This document shows positions 1 to 64,000 of a DNA stretch of 64,000 bases, piece after piece. The translations under genes and the position numbers were made by a program. Origin of the DNA: Lophium mytilinum (lineage: Eukaryota); the NCBI GenBank assembly GCA_010093605.1, contig MU004185.1:269334-333333 (forward strand). Direction: 5' to 3'. Within the stretch, counting starts at the first letter, position 1. The number at the start of each line of letters is the position of its first letter. The notes beneath the pieces are model-generated. The model worked only from the letters and a program-made list of their open reading frames with translations, searched no databases and was not told the origin of the DNA.

Positions 1-63
1 TCAACACAGTAGTCATCTTTGGGTGCTGCCTCGTTCCAGAATCTTCATCCTTCAGCCCCCTCC

Positions 64-819
64 TCATTGTACTCCTCTCATAGCCTCCACCACATCTCTC
101 CACCACTGCTTCGCCTCGTCATCATACTTATCCTCATCCTCGCTGCACACATGGAACCGCATCTTTACCCCCTTCGTCTTGAACTCCCTCATTCTGTACC
201 TCTCTACAAACTTGCCTGGCTCCAGGCGCCTGGGCCCCAGCGTACTATGCCTCGCACTAACATTGATCTTGACATCCCTCAACCGCTCGAACTGCCCTAA
301 CAACGTCGACTCTCCCGGAAATCCTGACGCCGGGCGTCTCCAAAGCCATGACCAATCGATACCCAGATGGTGAATGTGCGCACGGCCGAAAGAACCGATG
401 TTAGAGGATAGGTTATGGAGCGCGGCGTAGGTTTTGAGGGTAAGAAAGAGATAAGACCTATAGATGAGGGAGGCGACTTCGAGACGTGTCCGGTGATTGA
501 TGGCTAGCAGTGCGAAGTGAGGTTCCGGAGGGTGAGGGACGAACACAGTGTCGAAGGATACGGGGCAGGGGATATAACGCCCCCGTGAGGACCTTGAGAA
601 GATGTTAGTATCACCGAGCCAGATCCAGTATTGGTGGCCTGCTAGACAGTGCGCGTAGATTAAGTTGCGGAGTTCGCCTGGGAGGTCGAGGAAGCGGAAT
701 GGCTGAGAGTTTGGAGACGCTGCTGAAGCTGATTGGGTAGTTAGCTCCTGCGTTGTTCCTGCAGACGCCTTTTGAAGAGGTTCGTTGAAATCGAGTTCGC
801 TTCGCATGAGAGGATTCAT
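64..819 (-). CDS. Hypothetical protein with N-terminal F-box-like motif
   Basis: 251-aa ORF containing FRFLDLPGELRNLIY, the fungal F-box-like 'FLDLPxELRxxIY' signature. Confidence 0.6.
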   Translation of the reverse strand: MNPLMRSELDFNEPLQKASAGTTQELTTQSASAASPNSQPFRFLDLPGELRNLIYAHCLAGHQYWIWLGDTNIFSRSSRGRYIPCPVSFDTVFVPHPPEPHFALLAINHRTRLEVASLIYRSYLFLTLKTYAALHNLSSNIGSFGRAHIHHLGIDWSWLWRRPASGFPGESTLLGQFERLRDVKINVSARHSTLGPRRLEPGKFVERYRMREFKTKGVKMRFHVCSEDEDKYDDEAKQWWRDVVEAMRGVQ

Positions 820-1364
820 TTGCTCTCAATCTAACACCTTGACGGTGGTGATTGGAGGTTGGTGAGATGAATGGAGGCTCAAGTGAGGTCTAAAATATAT
901 GCAGCTAGTACTAGCGCGGATGACATAACCTGTCCCTGCATATCATCCTATGCACACGGGGGGGCATGAAAAAGCTGGCACTCTTATTTTGATGAAGAAG
1001 TGACGAACGTGCATGTACGCCACTGCTTGGGTTGGTTCAATGCGTTTCCAACAACGTAAATGAGATAGAAGGTCTTCACTTCCAGCTTCTTTAGGCACTT
1101 CAAGCCGCGGTGAATAGGTGTAACGCGAACTTTTACTTTGTTCATCTATGTGCTAAGCTACTAGACCTGACTCTCAGCAAATTGAATTATCATCGAGCAG
1201 GTCCATCGCATAGAACAAGGTGGGCGTCCTGTTCAAAACAACTGCCCCTTACTCCCCTCAATTCTGGCATATACCGTGATATCAAACTTTTCCCTCTGCA
1301 CTTTGACTCCTGCACCGAATAGACTTCTAGCGAGAAAAAGTCAACGCTTCTGCAGGACACTAAA

Positions 1365-2807
<1,443 letters not shown>

Positions 2808-3180
2808 TTTAGAGTCTGTTTGTGTATATGTTTAGAAGGGTATATTCTGTGAAGCTGGAGGTGGTCAAACTCTTGTAGGTATTTGTAGACGGGTGACAAT
2901 TGCGGAGTCCGTTGAAGCTCACTCATCTAAAAAGCGCCCGCGATCTGCACTCCGTTGCTCGGACAGACAGGTACGACCCCATGGCCAATCACAGGGAACC
3001 TCCCTGCTCGCCCAAAACGTGCCCAGACCCACGATTACTTTAGCCACTCACCGCCGGTCTTTCTTTCTTCCACTCCGCTCACGTGCCGGCAGATTTCTTG
3101 GCTAACATCGCGAATTTCTGGAGCTCGAGCTTCACCTGTCGCGACGCCCCTCCCGTCATACCTACCCCTCCGCCGTCACC

Positions 3181-6100
3181 ATGGATGATCTATATGACGA
3201 GTGAGTCGCGCGTTCTTCAGGCTAGTTTCGCATCGCTGATTCAAACAGGTTCGGAAACTTCATCGGCGAGGCCGAATCCGACGACGATGCATCATCCACC
3301 GGCCAGGCAGCCGACGCCTATGTCCTCGACGACGAGGCTGAAGATTCGGAAGTGGGTGCCAATGAGCAGCAGCTCATGGAAATTGACGATGACGGACCTT
3401 CCAACGCCGTGATCCTACACGAAGACAAGCAATACTACCCTAGCGCGTCCGATGTATATGGCCCCGATGTCGAGGTTCTGGTACAGGAGGAGGATACTCA
3501 GCTGCTCACCCAGCCCATCATCGACCCCGTAATCCAGAAGAAGTTTACCATACAAGAGGCGGACTTACCGCCTGTGCGCTTCGATCGCGATTTCCTTGCG
3601 GATCTGATGAACTTCCCGGAACAAATTCGAAACGTAGCGATAGCCGGACACCTACATCATGGAAAGACGGCATTCATGGATATGCTAGTGTTGGAGACAC
3701 ATGACGTCCAGGACCAGCTGGAGAAAAAGAAGGGCAAGAAGCGGGATGAGCAGCTACGGTACACGGACGTTCATGTTCTAGAGCGCGAGAGGGGACTCTC
3801 GATAAAAGCTGCTCCCATGAGCTTGGTCCTGCAGAGTACGAAGGGCAAATCGCATTTGTTCAATATCATTGATACCCCGGGGCATGTTAATTTCGTCGAT
3901 GAGGTGGCAGCGGCTGTACGGATCGCGGATGGTGTGGTTCTAGTGGTGGATGTGGTTGAAGGCGTCCAGATCAACACGGAGCAGGTCATTAAGCACGCCG
4001 TCCTTGAAGATCTACCGATGGTTTTGGTCGTCAACAAGATGGACAGACTCATTCTGGAGCTGAAACTTCCCCCGGCCGATGCTTACTTCAAGATCAAGCA
4101 CGTTATTGAGGAGGTCAACAAGGTCATTGAGGATACGCTACCAGGACAAGGCGAAAAGAGGCGGCTGAGTCCCGAAAAAGGCAATGTCGCATTTGCTTGC
4201 AGCAGCATGCGCTGGTGTTTCACCCTACAATCGTTCGCCAAGATGTACGCGGACAGCTACCCAGGTGTCGATGTGCAGGAATTTGCTCGTAGGCTATGGG
4301 GTGATATCTTCTTCAATCCACGAAGCCGGAAATTCACACGAAGACCTCAGGAGGATGGGGCCAAGCGAACATTCGTCAACTTTGTCCTGGAACCGATATA
4401 CAAGCTCTACTCGCACACTCTGAGTGAAAGCCCCAAAGATCTCAAAGCTACCCTTGCCAAACTCAATATCCATTTGAAGCCTTCACAGTACAAGACTGAC
4501 GCGAAAGAGCTTCTGAGACTGGTGTGCGAGCAATTCTTTGGTCCTGCAAATGGGTTTGTGGACATGATCGTCAAGCACATCCCTTCCCCCACCGAGGGCG
4601 CGAAGCGAATGCTAGAGCGATATTATACGGGCCCTCTCGACAGCAAGACTGCCACATCCATGGCATCTTGCAATCAGGACGGACCTCTCGTTATTCACGT
4701 TACAAAACTGTTCAACTCCAGTGACGCAAAGACTTTCAATGCGTTTGGACGGGTGTTGAGTGGCACAGCAAAACCTGTTCAGTCTGTGCGTGTTCTAGGA
4801 GAGGGCTACACGCTAGAAGACGAAGAGGACATGGTTGTGGCTACCGTTACAGACACCTGGATAGCAGAATCGCGATACAATGTCATCACCAGTGGCGTCC
4901 CAGCAGGAAACTGGGTACTTCTCGGCGGAGTCGACAACTCTATTGTGAAGAGCGCAACTTTGGTATCACAAAAGCTTTCCGATGACGAAGACGCATATAT
5001 CTTCCGGCCAGTCAAACACCTATTCGAATCTGTTTTCAAAGTCGCAGTAGAGCCCATCAACCCCTCCGAGCTCCCCAAGATGCTTGACGGTCTCCGCAAG
5101 ATCAACAAATCCTACCCTCTCGTCACCACCAAAGTCGAAGAATCTGGCGAGCACGTCGTACTTGGTACCGGCGAACTCTACATGGACTGCGTTCTGCATG
5201 ACCTCCGGCGTCTGTATGCCGACATGGAACTCAAAGTCTCCGATCCGGTCACTCGGTTCTGTGAAACTGTTGTGGAGACTTCTGCTATCAAATGCTACGC
5301 CCTCACACCCAACAAGAAGAACAAACTCACCATGGTCGCCGAACCCCTCGACCCAGGAATCGCAGAGGACATCGAATCTGGCGCGGTCAACATCAAAGAC
5401 CCGGTCCGTAAAGTCGGCAAGTTCTTTGAAGACAACTACGGCTACGATCTCCTCGCCTCCCGCAACATCTGGGCATTTGGCCCCGATGATATGGGCCCTA
5501 ACATTCTTCAAAACGACACACTTCCATCAGACGTCGACCAGAAGCTCCTCCGTGCCGTCCGCGACACTATTCGTCAAGGCTTCTCGTGGGCGACGCGTGA
5601 AGGCCCGCTCTGCGAAGAGCCGATCCGCAACGCCAAGTTCCGCGTCATGGATGTCAATCTAGCGCCTGAGGCTATCTTCCGTGGTGGTGGACAGATCATC
5701 CCAACAGCTAGACGCGCGTGCTATTCGAGTTTCTTGATGGCAAGCCCACGGCTGATGGAGCCAGTGTACAGTTGCAGTATGATAGGCCCGGCCGACGCGG
5801 TCGCCAGTTTATATACCGTCCTCGCGCGGCGGCGAGGCCATGTACTGCAGGATGGCCCCATTGCCGGAACCCCACTCTACAGTGTGAAAGGATTGCTCCC
5901 GGTCATCGACTCCTTCGGCTTCGAGACTGATCTACGCGTGAGTGTTGGCTAAGCCTCCTCTCTCATTAAATTTTATACAATACTGACTTTTCCCTCGCAG
6001 ATCCACACACAAGGTCAAGCAACCCTCTCCCTTGTCTTCGACCGCTGGAGTATCGTCCCCGGTGATCCACTCGATCGCGACATCAAACTCCGCCCCCTCG

Positions 6101-6243
6101 AGCCGGCTAGTGCGCAGGCGACCGCGAGGGACTTCGTCCTAAAGACTAGGCGCAGGAAGGGTTTGGCGGAAGACGTGACAATCAGCAAGTTCCTCGAGCC
6201 AGAACTGTTCAGGAGCTTGAAGGAGACGGGTATTTTGGATTGA
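3181..6243 (+). CDS. SNU114: U5 snRNP 116-kDa EF-2-like GTPase; introns ~3201-3248 and ~5938-6000
   Basis: Starts MDDLYDE/FGNFIG. Contains GHLHHGKT, DTPGHVNF and NKMDR GTPase motifs and the C-terminal FETDLR/IHTQGQA...KTRRRKGL. TGA at 6241-6243. Confidence 0.97.
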
Positions 6244-6434
6244 GCGAGGGGTGTATGATACTGGATGATGAAAATCTTGGTGTTTTGGGCGTGTATGATA
6301 TGGTTGGTTCTTGGGAGGAATTATGGCGGTTGAACCTGAATTGGAAGTATGTCCATGTCCCTCTGGGTGGGCACGTTGCGTGTCGAAATGCGACTGAAGA
6401 ACACCCTAGCTGACGTAAAATCATCAATCCACTT

Positions 6435-7060
6435 CGTAAGCGGTTCGATTCGTTACTTCTACTCCTGTTTGTGCATGAGATGGCCGTACGCCGCCGGGGT
6501 ACATAATGTGCTTAAGCCCTCTACTCGATGTCTGCTATGTCAGCCTTCACATGGTTCGATACACCTTCTCCCAAAAACGCAAGAGGTGGTCCGGGCAGGA
6601 AAGGCACACCGCCTAGAACACGCAGCGTGCTCACATCCAACCGGCGTCTAACAAAACATATCTTACGCAGTTCGATTCGATACTTTTACGCACTTTAGTG
6701 CAGGAATTGGCCCCCCTTTACGACAACACTGCATTCAAACACCCGGCGTTCTCAATACCACCCAGCGCTCAATGTTTCAAAAGTCGCGCGGTTAGATCCG
6801 ACACTTTTACTCACTTTCATGCAAGGAACAGCGCCCCCTCCAAGTCGCCACCGCGTTTAAATACCCAGCGTGGTCAAAGCCGCCCAGTGCCTACGATTCA
6901 AAGTCTCACGTGGTTAGATCCGATGCTTTTACTCACAATAACGCAGGGAAAGAGCCCCCTCCATGTTTCTACCGCGTCGGAACACCTGGCGTGGTCAAAA
7001 ACACCCAGTGCCTAACATTTCAAGTCTCACGCGGTTCGATCCGATGCTTTTACTCATATT
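6435..7060. repeat. Degenerate tandem repeat, ~120-bp period, 5-6 copies
   Basis: Core (c/t)ggtt(c/a)gat(c/t)cga-n-cttttactca recurs at ~6441, 6553, 6670, 6789, 6911 and 7032. Units starting at 6781 and 6901 align along their whole length. Confidence 0.8.
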
Positions 7061-7108
7061 TGTACCACAGAGGTATGACGGCCCTTGTAGGCTAGACGTG
7101 ATGGTTTA

Positions 7109-7192
7109 CAGGGTCGCCGTCACAAAAAGTGAGACTCTGGAGCACCGTGCGCCCCGCCAAGTAGAGTCTCACTTTTTGTGACGGTTGCCCTG
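7109..7192. mobile_element. 84-bp foldback / MITE-like element
   Basis: Perfect 22-bp inverted repeat (7117-7138 ccgtcacaaaaagtgagactct / 7163-7184) extending imperfectly to CAGGG...CCCTG ends. Flanked by the direct repeat gttta (7104-7108, 7193-7197). Confidence 0.55.
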
Positions 7193-7673
7193 GTTTAAGA
7201 CAACGAAGATCTCTAGAAAATAGCCACTAGTAAGCCTGTTTTTAAGTCTGATTTCTCATTCTTTCCCCCACTCGTCACGTGATTAAACACACAACCTTGC
7301 CAACTACATAAGTCGATAACCCTTCAAGCTGTGGCCCAACGTCGTGTGCACCTGGCCCTGTTCATATTCAGTATTTTCCATCTAGTATCGGAGCTGCTTC
7401 GCGAATCTTTGAATTGAGACGGTCGTTTGATTTCCTAAAGCGGCTAATCTTATGCTCAAACCTCCATTAAGTCCGCTTACATCCGTCTGACAATCCTTCA
7501 ACGCATGGGCGCCAATCAGCAACGAAGGATTAAGGCCAGCCATTACCCTTGTACGACTACATAGACAGCTTCTCGCACACTCGGCACTCTGTTAGCATCA
7601 ACGCCGGTCACTATTTTCCTTCTACTACTTCCCGTCAACTATCTCCATACAAAGCCCATCCCAAAAACCCACA

Positions 7674-8645
7674 ATGAAGCTTCTAGTCACCGGCGCGACT
7701 GGCCTCGTTGGTACTGAAGTTATCCGACAAGCGCTTGGCATCTCCTCCATCACGTCTGTTGTTGCGCTAGCTAGACGCGAGGTCAAGGTTCCGGAGCAGG
7801 TTGCATCGAATGCGGACACTACCAAATTGAAGACTGTGATTGTTGAGGATTGGGAGAAGTATACGCCCGAGGTGAAGGAGGCGATCAAGGGAGCAGATGC
7901 TTGTCTCTGGTGAGTTTTGGTCACGTGGAGTCTTCATCCTTTTCCAGTTTTTTTTTCAAAGTACGCTTTCAAGATATCGAATGAGATCGGGCGAACGAAG
8001 CTGTAGATTATGCTGGTTTCGAGCATTCCTCATGGACGAGACTAACATCTATCCATAGGCTCCTCGCCATCACCCCTGCAAAATCTAAAACCTATACCTT
8101 TGAAGAAGTCCGCAAAGTCTGTTCCGGCTACACCGTCGCTGGTATCCGTGAAATGAGTTCTGTAGCCAATAAGCCTTTCCGCTTCATCTACACCTCCGGA
8201 GCCATGACGGAGCGAGACCAGACGAAGAAATTGATGCTGCTAGGGGAATATCGGTTGATGAGGGTACGTGCTCACCGTCCGCTTCTTTCCACCGAATCCC
8301 TCTCCCCTTCTTTACCCTCCCCTTGAAACACCTTGTCTTACTCCCTTGTAGGGTGAGGTCGAGAACCAAATTCTCGCCTTCGCATCCCAATCTTCCGGCG
8401 CCGTCGAAGCTCAAGTCACCAAGCCCGGCGGCATCGACGGACCAGGCCGAGCCTTAATTGTGAGCGCTATTGCTGTTGCCAGCGCGGCGCTCGGTGTTAT
8501 GCCAAAGGTGCATGTGAGCGAGGTAGCGGCTGCGATGCTGCAACAGGCGGAGAAGGGGCTGGAGAAGGACACGCTGGAGAATGCGGACTTGGTGAGGTTA
8601 GGCCAGGGCGTCTTGGGAAGTGGGAACGAGGGATATGTGAAGTAG
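7674..8645 (+). CDS. NAD(P)-binding Rossmann-fold protein (atypical SDR / epimerase-like), 2 introns
   Basis: MKLLVTGATGLVG nucleotide-binding motif. Exons ~7674-7909, 8059-8263 (PFRFIYTSG) and 8352-8645. Confidence 0.8.
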
Positions 8646-9338
8646 GCCGATCTTTTGAAACAGCCCAGAGGGTGGAAGACATGTTCAGAAGCACATCGCT
8701 TTCTAATCAACTTTTGAATCCCTCGAGGCCCAAAGCTCCCCCTATCTTTTAGGGGTACTCCGGTGCTGCATATAGAGTCTCGAGATGGTCATTAACGAAT
8801 GTCGTTGTGGCACTTGGTGCAGGGCTAGCGCCTTAGGACCAGTAATATGTTAGCCAGCGTGTGACGGTTTGACATGTATGTACATTAAGAATCTTCCCAA
8901 GATTGATCTTACTTTTGGTTGAGAAGGTAAAACAGCTCTGAACACCCACATACCTGTGCTGCATTCTATCGGCACGATGATCTTGCTGCCCTTCAATAGA
9001 TGATTCATGCTTGCCGTCGGTATCGACAGCCCGATACATCATACTTGACTGTTGCCAACTCCAACACCATCTCGTTGACGTCGTACCCCCTCTTGCTAAT
9101 AGCCATTGAATCTTTCCGATGCTAGGAGGATGGGCTTCATAACTTCTTTCTGATCGGGCGTTGTTTTGTTCCAGTACTCCATTCCAAGAAGGATCAAATT
9201 CGGTGGCCGCCGGACCACGCTAGAACCGCCTAGGCAAGTCCTACCAATGTCTCTATCGCAACAACCCCTCGCGTTCATCATCACCACCTTTCCCTCGATC
9301 CTCAGCATCTGAGCAAAAAGCGCCTCGAACAATTCAAG

Positions 9339-11095
9339 ATGGCCATGGAGACATATAAGATGTGGGTAGGAGGAAATGAGCGCCTAGGAAAAGCGGGACT
9401 GTAAGATGATTCAACCCCTGCTGAAGCTCCCGCTGACATTGAGGTAGAATCGATGTAGAGGATCCAGCAACGGGAGAAATTTTTGCGAAGTAATTCTCTA
9501 TCACTACAAAACCGACTGGAGACTTTGCTAAGACCTCAGATGTTCGACTGCCTCCGCAGAGGATGTCGACCACGTCGTGAAACTCGCCAACGCTGCGTTC
9601 AAGTCAGGCAGCTGGTCAAGAGCACCTCGACATATCCGTGCCGATGTCTTAGAAAAGATTGCCGACCTCTTGATCAAGAATTTACCCCGGCTCATCGAAC
9701 TCGAGGTGCGCCAAACGGGAAGAGCAATCCGGGAAATGAATGCGCAGGTCCCGTCACTCGTCAAATGGTTCAAATACTACGCTGCAATTATTAGAACTGA
9801 AGAGCGCTCTGTTCTACCGACAATGGGATCGCTCCATAACTGGATCGATCGGAAACCGCTCGGTGTCGTGGCTCAGATCACTCCTTTTAACCATCCGCTT
9901 CTCATTGCGGTCAAAAAGATTGCGCCCGCTCTAGCGGCGGGTAACTCAATCGTGTTGAAGCCGTCGGAACTTACTCCTCTGACATCCATTGAGCTGGGCA
10001 AACTCATGAAAGAAGCCGGATTACCTGACGGCGTCTTTAACGTCCTCCCCGGCGACGGCCCAGTCACAGGAAAAGCTCTCGTCGCGCATCCGCTCATCAA
10101 GAAAGTTGATGTCACTGGAGGTACTCCTGCGGGCCGCGCGATTGGCGCCATTGCTGGTCAGAATCTAGCTAAATTTACAGCCGAGCTTGGAGGCAAGGCG
10201 CCGCTGGTCGTCTTTGACAGCGCCGATATCGATCTCGCGGTAAATGGAATTGTCTTCGGCTCCTTCATCGCATCCGGCCAAACCTGTGTTGCTGCTACCC
10301 GGATCATTGTCCACAACAGCATCTACAATACTGTCGTCGAAAAGTTAAAATTAAAGGCCGAGTCGATCACCCGTAGGATGGGCTCTCCGAAGAACGTGGA
10401 GTCGATGATGGGGCCGTTGATATCCGCGAAGCAGCTTGGAAATGTGATGACACTTGTTGACGATGCTATCAATTCGGATATTCGTGTTGCATCGGGCGGC
10501 CAGCGATTGACAACCAAGTCTGAGCTTGATGGAACCGACTTCTCGAAAGGATACTATTACCCGCCAACAGTTCTCTACGAGGCAGCTGAAAAAGTCACCC
10601 AGATGCGGATCTGGAAGGAAGAGGCGTTTGGTCCAGTCATCGTGGTCGTCGGCTTCGAGAGCGAGGAAGAAGCGCTTACACTGGCGAACGATTGCGAATT
10701 TGGACTCGGCGCAGCTGTCTGGACACAAGACTTATCTCAGGCATTTAGAGTATCGGAGGAGATTGAATCAGGTATCTGCTGGGGTAGGCTGCTCTCCGTT
10801 CATCTCCCAAACGTATGACTGCTTACTTTTCGTCAGTCAACACGCATCATCGCAACGACCCGAGCAGTCCATGGGGTGGAGTCAAAAACTCCGGCGTTGG
10901 TAGCGAGAACGGATTAGGTAATTTGAGCGGGCAGCTTCCTCGTAAGATGACTATATGCTGACCACATTTCCCAAAGATGCCTATCATGCGTACACGACGA
11001 CGAAAAGCACCATCATTAACTATGCAACAACGCAGCAAGGCCTCCAAAGCGACGACTGGTTTAAAGAAGGCGCAGGTGAAGTTAGATATGGCTAA
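9339..11095 (+). CDS. Aldehyde dehydrogenase (NAD-dependent), about 3 introns
   Basis: ITPFNHP, LKPSELTP, ELGGKAP, SGQTCVA (catalytic Cys), EEAFGPV and the spliced VNTHHRNDPSSPWGG. ATG at 9339, ends VRYG-TAA at 11095. Confidence 0.92.
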
Positions 11096-11166
11096 TGATA
11101 TAAAATGGGATAGAAATCAACGAAGTTCTGACGCTAAAATCACAAAGACAGCTCCAGCTCTGCGGC

Positions 11167-13122
11167 TCATGCATCTCCTCGGCGGTATGTAGACCATCTC
11201 TTTATCATACCTGGTGACCTTCGAGCCTTCCCGCTGGGCCCAAGATCCGCCATTTTTCTGAACTTCCCCGAAATACATTCCTTCACTCTCTCCACGCCCT
11301 TTTCATAATCCGCTGCATCCCACCACCCCTGTCTATCAATGAAATCAGCCCCCGAAGAGATCATGAGAGCAGTCTCCGTCGTTCCTTCAGAAGATTTGAA
11401 CGACTCCAAGTTGACCAGCTGTGCCAACTCGCTAGACATACGCGCGCGGTCAAGCAAAAATCGTGCCGTGTCTTTATGTTCGCAGTCCGGAGTTCTCTCG
11501 CCCCATTTGCAAGACCTGCAGCAGTTGTTCGTCTCTGAGAAGGGTCGAATATGCAGCCGCTCCATCGAACTGGAGTCGAACGCGAAGTAGTTACAGGAAT
11601 TCCCGGTATAGTAGAGGCTTGAATTCGCCTCCATGTGGCAAAGAGCGGATTGTCCGACAGAGAGGTACTTTGTCACAACTAAAAAGAATGGATGCACTGC
11701 TGCCTTCTCGACCTTCGAACGCCAGAGCCCGAGGCAGATGCCGTGATGGGTGTGGTTGGGCAGAGCATACGGGAGGCGGCCACGGATGATCCGATTGAAG
11801 TCTTGGCCCTCGAAGGCGTACCATTCAGCATCGAGTGGGATGATATCGTCTGGGCCTCTGTTTGCGCCATCAAGTACAATGTCTTCTATCGGAGTGTCGC
11901 GGATGTATGTCCAAGCCCAGAGAGGAATTCGCGTCTCGCCGGTTTTGCAGGCACAGATAAGCTCCGCAAGCGTGATCTTTTTCGGTGCGCTATTTCGGAT
12001 CAACACAAACGGTGGTTCTGGGTATTCTTTAAACTCGGCGAGTTTCGAAGGGGAACCATCTTTGGGTGCGGAAAGCCAGTATACGGATCGGATGAGCGCT
12101 GCTACTGCTTGCAAGGCCAGCCAAAGCAGCGCCGACTGGTTTGTTGCGTCTCTTAGAATTGAGTACTGGCAGATGTACGCCACGACCAAACAAAGAGCGG
12201 CCAGAAGCGCAATGATCCTTGTCGGCCACCCGTGAAGGAAGAGGGACTTGCCTTGGGCATGCAGCACATCGCCATGCCCAAGCCGGCACTGCAGCAACTC
12301 CATTGTCCGGACATCCGACTTCCACGCACTTAGGGCGTCCCACACAGGAATGGTGAGGCAAGTTCCCGGCCGCTGCGTTTTCCAGGTATACAACAGCGGC
12401 ATCGCGAAAAGTACGAGTAGCGACGCGTGCATCCCAACCATAGCGTGAATACGGACCCAGCTCCACGATGTCTGGACCACAATCAGCAACCACGAAGTTA
12501 TACCGGTGCATAGTATCCCGAAGAGCAAATGTAGGCAGATGCTCTGACCCCAACTCCCTTCTTTCGTCGGATTTCCCAAGTTCAGCGCGGTGAAGCCTGT
12601 CAGCCTCAGCCCGCCCCGCCCTGTTTGATCTGTTCCATACCTCGAAGCGACATCCAGTAGCGGATTCGACTCAGCATTGAAGAATCGCTTCCACTTCTTG
12701 ATTACCAAATCCCCGCCCTTTCGCCCTTTCGCTTTTGGCGCCTGCCCCTCGAACTCGACGCGCACAACATCACACTCCAGTATCAGCGCATTCGACTCTG
12801 CCTCTAGCGCCGTGTATCCAAAGATTCCGCGTAGAGATTCTAACCCAAACCCAGCGGCTTGGCAGCGATCGTTTCCGAGCGCAATCTTGAGCGCCGATTT
12901 CACCATGCCCAGCATTCCGAGTAACGAAAGTTGGGAGATGGAGAGGTTGCCTAGCCCGAGATGTGTCGCGATGGCGTTCCGCTCGACGGAGCCGGAGAAG
13001 AGAAGTGCAGAGAGGGCGGCGATGTCTTGAGTGCCCGATGCCATGGATTGCGCGAGGGTGTCCTGAGGGACGCAGTCGGGAGCCGCAGCAGCAGCTGCGG
13101 CCGCGGGGAGGATGGAAGACAT
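11167..13122 (-). CDS. Uncharacterised multi-pass membrane protein (651 aa, apparently intronless)
   Basis: Long ORF with several hydrophobic stretches (LHLLFGILCTGITSWLLIVV, IIALLAALCLVVAYIC, ALLWLALQAVAALIR). No family recognised. Confidence 0.65.
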   Translation of the reverse strand: MSSILPAAAAAAAAPDCVPQDTLAQSMASGTQDIAALSALLFSGSVERNAIATHLGLGNLSISQLSLLGMLGMVKSALKIALGNDRCQAAGFGLESLRGIFGYTALEAESNALILECDVVRVEFEGQAPKAKGRKGGDLVIKKWKRFFNAESNPLLDVASRYGTDQTGRGGLRLTGFTALNLGNPTKEGSWGQSICLHLLFGILCTGITSWLLIVVQTSWSWVRIHAMVGMHASLLVLFAMPLLYTWKTQRPGTCLTIPVWDALSAWKSDVRTMELLQCRLGHGDVLHAQGKSLFLHGWPTRIIALLAALCLVVAYICQYSILRDATNQSALLWLALQAVAALIRSVYWLSAPKDGSPSKLAEFKEYPEPPFVLIRNSAPKKITLAELICACKTGETRIPLWAWTYIRDTPIEDIVLDGANRGPDDIIPLDAEWYAFEGQDFNRIIRGRLPYALPNHTHHGICLGLWRSKVEKAAVHPFFLVVTKYLSVGQSALCHMEANSSLYYTGNSCNYFAFDSSSMERLHIRPFSETNNCCRSCKWGERTPDCEHKDTARFLLDRARMSSELAQLVNLESFKSSEGTTETALMISSGADFIDRQGWWDAADYEKGVERVKECISGKFRKMADLGPSGKARRSPGMIKRWSTYRRGDA

Positions 13123-13461
13123 TTTTGGTAGATGTTCGATTGGTTCGAAGGGGGTTACAAAGATGTGAGTGAGACGTAGGCGGTAAGATCTCGAGGTAGG
13201 CAGCTGTGTTATATCTCAAAAGGCCGACGCATGATTCTCTCTCGGCCCCAGGGTAGGTGACTCCGCCACATGTTCACGTAGCGGAGCCATATCGTCGGAT
13301 TCTTCTTTGGGGTCCTTCCACGAGCTTGAGGCTGGGAGCGCCTTTACTTACGCTATAGAGAGGTGGTGTCAGCGGAACGTTCCTGGGCTTTTGCTACGCT
13401 CGGTAAGTGGGGGTGTCCAAAGGAAGCGTTGCGATAGGCTGCGCCACACGAGGCTGTGCAC

Positions 13462-13976
13462 CGCCACACTCCCGACCCCTGACAAGCTGAGCGCCCCACT
13501 GGATTGGATTTCAAGTACAACTGTTCACCACTGCCTGAAGTGCCCTAACGAGTTTTCGCATGGTCCAAAAGGAAGACATATAAGTTTCTGAAAATGCATT
13601 GGAGGAACCCAAGCAGTGGCATCACGCGCCACACTCCCAAATACTGACGAGCTGAGCGCCCGTTGGGATCTTTTGGATTGGATGACTGTACAACTGCTCA
13701 CCACTGCTTGGAGTGCCCTCACAAGTTTTCACATGGTCTAAACCGAAGACATTTCAGTTTCTGAAAATGCATTGGAGCAACCCAAGCAGTGGCATCACGC
13801 GCCACACTCCCGACCCCTGACGAGCTGAGCGCCCCGTTGGGATCTTTTGGATTGGATTTCATGTACAACTGTTCACCACTGCTTGAAGTGCCCTAACGAG
13901 TTTTCACATGGTCCAAAGGGAAGTCACTTAAGTTTCTGAAAATGCATTGGAGGAACTCAAGCAGTGGCATCACGCG
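13462..13976. repeat. Tandem repeat, three ~165-177-bp units, each with an internal inverted repeat
   Basis: Units start cgccacactccc at 13462, 13627 and 13800 and end ...aagcagtggcatcacg. ctgaaaatgcattggag is present in all three. Confidence 0.95.
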
Positions 13977-14345
13977 TACACAACCATCGCGAGACGGTTA
14001 AAATATGAGTGCTGCTATTCCTATGCCCCGCAGGTATTGGTCACTCTTCTAGCTTCATCCTCAAACTCGTCCTCCATCCTTAAGTAACATATACCTACGC
14101 TCCGCGGCCCTTTCACTCCCATATCTCTCCCTCCGAGTCTCGTTTTGTTAGCATAGTGCGAATAACGAGCATTTCCGACACTTACCCGAACTTTCGTAGT
14201 CCTCGGTGTCATAACCCTTGAACACTGCGTAGCCACTATCCCTCCGCTCACCCCCATAACCGCCATATCCCCCCTCCACGTCCCAGTCCGCGTCCCGAGC
14301 CTGGGTACTGGCAATCAACTCATTGCTCAGCTTCTTTGCCCGAAA

Positions 14346-15785
14346 TCAGTACTCCTCCTCCCACGCTCTCGACGCATCTTTCAACGCAAGCGGTAGGAGT
14401 CGGACTGGATCCACCGCCGCTTTCGGTGCTCTTGCTGCCAATCTCGCCGCTCGGTCTGCGCCTCGGTCTGCCGCTTGGTTGCCTTTTGCGCTCGAATGCC
14501 CATTCACCCAGCGAAGTGTGAGAGGCACCCCCATTGCGTGCAGCTGGTCGGCGGCGTCGTAGATGTCCTCGAGCGCCCACCGCGTCGACGTCAAGGGGCC
14601 TAAGTCGGTCGCTCTCCCGCTTTCAAGGGCAATAAGGCACGGAAGGAAGTCGGTGAAAATGACGACGGGTGCCCTCTTTCCAGCATATGCGTCGATAACG
14701 GCTAGGCCAAGCGCGGCGGCGATAGCGTAGACCTCGGCGTCGCCAGAAGAACCCACATTGCAGCCTATAGGGTACTCGGTCACGTCGAAAATGGTGGTTG
14801 TTGGGGCAAGACGCGCCACCGCAGCGCCCAGGAAAGAGTCGGTGCTATCAGGAGGGTGGTGGGCGGAGCCGTCTGTCCAGAAAGCGTTGTGGGTCCTATT
14901 ATGCGGCAATGCGTCCTCATATGTGATGGATGTTGCGACAGAAGCCCTGCGATCCTCGCGGACCACTTCGCCGGCGAAACTACGTTCTTTTCTGCCCTTT
15001 CTGCCCATTATGGCCTTGTGGAAGGCACTCATTCGGGCCCTGTGTGCGCTTCTGGCAGGTCCGGTCACTTTCCGAGAAGCACGCTTCTGGTCTTTGTGAG
15101 GGATCTCTGCACGCTTTGTGGGGGAGGCGGCGTGAAAGCCGGCTTGGTCTGCGTGTCGTCTTGCGAGTTTTAGCTCGCGGCGTTGCTTGTCGCGGCCTCT
15201 TTGGGCCTTCTTCTGGTCTTCGTCACGCGGGGTCGCCCTCGTCGCCTCTTCTCCGCGCGTTCGTCCACCAGGCGTGGGCGTGAAAAGCGGTAACAGCGGG
15301 TGAAGGACCGGAATAGGGGCGTTTTGGGCCGGATGTTGAGGAAGTTGGCGCCCGAGCGTATCGGGATGCGGAAGAAGAAGAGGCGGGAAGGTAAGAAGAG
15401 GGTGCGCGAGCGTGGTTGGATGTTGAGACAGAAGAGACGAGAAGGATGGGAGCGGTGCTTGTGTGACAAGAGATGGAAGAGGGTGAAGTTGAGCAGGAAG
15501 GGTCCGTGCGAACGACGACGAGAGGGTTGGGAATCCAGCGTGACCTACGGCGGCTGGTGAATTTTCCGCCAGCCTCTGAATCGGGGTGCTTGTGGGAGTC
15601 GGTGGGACGCCGAACGAGAATCCGGGCGCCGTCGCTGCGAAATTGACGGGCTTCTCGGCGACTCGAGCCAACCATGGCACCTTTGAGCTGTCCGTTGCGC
15701 CTCGCGCGTACTTCGCGAAGCCGACGAGAGAAGGCGCTGGGACGGCTGGTTCATCGGCGCCGGAGGGGTCTCTGTTGTCGTCCAT
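14346..15785 (-). CDS. Stand-alone RNase H (RNase HI-like) domain protein with a long low-complexity N-terminus; possibly truncated by a premature TGA
   Basis: FWTDGSA, DAEVYAIAAAL, IFTDF and WVNGHS..GNQAADRGA supply the D-E-D-H-D set. No reverse transcriptase ORF is adjacent. Confidence 0.75.
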   Translation of the reverse strand: MDDNRDPSGADEPAVPAPSLVGFAKYARGATDSSKVPWLARVAEKPVNFAATAPGFSFGVPPTPTSTPIQRLAENSPAAVGHAGFPTLSSSFARTLPAQLHPLPSLVTQAPLPSFSSLLSQHPTTLAHPLLTFPPLLLPHPDTLGRQLPQHPAQNAPIPVLHPLLPLFTPTPGGRTRGEEATRATPRDEDQKKAQRGRDKQRRELKLARRHADQAGFHAASPTKRAEIPHKDQKRASRKVTGPARSAHRARMSAFHKAIMGRKGRKERSFAGEVVREDRRASVATSITYEDALPHNRTHNAFWTDGSAHHPPDSTDSFLGAAVARLAPTTTIFDVTEYPIGCNVGSSGDAEVYAIAAALGLAVIDAYAGKRAPVVIFTDFLPCLIALESGRATDLGPLTSTRWALEDIYDAADQLHAMGVPLTLRWVNGHSSAKGNQAADRGADRAARLAARAPKAAVDPVRLLPLALKDASRAWEEEY

Positions 15786-16134
15786 CGTGGATTGTAGGTT
15801 GGTTGATGATTAGTGGTTGGAGAGTCAGTCTGCAGTAGGAGGAAGCTCAGACGGTGGCACGAAGGCTGCAAGACAATCGGCAACTGGTCACGATTGTAAT
15901 GCGAGCGCTGTCGAGGTTGGAGGTTGAAGGAGAAGTTGACGGTCGACGTCAATAGAAGAAAAGACACGTCCAAACTAGCGCCTTGGCGACAACACTCCCA
16001 CGTGCAGGTGAGGTGGAAGGGCTCGGTGAGGAGGAACAAGCTGCCGACGCCGGAAAATCAGTCCTTCCGAAGGCTAGATTTGTAGTCTTGTGATGCTGCG
16101 AGGTCTGGAAGCAGTAAATGGTGAAAGTTGTAAA

Positions 16135-17046
16135 GAGCACGCTTTGGCCGCATATAGTAACTTTTCTGTCATGAAAGGGGCACGTTTTGGGGGCTTTTAG
16201 TAATACTTTCGTAGTAGTAAGGCATATTCTAGCTACAAATTCGATTTTTTAGCACTAAGAGGGCACGCTTTCGGTACTAATAGTGCTACTTTCCACATAA
16301 GTAGGGCGCCCTTCGGGTACAAACAGTAGATCTTGTAACACCAATGCGTGGTATAAAATGCTACTTCTTCTCTTCTTATTAATATTTCTTCTTCTAGGAC
16401 CGAAAGCGTTACTTCTCCCTACTTGTAATATATTCGGCTTAAAGCAACTCTAAATTATCTTATATCTTAGGCTGCTTAAACCGCGCTACTTAGACGTTTA
16501 TTTTGCTAGGTTATATACCTATAGAAGACTCCCCACAAGGTACAAGACTTTTAGAAATGTGAATGTCACGTTCTAGACTCTTTAGATTAGGTCTCTAACA
16601 GGTAAATAGCTTTTAGACATGTCCGAAGGCTATGCACCTGCCAAAGACCTAATATAGGGTGTCCAGAACGTGACATTCACATTTTCCAAATTTGCAACGT
16701 CCAGGAGCGTCTGGAAGCGCTATCCAAACTGCCAAAATACGCGATCGAATGGCTCGATATTGTATGCGAGGGAAGTAAGACGTTAATTCTCTTACGTGCT
16801 AAATCAGGCTATGTTCGCGGATGTTTTGGAGGCTTTGATACCGCCTGAAGACACCCCTTGGCGTGGGACGTTTTAAAAATATGGATGTCACGTTCTAGAC
16901 ACCACAGATCAGAACCTTGCTTCTCGTGCGTGCGATATCAGGCTACGCGAACACCTGTTTTGGAGGCTTAGCTAGCGCTTGAAGACGCCCCTGGACGTTA
17001 CATATTTGAAAAATGTGAATGTCACGTTCTACACCCCGCAGATTAG
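16135..17046. repeat. AT-enriched composite repeat region with a ~135-bp unit (3 direct, 1 inverted copy) and short gggcacgcttt-type repeats; likely transposon relic
   Basis: aatgtgaatgtcacgttct-like core at ~16557, ~16880, ~17012 and inverted at ~16665-16684. (g/a)g(g/a)gcacg-ttt-like motifs at ~16135, 16177, 16260 and 16304. Confidence 0.8.
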
Positions 17047-18527
17047 AGAGATCCCTTCATGTTTTCGACTTCCCTCTGCTTCGTCTTCCCTTTTCTCTCC
17101 TCAAACATACTTCTCACAACCCTCCTCGACCTCTCGCACAGAATTTGGAAAAGGGAATCGTCGACATCATCCTCTCCCTCTCCTCCCAGCATTCCTAGTA
17201 CCCAAACCCCACAATCCTCTTCCAGTACCCCTCGCCGAAAGTTCACCGCATAGTCTCGATTGACGCTGACGGTGCCGTCTAAAATTGACGTCATGCCAGC
17301 GAAGAGAGCGCCGTAGTCGTGGCGTTTATACCCTGTGGCGGGTACCACAAGATCGAATGGTTTTTCACTCGTTTGCCCGTGGCAGGTGGTTGAGAGGATG
17401 ATTTTGCCACCCACATCGCGGCGTGCGGCAGTGACTGTAGTAGAAGAGAGGAAGCGTGTCGCGGAGTTCCGAAGCTTGTTCTGTTTCGAGGGGATACGCT
17501 GGTTATACTGGGCTGCATATAGCGAATCTAATAGTGGCGAAGAGGCGGTAGGGTAGGTTGTACTCTCGTGTAGCACACTTCCTCTGATTAACTCTGGTGG
17601 GTATAGGGGGTGGGAAGTTTGCAGCGTTGTTGTCGTGCTGTCATTTATTAGCACTTCCTTTCAATCACTTGCTTTTTCTCCATTCTTTGAAGCGACAGAG
17701 ATGTTGGGGTAAGGAAAAAGAAAAGAGGATACCCACAAAGCAGTGTCTTCATCCGCTCGAAAGTGTTGTTCTTCCATCAGAACCGTAACTCGATACCTCG
17801 GATTCTTTCCGTTCAAATACTCCACAACCTCAGCAGCGTGCTGCCCACCCCCCACAACCGCGATTTCCCGTCCCCTCCACCCATCTTTCTCTCTCTTCTC
17901 TAGCTCCTCTCGAAACTCCGCCGCGTGAACCACAGCCACCTTTAAACTCTTCGATTTTAGAATAGCTGGGAAAGCGAGCTCGACGCCCATCGCACACACC
18001 ACCTTTCTCGCTCTCCATTCCCTCAATTCCCCTTTCTCTCCCTCTCTTGCGAAGACTCTAAAAGCTTCAACCTCCCCACTCCTCCCTTTAGCAGCTTCTA
18101 CACCCAGGACCTCGCACCCGAATCTGACCTCCGCCCCATCGCGAATAAATTCCTCCCCACACCACCGCAGATACGCGCGCACGAGCTCTCTACTCGGCTG
18201 CACGCGTCCGAGATTGGTGTAGTCGACGAGGAGGTTACGAGTATATAGGAAGTTTACGAAGGTGTATTTTGAGCGGGGTTCATTGGAGGTTACGAGGTCT
18301 GAGATGAAAGATGTGCTCATATGCGCTGCGGGGAGAGAGGGGCCGGGCGACCATGCTTTTTGGGGGTGTGCCTCCAGGTAGAGGGTCTTTAGAGCACTTT
18401 GAGGAATTGTGGAAGCCAGGTTTGCGGCGAGAGAGAGGGCAGTGGTGCCAAACCCGATTGTGAGGATGTCGTAGACTGGCAATGAATGATCTGAAGAAAC
18501 AGTGGGGCTGAGTTCTGAGGAAATCAT
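17043..18527 (-). CDS. L-ornithine N5-monooxygenase (SidA)-like flavoprotein, highly divergent; intron ~17638-17736
   Basis: YDILTIGFG, SFISDLVT..PRSKYTFVNFL, TNLG..PSR, IAVVGGGQHAAE, ATGYKR and VSVNRDYAV follow the SidA/IucD layout. Splicing TT|C restores the frame (DTAF-TTT). Confidence 0.8.
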
Positions 18528-19215
18528 TGCTGCTGAACGGTGTGAGGGAGTCCCCTGAGTTCCTCGAAAGATTGACTTGAAGGGTGAGAGCCTATAGCTT
18601 TGGAAATGCTACCGAAATCAAAATCCCGACTACACGGTTGTGAAACAGATGGCGGCCTCTTTCTCGACCATCTTACCAAAGCCGTATTGATATTCCGAGA
18701 GCTCTCATTTCATCACTTACCTTAAAACCTGGTATTAGACCACCTCGCTGCACTCGTCTGATCCACTCGCCGAAAAGCGATATGCAACCCTGCAATATCA
18801 CATTCGCAGGCCGCCCGACCTCGGCGTCATACCCACTTCGCTGGGCTAGAGTATTACCCGCCACCACACGAACGACGACCCCATCTTTGAAGCCCAAAAT
18901 TTCCCAAACGATGATGCCAGGCCCCGAGGCGCAAGGGTGACGTAGCCGAGCAGCAGTCTTGCCCGCCAGGTGGGATACAGTACCCCCTTTTCGCGCCAAA
19001 TACATACAATACAGATATGATATTATCGGGCCCTTGCCGTCGTGCCCTGCTCGCAACCCTCCAGCTGGACCTGGTGCACGGGAAGATTCCCAGTAATACA
19101 GTTCAAACTCACTACGTAAAAGGGTGGGATAGTCGCTGGATCGTCACCCCTCTTCCCCAATTTCCGCTCGCATACGCATATCCCACGGCGCCAAGGTGAG
19201 ACTCTTGGGATTTTG

Positions 19216-19723
19216 ATCTGATAATTTTTCCCTGCACGCTGGGCAGGGATAGAGTTTACCGGGGGCGGACGTGGCGCGGCTGGGGCGCTGGGCGCTTTCT
19301 TAGGCGCCCGAGCTAAGGGCAGGTGGAGATGGGTCGGCGGATTCCGGGTGCGCCCCCATCTTATCTGATCCCCGCGGATCGGGAGAGTGAATGGAACTTG
19401 GTATTGTTCGGTGCCGTTGAGTCTAGCGGAGTCGATGGGGAAGGAGCAGCGATGATCGAACGATGTCATGATCTCGGTAGTAAGGAGATGACGGGATGGC
19501 TTCTTCTCCTGGGGAAAGGTTTTAGTATGGAGCTGGTTAGGGTGAATTGACCACCTGCGTGATGAAAGTTTCGCAGTTGCAGCAAAGAGCCGAGAGCACT
19601 GTTGTTCGGAAGACCTGGATGGGGAAGTCGACTAATTGGGGTCATGCAGCCCTGAGAATTCACTGCTGTAGTTTCATGTGCTAGGATCTGCTTAGATTTT
19701 GCAGCTTCTACATCTTATCAGAT
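19216..19723. promoter_or_regulatory. Three SreA/SRE-type GATA sites (ATCWGATAA) in the sidA-like/sidI divergent promoter
   Basis: atctgataa at 19216-19224; ttatctgat at 19361-19369 and ttatcagat at 19715-19723 (both ATCWGATAA on the minus strand). Confidence 0.8.
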
Positions 19724-19763
19724 TTCTCCTATCCACTCTATCAATCTATTCGCACCTTTCAAA

Positions 19764-21692
19764 ATGATATCTGAAGCTCCATCCACTGACCCCCAGCCCT
19801 TATCCTTTCTCACAGGTCCGACCGACCCACCCCTCCTCTCCCTAACACTCGCTTCCCTCCTCGACCTCCAGGCTCTTCGGTTTGCATCTTCTGAGTTCCT
19901 TGTCTTCCCATGGACAGGCGCAAGATGGAGTTTCGAAAGACTACGAGCGGAGAGTGTGGCTCTCGCAAAAGGATTAGTAGCTCTGGGAGTGCGGAGAGGT
20001 GATCGAGTTGGTGTCATGGCTGGGGACTGTGAGGAGTTCGTCGCCTTAGTGTTTGCGTGCGGACGAATAGGAGCTATTCTGGTGTTGTTTGGAATGGGAG
20101 GGAAGGAGGCAGAGGTTAGGGCTGGCTTGGAGTTTGTTGGTGAGTTGATGCGCTTGGATACTGCACGCTTGCGAGCAGGTGGATTAGGTTGAGATTTTGA
20201 ACTGGGCTGATAGGTGTATAGAATGCAAACTCTTTCTCACCACGCAAAGCATCGGGAAGCATATCGATAATACGGAACTGCTACAGCTACTGCATAATGA
20301 TCCTCCCAAGGGACTTGAGGAAGTGATATTGCTACGCGGTCGTCTGCAGCCATTCCGCGACTATGGCCTGTTAATAGATGCTGGATTGGATATTTCGCTG
20401 GAGAAGATACTGGAGCTGAGTGCACTTGTGAAACCGGAAGAAGTCTGTAACCTGCAATTCACGAGTGGGACAACCGGACGGCCGAAGGCAGCTATGTTGA
20501 CGCATTAGTGCGTATTCCCCTTTCTTTGCAGTGCTCATGTCTCGAACTACATCCAGCACTGTAAAGAAGCAAATCTTTGGAGATATCACTGACGTGTCCC
20601 AGCTGTGTGACCAACAATGCCCGCTTCATTGGATCCCGCATGGCTTTTACTCCCTCCGATACCCTCTGCTGCCCACCGCCGCTATTCCACTGCTTCGGGC
20701 TTGTGCTAGGCATGCTCGCTGCCCTCTCCCACGGCACCAAAATCGTCTACCCTTCAGAAGTCTTCGACCCCTCTGCTTGCGTTGCCGCGCTCATAGAAGA
20801 AGACTGCACAGCACTCCACGGTGTACCCGCAATGTTCGACGCCATCTTTGACGTCCTCCCCGAAGGTTTCGCAAGCGGACGTCTACGAACGGGGATTGTA
20901 GCTGGCGCGCCGGTGCCGCGGGCAATTGTAGAGGGACTACTAGGGACCTTGGGAATGCGTGAGTTCACGAGCAGTTATGGCTTGACTGAAGCGTCTCCGA
21001 CATGCTTCAATGCGTTCTACGACGACCCACTGGCTCACAGGCTCAATACTGTTGGCACGTTGATGCCGCACGCGAAGGCGAAGATTGTGGATCATGATGG
21101 GAAGACAGTCCCTGTTGGTGTGCGCGGAGAACTCTGCATTGCTGGGTATCAGCTACAAGCGGGTTATTGGCGCGATCCAGAGAAGACAGCAGAGACTATG
21201 ATGCTTGACGAGGAAGGTGCGGTATGGCTACGGACCGGTGACGAGGCTGTGTTTGATGGGAGCGGCGGATGCAAGATTACTGGTCGATTCAAGGACATTA
21301 TCATCCGAGGTACGATTCGTCCTTTGCCAGCGTTGTCGAGTACTGACACCAATTCAGGTGGCGAGAACATCTACCCCATCGAAATCGAGGAGCGACTAGC
21401 TGCCCACCCCGCCATCGCCCGTGCGGTAGTAGTCGGCCTCAAGCACCGCAAGTATGGCGAAGTCGTGACCGCATTCCTGCAAGCTAGGGATAACGAGCGG
21501 CCTTCCGATGAGGCAATCAAGGAGTGGACTTTGATGAAGCTTGGTCGGCACAAGGCTCCGGCGCATGTCTTCTGGTTCGGACACGACGGGGTCCCGATTG
21601 AGATTCCGCTGACAGGGAGTGGAAAGGTGAGAAAATTCGAAATTGCCCAGATGGGGGAAGCTTTACTGGCGCGGAGACGTCCCAAGCTGTAA
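19764..21692 (+). CDS. sidI: Acyl-CoA ligase (mevalonyl-CoA ligase SidI-like), about 3 introns, C-terminal -PKL
   Basis: LQFTSGTTGRPKAAMLTH, PPLFHCFGLV, SYGLTEASP, RTGD, GRFKDIIIRGGENIYP and TGSGKVRK; located in the siderophore cluster. Confidence 0.85.
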
Positions 21693-21964
21693 ATATATAG
21701 TCCGATTTGCGCCCTCCAGAACATTCTTTTCACCTTCTCGAGCGTCTCATACCTCCGAGGAGATCATCCACAGATATAGACTAGCGTATAATGTACGTCT
21801 ACATCGCTCAACTTCACACGTGCGGCAAAAGGATGCAACATCGCTAGTCACAAACCAACAATAAATCAAAAGACGACTGAACTGGAATGAGGTTCGACTA
21901 TTCAATACAATGCACAAACACAAATCGTTTCTCCCCTTTTGGACCCATAGCCCTCAAACTCCCT

Positions 21965-23401
21965 TCACAGCTTCGCAGGTAACCTAATACCCGTCCCACC
22001 AACCCATCCTCCCTGACTATCCAGTGGACAGAGCTGGAAAAACCTCTCCCGCCCACACCTCATGAATGCGCTCCGCTTATGTGGTAAATCCACAAATTTC
22101 TCGATGCTAAAGCCTGTCATGAGATCATACGCCAACACAGACGCATTCTCCAACTTCGGCTCACCCACGACGGCCATAGTCCGCGGATCGTCGAGGAACA
22201 GATAGTGGATCAGCGACGCCCACCAAGCCGTCGCCCGATGCCGACCCCGGAAATTTGCATTACCGACGAGTGAGTGCCGCCCACGATCGAAGTCGTGGGG
22301 TGTGTAGTGTGCACCTAGGTGATCCTCCTATTTCCACATTAGCTTACTATCCTCAATCGTCAATCCTCACATTAAGAGCCCGCCAATAGTAAAGTCAACA
22401 ACAGATAAAGAGTGTTAACATACCTTCACCCAATAAATCTCAAAATACGCAAAATAATTCTCCTCAAATCTCGCCAACACAGCCACCTGATGCTTATCCG
22501 CATCCATCTTCCTAAGATACTCCGTATGCTGCTCCACCGTCCCCTCCTCATTCCACCCAGCCGCGACCCGGGGATCGTTCTGCCACGTATGGAACAGGTT
22601 CACATGCTCGGCATCTCTATAATCCAGCGCCACCATGCTAAAGTTCTCGTCCAGATGCGGGATATATCTGCTATAGATCACGCTCCCGGGGGTGGGCTTG
22701 GCCGGGCGCCGAGGGTGCAGCGTGTGCACCCGCGTGGACGGGAAGAGGGTCGTGAGGGTGTAGGTGAGCGCGGCTTCGTTAGCGGAGAACCTCTGTCTTG
22801 AGCCATCGGCGGACGGTAGCCACGCGGAGCCAGCGCCGAAGGGGGCGCCCGCGCCTTGCCAGAAGGTAGCTCGCAGAAGTAGGAGCTCGTTGGTGGTTGG
22901 TTCTAGGGGCTCGTTGCGGAGGGGATCTTGCTCTGGGTGGGCAATACCAAGGGAGGTAGAGATTATTGCGCTGCTGAGAGCGCTGCTTGAGGGGCCATTG
23001 AGGGCGACGCGGACGCTTTCGAGCTCGGGGCGGAGGACGAAGATGGCGTAAGAGAGCAGCCAGAATTGAGCAGGGGTGGGGGCAACGCTGGAGCTCCAGG
23101 TTAGGTTTGTGGAAAGAGAGCGACGCGCGCGAGCCCAGGCGGAGTTATTCGACGAGGGAATTGCATCGGTGCCAGGTGTGGGCTGAAGAGGCGTGAAGTA
23201 GAGATCTGAGTTGTGCAATTGGAGTGGTGGGTCGGTCTCCTCTTTGCTCAGACCGTTTTTGGGAGAGCCTTTGCGGACTTGAAGCAATTGGGTGCCGCCG
23301 TCATGCTTCTCGGTTGCTGCGATGTGGTAGGTTGTGAGATATGGATGAGGAAGACAGAGCTTCGCCAGTACTGTCTTGTCTAGAATCTCAGGAGCTGTCA
23401 T
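21965..23401 (-). CDS. sidF: N5-hydroxyornithine acyltransferase (IucB/AlcB-type), 1 intron (~22329-22422), C-terminal -AKL
   Basis: [62 protein letters not shown] and DLPHKRSA. The probable ATG is at 23401. Confidence 0.9.
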
Positions 23402-23792
23402 TTTGAAGCTTGCTAGATAACTGGCGGTAGAATGTTGTGAAGATAGTAATGACAGTATTGGACGAAAGAGGAGCAAGGCCTGAAACCCCCAAACTACCTC
23501 CAACACTCACAGAAATTCTCGGTCAAGCTCGCCAAAGCTCAATCCATGGTGTCATCAGGGCGTACCCAACCCACCGGCAACAATTTCCTACCTCTAACCC
23601 ATACCGGCAGCCCGCCTCATCCGTCAGCCGTCCTTCGCTCACCTCCGCGTCTCCACCCAAGAAAAGCCACTGCGTAATTAGTTCTCGCCCTCGTATACAA
23701 CGGTCCCTCGGCAACCCTAAACAAATGGCGTGCTCCCAGGTATACTCCCAAGATCACCCCTCTCTTGGCCCCCTTCGCGTACAACGCAGATG

Positions 23793-24061
23793 ATCTGATA
23801 AAACGACCCTCCGCACCGACAAATTTATGGGGCTGTTAGCCCGGCGCTAGCGTCCTACCAGTCCCCGAGGCGCAAGGAATGTGCGGATCTGATAACTTTA
23901 TTCGCGCCCATCCCGCCCCCAGTCCACGCTTCGCACGCGCCCCGACATCGGCGCGCCAGGCCGCGGTTCCAATAAAGTTATCTGATCCGCTGCTTGATAC
24001 CTTGGTGCTGTTGCTAGCGTCGGAGAGTCCTCCGCGCGCGAGGTCAGCGTTTTTATCAGAT
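23793..24061. promoter_or_regulatory. Four SreA/SRE-type GATA sites upstream of sidF
   Basis: atctgataa at 23793-23801 and 23887-23895; ttatctgat at 23978-23986; ttatcagat at 24053-24061. Confidence 0.85.
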
Positions 24062-24886
24062 CAAATGCCGCGGATATTTGGGGGTGCTGCTGCAGGCTCA
24101 GACACGCTACAGCGACCTTCGAGCGTGTGACTATGTATCAATACTTGTGACGACGAAAACGGAGTATTGGCGCGGTCTTAGACCCCGTGAATGTTGGAAG
24201 GCGGGCTGGTGGTAATGTGGGCCTTTCATTGCATACGCAAGGGGATCAGCGGTACCAATACATACGAGTTATTATGGCGTTTGGTGGCTTATGTCGCTTC
24301 GCCACTGTGTCGGTGGCTGCATTGCAAGTTGCATGTGCCGAGAGTGGATTCTCCCAGCGGTCCGGGGCATCCTTCGCTTCGACTTTATTCCAGTCGCTGC
24401 ATTGCGGGTGTGGAGGAACACGACGTGGTTTCTCTTCTTCCTTAGCGCGGAATCCTCGAGAAATGAGGACACTTGGCTAGGTGACCAGCTAAGAGCGAAG
24501 TGCGCAGTGGCTTGCGTATTTTAGCCGTTGTATCCGAGCTTGCATAATGCACGTTTTTGCGAAGCGTGCAGGCGAAATGCGGAAGTGTACCAAGTTTCCA
24601 AGAGGTCTTGGTCCTTGTAAGACGTGATGTGGCCTCCGCGGGCACCAAGGCAATTTTGCAGTTTCTTGGTGTAAAGCGCTTTACGGTCACTGTGCTGGAC
24701 TGAATTTCAAGACGCAAAGCGAAAGTTTACTGTCTCCGATAGCTGCGTAGAGAGAAGAATTTCATCAGGCTTAGGTGTCGCCTCGGAGTTTTGTGAAGCG
24801 TAGAAGCGTTGGTGTAAAAGTAGTATTATAGGAGATATATGATTTGATGAATTCTTTTGTCCTTCAAGGATACATACTCACTCCGC

Positions 24887-27800
24887 TCAGTCCATCATCT
24901 GATGCAGCGCATTGACTCTATAGCTTTGGCTTCTCTCAACCAAATCTTCATGCCTCCCCTGGTCTACTACCGTGCCGCCCTCCACCAAGAAGATGACATC
25001 AGCTTCACGGATAGTGTGCAGCCGATGTGCGATAGCAATGACGGTGATATCTCTAGCAGCTTTTTCGAGCCCATCTTGAAGGAGTTTTTCGCTCTCCGCA
25101 TCTAGCGCACTCGTGCTCTCGTCAAGCAGGAGTAGTTTCGGCCTCCGCACCAGCGCACGCGCAATTGCGAGACGCTGTCGTTGACCACCAGAGAGCTGGG
25201 AGCCATTCGGGCCACACTCGGTTTCGTAGCCATCGGACATTGAAACAATCGTGTTGTGGATATTCGCAAGCTTGCATGCTTCTTCGATCTCAGCGTCGGT
25301 AGCCTCGTGATCCGGGTGTGCGCCGAGAGAGACATTGAAGCGGACACTGCCCTCGAAGAGAACGCTGTCTTGTGGAACTAACGCCATCTGAGATCGGAAC
25401 TCGGTACCTTGTCGTTTCGAGATGTCGATACCGTCAACCTCGACAGCGCCAGCAGTGGGCGCGTACATGCGCTCAATGAGAGCCATGACCGTGGATTTTC
25501 CAGCGCCTGAAGGACCGACGAGGGCGCAGAATTGGCCGGGTTGGATCGTGAACGAGATTTCTTTGAGGATTTGAATGTCGGGACGCGCTGGATATGAGAA
25601 TGAGACATCTTTAAAGCTAACACTCACGCCATTCCTTGAGTTGGGCTTCTCTCTGGAGCTCGCAAAGGCTTCTACATCCTTTTCGCTCGGTTCCGGTAGA
25701 TCCGGGTCTTGACGCTTTGGTTCTAACGTTTTTGAAGAACCAATGTCAATGAGACCTACGATCCTCGACAAAGCAGATTGGGCGCGCGAAACGTCAGGTG
25801 CAAGTGCGAACATCTGACCCCATAGCTGTGCACTCACGAGCATAGCTAGGACGACGATGAAGAACTGAGTTTGGTTGTACTCTCCAGCGATGATCTGTTT
25901 TGCTCCCCACCAGTATGCGAGAGCGTAGATGAAGTTTCCACAACTATTCGCAATAGCGAGCCACAAATTGGCATATGCGCTCGCGGCAACCATCTCCTTC
26001 CGTGGAGTTTGTAGTGAACGACGATACGTAGCTAATATCTCGTCTTCGAGAGATAAAGCGGACACCATTTTGATGGAGTTGATAGCCTCTACTGCCATAC
26101 CAACGGATGTTGAGAATGCTGTCGCGTGACGCTCGTGATACTTGGATAGCACGCGAAGCTGCATCACTCCAGAGCCAAGCAAAATTGGAACAGTAGTAAG
26201 ACACACGATTGCAATCTTCCACGCTACAATGTGGCAGAGGATGATTGCGGCGAAGAGATTGACAACAATGGAGAAGATGGTGCCCATGATTGATCCAGTA
26301 AAGCCAGCGAGGTCGCTACTATCTCTCGTAATGTAAGATAGGAGCATAGTAGGATTTCTGTCCAGAGATTGATGCCATTGCAGATCTTGCTCGAAAAGTG
26401 ACCGGAAAGATAAAATGCGTAAGAAGTAGAGCAGCTTCTCAGCGACGAATCCAAATGCCGACCAGCTGATGAAGTTTGCAAAAAACTCGATGACTCCCAG
26501 CAAGAAGAAGAGTAGCGCAAAAAGCTGTCCACGAGACCGAATGCGATCCGGCTCATTGCAGGGGCTGAGACTAGCAACTGTGTTTCCAAAGATGACCCCG
26601 GACGCGGAGTAAGAACCCCCAACAACGATAGAAGTAGAGAAGGCGAGGATCAAAAGCAGAAGATATGGCCGGAATATCCAAGCTGAATGTTTGAAGGACC
26701 AAGATGATTTGGTAGACTCAGACTTAGGCTCATCCGTATCTTTCGATGGGATGTCTTTCTGTGCATTGCCTAGCTTTGAACCATCGCTCAGCTTGCTCTC
26801 AGAATGCTTGATGCCAGATACGACGTCGTCCTTCTCATTTGTGATGTCATCAATTGAGACGTCCGTAAGGCTCTGTTTGTAGGATGTGTCGCCTTGAGAC
26901 TTTGAACTACTCTGTAGATGTATCATGTTCGCAAACGATCCGCCCATTTGCATCAACTCGTCGTAGTTGCCTTGTTCGAGAATTTGACCCTTTCCCATCA
27001 CTATGATATTGTCGGCATTTTTTATCGTTGAGAGACGATGCGCAATTGATACCAGCGTCCTCCCGCGTGCGATTGATTCGATCGATGCTTGAATTCGCTT
27101 TTCGCTCATTGAATCAAGGGAAGAGGTGGCTTCGTCAAGAACGAGGACTTTAGGATCACGAATAAGTGCCTGTGCTAGTGCAAGTCGTTGCCTCTGCCCT
27201 CCACTGACTAAATCTCCACTAGAGCCAACGACTGTTCCAAGGCCATACTGCAGACGAGAAATGAACTCTGTCGCGTCCGCTAGGCTGATAGCTCGTTGTA
27301 CCGCGTCTACAATGCTGGCAATCTGTGCACCTTGCGTTTTCGCGGCCTCCATAACGTCTTCTCCATTTCTTACGGCGGCCGCAACATTGGAAAGTTGAGG
27401 TCCTTGGAGTATCGGCCTCAGTTGAACATGTTCAGCGGAGTTGATCAGGCCAAGCGCAATATTCTCCAAGATTGATCGGTCAAGAAGTAGTGGCTCTTGC
27501 TGAACAAGTCCAATCACACTCCTCAGACCTCGGACGTTGAGGGCAGAAATATCCTTCCCGTCCAGGATTACTTGCCCTTTCGTAGGGTCGTAGAGCCTGA
27601 CAAGCAAACTTGCAAGTGTAGACTTGCCGCTTCCAGATAAACCAACAATTGCTGTATGATTTCCTGCCGGACAGGTCAAAGAGATGTCCTGCAGGACCTC
27701 TTGCTCTGGCCGCGATGGATAGCTGAACGATACATTGCGGAACTCAACCTGGCCAGGCCCTGTCAGAGGCGGCTCGTTTCCCTGGTCTATGGTGCCATCA

Positions 27801-29002
27801 ATTGCTGATACATGTTCGATGTCTTTCCGGAGTTTCGAAAACGCAGCAGAGGCAGAGCCAAATATTTGAAGGAGCGGGGCGATTTGACTGAGTATGAGAG
27901 AAGCTGAGAGGTTAGCATGGCTGAACTGAGCATAAGGACACATGTTCTTACCATCAACGAGGATGAAAATGACGGTGTAGGTCTTCCCTACACTGGAGTT
28001 CTCATCGTTCGAAGCAACAGCATTTGCAATCGTTCTACTGCCCTGCCAATATGCGACGGCATTCGCTGAGTATGCGATGAAGTACAACATGCCAGATTGT
28101 GCAGCCGCAGCAAGGGCCTTCTTGATACCAGACTTCTGGGCACTCATAAGATTACCAGCAAACTTGCTCTCCAGACGCGCATTAGCTCCAAATGCGTGTA
28201 CGACATAGACATGCGATAGAGCCTCGGAAGCGATAGAGGCAGCGGACGCAGCGTAATTGGTCATCTGCGTGGAATACTTCCCAACGAACTTGCCACCAAC
28301 CAAGGACATGAGTAGGAAAGCTGGAACTAGGGAAACTAGAATGCCGGCTAATCTAGCATCCTTGATGAAGGCGACGATGTAGGCGGTGACGAAGAATGAG
28401 CAGCTGGCCATGCAGATGCCAACTTTCTCGGACGTTCCAGTCTGAATGATGGTAATATCGCCATTCAAGCGGGATGATACTTCGCCAGCTTGGAGGTTGT
28501 CGAAGAAAGAAACCTGTTGCCGTAGTAGACTTTTGAAGTACTTTTCGCGGATCCGCTGGGCAAGTCGCTGGCCGATCAGACTCCAGGACAAAATGTAGAT
28601 GTAAATAGCAGCAAAGCCACCTATACTAATGTAGACGACTTGTAACACCTTGTCGTTGACAGCAGATTGATAGGCATCTGCGTCACCAATGCCTGCACTA
28701 CACGTCGCGGAGTTCAAATCATCGACTAATTGACCAAACAAGATGCCCATGAGGGGAAAGGGCACACCTGCTGCAATGGCTGAAATCCCGCCTACCGCTA
28801 GGAGAAGGATGTCTAGCCATGTCGGCTCAGCGTATACGAGGAGTTGGAGATAGCTGGAAAAATTCCGGAATGCCTTGAGTCACGGTTCAGGAGCAGTTCC
28901 ATGGGTTTATCAATAGATTGCATAACTGACCTGAAAGTGACCCTTCTTCTCCAACGGTTGGTGAGCTTCAGCGTCTGGGGTGGTCGAGGACGCGTCTGCC
29001 AT
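24887..29002 (-). CDS. ABCB/MDR-type full ABC transporter (SitT-like siderophore exporter candidate); introns ~28874-28930 and 27904-27951
   Basis: TMD-NBD-TMD-NBD layout with GLSGSGKST / GPSGAGKST, VSGGQRQR / LSGGQRQR and LDEATS / LDESTS. Upstream exon MADASSTTP...GHFQ splices in frame to AFRNFSSYLQLL. Confidence 0.92.
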
Positions 29003-29256
29003 AGTTCTTCACGGCTTTCGAACGTGAAGTAGCGGCCGAGCATCTCGAATGTCAATGGGTCGCCCATGGCTGGTGACGGTGTGTCAGGTGACGGTGGGTA
29101 TAGTGGATACACGGGATTGAGTAGGGATAGGGATAGGGATGGCCTCGAGGCAGCGCTGGCGGCTGGGCGATGGGGTCGCAAGTCTTGGGATGGAAGTCTG
29201 AGTGCGAGGATGATCCCTCCGATGCCGGACCCGCGAGGTGGGAGCAAGGTTATCGA

Positions 29257-29442
29257 ATCTGATTAGATTTGTCACTAAGGCCGCCTCTGCCGCCCCAAAA
29301 AGCCACCAGAAGCCCCCAAAGCGCCACAACCACGCGGGGCCTCGAACCGACATCACCCTGCATTATCACCACGTCCAAGGAGGCGGCACAGTGGGATGGC
29401 GCCGGACGTGAAAATTTTCATCTAATCAGATCAAATCAGATC
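29257..29442. promoter_or_regulatory. Near-consensus SreA-type sites (ATCTGATTA) in the ABC/MFS divergent promoter
   Basis: atctgatta at 29257-29265; taatcagat at 29423-29431 followed by aatcagatc. Confidence 0.5.
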
Positions 29443-29780
29443 ACCTTCCTTCGGTCATTCCCGGGCCTGAGGCACGGGATAGTTCTACGCCGCGTTGCTA
29501 ACTTGCATCCTCGTCGCCAGGACGCCGTCCGCACGGCAGCATGCATCTAAGCAGCATTAGCCCCGACACTACTCAACTTGGCGTCTATTGGACAGGCTAC
29601 GGACTCCATTTCATTGCTCGAGTGTGCCAATCATGCCTTGATTCAGGCCGAGAGGGGTTGATCAAATATATTTGTCCACCTGCCGTATTTTACTTCCCAG
29701 CACCTCGTCTTCCATCTCTTTGTACCAGTGTATGTTGAGCAGGGGCACCGTCTTCAATCAACACCGCCTTTCAAACCATC

Positions 29781-31631
29781 ATGCCTTCTCCCTTCGAGAA
29801 GGACACCGTCGCTGGTGATGGAGGCGCCAGCATCCACTCCCAGGGCCATTCGAATGCCAACAGTTCTAATGACAACAGCGATACCGAAGCCCTCTCGGCT
29901 GACGCCCAGCATGGTGTACAGGCTGCACAAGCTACCAACCAAGTCTGGAGCAAGAGTAGCTTGATCACGGCCTACCTGCTGTAAGTTGAGGAATAAGACA
30001 GATTGTGGAAGTTTCTCTAACATGTTTCTCAGCATCTGGCTGATCGCATTCGTCGATGCTATGCAGCAAGGCATGGCCAACGCCTTGACTCCGTATGTAA
30101 CGAGTGACTTTGCTCTGCACTCCTTGACCGCGACCACCGGTATCATGTCCAGTCTTATTGGGGGGCTGTCGAAGCTCACCCTTGCCAAAATTTTGGACAT
30201 TTTTGGTCGTCCTCAAGGTTTCCTCTTCATGGTCGTTCTCCTGACTCTGGGCCTCATCATGATGGCTGCCTGCAACAATGTTGAGACTTATGCTGCCGCT
30301 CAAGTGTTCTACTGGGTTGGGTATGTTAACCACCACGTCCACTCATGGCACTTGCCTAATCCTGCTGTAGTTACAACGGGCTCAACTTCACCACTGGAAT
30401 CTTCGTTGCCGATACCTCACATCTCAAGAACCGAGCTTTTATGTTTGCCTTCATTTCATCACCGTACATCGCTACCACTTGGATTGGCGGACCACTCGCC
30501 ACTGCTTTCTTGAAAGGACCTGGTTTCAGATGGGGCTTCGGCGTTTTCGCTATCGTCACCCCCATAGTCTGCATGCCCCTCTACTTCCTGTTCGCCTGGA
30601 ATTACGGCAAAGCCAAGAGGGCCGGCCTGGTACCCAAAACGGAAACAGGCAGGACTTTTTTCCAGTCTTTGAAATACTACCTCATTCAGTTCGACGCCAT
30701 GGGACTTCTTCTCATCACTGGAGGTCTAGCGCTTTTCCTCCTACCATTCAGTCTCTACTCGTACCAGAGAGATGGCTGGAGGTCTGCACTGGTCATCTCC
30801 ATGATCATAGTTGGCGGCCTTCTCATTATTGCCTTCGCTCTTTACGAGAAGTTTCTGGCGCCCGTCAAATTCATGCCTTTCGAATTGATGATGGACCGCA
30901 CTGTTCTCGGCGCTTGCATACTTTCCGCCACCATCTTCGTCAGCTTCTACGTCTGGGACAGCTACTTCTCCTCCTTCCTCCAAGTCGTCAACAACCTTTC
31001 AGTCACAGAAGCCAGCTATGTCGTCAACATCTACAGCATCGGATCATGCTTCTTCTCCCTGATAGTGGGTGTGGTCATCAGATGGACCGGCAAATTCAAG
31101 TGGCTTGCGCTCTACTTTGGCGTCCCGTTGACCATCCTTGGTGTGGCCCTCATGATTGCTTTCCGTCAGCCAGACGTCAACATCGGATACATCGTCATGT
31201 GCCAGATCTTCATCGCTTTCGCCGGTGGAACATTGGTCATCTGCGAGCAAATCGCCGTCATGGCTGCTGGCTCTCATCAACAAGTTGCCGTTCTCCTCGC
31301 TGTGGAAGGTATGTTCGCAAACGTCGGTGGCGCTATCGGCTCCACTGTCGCTGCAGCTATCTGGACTGGTGTTTTCCCAGTCAAGCTACTCAAGCACCTG
31401 CCAGAGGACGCCAAGGGCGATGTTGTGTCCATTTATTCGAGCATTGTCACTCAGCTATCCTACCCAGTCGGCTCTCCCGTCCGAACCGCAATCCAACAGG
31501 CTTACGGTGAAGCGCAAAGATACATGCTGATTGGCGGATCTACGGTATTGGTGCTCTCAATCGTCTCGGTCATAGTCTGGAGAGACATCCAAGTGAAAGA
31601 CTTCAAGCAAGTGAAGGGTCTGGTCGTCTAG
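29781..31631 (+). CDS. Siderophore-iron transporter (MFS, SIT family; MirB/Sit1-like), 2 introns
   Basis: AQHGVQAAQA..VWSKSSLITAY, LTPYVTSDF, LAKILDIFGRPQG, YAAAQVFYWVG, ADTSHLKNR and IQQAYGEAQRYM; about 14 predicted TM segments. Confidence 0.92.
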
Positions 31632-31856
31632 AAGCCGTCTTCTATGCGCGGTTCTTGGGGGATAACATCGTACTATTTCATAGCCTCCTCATGATCTAGA
31701 TGCCCATTCATCCAAGACGAAAAAAGCTTATAGACCGCCTCGCGTTAATCAAGAAAGACACCTCTCTCTCGCTCACCCTAGAACATCTTCACATCCTGAT
31801 TGCACCACTCTCGTAGCCATCCTTGCTTGTCTTCATGCTCCACTACTCTTCCTGTA

Positions 31857-32561
31857 TCACTGCTTACACCACTCCTCCCACCCGATCTCCAAACTCTTCG
31901 GCATCCTCACCATCAACGGCACCTCCACATCCTCCGCCTCCCCCACCAACTCCCCCCGATGCCTCACCCGTCCCACCTCCTCAAACCCCAGGCTCCTATA
32001 CAACCCCTCTCCCTCCACCGAACTCTCCAAATACACCGGCAGCCCCGCCTGCTCGCCAACCTCAATCCCCCACTGCATCAGCTTCCTCCCAATACCTCGC
32101 TTCTGATATTCAGGATGCACGGCGACTACATGACAATAGACATGCCGCTTCCCCCCAAAAAACCCTTCTTTCTTCCGCACCATCTCCCCCAGCAACTCCT
32201 CCGCCCGCTCCCTCTCCTTCCCTGCTAACCACTCCACCCCCTTCCACTTCCACTCCTCCTCAGTCCGTTCGGTGAGATGAATATCCCATAGCCCCATCCC
32301 GACGACCTCTCCGCTTGCCACATCGACGGCTTTGAAGGTGTACTGAAAGCCAGAGGCGGGGGAAGCGAGCCAGGCGAGCGTGTGGGCAGTGTGGGATTCG
32401 CGGAATTCGGCGGTGGGGACGGTGTCTGAGGCGGTGGGGTAGGCGGAGGGGAATAGGAGCCGGGGGAGGGCGGAGCCGGCGAAGGCGAGGAAGTAGATGT
32501 CGTAGACTTTTGGGGTGTCGGCGGGTTGGGCGGGAAGGACGAGGTGGGCGGAGGGTGGCAT
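31857..32561 (-). CDS. GNAT N-acetyltransferase (candidate SidG-like N2-acetylase)
   Basis: VAVHPEYQKRGIGRKL acetyl-CoA motif and VYLESS..GEGLYRSLGF; divergent from the NRPS. Confidence 0.85.
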   Translation of the reverse strand: MPPSAHLVLPAQPADTPKVYDIYFLAFAGSALPRLLFPSAYPTASDTVPTAEFRESHTAHTLAWLASPASGFQYTFKAVDVASGEVVGMGLWDIHLTERTEEEWKWKGVEWLAGKERERAEELLGEMVRKKEGFFGGKRHVYCHVVAVHPEYQKRGIGRKLMQWGIEVGEQAGLPVYLESSVEGEGLYRSLGFEEVGRVRHRGELVGEAEDVEVPLMVRMPKSLEIGWEEWCKQ

Positions 32562-32991
32562 GGTGGATATGAGGGTTGGATTTGAAGGTATAAGCTAGAG
32601 TGGGAGAGGAAGTGTGGTTCGGAGTAGATCCCGTGAGTAAAAAACCAGGCGTTGATGAGAATTGAGCTCAGAGATTGAGATAGCTATGCAAAACGAGGAT
32701 GGACGTTTCAAGACCGAAATATGCCGGGATTGAAGTGAAGAAAATCGCGTTCGGCGCGTGAGAATGGCCGGAAGCTTGCAAATGGCGTGCAAAGCGTCCA
32801 GACTACTACATTCTCCGATCGGCATCATTCATCCCACATACGTGAAAAGTTACGTTGCATCTTACTGGAATCCGAAACACCGTATATGTCCCCGATCTCG
32901 GCCGCCCCCTCTCACCACCAAAGACCCACATAGCCCACACTGCTGATGACATGGGTGGCACCGCTCCACGTCCGGCAGGAGGAGACTTCGG

Positions 32992-33000
32992 ATCAGATAA
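32992..33000 (+). promoter_or_regulatory. SreA/SRE-type GATA site in the GNAT/NRPS divergent promoter
   Basis: atcagataa at 32992-33000. Confidence 0.7.
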
Positions 33001-33627
33001 TTACCCGTCCGCGTCGCCGTGGGGGAGGCGGGTGGCGTTAGTCACTGCTCGGAGTGCCTTTTAGTCCTTGATTTTCCTCGCAGGTGACCCCATGTGTAAC
33101 AGACGCAGGTGGAGTCCCCTAGATCATAGCATCAGTGTTAAATGGCGCACGCCTCTAACGGTCATGCAGCCGAGGGTATCCATCGGAGCATGCCCTGACG
33201 TGGAGGCCCAGGGAGAAATCGGCTCTTGCGCGGAGAGCGTGTGAACGACATTCTAGCTTCGTCCGCTTGGTTTTAGGTTGAACTTAGTGCTAAGCGAGGT
33301 AGGAAGTGTGATGTGGATGCATGTAGCATGTGCCTGAAGTGACGGAGGTGGATGGGTTTCGACGGATGCGTGGGAAAGTGAAGCGGCCGTCGGAGGCCTT
33401 ACGTAGGAGGAAACATGGGAGGTAGTGTCTCCGAAAGGAAGGCGGATTACAGTTAATCAAGTTTGAATGTCAATTTCAGGGAATCATACCACAGTGGTAG
33501 CATAGGAGCGAGCTCGGCCGCCCGTCACCACGCACGCGGAGACGATCTTATGGAAACGCACCTCGACTTACCTCTCCTCTCTATCATTTGCTGCGCCATA
33601 TACCTCCACAGAATTCTTTCGTTGTCT

Positions 33628-36600
33628 ATGATGCATGATACTCTTTCCAGCGACGCAGAGTGTGCATTAGAAGCAACCGTGAACCAGGTACCTGGAGTGT
33701 TGGATGGCACCCAATCATCGGTGAGAGAAGAGACGGAGATTCCCAAAGAGCCCGAGGAACCCGAGGGCGAGGGGGTCATATCTGAAGGTCCAGCGGAAGG
33801 GGAGGTGCAGATCACTGAACCCTATGTCGACGTCAAACCTTTGGAAAAGAAGGAGGTACACACCTCGACGACAAGGTTTCCCTCAAAGCTTGAAATCGTA
33901 TCAGAAACCCCTGCAAAGGCAGAGGTAGATGTAAAAATCAATGAACCCCAACCCCGGATTGCCATCAAGCCCCCAGAAAGAAATGAAATTCATACCTCGG
34001 CCTCCTCGACACCATCACCGCTCAAATCCTCAAGTTCCAGCGTGGGCGAGGCAACAGCAGCGTCACCCACCCTTTCCGCGAATAGCTCAAGTGACGACCG
34101 GAACACTGCATTCTCCACAACCGCTTCGACTGCCGTATCTACCAAAGACGTCGATCTAAACAACGTCAGTGAGAAAGATCTCGATCAGATATGGCAGTGG
34201 AATGCTGCCGTCCCGCCGAATTTGACCACATGCATGCATGATATCATCTCCGAACAAGCGGCCAAGAATCCTGATAAGATTGCCATCACTTCCTGGGATG
34301 GGGAGCTCTCATATCGGCAGGTCGACGAGAAATCCACGAGCTTGGCACACCACTTGAGAAGCTTAGGCGTGGAAGTAGGGAGTCATGTCCCACTCTGCTT
34401 CGAGAAATCGATGTGGACCGTCGTGGCCGTCCTGGGTGTTATGAAAGCAGGTGGTGCGTTCGTGTTGACGGATCCGAGTCAGCCGGAGGAAAGATTAAAG
34501 AACATGGTTCACCAAACAGGCGCGAACGTAGTCGTAACATCGCCAACACAGAAAGAGCTAGGCCAGCGGATAGCACCCTTCGCAACTATAATCACCGTAT
34601 CCGCAGAGCTCTTTTCCGTTCTCAAGAAGGATTCGGGGAAAGCAGAACTCGACGCTCTTCCCCCAGTCCCACTATCCTCAACCCTCTACATCATCTTTAC
34701 CTCCGGCTCCACGGGGACACCTAAAGGCGTCGTAATCCCTCACGCCGCTTTCACATCTGGCGCCCTTCCCCGCGCGCACATCGTCGGTTACCGTTCCCAC
34801 TCACGCGTCCTCGACTTTGCTTCTTATGCCTTCGACGTCAGCATCGACTGCATGCTCTGCACACTCGCAGCGGGCGGTTGCATCTGCGTGCCATCGGATG
34901 CTTCCCGTCTGAACGACCTTAGTGGCGCTATCCGCTCCATGAACGTGAACATGGCGCATATGACGCCTTCCGTCGCTAGGGTGCTAGAGCCGGGGGTGTT
35001 AGAGTCGTTAGAGGTGTTGGGGCTGGGCGGCGAAAGCGTGTCGGCGAGCGATGCGTCGGAATGGGGGCGGAAAACGCGGGTTATTATCGCGTATGGTCCG
35101 AGTGAGTGTACCGTAGGGTGTACGATTAATGGCGATATTGAGATCGGAAAGGCTTATACGAGTATTGGAAAGGGGGTGGGCGGTGTCACGTGGATTGTAG
35201 ACGCCACGGATCACGACAAACTCGTGCTAGTTGGTGAAGTGGGTGAGCTGTTGATTGAAGGACCAATTGTGGGCGAGGGGTATCTAGGTGAGCCAGAGAA
35301 GAGTAAGGTGGTGTTCATTGAAGATCCCAAGTGGCTGCTTGCTGGCGGCCGGAATGTATCGGGCAGAAAAGGGAGGCTATATAAGACTGGCGACTTGGTG
35401 AAGTACGCTCCAGATGGGTCTGGGAGGATTGTGTTCGTGGGGCGTGGTGATCAGCAGGTAAAGCTGAGAGGTCAACGAATCGAGCTTGCGGAAGTCGAGT
35501 ACCATCTCCGAAACCACTTACCGTCAGGGACGAGCGTCGTAGCAGAGGTCATTATGCCGGGAGGCCACGGAGACCCGTCTCTTGTTGCTTTCGTCGTAGA
35601 AGCATTCAAAGAGGAAAGAGAGCATTTCGAGAATGCAGCGGTGTCGATATCTCCTGTGCTCGAGCGCGCTCTTGCAGAAATGGACCAGAGGCTTGCAGCG
35701 ACACTACCGATATACATGATTCCTTCGGCATACATTCCGCTTCCTCAGCTGCCATCTCTAGTCTCTGCAAAGATAGACCGTAAGAAGCTCCGCGCGATCG
35801 GGGCTGCAATATCGCGGCAGGACCTTGCAAAGTACCGCATAGCGCAGATGGACTCCCGGAAACCGGAAACGGAGATGGAACTCAGAATTCTGGGCCTCTG
35901 GAAACAGGTCTTGGGCTCACAACTCACAATCAGTGCCAACGATAGCTTCTTCGGGCTCGGAGGCGATTCTTTGAAAGCAATGAAGCTCGTGGCCGCCGCA
36001 AACTCAAACGGACTTGTCCTCACGGTCGCCAGCATCTTCAAACACCCTAAGCTAACCGATATGGCTCTTCAAGCCAGCTCCAAGAAAACGGACGAAGAGC
36101 TGGAGGTACCCGCATTCTCTCTGTTAGACGGGTGGGATGTAGACTCGGCGCGTCAAGAAGCAGCCGAGCTCTGCGTATTGGAAGCATCATCCATCGAAGA
36201 TATTTACCCTTGCACACCACTGCAAGAAGGTCTGATGGCTCTTTCAGTGAAGATAGAAGAAGCCTACGTCGCGCAGCGAGTCGTGAATCTGCCGAATATC
36301 GAGATAGCCAAGCGGCTGCAAGCCGCTTTCAACACCGCATCCATCGAATCCCCTATCCTACGAACTCGGATCGTCCAATTTCCTGGCCGTGGCCTGATGC
36401 AAATCGTCGTAAACGAGGAGGCCTTTTGGTACTCTCGTGCAAATCTAGAAGAATACCTCACTGAAGATCGAGAAAAGCCAATGGGCCTCGGTGTCCCCCT
36501 CGCACGGTACGGGCTCGTGACCCACGAAAAGACCAGCCGCGTCGATGTGGTCTTGACTATGCACCACGCTCTTTACGATGGATGGTCGATGCCATTAATC

Positions 36601-39381
36601 GCTGACCGCGTCAACCGAATTTACCAAGGGCTGAAGACTCAACAATCAGCACCATTCAAGAGCTTTATCAAACACCTTCATGGTACTAATCGAACGGGCT
36701 CGGAAACGCACTGGCGGGAGAACCTACACGGCGCCACTGGTCGTACTTTTCCCGAACTCCCCTGGACTGGATACCAAACACAAGCCGATTCTGTACTCGA
36801 GCGATACGTCCCTCTCCCCAGGCGCTCCACCTCGAGTACGACTATCGCGACCGCAATTCGCGGAGCATGGGCGTTGGTGTCAGGCATTTACTCTGGGTCC
36901 AAGGATATCGTGTTCGGAGAAACTCTGACTGGCCGGAACGCGCCTATTGCAGGCGTCGAAAGTATCGAAGGGCCTATGATTACCACAGTCCCTATCCGCG
37001 TTCGAATCGACGGCAGCACCACGGTCTCCGAATACCTGCAAGAGATCCACGACGATGCGGTCCTTCGCATGCCACACGAGCATCTGGGTCTGCAGAACAT
37101 TCGACGTCTAAGCGCCGATGCGCGCGAGGCTTGCGAATTGCGGACCGGTCTCGTCCTACATCCCAGCAATGCAGACGACGAGAGACCAGCGACTGATGAT
37201 AAGCCCGCAAACGGTTTTGTTCCCGCCGGCGACTCTGAGGCTGCACGAGAGGCTTTGAAGTTTAACACATATGCTCTCATGCTTGTCTGCGCTCTGGACG
37301 ATCATGGTTTCCTCATGATGGCGAGTTTCGATTCCAAAACGGTTGGTGTACCTCAAATGCAAGATGCTTTGGTTCATATGGAGCGTCTGGTGCAGCAGCT
37401 TTGCGAAGCGCCGAACAAGAGGGTTGGGGACTTGGAGTATACTACACAAATGGAACGAGAGGAGCTACGTCGACTCAGTCTTGTTGGTCCACATAGCAAA
37501 GTCGACAGGAATGTCCTTGGGGGTGCTACAGCAACGTGGATAGTCGACCGTACGAATGCTGAGGTTCTTCTGCCAATTGGTGGTTTAGGAGAGCTACTTA
37601 TCGAGAGCCCGACGGATCTCGCTCTACATTCTATCGAATTTCCAGCTTCGATCGATGCGATCTTTGCCGAACAGTCCGCACACGAGAAGATACTGTACCG
37701 GACCGGCCAGCTCGCGAGATACAACGCAGACGGGTCCATTGTTATCGTTGGCTCTGTAGAAGAGGAAGAGAAGTCGCAGTCCAACATTCCAAAGCCAACC
37801 CCAAAGGCTCGAGTATCCGCAGTCTCAGCGAAACAGCGAAAGCTCCTCCGAATCTGGAGCCGCACCCTCCAAATTGACGAAACCGAAATCGGACTCACTG
37901 ACAGCTTTTTTCAACTAGGCGGTGAGTCCATCGGAGCCATGAAGTTGGTATCTGAAGCGCGGCTCGAAGGTCTCGAACTGAGTGTTGCGCAAGTGTTCAA
38001 GGCGAGGACGCTGTACGAAATGGCGAATGTAGTCGAGGATTTCCAGGCGTCAGAGACAGTGGCGAAGCCGCATACACCTTTCGCGGCACTCGGTATTCCT
38101 GACGTGGAGTCTTTCTTGACCGAGTCAATCAAGCCGGCACTTGCAGATCCTTCCTGGACGGTCGTAGACATCTTACCAGCACGGCCACTCCAAGAAATCG
38201 CTGTGCAAGGAACCGTGAAGCTGCCTCGCTATTCCGTGCGGTATGAAGCCTTCTACCTTGACGCCGCCATCGACCGCGAGCTACTCTTTCGCAGCTGTCA
38301 AGAACTCGTCTCCCGCAACGAGATCCTCCGCACCATCTTCGTTGAAGCCGAAAGTAGCTGCTACGGAGTCGTTCTGCAGGACCTGCAAGTTGAAATCAAT
38401 GAGTATAATGTTGAAGGCGACGTGAAAGATTTTTGCCACAAATACTGCGAGCTAGACGTCCAAACACGCATGCCACTCGGAACCCCTTTCGTCAAGTTCA
38501 CGTTCGTGCAAGGCGAGGACGGGAACAGCGGTCTCATTTTCCGGATCTCCCACGCGCAATACGATGAGATCTGTCTTCCTATCATGCTGCGTCAGCTCTC
38601 AGCCATCTACCAGGGACAAGCCTCACCAGAAACATTACCGTTCTCTTCTTTCGTCAATCACGTAGTATGCGAGACAATTCCTGCGAGTATACCATACTGG
38701 CGCGAGCTGCTTCAAGGCTCCTCAATGTCCATACTACGCCCAGACATTCCACTCGAATCCAGAAACGCAGTATCATTCTACAAAACAGTAGACATCTCCG
38801 CGCGGTCTAAGGACATCACCATAGCCACCCTTCCCACCGCCGCATGGGCCCTCTGCTTAGCCCGCCGCCTCTTGACCTACGACGTCACATTTGGCGAGGT
38901 AGTCAGTGGGCGGAACATCGACCTCCCTAACGCTGACGCCGTCATCGGACCGTGCTGGCAGTACGTCCCCACTCGCGTGAAGTTCGAAGACGGCTGGACT
39001 GCGCTCGACCTCCTCAACCTCGTACAACGGCAGCACATAGCTAGTGCACCATTCGAGAGCATGGGGCTCAAAGAGATTGTCGAGAAGTGTACAAACTGGC
39101 CGAGCAGTGTCGACTGGTTCGATTCGGTCGTGCATCAGGACGTCGATCATGTCGAAAACTTAGCATTCTTATCCGCAAATAGCAAGATGGAGACGATTTA
39201 CCCGCATCTCGAGCCGTTGCGGGAGTGGAAGATACAGGCGTTCCCGCAAGGTGATACTTTGACGCTTGAGGTTGTAACATTTGAGTCGTGGGGAGAGTAT
39301 GCGCAGGGTTTGTTGGACGAGTTGGTGGAGATTATGGGGATGTTGGTGAACAGCTACGACTCTAAGATTGTATTGAATTGA
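33628..39381 (+). CDS. NPS6: Extracellular siderophore NRPS, A-T-C-(degenerate A)-T-C (NPS6/SidD type)
   Basis: A domain: YIIFTSGSTGTPKG, YGPSE, LYKTGD. T1: FFGLGGDSL. C1: MHHALYDGWS. Truncated A: GELLIE..LYRTGQLARY. T2: FFQLGGESI. C2: SHAQYDEIC. The ORF is open from 33463; the ATG at 33628/33631 is assumed as the start. Confidence 0.93.
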   Translation: MMHDTLSSDAECALEATVNQVPGVLDGTQSSVREETEIPKEPEEPEGEGVISEGPAEGEVQITEPYVDVKPLEKKEVHTSTTRFPSKLEIVSETPAKAEVDVKINEPQPRIAIKPPERNEIHTSASSTPSPLKSSSSSVGEATAASPTLSANSSSDDRNTAFSTTASTAVSTKDVDLNNVSEKDLDQIWQWNAAVPPNLTTCMHDIISEQAAKNPDKIAITSWDGELSYRQVDEKSTSLAHHLRSLGVEVGSHVPLCFEKSMWTVVAVLGVMKAGGAFVLTDPSQPEERLKNMVHQTGANVVVTSPTQKELGQRIAPFATIITVSAELFSVLKKDSGKAELDALPPVPLSSTLYIIFTSGSTGTPKGVVIPHAAFTSGALPRAHIVGYRSHSRVLDFASYAFDVSIDCMLCTLAAGGCICVPSDASRLNDLSGAIRSMNVNMAHMTPSVARVLEPGVLESLEVLGLGGESVSASDASEWGRKTRVIIAYGPSECTVGCTINGDIEIGKAYTSIGKGVGGVTWIVDATDHDKLVLVGEVGELLIEGPIVGEGYLGEPEKSKVVFIEDPKWLLAGGRNVSGRKGRLYKTGDLVKYAPDGSGRIVFVGRGDQQVKLRGQRIELAEVEYHLRNHLPSGTSVVAEVIMPGGHGDPSLVAFVVEAFKEEREHFENAAVSISPVLERALAEMDQRLAATLPIYMIPSAYIPLPQLPSLVSAKIDRKKLRAIGAAISRQDLAKYRIAQMDSRKPETEMELRILGLWKQVLGSQLTISANDSFFGLGGDSLKAMKLVAAANSNGLVLTVASIFKHPKLTDMALQASSKKTDEELEVPAFSLLDGWDVDSARQEAAELCVLEASSIEDIYPCTPLQEGLMALSVKIEEAYVAQRVVNLPNIEIAKRLQAAFNTASIESPILRTRIVQFPGRGLMQIVVNEEAFWYSRANLEEYLTEDREKPMGLGVPLARYGLVTHEKTSRVDVVLTMHHALYDGWSMPLIADRVNRIYQGLKTQQSAPFKSFIKHLHGTNRTGSETHWRENLHGATGRTFPELPWTGYQTQADSVLERYVPLPRRSTSSTTIATAIRGAWALVSGIYSGSKDIVFGETLTGRNAPIAGVESIEGPMITTVPIRVRIDGSTTVSEYLQEIHDDAVLRMPHEHLGLQNIRRLSADAREACELRTGLVLHPSNADDERPATDDKPANGFVPAGDSEAAREALKFNTYALMLVCALDDHGFLMMASFDSKTVGVPQMQDALVHMERLVQQLCEAPNKRVGDLEYTTQMEREELRRLSLVGPHSKVDRNVLGGATATWIVDRTNAEVLLPIGGLGELLIESPTDLALHSIEFPASIDAIFAEQSAHEKILYRTGQLARYNADGSIVIVGSVEEEEKSQSNIPKPTPKARVSAVSAKQRKLLRIWSRTLQIDETEIGLTDSFFQLGGESIGAMKLVSEARLEGLELSVAQVFKARTLYEMANVVEDFQASETVAKPHTPFAALGIPDVESFLTESIKPALADPSWTVVDILPARPLQEIAVQGTVKLPRYSVRYEAFYLDAAIDRELLFRSCQELVSRNEILRTIFVEAESSCYGVVLQDLQVEINEYNVEGDVKDFCHKYCELDVQTRMPLGTPFVKFTFVQGEDGNSGLIFRISHAQYDEICLPIMLRQLSAIYQGQASPETLPFSSFVNHVVCETIPASIPYWRELLQGSSMSILRPDIPLESRNAVSFYKTVDISARSKDITIATLPTAAWALCLARRLLTYDVTFGEVVSGRNIDLPNADAVIGPCWQYVPTRVKFEDGWTALDLLNLVQRQHIASAPFESMGLKEIVEKCTNWPSSVDWFDSVVHQDVDHVENLAFLSANSKMETIYPHLEPLREWKIQAFPQGDTLTLEVVTFESWGEYAQGLLDELVEIMGMLVNSYDSKIVLN

Positions 39382-39959
39382 GAAAAAGGATACTTGGTAG
39401 TGAGTACTAGGCATTAATTTCTTTACTGTACTGCATATACCGATACCTACTTCTTTGGGGATCGGTAAGCGTTTTGGTTTTTTGGACGGAGGTTGATCTT
39501 GGAAATATGCGTCTCTCGGATGATACTTTTACTTCCGTAGGTTTGAGCAGTTCCATTGAACGTCTGTAGCGTGTGAAGTGTTCCTCAAATCCAAGCTTCG
39601 CCCTTGGTCGACTTCCGCCATTCTGACCAATCTGCTTTTCCTAGATGCGCTCTAGCAAATTTCTAGCTATCAACTGCAGGACTAGACGTCACATCTTTGA
39701 TATCCGCCGGAGCAGATATATTTGCTTCACAAGAGCTGAGACTTGTCGAATGCAAGAAATCCCACAACGCAGCATCAGCCTTCATGTCGCGGTTGGCGCT
39801 CCCTCAACATCAAGCGTGCTCGCTCCTCTCAGGTGCCCCATACCTGAACGATCGAAAGATCCTTCGCAGATTACCCGTTGTTCATTTATAGTTACAACTC
39901 GTAAGAGTGGTCCTCGATAATGATCAACAAAATACCTACCAGTAGTTGTCTGGATCTGA

Positions 39960-41240
39960 TCAATCAGGCGCTGATCGTCTCTTCCTGATGAGCTCTAGCA
40001 ATCTGTCTGCAATCCCAGATGCAAATCGCTCATCGTTGATATCCGTCGGCCAGCTACTGGTCGTGATGTCTGACCCATTCATCTCCTGTTTCAGTGATCT
40101 CCACAAAGCAGCATCGGCATTGTGATCATAGAAGGGCGCGCCTTCAACATCAATCACGCTGACTCCATTGAATGGCATCCAAACCTGAACCATTGAAGGG
40201 TCTTTCACAGACTCCTTCAGTCTCTTCCCAATCCAAGAACCCACCTGTTCGCACTCCTCTTCGCTCGTTCGCATAAGAGTCACCATCGAGTTGTGAACCA
40301 GCAGGTTTCGGTCATTGAACTTCTCCGGCACCGTGTCTCTTGGCCCAAAGTTGACCATGTCGCAAGCCCCTAGGGAAACGATATAGGGGATTCCTCGCTC
40401 AGCAGCAGCCCGCAGTCGATTTGGGCCAGCACTCATATTTCCACCAAACAGGTGATCGCACACTTCCGTCGTCGTGATATCCAGAACGGCATCCAACGCG
40501 CCCTCCCTCACTAGCCGCTCCATCGCTCGTCCCCCATGCCCTGTAGCATGAAAAACATAGACCTCACAGCCATTTTCTTCCAACCTCTTTCTCGCAACGT
40601 CCACACACGGAGTCGTAACCCCGAACATCGTTATCCCCACCTGTATCTTCTTCTCTACCTCCTCCTTCGCCCTCTCTTCCTCCCTCCGCTTATACGCCGC
40701 TGCCATCCCGGCAATCGCACCAGCCGCGTTATCCAGCACACTCCTCAGCACGCTATTCAGCCCCGCAACATCCACGATGCTGTACATCAGGCATATATCC
40801 GCCTCGCCGACCACCGGTCCCACATCCCCGCTCGCGACGGTTGAGACAAGTACTTTCGGCAACCCAACCGGGCACGCCTGCATGACCGCCGCTACGACAG
40901 ACGTGCCCCCGCTCCCGCCAGCTGCAACAACGCCGTGTATTGAGTCCCTTCTGAGGAGACCGAGGACGCACGCGGTTGCGAGCTTAGATATTCTGTCCAG
41001 TAGGTCGCCGCGGGGGAGGTTCTGCAGGTCTTTCGCGTTAAGACGCGTCGAGGAGGAAGATTGGTGTTCGAGGAGCTGGGACTGGGATATTGTGACGGCG
41101 GGATCGGAAGATGGCGTGCGGCCGACGTCTATGAGGGTGATGCGGGCGGATGGGGACTGGGCTAGGATGCGGGTGCGGAGGTAGAGGAGCTCGGGCAGTT
41201 TGGTGTCGCAGGTGCCGAGGAGGAGGATGTGGGAAGTCAT
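39960..41240 (-). CDS. UPF0261 / Tm-1-like ATP-binding domain protein
   Basis: LLGTCDTK, GGSGGT, GLPKVLVSTVASGD, MYSIVDVAGLN, GITMFGVTTPCV, VFHATGHGG, LDITTTEV and GACDMVNFG; intronless, 426 aa. Confidence 0.9.
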   Translation of the reverse strand: MTSHILLLGTCDTKLPELLYLRTRILAQSPSARITLIDVGRTPSSDPAVTISQSQLLEHQSSSSTRLNAKDLQNLPRGDLLDRISKLATACVLGLLRRDSIHGVVAAGGSGGTSVVAAVMQACPVGLPKVLVSTVASGDVGPVVGEADICLMYSIVDVAGLNSVLRSVLDNAAGAIAGMAAAYKRREEERAKEEVEKKIQVGITMFGVTTPCVDVARKRLEENGCEVYVFHATGHGGRAMERLVREGALDAVLDITTTEVCDHLFGGNMSAGPNRLRAAAERGIPYIVSLGACDMVNFGPRDTVPEKFNDRNLLVHNSMVTLMRTSEEECEQVGSWIGKRLKESVKDPSMVQVWMPFNGVSVIDVEGAPFYDHNADAALWRSLKQEMNGSDITTSSWPTDINDERFASGIADRLLELIRKRRSAPD

Positions 41241-41637
41241 GTTGGGGACTGGCTAGCGGACTTATTGACTAGGAGAGGGTGGTTTGAGAAGCATTGATAG
41301 AGTCGTGATGATGGATGATGAAAGGAGAGAGCTTGAAGCTTGAGCTCGGGGATTTGATGACGCTGGAAACGCGGGGGATCTGCGCCGGGTTTGGAGGAAC
41401 CCTTAAGAGCTCATTAGTCTTTAGTTTATATCATTTTACTGCCTACAGCTTAATTGAAAGTCAGTAGAATCTCTGATCGCTATCAAACATCACGCCAACA
41501 GGGCTTTCGGGTTTCCAGTTCAGGACATCCGAAGAAACCGCCGAATCCACGTCATCAAATCGCTCAGAGACTTTCTTCTGTTAAGCTTGAAGCTGAGCAA
41601 TAACATAGACATTTGATATAAGTCAGTAACAGAAGTC

Positions 41638-42753
41638 ATGCCTCCTCCAACAGACCGTGCAGAAATCATGGCGCGTCTGCGCAAGCAGGTGGCGGAGGGA
41701 AAAGCTATCGTAGGCGCTGGAGCGGGTAGGCATACCTAGATTCTCATATTGTTGTTATGGTGCTCAATTCGAATTGAGTCTTCAATATCACTGCAAAACC
41801 CATCAAATACTCAACTTCTTCTCCTCAATACGACTTGATCATTTCTTCATCCATCTCTGAACCAACCTCATCCTAACCACCCCCAGGCATCGGCCTCACA
41901 GCCAAGTCCGTCGAAGCCGGAGGCGGCGACCTCATCGTCATCTACAACTCGGGCCGCTACCGCATGAACGGCCGCGGGTCTCTCGCCGGCCTGATGCCTT
42001 ACGGCAACGCAAACGACATCGTTCTCGAAATGGTATCTCCCTCTCCCTACTTCAACTCCACCATCTCCCCCCTTGCGGTATCCTCTTTTCTCCTCCCTCA
42101 AGCGACTTCTCACACGCCCCCAGGCCAACGAAACCCTCCCCCTCCTAACCACCACCCCCCTCCTCTGTGGCGTCTGCGCTACCGACCCCACCCGCCCCCT
42201 CCCCCCCTTCCTCCGCCAGCTGCAAGCCCTCGGCATCGCCGGCATCCAGAACTTCCCCACCGTCGGGCTAATAGACGGCACATTCCGCCAAGCGCTCGAA
42301 GCCACGGGGATGTCTTACGCCGCTGAAGTATCCCTGATCGCGCTCGCGCACGGCATGGGGTTCTTGACAACGCCCTACGTATTCGACGCTGCTCAAGCGA
42401 AGGACATGGCGGAAGCGGGGGCGGATGTTGTGGTTGCGCATATGGGGCTGACGACGGGTGGCACTATCGGTTTAGGGAAGGAAGGCATGGGAGCGAAGAC
42501 GTTGGACGAGTGTGTGAGTTTGTGTAAGGAGATTTTGGCGGCGGTGAGGGGGGTGCAGGGGGAGAGCGCGATGGTCATTGTGCACGGGGGCCCGGTAGAG
42601 GGAGCGGAGGAGGCGCAGTATGTGCTAGAGCGTGTGCCGGGGCTGTGTGGGTTCTATGGGGCGAGTAGTGTGGAGAGGATACCGGTGGAGAAGGCGATTC
42701 GGGGGACGGTGGAGGGGTTGAAGGCTGTTGGGATTAGGAAGTTTGAGGTTTAA
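41638..42753 (+). CDS. TIM-barrel signal-transduction family (PEP-hydrolase-like, Tm-1 C-terminal-like) protein; introns 41726-41886 and ~42033-42123
   Basis: Spliced [69 protein letters not shown] and [10 protein letters not shown]. Confidence 0.9.
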
Positions 42754-43182
42754 GGAGACGGTTGAAATATGATGGTGGTGTCACATATATGGAGGGGAGG
42801 GAGTAAGCCTTTTTTTGGACGTGAGAAGACATCGCAATTTTAGTTTGACAGTCCAGCCCGCCCCCCTCCGTGCGCGAATTACACAGGCTGAATACTGTCC
42901 CATGGTAGTATGTGGCTTGACCATGCAGAGCTGACCCATTTCTCCGCACCTTTAAGGTTAGGCGAAATCCGCTATTGCATATCAATCTGTCGTAGGTGCC
43001 ATCGATACCGGAATTCCGCTTCTAAGAGGCGGAGAGTAGAGGGGAGGAACCTACTATGCACCACATTTTAACACTGGCGGGGGCTTTTCCCCGTACGTTC
43101 TTTGAGTCGACAGAAGAATCCATCGCAGCCACCCATGTATTTTCCACTAACCTCCCTTATCGGTTGGTACTTTGAACTGCTC

Positions 43183-44625
43183 TCATCCCCTTCCCGCCGT
43201 GCAATTCGCCTTGTTGGCTTCGAGAATCACTTTGAGTCGGTCATACGCCTCTTGATCATCCCCGTTCAGAAACTCGGTAGTCGCACTGTCGTCGCAAACA
43301 TAGAAGGAATTACGAAAGAGACCGAACCGGAAATTCCCATATGGGAAAACTGCTCGTTCGGGGTCACTCTCGAGAGTCTCGTGAGCTAGACTTCGGTTTT
43401 CAACAAGGGATAGCACTGGCCGCGTCGGCCCGTTTCTTGTGATATGTTGAAATGACGTTGCTTGCCAGGGACGAATCTCCAGGCGTTCGAGACGCTTCGG
43501 CCGAGAATCTGAGATGCGGTCGAAAATACGATGCCAAGCACAAAGCCCAGTTGTATTCTTGCTGTAACGATTTGTGACTGTGCCGTAGCAATCTTGGAAT
43601 TGAAGCTCTTCAAGAGAATCAGTACGAGCAAGTAGGAAAGTACCGAGTTCGCCAGTGATGAATATTTGCTCAAGGTAGAGAAACTTAAGATGCGGTAGAT
43701 GACTCGTGTTCAGCGTCAGAGGACCACCATCTTTATGACCAAGCCTCCCGGATTCAGGTGCGATGATGTTCAGAGTCTCAGCATATTCTAGATGGTCGAA
43801 GAAGTACTCCGAAAGATTTTCGCAAAACCGAATATATCCCCGACAAAAGGCGATAGAATCGGGATCTGATTGGCCATGGCTAAATCATTCACGATAGCCG
43901 CCTTGGATTTCGATTGTGCAAGTTTTTACGGGCTTCAAAAACTCGTGAAACTCAGGGCTACTGAAAGACTCTATCTCGAATGGGACCAGTTGAAGATGAA
44001 GCGATTTGATGGAGTGGTTTGTGTTCTTGGAGATGGCGGCGTAGATTTCTGACATTAGTGCTCTCTGCGACAAGAAGCAGTCTCACCGGGTATATTTCTT
44101 GTCGTCGGCGTTATTATCGAAGCCCTTGTCTGAGTAGGCGCAGAGCCCATCTAATAGATCAATGATATCAGTCCATGGGTCTCCCGGCCAATGACCCAAT
44201 TCAAACCCGACGGTCAACGTGTGAAGGTTAGGGAAGAGTGTCAGATTTCCGAGGACTTCGTAAAGTTGACGAGGAATGATTTTCTTGAGATGGTCATCGT
44301 CCAGTACCATCTTTGCGACGTTCTTGATAGTGCAATTTCGATACTCGTCATGATCCACAGCGAAGTCGAGCTCGGCCAAAGTGCCTACAAAGGTCAATCT
44401 GCTGACAAGTTGCGCATGCTGGCTCTTCGATACCGCAAGGACCGATGTAGCGCTCGTGACCGTATTCTTCAGCGTTATGGTACGGAAAACCGTCGGGGCA
44501 AGCAGCGACCGATACCTCCTGCAAGTACTGCTTAGGTTGATTAGCGCGTCATTGTCATCATCGCTGAGCTCATGGACGATCATCATTTGGAGTTCGTCTG
44601 GGAGGTCAAACAGCGGGCACGCCAT
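43183..44625 (-). pseudogene. F-box-like protein paralog with two in-frame TGA stops
   Basis: One continuous frame from MACPLFDLPDEL (44625) to 43183 is colinear with the 54213-55682 protein. It is interrupted by TGA at 44083-44085 and 43885-43887, with no frameshift. Confidence 0.75.
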
Positions 44626-45182
44626 GCTGGCCTTCGCCGTATTGTAGGCGTGTTGTGAGGAAGGCATGAGAGGGAGTTGGACCGGTGATGTTGTACTCGG
44701 CTAGGTGCGCTAGGCTGTGTCGGGCTCCTCGGGCTTCCTCTCTAGCAGGCTTACTCAGCATCTGGTGTATATCCTTCCTCCTTCTGCTCAATAGCTAGCT
44801 TCCTGACCATCATCAATACAACGGCCTTTGGCCCCAAATCTGGTCTTGATTGCTTTTCCATCTTACTGCCGTTCAGCTGTCTTGGGGTGCGCTAGCGTCC
44901 CACTGCGAAGCCACTGCAGTGGTGGCCGCTGCCCCGTAGGTAGGTTCTCGGTCGTTCAATCATGTCCCTGCGCAATGATTTCAAATCAATCGGTGATTGA
45001 TTTGAAATCGTGGTCAGGTAATCATACTTTAGCTGTACAACGGGGATTAAATTTGGGTGTAGCTTTATTTAAGTAAGTTGACTTTCTGCTTAGAGTAGCG
45101 TATCTGCTTCCGGCTCTTATCACTCACGTTGAGACCTGTCCCTTCCAGCCTGGATATCTCGAGTGCCCCAGACGTGGTCAAC

Positions 45183-47282
45183 TTATATGTTCAGATAATA
45201 GACAAGATCCCCCAAACCATGTAGATCCGTCAAGCCTTCACCGTTCCCAAGATAACGGAATCGATTGCTCGAGTTCCATCGGACATCGAAGTGCTCAGCT
45301 CCCATGTTCTCAAGAGAATTTTTGAAGTGAGCCATCGAACCGGCATAAACACCTGTCAGTTGGCCCTTCTCTTTCCCGTTTTTATACCAGCTTCGGCATT
45401 CATCCGCCCAGGTCATACGCTTGAGGAATTCCTGAGACCAGACGTTGAAATCGTCTACCGCTTCCCTCTTCACGTCGATTGACCTAGTGCTAAATTAGAG
45501 CTGCAGTATCCACGGAGCTCGCACTTTCTGGCAATGTCACCAGTACTTACTTGATGTCCTCAGTCGCAATCTTCTTCGCCCAGTTCAAGATGTAATCGCA
45601 GGTCCACGAAACCTGCCTCAATACTGATCCGTGAGATATCACGGCATTCGGGCCGTTGAACATGAAGTAGTTCGGCAAGCCGTCTACCTGGACGCTGAAG
45701 AACGCTTCTGGATCGCCACCCTTCCACCTGTCGTCTAGGGTTACACCGTTTCGACCAGCCAATTTCCATGCCGGGACCCAGGACGTATCAAAGCCGGACG
45801 CGCAGACAATCAAGTCGAATTCCTCTTCACCCGCGGTAGTCTTTATGCCGGTTTCGGTGAACTTTTCGATCGCGTCCCAGCACATTGTAGCGTTAGCTTC
45901 TTCAAAGACTTCAAGGTATCCGTCTCCGGGCGTGAGACGACGACAACCGGGAAGCCATGTAGGTATCATCTTGCTGGCAAGCTCTGGCTGGTTTTTCATC
46001 CGCTCAGCCATTTGCGACTTAACAATCGCGGTAAGACCTTGCGCAGCTGGATGATCTCGGTACATCCCAAAGAAGAAATTGTTCACACTAGGAAACGCAA
46101 TTGTCAGTAAATCGAAAGACTTAGCTCGAAGAACATAACGCCGGTACTCACCTAGCTTCAAGCTCTTTGCCATGCTCAAATAGTGCCTTTGGGTCTTCTC
46201 TGAATTGCTTCTTCTGCTCCTCGGTATATTTGAAGTTGTGGCCGTCGATCGCCTTGTCTCCAGCAATGTTGACAGAGATCCACGTAGGGTTTCGAACGAA
46301 ATTGACAAGCTTCTGGACCTTGGGCGCTAGGGCTGCTACAGTTTGGATACCTGAAGATCCATTCCCGATGACGGCAACTCTCTTTCCGGTGAAATCGTAT
46401 GTGTCGTCCCTGCTCGTAAGTCAGTCATTGTCCTACACGAGATCGTGAACGGATATTCACTTACCAATTGGCTGTGTGGAGCAGCTTTCCCTTGAAGTCG
46501 AACAGGCCGTCAATCTTTGGCCACTTCCATTTGCTACCACCAAGTAAGTAGGCGTAGTAAGGGCAGCATGCCAGAAGGCTTACTTCAAGAACCCTCCTGC
46601 ATTCACAAGAATATCGGCTTCATCCTTCTTCGAGGCGCCATTCTGGTCAACGGTAATTTTCCACTTCCCCGCTTCTTCATCCCAAATCGCTTCCGTCACT
46701 TTGGAATTGAACTGGATTGGCTCATCTAGCTTATATTTCCGCACCGTTCGTTTGATGTAACTTTCGATTTCTGGGCCAGGACAGTAGAATTGAGACCAAT
46801 CTGGATTTGGCTCGAAGACAAACGAGTATGCATCTATTTCTTCTGTCAGTTTTTCATTAGAGAAACCCTCTGGAACACTCACGAGCCGGAATATCACTTC
46901 AAACTGCTGTCAGCGATACCATTCATCAAGGGGAGGACCGCAAACATACCAAGCAACTCCAGGATATCGATTTTCGTACCTGTTCGCCAACAGTCAGTAA
47001 TCCTCGCTTCCGTACAGCAAATCGGATTTACCAAGTTCCTCCAACCTCCGGATTCTTCTCGTAGATGACCAAGTCGATGACATCCGTCAGTTTGAGCTCG
47101 TGTTTGATCTTATGCGCAAGCGTCAAGCCAGAGTATCCGGCGCCCACACAAATGATTTTGAGCTTCCTTCGCGAAAAGAGAGGCTCTTCCTTGATCGGGA
47201 CCCAATTCGCTGGCTTTCCTCCCAGAGCTACCTGAGCTGCATGGCTCAAACCAGTTCCATTGGTTTGCTCCGCGGACGCCAT
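45183..47282 (-). CDS. Type I Baeyer-Villiger / StcW-like flavin monooxygenase, about 7 introns
   Basis: CVGAGYSG, spliced GGTW-YENRYPGVAC-DIPAH, FKGKLLHTANW (FxGxxxHxxxW), VAVIGNGSSG, GCRRLTPG, CASGFD and CRSWYK. Confidence 0.9.
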
Positions 47283-48874
47283 GTTATTCGGGGGTACAGT
47301 TGATGCGAGAGGCACGTCAGGATATGAACTAAGAAGCACTTCCAGCCTCTATCGGGATCCTGGTGAATAGCGCGTGTGGTGAGTGCAAGCAAAGGGGATT
47401 TAAGGTTTGACGAAAAATTGATCCCACTTATAGGTGTGGTGCCTATATCTCTCTCTAAGGCCTCGTTCAGAGGGAAATGCCGTTACCCTCGTGCGAAGCG
47501 AGTCAGGAGACAGACACACGACTCATTGCAATCAACGTATTTGGGAGGGGCTTGATACATAAAAGCACCAGCGTCAAACGAGCAAACCCGGACGTATCCA
47601 GTTCTAGAAGTCTTGCCCAGCCGGCCATTGCGTTACTGCAGTGCCGAATGGTCGGTCACGGTAAATGTCTGCACCTTGTCTTGTAGGAGTGGGGCTCAAT
47701 GCACATACCACCACGTTAGCAGCAATAGTACCAAACGAGGCCAATCAACGCTCCTGACAGTGTGGCGAGCCGCGTTCTCTCCTTGCTGGTCCAAGACACT
47801 TGTGGAGCAAAGACAGGTTGGCACCACCCATGGAGGCATAAGATCAACATAATGCTGGACCTGTCATCGCCGATGCGGTATAGGCGCTGGCTTTGGACTC
47901 TATCGACCGTTTTTGATCCCTGCACGGGGGAACGGGGAACGGGGAAGCGGGTTGCGCCGCACCCTCCCTCCCGTTTGCCGATGGCGACGACCAACGCCGA
48001 ATGCGTCTTCAGGCGTCAAGTTACCACTGTCATGGGCGCGGAGAGCACCTGCATACGGTAAGTACCTCGCTTTACGAGTGGAGCAACTTACTCCTATCAC
48101 TAGCATATACGAGCCTGCAACATGAAACTTCCGAGGCCTAGAATCCTGGAGCTATCGATAAGAAGAATCTTCACAGAACAATTCAGCTTTGTCTCGTTCA
48201 TGTTTCTAGTTCATGTGGTCACAATTGACGTTGTTTTGGAATCTTAAGTTGCGGTGTTCAGACAGCTGGGGATGCAATATAACCAGACTTTCATTAGGTC
48301 GAAAGGCAAGTAGAGGGATTTGCATGATTGCAACGTCGAGCCCACCGCCAGTTCAACTTCCAAAAGCTTGTACGTAGCAGATTTACATACCCTGCCCCAC
48401 GGGGCGACAGCAACGTTCCTCTAACACGGCCATCGGTTGTTGACCCGGGTTCGTACCCCTTGCTAGCCCGACACAGAGGTTGTCCCGTGAACTGCCGAAC
48501 CGTTTCCAGACGACAACTTCTAGCCGAACTCCTCAAGCGTTTTGCAGAAGACCCGCCGCTTACTATGTACGGGCCCTGATCTTCCAAGACCTTTCCTAAG
48601 TGACGTTGCATGAACCGTGGCCTGGTACCTGACCCCAAAACTTTGGTCGCTTGTACGCATGTGGCACCGTAGCAGAGCTCCTCCCTTTTCATCAACCCTA
48701 GTCTCCAGGCCTTGAATATCACAATGGCCACTCGCTGCTTGCTTACCATGGTTCAATCGTTTGGTTGATTTCTTAACTGGCTCCATTTGACACACGTCTC
48801 TCCCGGCTCGGCCACTTCCATTATTCTCTGCTTCTTGTTTCCCGTCGCTGCTTCGTAGCGGCACTACAATCGCG

Positions 48875-50319
48875 ATGGCCGACCCCAAGCTTGGAGACTT
48901 TGGGCCCGCGCCCCCTGGTATGAATCTCGCCGATAACCAAAATGGCGTGACTTATGGTGCCGTTATCACGCTGATGATTATCGGCACTGTTTCTGTGGTT
49001 TTGCGGTTCATGGCGAGAATGAAGCCAGGACAGGTGCAGCTGGCAATGGATGACTGGCTTATTGTAGGCGCCTTAGTAAGTTGTACTATTTCTCGTGGTG
49101 GTCCGCGGGTATAGAATGCTGATTGTTTAGTAGATTTTCGCATGGGGAACAGGAATATGTTCGTTACTAAGTGAGTACTGAAGCAACTTAGTAGTGAGAG
49201 TAAAGAAAGCTAACCAAACTTTTGCAGGCATCAACTACGGCGGCGGGAAACATCTTTGGGCCCTGAAGACCTCCGAATTCACCCAAGTTTGGAAAGTATG
49301 CCGCGCAATCCATCCGTCGCCGACTTCTCATAACCTCGTTCTTCTAACTGGTCTACTAGCTCCTATTCGGATATGTCATGATTTACGCAACCGCCGTCAC
49401 TCTCACTAAAGTCTCCATTCTGGTCTTCTACCGCCGCATCTTTGGCATTACCTACTCCTTTTACGTGTGCATGTTCCTCGCCATCGGGTACTGGATTACC
49501 ATTATCGTAGTTGACAATGTAGGGTGCCAGCCGCTGTCGTTCTTCTGGACGCAGTATACGGATCCGACGGCGATCGGGACTTGCATCAACTTCCCAAAGT
49601 TCTTTTTCGGGAACGGGATCGCAGCGATGCTGATTGACGTGATCATTTTGGGCGTGCCAGTACCAATCGTGTGGGGCTTGCAGATGGCGAGGAGTCAGAA
49701 GGTGGCAGTTGTTAGTATCTTACTATTAGGAAGTTTGTAGGTCTTCCCCTTCTCCCCCTCGGATTTCATTTCGACGTGTTTCTTTATCTTTATTTGAGCT
49801 GACTTGTACCGCAGTGTTTGTGTTGCCAGCATCGTCCGCATCGTAATGCTCCAGCGCAACACCTCCTCCTCCGACCCCACCTGGACCATCTCCCCCGTCT
49901 TCGTCTGGTCGTGCGTCGAGCCCTTCATTGGCATCCTCTGTGCCTGCCTCCCCACCTTCGCGCCCTTCTTCCGTCGCTGGTGGGGTGTCATCCGCACACG
50001 CGGCACCTCCGAAGGGAAATACTCAAAGTCCGGCGGCATAGATTCCAAGGGCTTCGACACTCCTGCGGACGGTGGGAGCAAGCAGCTTTCTAGCGCGGGG
50101 GGTGCTGCAGGGTTTAGGCTTAGTAGGAGCAAGGGGAGGAGCAAAGGACCTAGGGCGGAGTGGATGGAGTTGGAGAGTGGGATGCGGGATGACGAGATTG
50201 CGTTGACGAATAAGATTACGGGGGGTAAGGGGGCTACGGGGAGTGTCGAGAGTATGCCAGGGATTATGGTGCGTGAAGATGTGGAGTGGACGAGCAGTAA
50301 GAAGAGCGCTGCGAGTTGA
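48875..50319 (+). CDS. Pth11-like (fungal rhodopsin-domain) integral membrane protein lacking CFEM, about 4 introns
   Basis: VVLRFMAR..DDWLI, TKVSILVFYRRIF, CQPLSFFW, DVIILGVPVPIVWGLQM..QK and WSCVEPFIGILCACLP. Confidence 0.88.
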
Positions 50320-50702
50320 GGATGTGGTTTGAAGGAATACTAAAGAAAATTGGGAGAGGAGTCCCTGGAGAAGTTGCTAAAGGAGCGGGTGCGGTGGATG
50401 ATGAATCCTCCATGTAGAACAGAGTTAAGGCGACTTTTGGCTTCTAGGAGTTGCTATGCTATTACGCGATAAACCAGGCGTATTAGGAAATGAATATTTG
50501 CTGGCCATGCCAGCCTTATTAAGTTCGTTTAAAATGATATGGACTTTTCAAAATCTTGACTGAAGCTTTATATGAATCAAAGCAATAGAATATTGAGGAG
50601 AGGGAGGAGTTGATACGGTTTGAAATATTCTACTCATTCAAAATGACATTCTTGTAGTAGCTGTCAAACTGAGCTGTAGATAGAATGGTATACAATGTCC
50701 AA

Positions 50703-52424
50703 TCATGACTGGTTCATGACTTGCCGCGCCTCGAGGAGCTGGAGATAAACACCTGCAGCATTCCACCGAGAATCAATGCTCCTAAATGTCTCTTTGAGGA
50801 TTGCCACAAGCTCTGGGATTCCTTGACCATAGCGAATATGTGCCCCACACAGGTGATAGGCAAAAAAGAGACCCCATGGCGAGACTGATTCGGGATCGCG
50901 ACCTATGAAGCATTTCTGCTCAACGAGGTTCGTACTCACCGTCTCATTAATCTGTTGAATAACAACTCTTGCGCGCTGAGAGCGATTCGTGTCATCGGCA
51001 GCATAGAAAGAAGGCATATACAAAGCAACAAGAGCGCTTTGTCCAGATAGTCAGAAAGATTCGATACTGGGAGAGAGCGCTTACCTGTAAATGAACGTAA
51101 TTTGATCATAATCTGGCTCGTCCATGTCAAGCGAGGCCGCAAGCATAGAGTGAAGGGTTCGATCTAGTTGCATCCAGACGTCATCTTGAATCGCCGATTT
51201 ACTGGAGACATGGCGGAGGACCTGGCCAAGCAACCTCGCGGCTTGGCATAATAGGGCGAATTTGCTCATGTGGGCAGTCATTGGCGACGATAAATTGAAG
51301 GAATCTTCTGATCTAACAATCTGAAGAGGTCGTAAGCACGGTGAGGACCGCACAGAGTATTGGGACTTACGCCTCGGTCCCAAGCAGCGTCGTCGGCCGG
51401 CAACAGGTCACTCAAGCTGGGATCCGCGGTCGCAAAGGGTCTCCCGGGGCTACCTACACTCACATGGCTATGATGAGGATCAGAATCAAACCAAGAGTTG
51501 TGGTTAGACAAGAACTATAAGGGGGAAGGGACCAGGAAGTGGAAACGAACCGGTCTAAAATCACAATCGCCCACCAAACTCTCCTTCTCTCTTCAGCCTC
51601 GACTAAAGTGACAACTCGTCTTGTATTCAACGTCCCAACGACATTGATACCATGAGCGTGTGCATATCGAGCACAGGCACCAATAGACAGGTAGGCTGAA
51701 GGGTATATAGCATGCCCAAGTTCGTAGAGAGCGATGAGCACCCCGGCCTGTAGAATTGGAATGGAAAAGATGCTAGAGCCTTCAATTTCAAGATAGAAAT
51801 GCTTCGCGGTATAGTATAATGAGGTCCGAGGATTCCGCGGGCTTCTAGGAGGGAGTGTTGTGATAAGCTTGAGAGACAGTAGAAGGAGAGCAATGTCTGG
51901 CTGAGTTTGAAAAGATTGTAGGTGGAGTTCATAGAAACGTTTCTTAGAGATGAACGGCATCCACAAATGTATATGTTCGAAGAACTTGGATGCCGCGGCA
52001 CGAATTTCATCCATGTCTCCGAGTACTTGTAGAATGGGAGCTGGAACGGGAGCAGCGGCACAGGGAATTGAAACCTGTCCATGTTGTAGGATGCCCGGAT
52101 CTAAGAATAACATAGTCGGAAAGTCAAGAGATTGCACGTCCGCTCGATCATTACCGGTGACGATACCATGCCACGGTTGGTCGGGTGTAGATGTGGAGTT
52201 GCGGCTTTGCTCCGGCGTCAAGTATTCACACTTCAAGCTCCTCCTGTTTTCATTATCATGAGCCAACACGTTATGTAAAGGGATTCACTGTCGGTAGTAT
52301 GAACTCACTTAATACATGGCGAACACTCCGGAAGTGCTTTGTCGCATTTCCTCTTCCGTGCTTTACATGAGGTGCACACCTGCTGTGCCTGATCAAGGCT
52401 AGAATCACTGCTGGGGGTACGCAT
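50703..52424 (-). CDS. Zn(II)2Cys6 transcription factor with a fungal-specific TF domain, multi-exon
   Basis: CTSCKARKRKCDKALPECSPC...C, FFEHIHLWMPFISK and EERRRVWWAIVILDR. Confidence 0.88.
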
Positions 52425-52857
52425 GGTGTGCGAGGGCTTCCTATGTCACTTGTTAAGACTTGAACGTGCACGGCGCCATGCGTTGATGTTCGGTTGGAGG
52501 TACGTGAAGCGCAGTGGGTAGGCCGCAGTAGCGGCCGCGACAAAGGAATTCTGCGGACAAGTAGCGGCCGGATGGCGGCCGCCGATCGGCCGCTGATGAC
52601 CAATGAATTTAGCGAACCAATCCGACAGGCTGGAGTGGGACTACGATGTTCTTTGGGTATGTACGGCCCCGTGAATGATCCGTCTTAGTTTTAGTGAGTG
52701 GACCTAAGGTGCTCTAGGATTCAGTAGTAATTTTGGTAGCAATTCGCATATAAATTCACTACTCCCGTCAGCTTTCAACCTTCAACCTCATCAGATCAAT
52801 CATTAGGAGCTAAACGATCTGGTCACTTTTCTTCTCATTTTCCAAGCGTCAATCAAC

Positions 52858-53865
52858 ATGAGCCCATACGCTGCCGCTCACGCCAATCCCCAAGGCGCTG
52901 GAGATGCCCGTCCAACAGCCCTCCAAATCATCCGCGATGAATCCCTCGAAGGCAAACTCGTCGGCAAAGTAATAGTCATCACCGGTCCCACTGCCGGGAT
53001 CGGAATTGAAACTGCGCGAGCACTCTCTGCTACGGGCGCCACCTTGATTCTGACAGCCCGGGATATGAAGAAGGCCGAGACTGTTCTTGGTGGAATCCTG
53101 GAACCGAGTCGTTTCTCCCTGGTAGAGATGGACAACGCCTCCTTCGCCAGCATTCGAGCCGCAGCAGCAACCATACTTGCGAAATCAAACAATCAGGTCA
53201 ATATCCTCATCAACAACGCGGGTGTTATGGGACTCGAGGAGCTCAAGCTTACCGAGGACGGCCACGAGATGCACTTCGCGACCAACCACCTCGGTCATTT
53301 CCTCCTCTTCCAACTCCTCAAGCCTGCATTGCTTGCCAGCTCGACTCCCGATTTCCACTCCAGAGTGGTTGTCGTCGCGTCTTCAGCCCATCGCGCGTGC
53401 GACCTCAACGAAAGCGACAACTACGACTTCCAGAAGGGAGGCTATCATTACGGGCTCGCCTATGCGACCTCGAAGCTTGCAAATGTCTACATGGCCAACG
53501 AGTTAGATCGTCGCTACGCCGACAAAGGGCTGCATGCGACTAGTCTCCATCCTGGTGCAATCAATACCGACCTGGCCAGACACATGAGTAGCGAACATGT
53601 AGAGCAAATTTTGAACGATGAGAATGTTCGCAAGATTATGAAGACCCCCGAGCAGGGAGCTGCTACAACGGTCCTTGCTGCAATTGGGAAAGAATGGGAG
53701 GATAAAGGAGGGAAGTATCTGGAGGATTGCGGGGAAGCGAAACGTGGCAAAGACGATAAGGAGGTCTTTGGGGTTGGATACGTTCGACAGACCTATGACC
53801 CGAAGAATGAGGACAGGCTGTGGAAAGACTCGCTGAAAATTGTGGGAATGAACGACGATGTGTAG
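52858..53865 (+). CDS. Short-chain dehydrogenase/reductase (retinol-DH/WWOX-like)
   Basis: TGPTAGIG, NNAG, FATNHLGHF, YATSK (YxxxK) and HPGAINT. Confidence 0.93.
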   Translation: MSPYAAAHANPQGAGDARPTALQIIRDESLEGKLVGKVIVITGPTAGIGIETARALSATGATLILTARDMKKAETVLGGILEPSRFSLVEMDNASFASIRAAAATILAKSNNQVNILINNAGVMGLEELKLTEDGHEMHFATNHLGHFLLFQLLKPALLASSTPDFHSRVVVVASSAHRACDLNESDNYDFQKGGYHYGLAYATSKLANVYMANELDRRYADKGLHATSLHPGAINTDLARHMSSEHVEQILNDENVRKIMKTPEQGAATTVLAAIGKEWEDKGGKYLEDCGEAKRGKDDKEVFGVGYVRQTYDPKNEDRLWKDSLKIVGMNDDV

Positions 53866-54212
53866 CACATTTAAAGCCTAGAGTCGTGAAGTATAGTCGA
53901 CCGGGATCGTTATAGACTGCTTATGGTGCTTGAAATTGGCTACTTTAGCAGAACATTCTACAGGAGCAAGATATTGGATAGAGTACAAGCGACCCGCCAA
54001 TATGTTTCTGCAAAACCACTACTTTGTCAATGGACGACTGAAAAGTCGATGCGATCCCCCGAAACCCTTACCCTTCAGATTTCACTCGAATCTGGCCATC
54101 TAAACAAGGTCAACAACATTGCGAGACAGTTATGCATAGAGACTAGAGCCCTCTTGCTTTGGACCATAAGTTCAGCTGCTGGAGAGACCTGATCTCTCTG
54201 CTCTTTGAAGTT

Positions 54213-55682
54213 CTAGACCTGTGAGCGGGTTGCTCGGTTGGCTTCTACAATGGCGAGTAGTCGATAGTAAGACTTTAAATCGTCGCCGTGAATGGAGGCC
54301 ACAGCATAATCATAATCTGCTATTTCGATGATCCCGTCTTCATCAAACCATGCGTAAGAAAAGGCCGGTAGATGGGGGTCGTTCGCAAGGAGAGATTCCG
54401 CCACATCTAGATCAAGGGCGTCGATACGTGAACCTGGCCGAGGCAAAGAGCTATCACGGCTTTTCAAGAAAACTGGCTCTTCAAAAGGTCGAATCTCTAG
54501 CCGCTGGAGTCGCGTAGGGCCGGCATCGGAAAGATGGTCGAGCAGACGACCCCAGCTACACCCCCCCGTATCATTGCCATAGCAATCCTGAAAGACAATG
54601 TCCTCCAAGAAGTCTCTGTGAGCAGCTAGGAAATGTCCAAGCTGATGGCATACATATACTCGCTCAAGATAGAGGGATCTGAGCTTCGGCATCTGATGCT
54701 TTGCGAGCGAGCATAGCGTATCGTGCCAGAGCGGACCAGAGTCGGGGGCGATAATCCGCAAATCTGTAACGGAGTCCAGGTGGTCGAAAAAAAGCTGGGA
54801 GAGCTTGGAGACGAAGTACCGATACCCTATGGTATCGCCCACAGGATACCCGTAAGTGGCGCTAGTAGATGGTGGCTCCCCACAGTCCTCGCAGAAGCTG
54901 CCCTGGGGGCAGCAGTTGTAGTTCCCGCGAATGTGAATTCTAGCATTGAATTGACCTTTAATTGTGAACGTGCATTTCTCGATGGGCTTCAAGAATTCGA
55001 ACCACCCCAGGCTACTGTAAGCTGCGAGCACAACCGGAATCAGACGCAAGTGGAGAGCTGTGATTGAGTGGTTTGTGTTTCTAGACAGAGCGACGAATGT
55101 TCTTGACATCAAAGCTTTATATGGCTCTTTCTGCTCCAGCAATTCTACCCGGGTGTTCTCGTTTATGTGTTCCAGGTCGTCCAACATGGAGAAGTTACTC
55201 CGCGCATAGCCCCACCAGGAGTCTGAATCAAAGCGAACCGTGAGCATGGTCAATTGGGGAAACAGGCGTAGGTCGGATAGAATATCGGAAACGACGGTTG
55301 GAAACACTTCTTCGGCATCCAAATCGTCCATATACACCCATTTTGCATCTTTTGAATCCTCTAACAGGCAATATAGTTCTTCGTTTCCGCCGCAAGGATC
55401 CGCGATGAAGTCGATCTGAGCCAGCGTGCCTACGAAGTCTAGGTGCTTGACATGGTGTTTAAGGGAGTCATTATTCGCAACCGCAAGGACCGATTCAGCG
55501 CTTCTGGCGGTGTTCTTGAGGTTGATTGTGTGGAAGACTATAGGAGCGAGAAGCGACCGATATCGATAGCAAGTGCTGCTAAGGTTGAGGAGGGTATTAA
55601 AGCCGTCTTTGCCGGAGTTCTGGATATTCTCGATGATCCATATTTGGAGCTCGTCAGGCAGGCCCGTCAACGGGCAGGTCAT
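54213..55682 (-). CDS. F-box-like domain protein with a degenerate LRR-like C-terminal region (489 aa)
   Basis: N-terminal CPLTGLPDEL...LLNLSSTCYRYR and repeated LxxLxL segments; intact paralog of 43183-44625. Confidence 0.7.
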   Translation of the reverse strand: MTCPLTGLPDELQIWIIENIQNSGKDGFNTLLNLSSTCYRYRSLLAPIVFHTINLKNTARSAESVLAVANNDSLKHHVKHLDFVGTLAQIDFIADPCGGNEELYCLLEDSKDAKWVYMDDLDAEEVFPTVVSDILSDLRLFPQLTMLTVRFDSDSWWGYARSNFSMLDDLEHINENTRVELLEQKEPYKALMSRTFVALSRNTNHSITALHLRLIPVVLAAYSSLGWFEFLKPIEKCTFTIKGQFNARIHIRGNYNCCPQGSFCEDCGEPPSTSATYGYPVGDTIGYRYFVSKLSQLFFDHLDSVTDLRIIAPDSGPLWHDTLCSLAKHQMPKLRSLYLERVYVCHQLGHFLAAHRDFLEDIVFQDCYGNDTGGCSWGRLLDHLSDAGPTRLQRLEIRPFEEPVFLKSRDSSLPRPGSRIDALDLDVAESLLANDPHLPAFSYAWFDEDGIIEIADYDYAVASIHGDDLKSYYRLLAIVEANRATRSQV

Positions 55683-57130
55683 GGTTGCGGTCGATCTGCA
55701 GACACTGTATTGGATGGTGACAAGAGAAGAGTGCGGAGGAGCACGCCGAGAAGGTTCACGCGTCGACGCTAGTCCTATAACGCGAGCTCCTCCTTGTTTT
55801 CACGTGCAAAAAGGCATTACGAACTCGATCGCTATCAACTGCAGCAATGCGTGATGATATCTCTCGCATAATTCGATAGGTACTTATTACATTGACCAAA
55901 GCTTGCGGGATTCCGTTGCCACCACTCATCTCTCATATGAAGCCGCCCTAGACTGAAGCACGTGACCTATTTGCAACTTTGCCAATCTCCATCTATGAAA
56001 CCATCTCTATTTTCTGAAATTCTCTTGCTTGTTTGTGCAGGAGCAATCTTCGGAGTAGCTAAGGATAGTGGTAGGGAGCATAAAAGCAAGGAGAGGGTTA
56101 GATAACCGCAAATCCATACTAGGCCATTTGCGCTTAGTGGAATCATGGTCTGCAAGGCTCTATGGAATTGCGTGGACGTCAGGTTGCATTTCCCTGTAGT
56201 CACTCCGGCGTGAGTTGGTTGCTTGTTGTGGAATCAGAGTTCATACAGTCAGAAAACCCCCTCTAAAAGATCGTTAGTCCTCGTCATAAGCTGAACACAC
56301 GAATGACCCGTAGAAGGAAAGCCCCAGGCACAGTTGAGTTCAGAATAGAAGAAAGTAATTTTCGGGGCCGTTGAGTTCATGCTGAGAAGAAATGATATGC
56401 TCAATTGACGTGAACGGAAACCGATCAATCAAACCTCACCATCCATGTGTCTATCGGCCAAGCTGCACCATCGCCAGAGCAGGAGCCTACCCCACAAGAG
56501 TACTTAACACAGAATCAGACTAGCTCGAAACCTTGCCTTCAGACACACCTCTCCAAGGTTCACATCACGAGCAATCTCATCCAAGCTTCAATGACACTCG
56601 AAGACCAGCACATGTTGATCCCTTCTACCCCCTCGGCATCCGCCAAACGCATATCCATTCTACTCACCTTCCTCGTATGTCGACGCTCCGGACCTCCATA
56701 ATTCGGGGACTTTACTGCCAGTTCGTCCGGGGTTGCCGTACCTGGAGAACCTGGGGAAGTCCAAAGCCCGTGTCCGCGGGGATATTCCCTGAAGCAGAGG
56801 AACGCCCGGTAGTCGATCGCACTGCCTAGGCATCTCGTGAATTGGGCTACGCACAGCCCTGCCAGGTACCTGCATTGCCATGTGAAGAGCAGGCGGGGCC
56901 TTGTAGAGTGACTGTCATGTTGTGGGAGGTGGAAGAGATGGGAGTACTTAAGGGGCGATGGTGAGCTGTTGTGGGTTGAGATGCCCCACGTTTGAGCTCC
57001 GAGCTTCGAGCTTCCATCTCAACTCCGTCCATCAACCTTCAACAACACCTGTCTTCTTTCCTCCCATTTTTTCGCGTCTGATACCCTTGTTATTATCCCT
57101 TATACCCTAGTTCGATAGAAATACACCAAC

Positions 57131-57785
57131 ATGGCCGCCCCCGCAACCGCAACCGTCAGAGACCTCAGCGGCTCATGGCACATGGTACCCCTCTTCTACC
57201 TCCCCTTAACTACAGCCATCCCACTCATACCTCTCACAGAACAAGAAATACTGCGGCGACACCGACGGCGTCCTTGCCCTCCAAGGCATCGGCTGGCTCA
57301 CCCGTAAAGGCATCGGCATGGCAAGCGTCACCCAAGTCACGACCTCCTACCCCGACGCCGACGACCCCTCTAAAACACACATCGACTTCACCCAAGTCGT
57401 GACGGGCGGCATAAAAGGCACGACTGAACTGCGTACTCTAGACTGGAAGTGGCGGGCACACACGGACCATCTCTTCGGCGACTTGAAGGGGCGCTCGCAG
57501 TTCACCAAACTCGCTAAGCTAGAGGAGGCTGTTAAAGAAGTGAAGGGGGGAGTTGCGGAGGACGCGAAGTTCATGGCGGAGGGATGGGATGAGGCAACAA
57601 AGGAGGGCGAGGTAGTGGAAGCGTACGTGGAGAATGAGAAGGGTGGGTGGGTTGCCTGGCAGATTTGGGGGTTTGTAGATTGGGAGGCTGATGGGAAGAA
57701 GGAGAGGAGGCATGTGCGGAGGGTCGTGGTGCGGAAGGGAAAGGAGGTTAAGAGGATCTTGTTGGTGTTTGATTGGGTGGTTTAG
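57131..57785 (+). CDS. Conserved small fungal protein (lipocalin/beta-barrel-like), 1 intron (~57185-57238)
   Basis: MAAPATATVRDLSGSWHM|NKKYCGD..VLALQGIGWLTRK, TTELRTLDW, WVAWQIWGF and RRHVRRVVV. Confidence 0.7.
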
Positions 57786-58333
57786 AGATGGAATACCCGG
57801 TTTGTATGCAAGGTAAGGCAGTGGTGTAGTATGAAGGGATGGGAGTAGGAACACGTAATATATGTACCTAGATGCTTATGATAAATCGCAGGTCTTCTTG
57901 AATCTCGGAATGGACTGTGTGATCTAGCTTCAGCTTCACGTGTAGATACAGCTAGGGCATCTACAGGTGCTATTATCGAGGCATGTCCTAGTATGTTGTG
58001 AAAAAGCATGTCGCTTCCTAGTCAACATTTCTAGGCTTTTGCTTTGGCAGCTGAAGAAATCGCATGGATTGAACTCTCAGCCTGCAAAGGTTCATCATGC
58101 TTGCTGCAAGGCTGCACCTCGTTATTGGACGACGTTTATGGGAGGCTGAGGTCGGACACCAGTCTGCCTCTCGCTGTGCCCCGCAGGCTGTGCTTCCACC
58201 TCAACTCATCCACATCCACCGTCACCCCGACTTCCAATATATCATCTCTCAAATGGCGATGATTCTGCCTAAACAATCTAAAAGCAACCTGTCCTCCTTC
58301 TACTTGCTTTATTGAAGTTCTTCCAACCTCGCG

Positions 58334-61258
58334 ATGGAGCCTCTCTCCGCTCTCAGCCTTGCTACGAGCGTCGTACAGTTCGTCGATTTTAGCAGCAAGT
58401 TCATTTGCGGCAGTATGGAGATTTATAACTCGAAAGGTGGACAGACTGATAAGCTCAACGACCTTGAAGAAGTCACGAAAAGTCTAGCGGAAATAGCTTC
58501 GGAGCTGGAAGAGTCGGACTCTTCAGACCTCAGCTCAAGCTCAAAAAACGCAAACGAGATCGTCAAGATTGCTACAGAATGTCGCGGAGCTGCAACGCAG
58601 TTGTGCAATGTTCTATCGAAGCTCAAACTGCAGAAAGTCACCAAACGAGAAAGCATTTTAGTCACTCTGAAGAGTTTATGGGGCCGTGAGAAAGTCGAGG
58701 ACCTGCGAAACCGGCTTGATGGGTATAGACAACAACTGATCATCCTCCTCCTTGTAGCTATGCGGGAAGACCTACAAGATAAACTACGACCAAAGTCGGA
58801 AGATAGCACACAAGTCAAACAAGAGAACAAAAAAGAGGATAGGTTCATCGGAAAGGCGTTCCTTGATAAATTCGAAGGAGCTGGGAGGGACAAGTGGCGA
58901 GCAGATCTCCTCGATGCCATCAGATATAGCCACGAATGTGGTACTTCCGTGGAAACTATTTCCGAATCTGCAAAAGAGGGCTTCCTAAAGGCGTTTCATA
59001 GCAGCACAGTGACAGACCCATGGTTCGTCAAGCAAGTGCTTCAGAAACTACGCTTTCGGGAGATGCCTGATCGGCAAGAAAGAATCGTCACGCGGCACCC
59101 GGAGACATACGAGTGGATTTTTCATGAAAACTCGGAGAACACTCCTTGGGATAGCTTCATAGACTGGCTGAAAGGCCCCTCCAGCACTTACTGGCTAAGT
59201 GGGAAACCGGGCTCTGGAAAGTCAACCTTGATGAAATTCATTCTCAAAGACTCACGCACACAAGAAATGCTTAAGTCAGACGATGTCTCACCATCATACA
59301 AACTCGTCATGACTGGTTTCTTCTTCTGGAACTCCGGGGCGCCGATGCAGATGTCACAGGAGGGGCTAATTCGAACCCTACTGCACGACTGTTTACATGA
59401 GCGCCATGACCTCATACCCTATGTGTTTCCCGTTTTGGAGGAAGAATACGAGCTTTTTGGTACACTAATTTTGGGATCGTGGAAATGGCTCGATGTCATC
59501 CGAGCATTTCGAAAGCTGCTTGAAGCACCTAGCACTAGATTCTGCTTCTTCATAGACGGCCTCGACGAATACTCCGGTAACCCTGCAGACTTGATCGACC
59601 TATTGAACTCGGTATCAAACACCCCGAATACTAAATGGTGCATCTCCAGTCGACCTTGGCCAATATTTGAAGACGCTTTCAGCTACCATACACCTTGCCT
59701 CCGCCTTCAGGATCTTACTTATCCGGACATGTTGAAGTACACCTCGGATCGACTTAATTGGAATCCTGGCTTCCGCGACTTCACTCAATTGGAACCTGAG
59801 TACACTTCACGTCTTGTGGATAACATCGCAAACAAATCCTCCGGTGTTTTCCTCTGGGTGACGGTCGTGGTAGCATCACTTCTTCATGGACTCACCAACG
59901 GGGATCGAATGGGAGATCTTCAAGCCCGGCTAGATGCGCTGCCTCCTGATCTAGAAGCGTTGTTTTTCCGAATCCTTGACAGCATCGAGCCTTCGCACAA
60001 GAGCCAAGCTTGCAAACTCTTTCAAGTTGTGTATACAGCCAAGACGCGGTTGACGCTTCTCCAGATATCCTATGTCGATAGGTATGACTGCGAACAAGTG
60101 ATAAGTTCTCCTTTTGGCCCTGTAGAGATCCTGCAAGAAGATGCGGAGCTTAAATGGATGAAGAGAAGGCTGGGCGCTATTAGCAAGGGCCTTCTGGAGA
60201 TCGCCAACAGAAGGAACAAAGCTGACTCCACGGTTGAATACCTGCATCGAACTGTAAAGGACTTCATAGAGAAACCCGACGTACAGATCAGAATTGCCGC
60301 AAACATTACTATACCATTCGACGCTCACCTCTCCTTGGCAGCTACATCACTACTAGAGCTGAAACGATTTCGAGGCCAGCTTGATGAATCTGACCTTCGC
60401 CTGATCAGCTTTCGTTGTATGGATTACGCAGATCTCGTCGCTCATACGCCAACGCCCGATATCAGTCTTCTGGTGCGACTCATTGATGAGTTACATTCAA
60501 CCGCGACTATACATATCGAAAACGAGGGCGGTCTGATTCGAACATTCCCAGACTCTATGGCGAAGACTTGGGACAACGCTCCTAATTCCCGCCCGGCGCT
60601 TCTAAACCTCTCGAAAGATCTATCTTCATCCTGCCAAGTCGAAGCAGAGGTGGGGATGTGGAAATTAATACTCTGGCCTCATCGACCTCTTCATTTGGCT
60701 ATTAGTTTCAACTTGATTTGGTACGCGAGAATGACATTGAAGGACCGGAAGCTACCGGAAAGCAACTCAAGACTACTTTGCGCCGCTCTAAGGACTAATA
60801 CACGTGAAGCTTTCAATGGCTTTCGAGCTACCGGAAAGTTTTCTGAAGATAGAGTTTGGGACCTATCGAAACCTGGTATCATGCCAGACCCTGCGATGGT
60901 TGGAGTCCTACTGGAAGCTGGCTTAAACCCCAATTTTCGACACGGCGGACTCATTGGTCACGGTTGGAACAAGTCGGCTTGGGAAGTTCTCCTCGAAAAC
61001 CCAAAGTTCGAAAGAGTAAAGACAGCGGATGACAAGTTGATGGAACTGGCAGCAGTCTTTATTCGATACGGCGCGAAATCGAAAGCCTCGAAAAAACGGG
61101 ATCTTGATAGACAGATTAACAATGAATTGGAAAGACGCGGCTGGAAACTGAATAGCAGAAAGACCCCCAACGAGCACGTCTCTCGCTTTGGAAATGTCTT
61201 CAGAAGAAACCGAACTAAGGGAGCATCAAATCCACCCTCTCAATCTCTGCCAGCTTAG
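58334..61258 (+). CDS. NACHT / STAND P-loop NTPase (fungal NLR-like) with a SesA-like helical N-terminus
   Basis: N-terminal MEPLSALSLATSVVQFVDF, TYEWIF, Walker A GKPGSGKST, Walker B FFIDGLDE, SSRPW, GVFLWV and LHRTVKDF; intronless, 974 aa. Confidence 0.9.
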   Translation: MEPLSALSLATSVVQFVDFSSKFICGSMEIYNSKGGQTDKLNDLEEVTKSLAEIASELEESDSSDLSSSSKNANEIVKIATECRGAATQLCNVLSKLKLQKVTKRESILVTLKSLWGREKVEDLRNRLDGYRQQLIILLLVAMREDLQDKLRPKSEDSTQVKQENKKEDRFIGKAFLDKFEGAGRDKWRADLLDAIRYSHECGTSVETISESAKEGFLKAFHSSTVTDPWFVKQVLQKLRFREMPDRQERIVTRHPETYEWIFHENSENTPWDSFIDWLKGPSSTYWLSGKPGSGKSTLMKFILKDSRTQEMLKSDDVSPSYKLVMTGFFFWNSGAPMQMSQEGLIRTLLHDCLHERHDLIPYVFPVLEEEYELFGTLILGSWKWLDVIRAFRKLLEAPSTRFCFFIDGLDEYSGNPADLIDLLNSVSNTPNTKWCISSRPWPIFEDAFSYHTPCLRLQDLTYPDMLKYTSDRLNWNPGFRDFTQLEPEYTSRLVDNIANKSSGVFLWVTVVVASLLHGLTNGDRMGDLQARLDALPPDLEALFFRILDSIEPSHKSQACKLFQVVYTAKTRLTLLQISYVDRYDCEQVISSPFGPVEILQEDAELKWMKRRLGAISKGLLEIANRRNKADSTVEYLHRTVKDFIEKPDVQIRIAANITIPFDAHLSLAATSLLELKRFRGQLDESDLRLISFRCMDYADLVAHTPTPDISLLVRLIDELHSTATIHIENEGGLIRTFPDSMAKTWDNAPNSRPALLNLSKDLSSSCQVEAEVGMWKLILWPHRPLHLAISFNLIWYARMTLKDRKLPESNSRLLCAALRTNTREAFNGFRATGKFSEDRVWDLSKPGIMPDPAMVGVLLEAGLNPNFRHGGLIGHGWNKSAWEVLLENPKFERVKTADDKLMELAAVFIRYGAKSKASKKRDLDRQINNELERRGWKLNSRKTPNEHVSRFGNVFRRNRTKGASNPPSQSLPA

Positions 61259-62572
61259 TCTCATGTCGAAGAAGGGACTTACACCACTTGCGAAGACACT
61301 TGCATCCGCGGTATGCCTTCATGGCTAAACCTTGCGAAAGCCGATACCGGATCGTCCATGTTGACCAGAAACATCAAAGCTTCTGTATGCACTTCCGAGC
61401 CGCTTTGTTCTACCACTCTCAGTTTGGTTGCCGCTGCGCATCGAGGAAACATATGGTTTTGCTCCAGGTGAATCTTCAGATCTCTTTACCAATGGCAGAT
61501 CTGGCTAAGTCGGCAAAAAATCCTCCTAGGGACCAGCACATCCCGCCTTGCTTGGTGCTCCGACAAGCCTTATTCGCCTAGTCACCAAGTCGTTACTATC
61601 GTGATCTATAGAGACTCGTTTCTATAGTCTCTCTGCACGTTTAGCACCGCTTGTCATGTTCTCCAAAACTCAGCCCGGAGCGTACGAGTAGCATCAGCAG
61701 AACTCTTCCACGACCGACAACCAGTCCGCCTTTGTATGCAACACCAAAGATAGTCTTTGCGCCTTTTCTAAGCAGGGAATGTTGATTTCTACTTATCGGG
61801 ACCTGATCCAGATGTTCTTTTCCCGTTTCGAAGTTGCCTTCCGATCATTTCCTAGATCTTGCGAAATTGCCGGAATTTAGTCATACGTGTAAAAGGTAGC
61901 ATAATACGCGAGAGGAGGTCCCAGCAGCAAGCAACCCGGGAGCATTCAGCTTGGAGGTCCATAGAGTGCCATGTACAAACATCTCTTATGTCATTGAGAC
62001 GGCCTTGCCTACCACCTTATCTCCTCTTTCGTATTCTCCTCATCCACGCCCGTGTGATTCTGTTTGGTCGTCCCCGGCCTCTACCACCTACTCAATCGGG
62101 GTACCTAGTATGCCTAGTATCAGTATAACGTTACCAAAATTACTTCATCCACTCGCTCAGATGGCTTCAAGCCTCCTCTCATACAGTTTTGCCCTCCCAA
62201 AGGGGATCCGCGAATAACTCCGCTCCCGATTCCTAGCCCGCAATGTACCAACACTCCCTACCACCAAGCAAGCTCTGATCCTTAGTTCGACGGCCTCCCG
62301 AGAGGGTCTAAAGCTATATAGAGGCCGGAAGTCTGTCATGAAATGGGGCATGGGAAGCACGTAAACTTAGCGGAGCGCGCGTGGAGATGGAGAGGGTAAA
62401 GTGTAAAGTTATCGTGGAAGAATACTGATCTCGATCGCAATTCACGAGTTCTGATGTCTGACTTGTGAGAATTGCGCTATGGTCCCACTATCTCTCTGCC
62501 TCATCTATTCCACTCCACCATCCAGATCCCACTACTCTCTAGAACCCCAGCATCTACCCTCTACAACACTCT

Positions 62573-64000
62573 TTACAACCCACCCCTCCCCCTCCTCTTC
62601 TTACTCCCCCTCAAATCCTGCCCAATCTCCGTAAACAACTCCACAAAGAACCCCCTCACCTCCCAAATCGGCAAAATCGTACTCACGAAACTCGAGCAAA
62701 ACACCCAGATAAACGAGATAACCACCCACGCCGTGAAAAAGCCCTTACTAAAAATATAGTGGCTGAAGAACATCGGCATCGGAATCAAAAAGTCCATGAT
62801 AAACGTCAGCACAAAGGACGATATGCACGCGAGTTTGAACGCCGCGCGGAGTTTGTGCGGCTCGTCAGGCGGGGCGATCTCGACGTGGAGATTTGGCGAA
62901 GTGGCTGTAGTAGTGGTAGTGGGAACCGTGTCGACCTTCTCTTCCTCTTTCTCTGAGTCGGAGAGGTTGGGCGAGGATTCGGGGGGCGTGGAGGCCGTGG
63001 GTGCGCTGTCAATGACAGCGACGTTGATGGCGCGCGTGATTTCCCAGTCGAAGTTGTCCATTTTGATGCTTGACACTGCGACGCTGAGGATGAGGCCGGT
63101 CATTATTGCGGCGAGGTTGCCGGCGAGGGTTGGGTAGGATAGGCCGGTGGTGTGGACGGAGAGCTCGCCGTAATAGTGCTTTGCGGTGGTCAGCCATGCG
63201 ATGAGCCCGGCTGATAGTCCACCGAGACAGCCTGTAATGGCGCCGGCTTTGGTTTGGCCTTTCCAGGTGATGGCGAAGGCGGCGGGGAAGACGGCGCCGC
63301 CGATGAGAAGGCCCATGACTAGGAAGAGCCATCCGAGATCGATGCCGATGGCGTTCCAGATGCAGGCGAAGACGGCCATGGTGAGGCCGAAGACGCATAT
63401 CATGGCGTGGGAGACGAAGATGAGCTGGGAAGGTGAGGCGAGCGGCTTGATGTAGCACTTGTAGACGTCGAAGGTCAGGATGGAGGAGACAGCTATGAGC
63501 TCCGCGGAGGCGCAGGATGTAACGGCCATGAAAAGCACGATGAGCAACGCTACAGCGCCCCCTTTCCCGAGCATCGCGGAGGCGGCGTATGCAGCTGTCA
63601 GACCAGACGAGATCTCCGCAGATGTAGGCGGGTTGGGGTACGTAGGGAATCGAGGATTATCCGTCAGTGCGACGGCAGCGAGGCCAAGGGTCGTGGCGAA
63701 GCCGAACGGGATCGCAAACCAAGCTAAGCCCCCCATAATATATGCCCGGACGGCAGTAGTTGGGCGAGAGGCGATGGCGCGCTGCCAGTATGCTTGATCG
63801 AGGAAAACGGTGCCGCTGCCAGAGCAAAGTTGGATGACGCCAAAGACGAGAGCGTAGTTGGACTTTAGTGTGAGATAGGAGCCTTCGTGGTTACCTTCGA
63901 CGGGGCGCTTGATGGCGGCTTCTTTGAGGAGGTCATACATCTCGCCGGGCGAACCGATGAGGGAGCTGACTGAGTAGGCGTTGAACATGAAGTATAGAAT
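62573..64000 (-). CDS. DUR3: Urea active transporter (sodium:solute symporter family), 5' end outside the window
   Basis: GNHEGSYLT, TVFLDQAYWQRAIA, GGLAWFAIP, FMAVTS..SAELIAVSSILTFD and PMPMFFSHYIFSKGFF. Confidence 0.9.
   Translation of the reverse strand: MLYFMFNAYSVSSLIGSPGEMYDLLKEAAIKRPVEGNHEGSYLTLKSNYALVFGVIQLCSGSGTVFLDQAYWQRAIASRPTTAVRAYIMGGLAWFAIPFGFATTLGLAAVALTDNPRFPTYPNPPTSAEISSGLTAAYAASAMLGKGGAVALLIVLFMAVTSCASAELIAVSSILTFDVYKCYIKPLASPSQLIFVSHAMICVFGLTMAVFACIWNAIGIDLGWLFLVMGLLIGGAVFPAAFAITWKGQTKAGAITGCLGGLSAGLIAWLTTAKHYYGELSVHTTGLSYPTLAGNLAAIMTGLILSVAVSSIKMDNFDWEITRAINVAVIDSAPTASTPPESSPNLSDSEKEEEKVDTVPTTTTTATSPNLHVEIAPPDEPHKLRAAFKLACISSFVLTFIMDFLIPMPMFFSHYIFSKGFFTAWVVISFIWVFCSSFVSTILPIWEVRGFFVELFTEIGQDLRGSKKRRGRGGL

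Follow-up and report, generated by a model that had tools for sequence, protein, structure and literature searches.

Lophium mytilinum carries, within its extracellular-siderophore cluster, a second, expressed copy of SidA, the gateway enzyme to hydroxamate siderophores in fungi and one that has been proposed as a drug target. Because every residue that holds ornithine in SidA has been lost from this copy, it probably does a different job from ornithine hydroxylation. The gene occupies 17043-18527 on the minus strand of the window, the 64,000-nucleotide stretch of contig MU004185.1 that was analysed, and its two exons encode a 461-residue member of the Lys/Orn N-monooxygenase family. The best overall explanation, to which a probability of roughly 0.45 is given, is that the protein may be an iron-regulated, NADH-preferring flavoenzyme of the NPS6 pathway with a substrate other than free L-ornithine.

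With sidD-, sidF- and sidI-like genes in the cluster (Table 1) and another sidA elsewhere, the locus has what has been called the 'sidA2' arrangement. The motif ATCWGATAA, given as a consensus in the available text of PMC10382037, occurs at eight sites in the window against 1.0 expected, a count reached in 0 of 100 shuffles, and all eight fall in promoters of the siderophore cluster. The sequence-only reading had counted three of them in the promoter held in common with sidI, and all three were located there; four lie between the sidF-like and ABC transporter genes (23793-24061) and one lies upstream of the NRPS gene.

Table 1. Features of the SidA-like gene and the surrounding siderophore cluster, in window coordinates.
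Feature	Position	Strand	Remarks
Local repeat array	16549-17047		134-nt units, 42-nt motif, inverted arms; adjoins 3' end of SidA-like gene
Spliced contig over SidA-like gene	16756-19205	minus	run X1
SidA-like gene, exon 2	17043-17637	minus	stop TAA 17043-17045; codes AFTTTTL, STTYP, ATGY, NFRRG, DSLFQIL; PF13434 25.2 bits
SidA-like gene, intron	17638-17736	minus	99 nt, GT..AG, in-frame length with one TGA stop; absent from RNA contig
SidA-like gene, exon 1	17737-18527	minus	ATG 18525-18527; codes GFGTTA (FAD motif), WSPGP, MSTSFISDL, GGGQHAAE (NAD(P)H motif), LMEE; PF13434 175.8 bits
Divergent promoter region, SidA-like/sidI-like genes	18528-19763		ATCWGATAA (extended SreA-type GATA) at 19216-19224, 19361-19369, 19715-19723
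sidI-like AMP-binding acyl-CoA ligase gene	19764-21692	plus	PF00501, PF13193; divergent; first in-frame ATG 19764
sidF-like N-acyltransferase gene	21968-23506	minus	PF13523 split across two exons
ABC transporter gene of cluster	24887-28879	minus	domain annotation
MFS transporter gene	30360-31631	plus	domain annotation
GNAT acetyltransferase gene	31857-32594	minus	sidG-like by position
NRPS gene, NPS6/sidD-like	33457-39381	plus	A, C and T domains; one ATCWGATAA upstream at 32992

Evidence of expression comes from run X1, a public run cited by code. Its RNA label is a guess only, and it is treated as RNA because two GT..AG introns are missing from its contigs. One is the 82-nt first intron of the sidI-like gene (joint 20138 to 20221). 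The other belongs to the SidA-like gene, and it is spliced out in RNA, since a contig connects 17637 to 17737 and omits 99 nt whose ends read CT..AC on the plus strand. The contigs are strandless, may be fused transcripts and have ends that are not mapped transcript ends, and the one over the SidA-like gene reaches about 287 nt beyond the stop codon and 678 nt ahead of the ATG. The SidA-like gene is transcribed and correctly spliced, and its neighbour is found spliced in the same run. The spliced product is identical at every letter to a database protein of L. mytilinum (P0002), in agreement with the earlier description of an intact, spliceable SidA-fold frame.

The 3' end of the gene merges into the repeat array, whose 23-nt core is present in four copies, all within 16556-17034. 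The last repeat copy contains the stop codon, and homology to the ortholog from Mytilinidion stops at 17055. About 13 C-terminal residues of that ortholog are absent from the Lophium copy, and tblastn found no remnant of them in the whole window. The array took the place of the 3' end and provides the stop codon.

Both exons pass the curated PF13434 cut-off of 21.3, and UniRef names the protein L-ornithine N(5)-monooxygenase. In the AlphaFold model (pLDDT 89.7, pTM 0.88) the three-domain SidA fold is retained, the best Foldseek matches being SidA, KtzI and PvdA (TM 0.77-0.80; SidA chains 0.79-0.80). Both dinucleotide motifs are kept, GFGTTA for FAD (25-30; G25-x-G27-x-x-A30) and GGGQHA for NAD(P)H (226-231; G226-x-G228-x-x-A231), as are ATGY (T365, G366) and the FAD-ribose Glu (E52). 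The protein retains 14 of 15 positions that are invariant across 89 canonical sequences and 42 of 63 that are at least 85% conserved, of which canonical members keep 48-63 (median 60).

The active site presents a different picture. Substitutions were read from HMMER alignments to SidA chain 4B63 and to PvdA and from a 120-sequence MAFFT alignment; identity to Aspergillus fumigatus SidA is about 27-29%. All of the replacements listed in the sequence-only reading reappear in these alignments (GFGP to GFGT, WHSGM to WSPGP, MQISFIKDL to MSTSFISDL, IMRD to LMEE, PFVNEIF to AFTTTTL, TNYS to TTYP and DSLLSVL to DSLFQIL), and the substrate residues are replaced, not retained. In the alignment to A. 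fumigatus SidA none of the four ornithine contacts survives: K107S, N293T, N323T and S469Q correspond to S76, T266, T291 and Q428 of the window protein. The full tetrad is present in 77 of 101 canonical rows as against 0 of 19 in the clade to which the window protein belongs. Arg279, the residue for the 2'-phosphate of NADPH, has become Glu-Glu (E252-E253; R279E), and Arg or Lys occupies this or the neighbouring column in 80 of 101 canonical rows and in 3 of 19 clade rows. A further change, S257H (GSGQSAAE to GGGQHAAE; H230), is added here to the earlier list; Ser is found in 97 of 101 canonical rows, as is the Gln at position 102, now Ser (S71). The Pro after the FAD motif is Thr (P49T; Pro in 100 of 101), and H91S and M94P complete the series. 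Since the replaced columns are 89-99% conserved among the 101 canonical family rows, these substitutions are not a matter of chance. Gln102 had been taken for an ornithine-binding residue, but the available text of PMC7359926 places it in the NADPH-FAD interaction and not in ornithine contact; Ser257 and Gln102 are both given NADP+-positioning roles in SidA (PMC7347517, PMC7359926, in the text available).

A working SidA was expected elsewhere in the genome, and a protein search by name returned one. P0185, named from L. mytilinum, has 533 residues, is encoded on a different contig, possesses every canonical residue and falls in the canonical SidA clade as a true ortholog. The window protein has an intact ortholog of its own in Mytilinidion, with 358 of 460 residues identical (78%, compared with 90% for the canonical SidA pair), and for this reason the gene is regarded as constrained and not decaying. 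Its rate of evolution is roughly 2-4 times that of canonical SidA, with 22% vs. 10% differences and branch lengths of 0.15/0.14 vs. 0.033/0.046.

With DesB/DfoA as outgroup, the window protein lies in a separate fungal clade (support 100), with canonical fungal SidA as its sister group. The clade, here labelled SidA2-type after the name of the cluster-linked second copy in Cladophialophora, was defined from the best 150 of 1123 matches in a full HMMER scan, with lower-scoring members outside this view. The clade takes in Dothideomycetes, Chaetothyriales and Phaeomoniella, and full-length members are found in two fungal classes. Its members occur alongside canonical SidA within the same species, and in the subclade of the window protein include the Chaetothyriales Exophiala viscosa and Lithohypha guttulata. 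Both GxGxxG/A motifs are kept in seven of nine subclade members, the window protein and its Mytilinidion ortholog among them. Across the clade the second Gly of the NAD(P)H motif is lost in 16 of 22 rows, among them every row from the two other subclades, and that of the FAD motif in 5 of 22, while Glu stands at the Ser257 position in 12 of 22. With the Gly lost and this Glu in place, at least part of the clade has abandoned the usual mode of NAD(P)H binding. No new conserved set has taken over at the former active-site positions, whose columns vary both in the clade as a whole and inside the subclade, where the K107 column shows S, S, C, N, S, N, D, S. Such a pattern is what would be expected of a pocket no longer in use and under relaxed constraint. 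Two word-indexed protein searches, one from the window protein and one from the clade alignment, gave eight matches each, and the ESM Atlas returned generic family clusters only. A metagenome scan with a three-sequence alignment found no relative, and one with the single protein P0004 found two loci only (L001 and L002, 28-31% identical), which were not used.

Incapacity for ornithine hydroxylation is consistent with published mutagenesis. In SidA, the K107A variant has no hydroxylation activity, and ornithine binds more weakly to N293A, N323A and S469A (PMC7347517, available text), so the window protein is presumably not the cell's ornithine N5-hydroxylase. SsDesB, a diamine hydroxylase without the same four residues, does not hydroxylate L-ornithine (PMC8009421, available text). 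In the favoured explanation, the canonical SidA on the other contig would supply N5-hydroxyornithine, and the window protein would act as an iron-regulated flavoenzyme of the NPS6, or extracellular siderophore, pathway that prefers NADH. The acidic E252 and E253, which close the second Rossmann strand, fit the use of NADH, which is the coenzyme preferred by the R279E variant of SidA (PMC7347517, available text). The substrate would most likely have no free alpha-carboxylate, and could be some other amine or an ornithine unit that is N-blocked or has already been assembled. SsDesB offers a precedent for activity without the tetrad (PMC8009421, available text), and the DfoA-type row P0009 has K107S, N293L and S469G. 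For an acylated substrate the precedent is MbtG, whose listed substrates are lysine or acyl-lysine (Table 1 of PMC7347517, in the text available). Efficient oxygenation is doubtful because Ser257, Gln102 and Asn323, which in SidA position NADP+ or stabilise the hydroperoxyflavin, are gone. With the NADP+-positioning residues missing, electrons might alternatively be passed to an acceptor instead of oxygen.

A substantial minority view is that the whole SidA2-type clade gave up amine N-hydroxylation, to become either a non-catalytic partner in NPS6-type siderophore synthesis or a flavin reductase that uses NADH to release iron from coprogen-type ferri-siderophores. The first form, the main rival, is somewhat unlikely: a SidA-derived pseudoenzyme, without catalytic activity but retained because it plays some structural or regulatory part in the making of extracellular siderophores. 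It might, for instance, partner SidA, which is a tetramer, or some other enzyme of the pathway. Loss of cofactor-handling residues that P0009 keeps (P49, H91, Q102, S257, R279), together with the substrate contacts, would suit a pseudoenzyme, as would the variable pocket and the partial loss of the second Gly of both motifs in a clade whose fold and core residues are meanwhile conserved. On the other hand, most of the subclade keeps both motifs, the window protein retains E52 and ATGY, and the His at the Ser257 position could still touch a pyrophosphate. Of the two marks of a pseudoenzyme, loss of the cofactor-binding motifs is seen in other clade members and not in the window protein; loss of catalytic and substrate residues with the fold kept is seen here, and alone cannot separate a pseudoenzyme from a changed activity.

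The second form, a non-oxygenating NADH:acceptor flavin reductase such as a ferric-siderophore reductase releasing iron from coprogen-type siderophores, is improbable. No fungal enzyme is known to free iron from coprogen-type ferri-siderophores. The protein keeps the FAD and NAD(H) motifs but not the residues by which NADP+ is fixed above the flavin and the hydroperoxide stabilised, and the GATA sites indicate regulation together with the siderophore genes; moreover, the R279E and R279A variants of SidA are strongly uncoupled (PMC7347517, available text). Against this, the proposal is inferential throughout, no homolog of that activity turned up, no metal-chelate binding site is suggested by the sequence, and pocket residues vary within the clade.

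It is highly unlikely that the gene encodes a working, cluster-dedicated L-ornithine N5-hydroxylase redundant with canonical SidA. The UniRef name, the listing of cluster-linked copies as ornithine monooxygenase (PMC10382037, PMC5274520, in the text available) and a position suited to dedicated precursor supply would agree with this, but no ornithine contact is kept, where K107A alone abolishes hydroxylation (PMC7347517, available text) and SsDesB without the tetrad rejects ornithine (PMC8009421, available text); the tetrad is likewise missing throughout the clade, and the window protein lies outside canonical fungal SidA. A decaying pseudogene with its frame still open is scarcely credible: faster evolution and a 3' end replaced by repeats that supply the stop codon speak for it, but the frame is intact and precisely spliced, the ortholog is intact, full-length members span two classes, and 14 of 15 core positions remain. 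Simple decay, which the sequence-only reading had named as the outcome opposed to its own, is excluded by the splicing, the intact 78%-identical ortholog and the deep clade of intact relatives.

In many Dothideomycetes and Chaetothyriales, members of the SidA2-type clade carry the automatic name L-ornithine N5-monooxygenase. If the clade cannot hydroxylate ornithine, published pathway reconstructions carry a misannotation, and in many black yeasts and Dothideomycetes an unassigned iron-regulated flavoprotein step or partner would form part of the NPS6/sidD pathway. The clade may also be seen as a natural experiment, in which a class B monooxygenase fold has lost its substrate contacts, NADPH selectivity and NADP+-positioning residues with its core still under selection. 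An unpublished remark describes a Cochliobolus heterostrophus sidA mutant as lacking all siderophores (PMC4290682). Literature searches found no report of a divergent sidA paralog, no biochemical or genetic data for any member of the clade, no paper on SidA Q102A or M101A variants, and no account of the dispensable second SIDA in Dothideomycetes that the sequence-only reading had mentioned; the available text of PMC7046739, PMC13462969, PMC5844311 and a SidF preprint added nothing on the second copy.

The literature already describes a second sidA within sidD/NPS6 clusters, as an ornithine monooxygenase (PMC10382037, PMC5274520, in the text available). In Cladophialophora carrionii (sidA2, CLCR_02414), C. 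bantiana and Corynespora cassiicola (UM591_921), as here, a second SidA-family gene is found in a sidD/NPS6-sidF-sidI cluster, and another sidA adjoins sidC/NPS2; the available text of these two papers treats the second copy as an ornithine monooxygenase and gives no residue or expression analysis. These three copies likely belong to the clade of the window protein. A. fumigatus SidA (PDB 4B63, 6X0H and others) shares with it PF13434, the three-domain fold, the GxGxxG/A motifs, ATGY and a siderophore-pathway gene under GATA sites, but in the window protein K107, N293, N323, S469, R279, S257, Q102, H91, M94 and P49 are all replaced, and it belongs to a separate clade. DesB and DfoA (PDB 6XBB, 5O8P) also lack equivalents of K107, N293, N323 and S469 and do not hydroxylate ornithine (PMC8009421, available text), and P0009 has Ser at the K107 column, as in the window protein. 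However, these proven NADPH-dependent hydroxylases, which are not closely related to it, keep P49, H91, Q102, S257 and R279. SidA R279E has Glu at the 2'-phosphate position, as here; R279E and R279A are engineered single mutants and strongly uncoupled (PMC7347517, available text), whereas in the window protein the change arose naturally, has become fixed in both genera and comes together with many others. The bacterial MbtG, a mycobactin lysine/acyl-lysine N6-hydroxylase, is listed with an acylated, late-stage substrate (PMC7347517, available text).

The product of the SidA-like gene was aligned by HMMER with Aspergillus fumigatus SidA (chain 4B63, the source of the SidA residue numbers) and PvdA, and placed in a 120-sequence alignment; all agree, and every motif change listed in the sequence-only reading is real. 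The replacements, with the fraction of the 101 canonical rows of the 120-sequence alignment that carry the SidA residue, are P49 to T28 (100/101), Q102 to S71 (97/101), S257 to H230 (97/101), H91 to S60 (95/101), and, at the ornithine-contacting tetrad, K107 to S76 (95/101), N293 to T266, N323 to T291 and S469 to Q428 (90/101 each). M94 has become P63, and R279-D280 has become E252-E253. The protein still has its dinucleotide motifs, GFGTTA for FAD and GGGQHA for NAD(P)H, together with ATGY, the FAD-ribose Glu and 14 of the 15 positions invariant among 89 canonical sequences. At positions at least 85% conserved the protein keeps just 42 of 63; canonical members keep 48–63 (median 60). AlphaFold, given a 111-sequence alignment, models the protein with confidence (pLDDT 89.7, pTM 0.88); the structures most similar to this model are SidA chains (TM 0.79–0.80), followed by KtzI and PvdA. 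Since the core motifs, invariant positions and fold are kept, the losses are concentrated where substrate and NADP(H) are handled. The window protein has the SidA fold but not the residues that contact ornithine and the NADPH phosphate.

The gene is conserved and intact, and its transcript is spliced. The gene product is the same as the 461-aa P0002, a database entry assigned to Lophium mytilinum (Dothideomycetes, Mytilinidiales). Both exons match PF13434, the Pfam family of Lys/Orn N-monooxygenases (175.8 and 25.2 bits; cut-off 21.3). Contigs of the public sequencing run X1 span 16756–19205 and join 17637 straight to 17737, with the predicted intron exactly gone; an 82-nt GT..AG intron in the divergent sidI-like neighbor is likewise absent. 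These two clean removals indicate that X1, whose RNA label is a guess and whose contigs carry no strand, level or true ends, contains spliced RNA, and hence that the gene is transcribed and processed as modelled. One spliced contig reaches 678 nt 5′ of the ATG (18528–19205), stopping 11 nt before the GATA site at 19216; this stretch may be an extended 5′ leader, or the contig may fuse two transcripts.

Gene model and ATCWGATAA sites, in window coordinates
Feature	Position	Strand	Detail
SidA-like gene	17043-18527	minus	two exons, 461-aa product
Exon 1	17737-18527	minus	gene model
Intron	17638-17736	minus	99 nt, GT..AG
Exon 2	17043-17637	minus	stop TAA at 17043-17045
ATCWGATAA, 3 sites	19216-19723		promoter common to SidA-like and sidI-like genes
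ATCWGATAA, 4 sites	23793-24061		between sidF-like and ABC transporter genes
ATCWGATAA, 1 site	32992-33000		upstream of NRPS

Scanned in full with HMMER, 1.84 billion representative sequences yielded 1123 matches, and a SidA2-type clade was defined from the best 150 of these. Among those 150, 19 of the 120 matches of 380–560 aa lack the canonical motifs, and in a FastTree tree of 75 rows the 19 form one split (support 100). A quick IQ-TREE tree of 56 rows, with DfoA-type diamine hydroxylases as the outgroup, recovers the same split (support 100); there the clade and fungal canonical SidA (17 rows so labelled, 12 named fungal and 5 guessed) are sisters (support 87) and together form one group (support 95). 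The window protein belongs to a distinct fungal clade, whose placement as sister may be an artefact of the long branch of a fast-evolving offshoot. Named members include the Dothideomycetes Lophium, Mytilinidion, Rhizodiscina, Venturia, Tothia, Microthyrium, Pseudovirgaria, Lecanosticta, Neodothiora, Aureobasidium, Zalaria, Elsinoe and Sphaceloma, and, from Chaetothyriales/Phaeomoniellales, Exophiala viscosa, Lithohypha guttulata and Phaeomoniella; most are automatically named ornithine monooxygenase. Again among the best 150 of 1123, the full K/N/N/S tetrad is present in 77/101 canonical rows vs. 0/19 clade rows, and a basic residue at 279/280 in 80/101 vs. 3/19.

The Mytilinidion ortholog, P0003, is intact, is identical to the window protein at 358/460 residues (78%), and shares its substitutions at 12 of 14 columns tabulated from the 120-sequence alignment. 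The canonical SidAs of Lophium and Mytilinidion are identical at 477/532 (90%), and IQ-TREE terminal branches are 0.15/0.14 for the window-type pair vs. 0.033/0.046 for the canonical pair. By these measures the window copy evolves 2–4 times faster than canonical SidA, yet is clearly conserved. The K107 column of the 19 clade rows holds R (6), Q (5), S (4), N (2), C (1) and D (1), and varies inside the gene's own subclade too; no new conserved set has settled in the old active-site columns. In alignment A4, 6/22 clade rows, every one in the window protein's subclade, keep the second Gly in the NAD(P)H motif; 12/22 have Glu in the Ser257 column, and 5/22 lack the second Gly in the FAD motif. Two of the three subclades combine the loss of that NAD(P)H-motif Gly with Glu in place of Ser257, and some Elsinoe and Sphaceloma members are also without the FAD-motif Gly. 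Judged by their motifs, these proteins seem more remote from catalysis than the window protein does.

The 3′ end adjoins a repeat array at 16549–17047 (134-nt tandem units, inverted 131-nt arms), whose 23-nt core has four copies there and none elsewhere in the window; the last repeat copy contains the stop codon. Genome and RNA contig are colinear across this region. Homology with the Mytilinidion ortholog ends at 17055, and that protein runs 13 residues longer, to -ARL, the Lophium protein ending ...MKGSL. Ends in ARL, AVL, ATL, AQL, AML or SML are common among clade members (alignment A1), and similar ones occur in some canonical SidAs (Histoplasma -ARL, Aspergillus -AML). The clade ends resemble a peroxisomal PTS1 tripeptide; such an end has been lost from the Lophium copy.

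The gene is divergent from a sidI-like acyl-CoA ligase gene, and farther along the cluster are a sidF-like PF13523 acyltransferase, an ABC transporter, an MFS transporter, a GNAT and an NPS6/sidD-like NRPS. At 15800–41500, the Pfam matches for the 22 large ORFs and for 15 of the 45 small ones include no sidH-like enoyl-CoA hydratase domain. ATCWGATAA occurs 8 times in the 64-kb window (1.0 expected; 8 reached in 0/100 shuffles), always in siderophore-cluster promoters, and the three sites that the sequence-only reading placed in the promoter common with sidI are present. As this motif is quoted as the extended SreA consensus (PMC10382037), the cluster and its SidA-like gene would be regulated by iron. 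Just past the NRPS is a divergent pair at 39960–42753, UPF0261 (PF06792/PF23189) and PEP-hydrolase-like (PF09370). Two long minus-strand open frames, 14346–15809 (487 aa) and 11167–13215 (682 aa), lie between the cluster and an aldehyde dehydrogenase gene and have no Pfam match at 1e-5; an NLR-like gene at 58316–61258 has a SesA N-terminal domain, NACHT/NPHP3_N and DUF7791.

A working SidA had been expected elsewhere in the genome, and a search with P0029, a canonical Dothideomycete SidA, found P0185, a 533-aa L. mytilinum protein named L-ornithine 5-monooxygenase, on a 2.72-Mb contig, separate from the 2.44-Mb contig of the window protein. It has the motifs GFGP, WHAGM, MQISFIKDM, GSGQSAAE, PFVNEIF, TNYG and LSDTLLS, has Lys at the R279 position, and is just 29% identical to the window protein. 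Both types are named in seven species: L. mytilinum, Mytilinidion resinicola, Rhizodiscina lignyota, Phaeomoniella chlamydospora, Pseudovirgaria hyperparasitica, Elsinoe fawcettii and Aureobasidium melanogenum. Cladophialophora carrionii is described as having two ornithine monooxygenase genes, sidA1 adjoining sidC and sidA2 inside a sidD-sidF-sidH-sidI cluster, and the same arrangement is reported for C. bantiana; in C. carrionii expression was measured for sidA1 only, and no SidD-branch siderophore was found, according to the text available (PMC10382037). The NPS6 cluster of Corynespora cassiicola contains a sidA, UM591_921, besides another at NPS2 (PMC5274520). The available portions of these two papers make no comment on residues of the second sidA. 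Searches of open-access papers turned up nothing on a divergent active site in a second SidA or on a dispensable second SIDA in Dothideomycetes.

According to a review, SidA loses hydroxylation with K107A and binds ornithine less well with N293A, S469A or N323A; S257 has the role of positioning NADP+, R279 that of binding the 2′-phosphate, and the R279E variant prefers NADH and is uncoupled (PMC7347517). Because of this mutagenesis, the window protein would not be expected to hydroxylate ornithine; its motifs make continued FAD binding and a preference for NADH probable. We tentatively favor a flavoenzyme of changed activity, at a probability of roughly 0.45. The variable old active-site columns and the motif losses across the clade fit a disused pocket and keep alive the idea of a pseudoenzyme, which we consider rather unlikely; against it, both dinucleotide motifs are retained by the window protein and 6/8 other members of its subclade. 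A reductase that does not oxygenate is improbable, an ornithine hydroxylase redundant with the canonical one is more doubtful still, and a decaying pseudogene can hardly be entertained.

The changed-activity flavoenzyme proposed here has precedents for its missing ornithine contacts. SsDesB, without equivalents of K107, N293, N323 and S469, does not hydroxylate L-ornithine (PMC8009421). In DfoA-type enzymes the tetrad is replaced too, P0009 having K107S, N293L and S469G. These enzymes differ from the fungal clade in keeping P49, H91, Q102, S257 and R279, the loss of which in the clade counts in favor of a pseudoenzyme.
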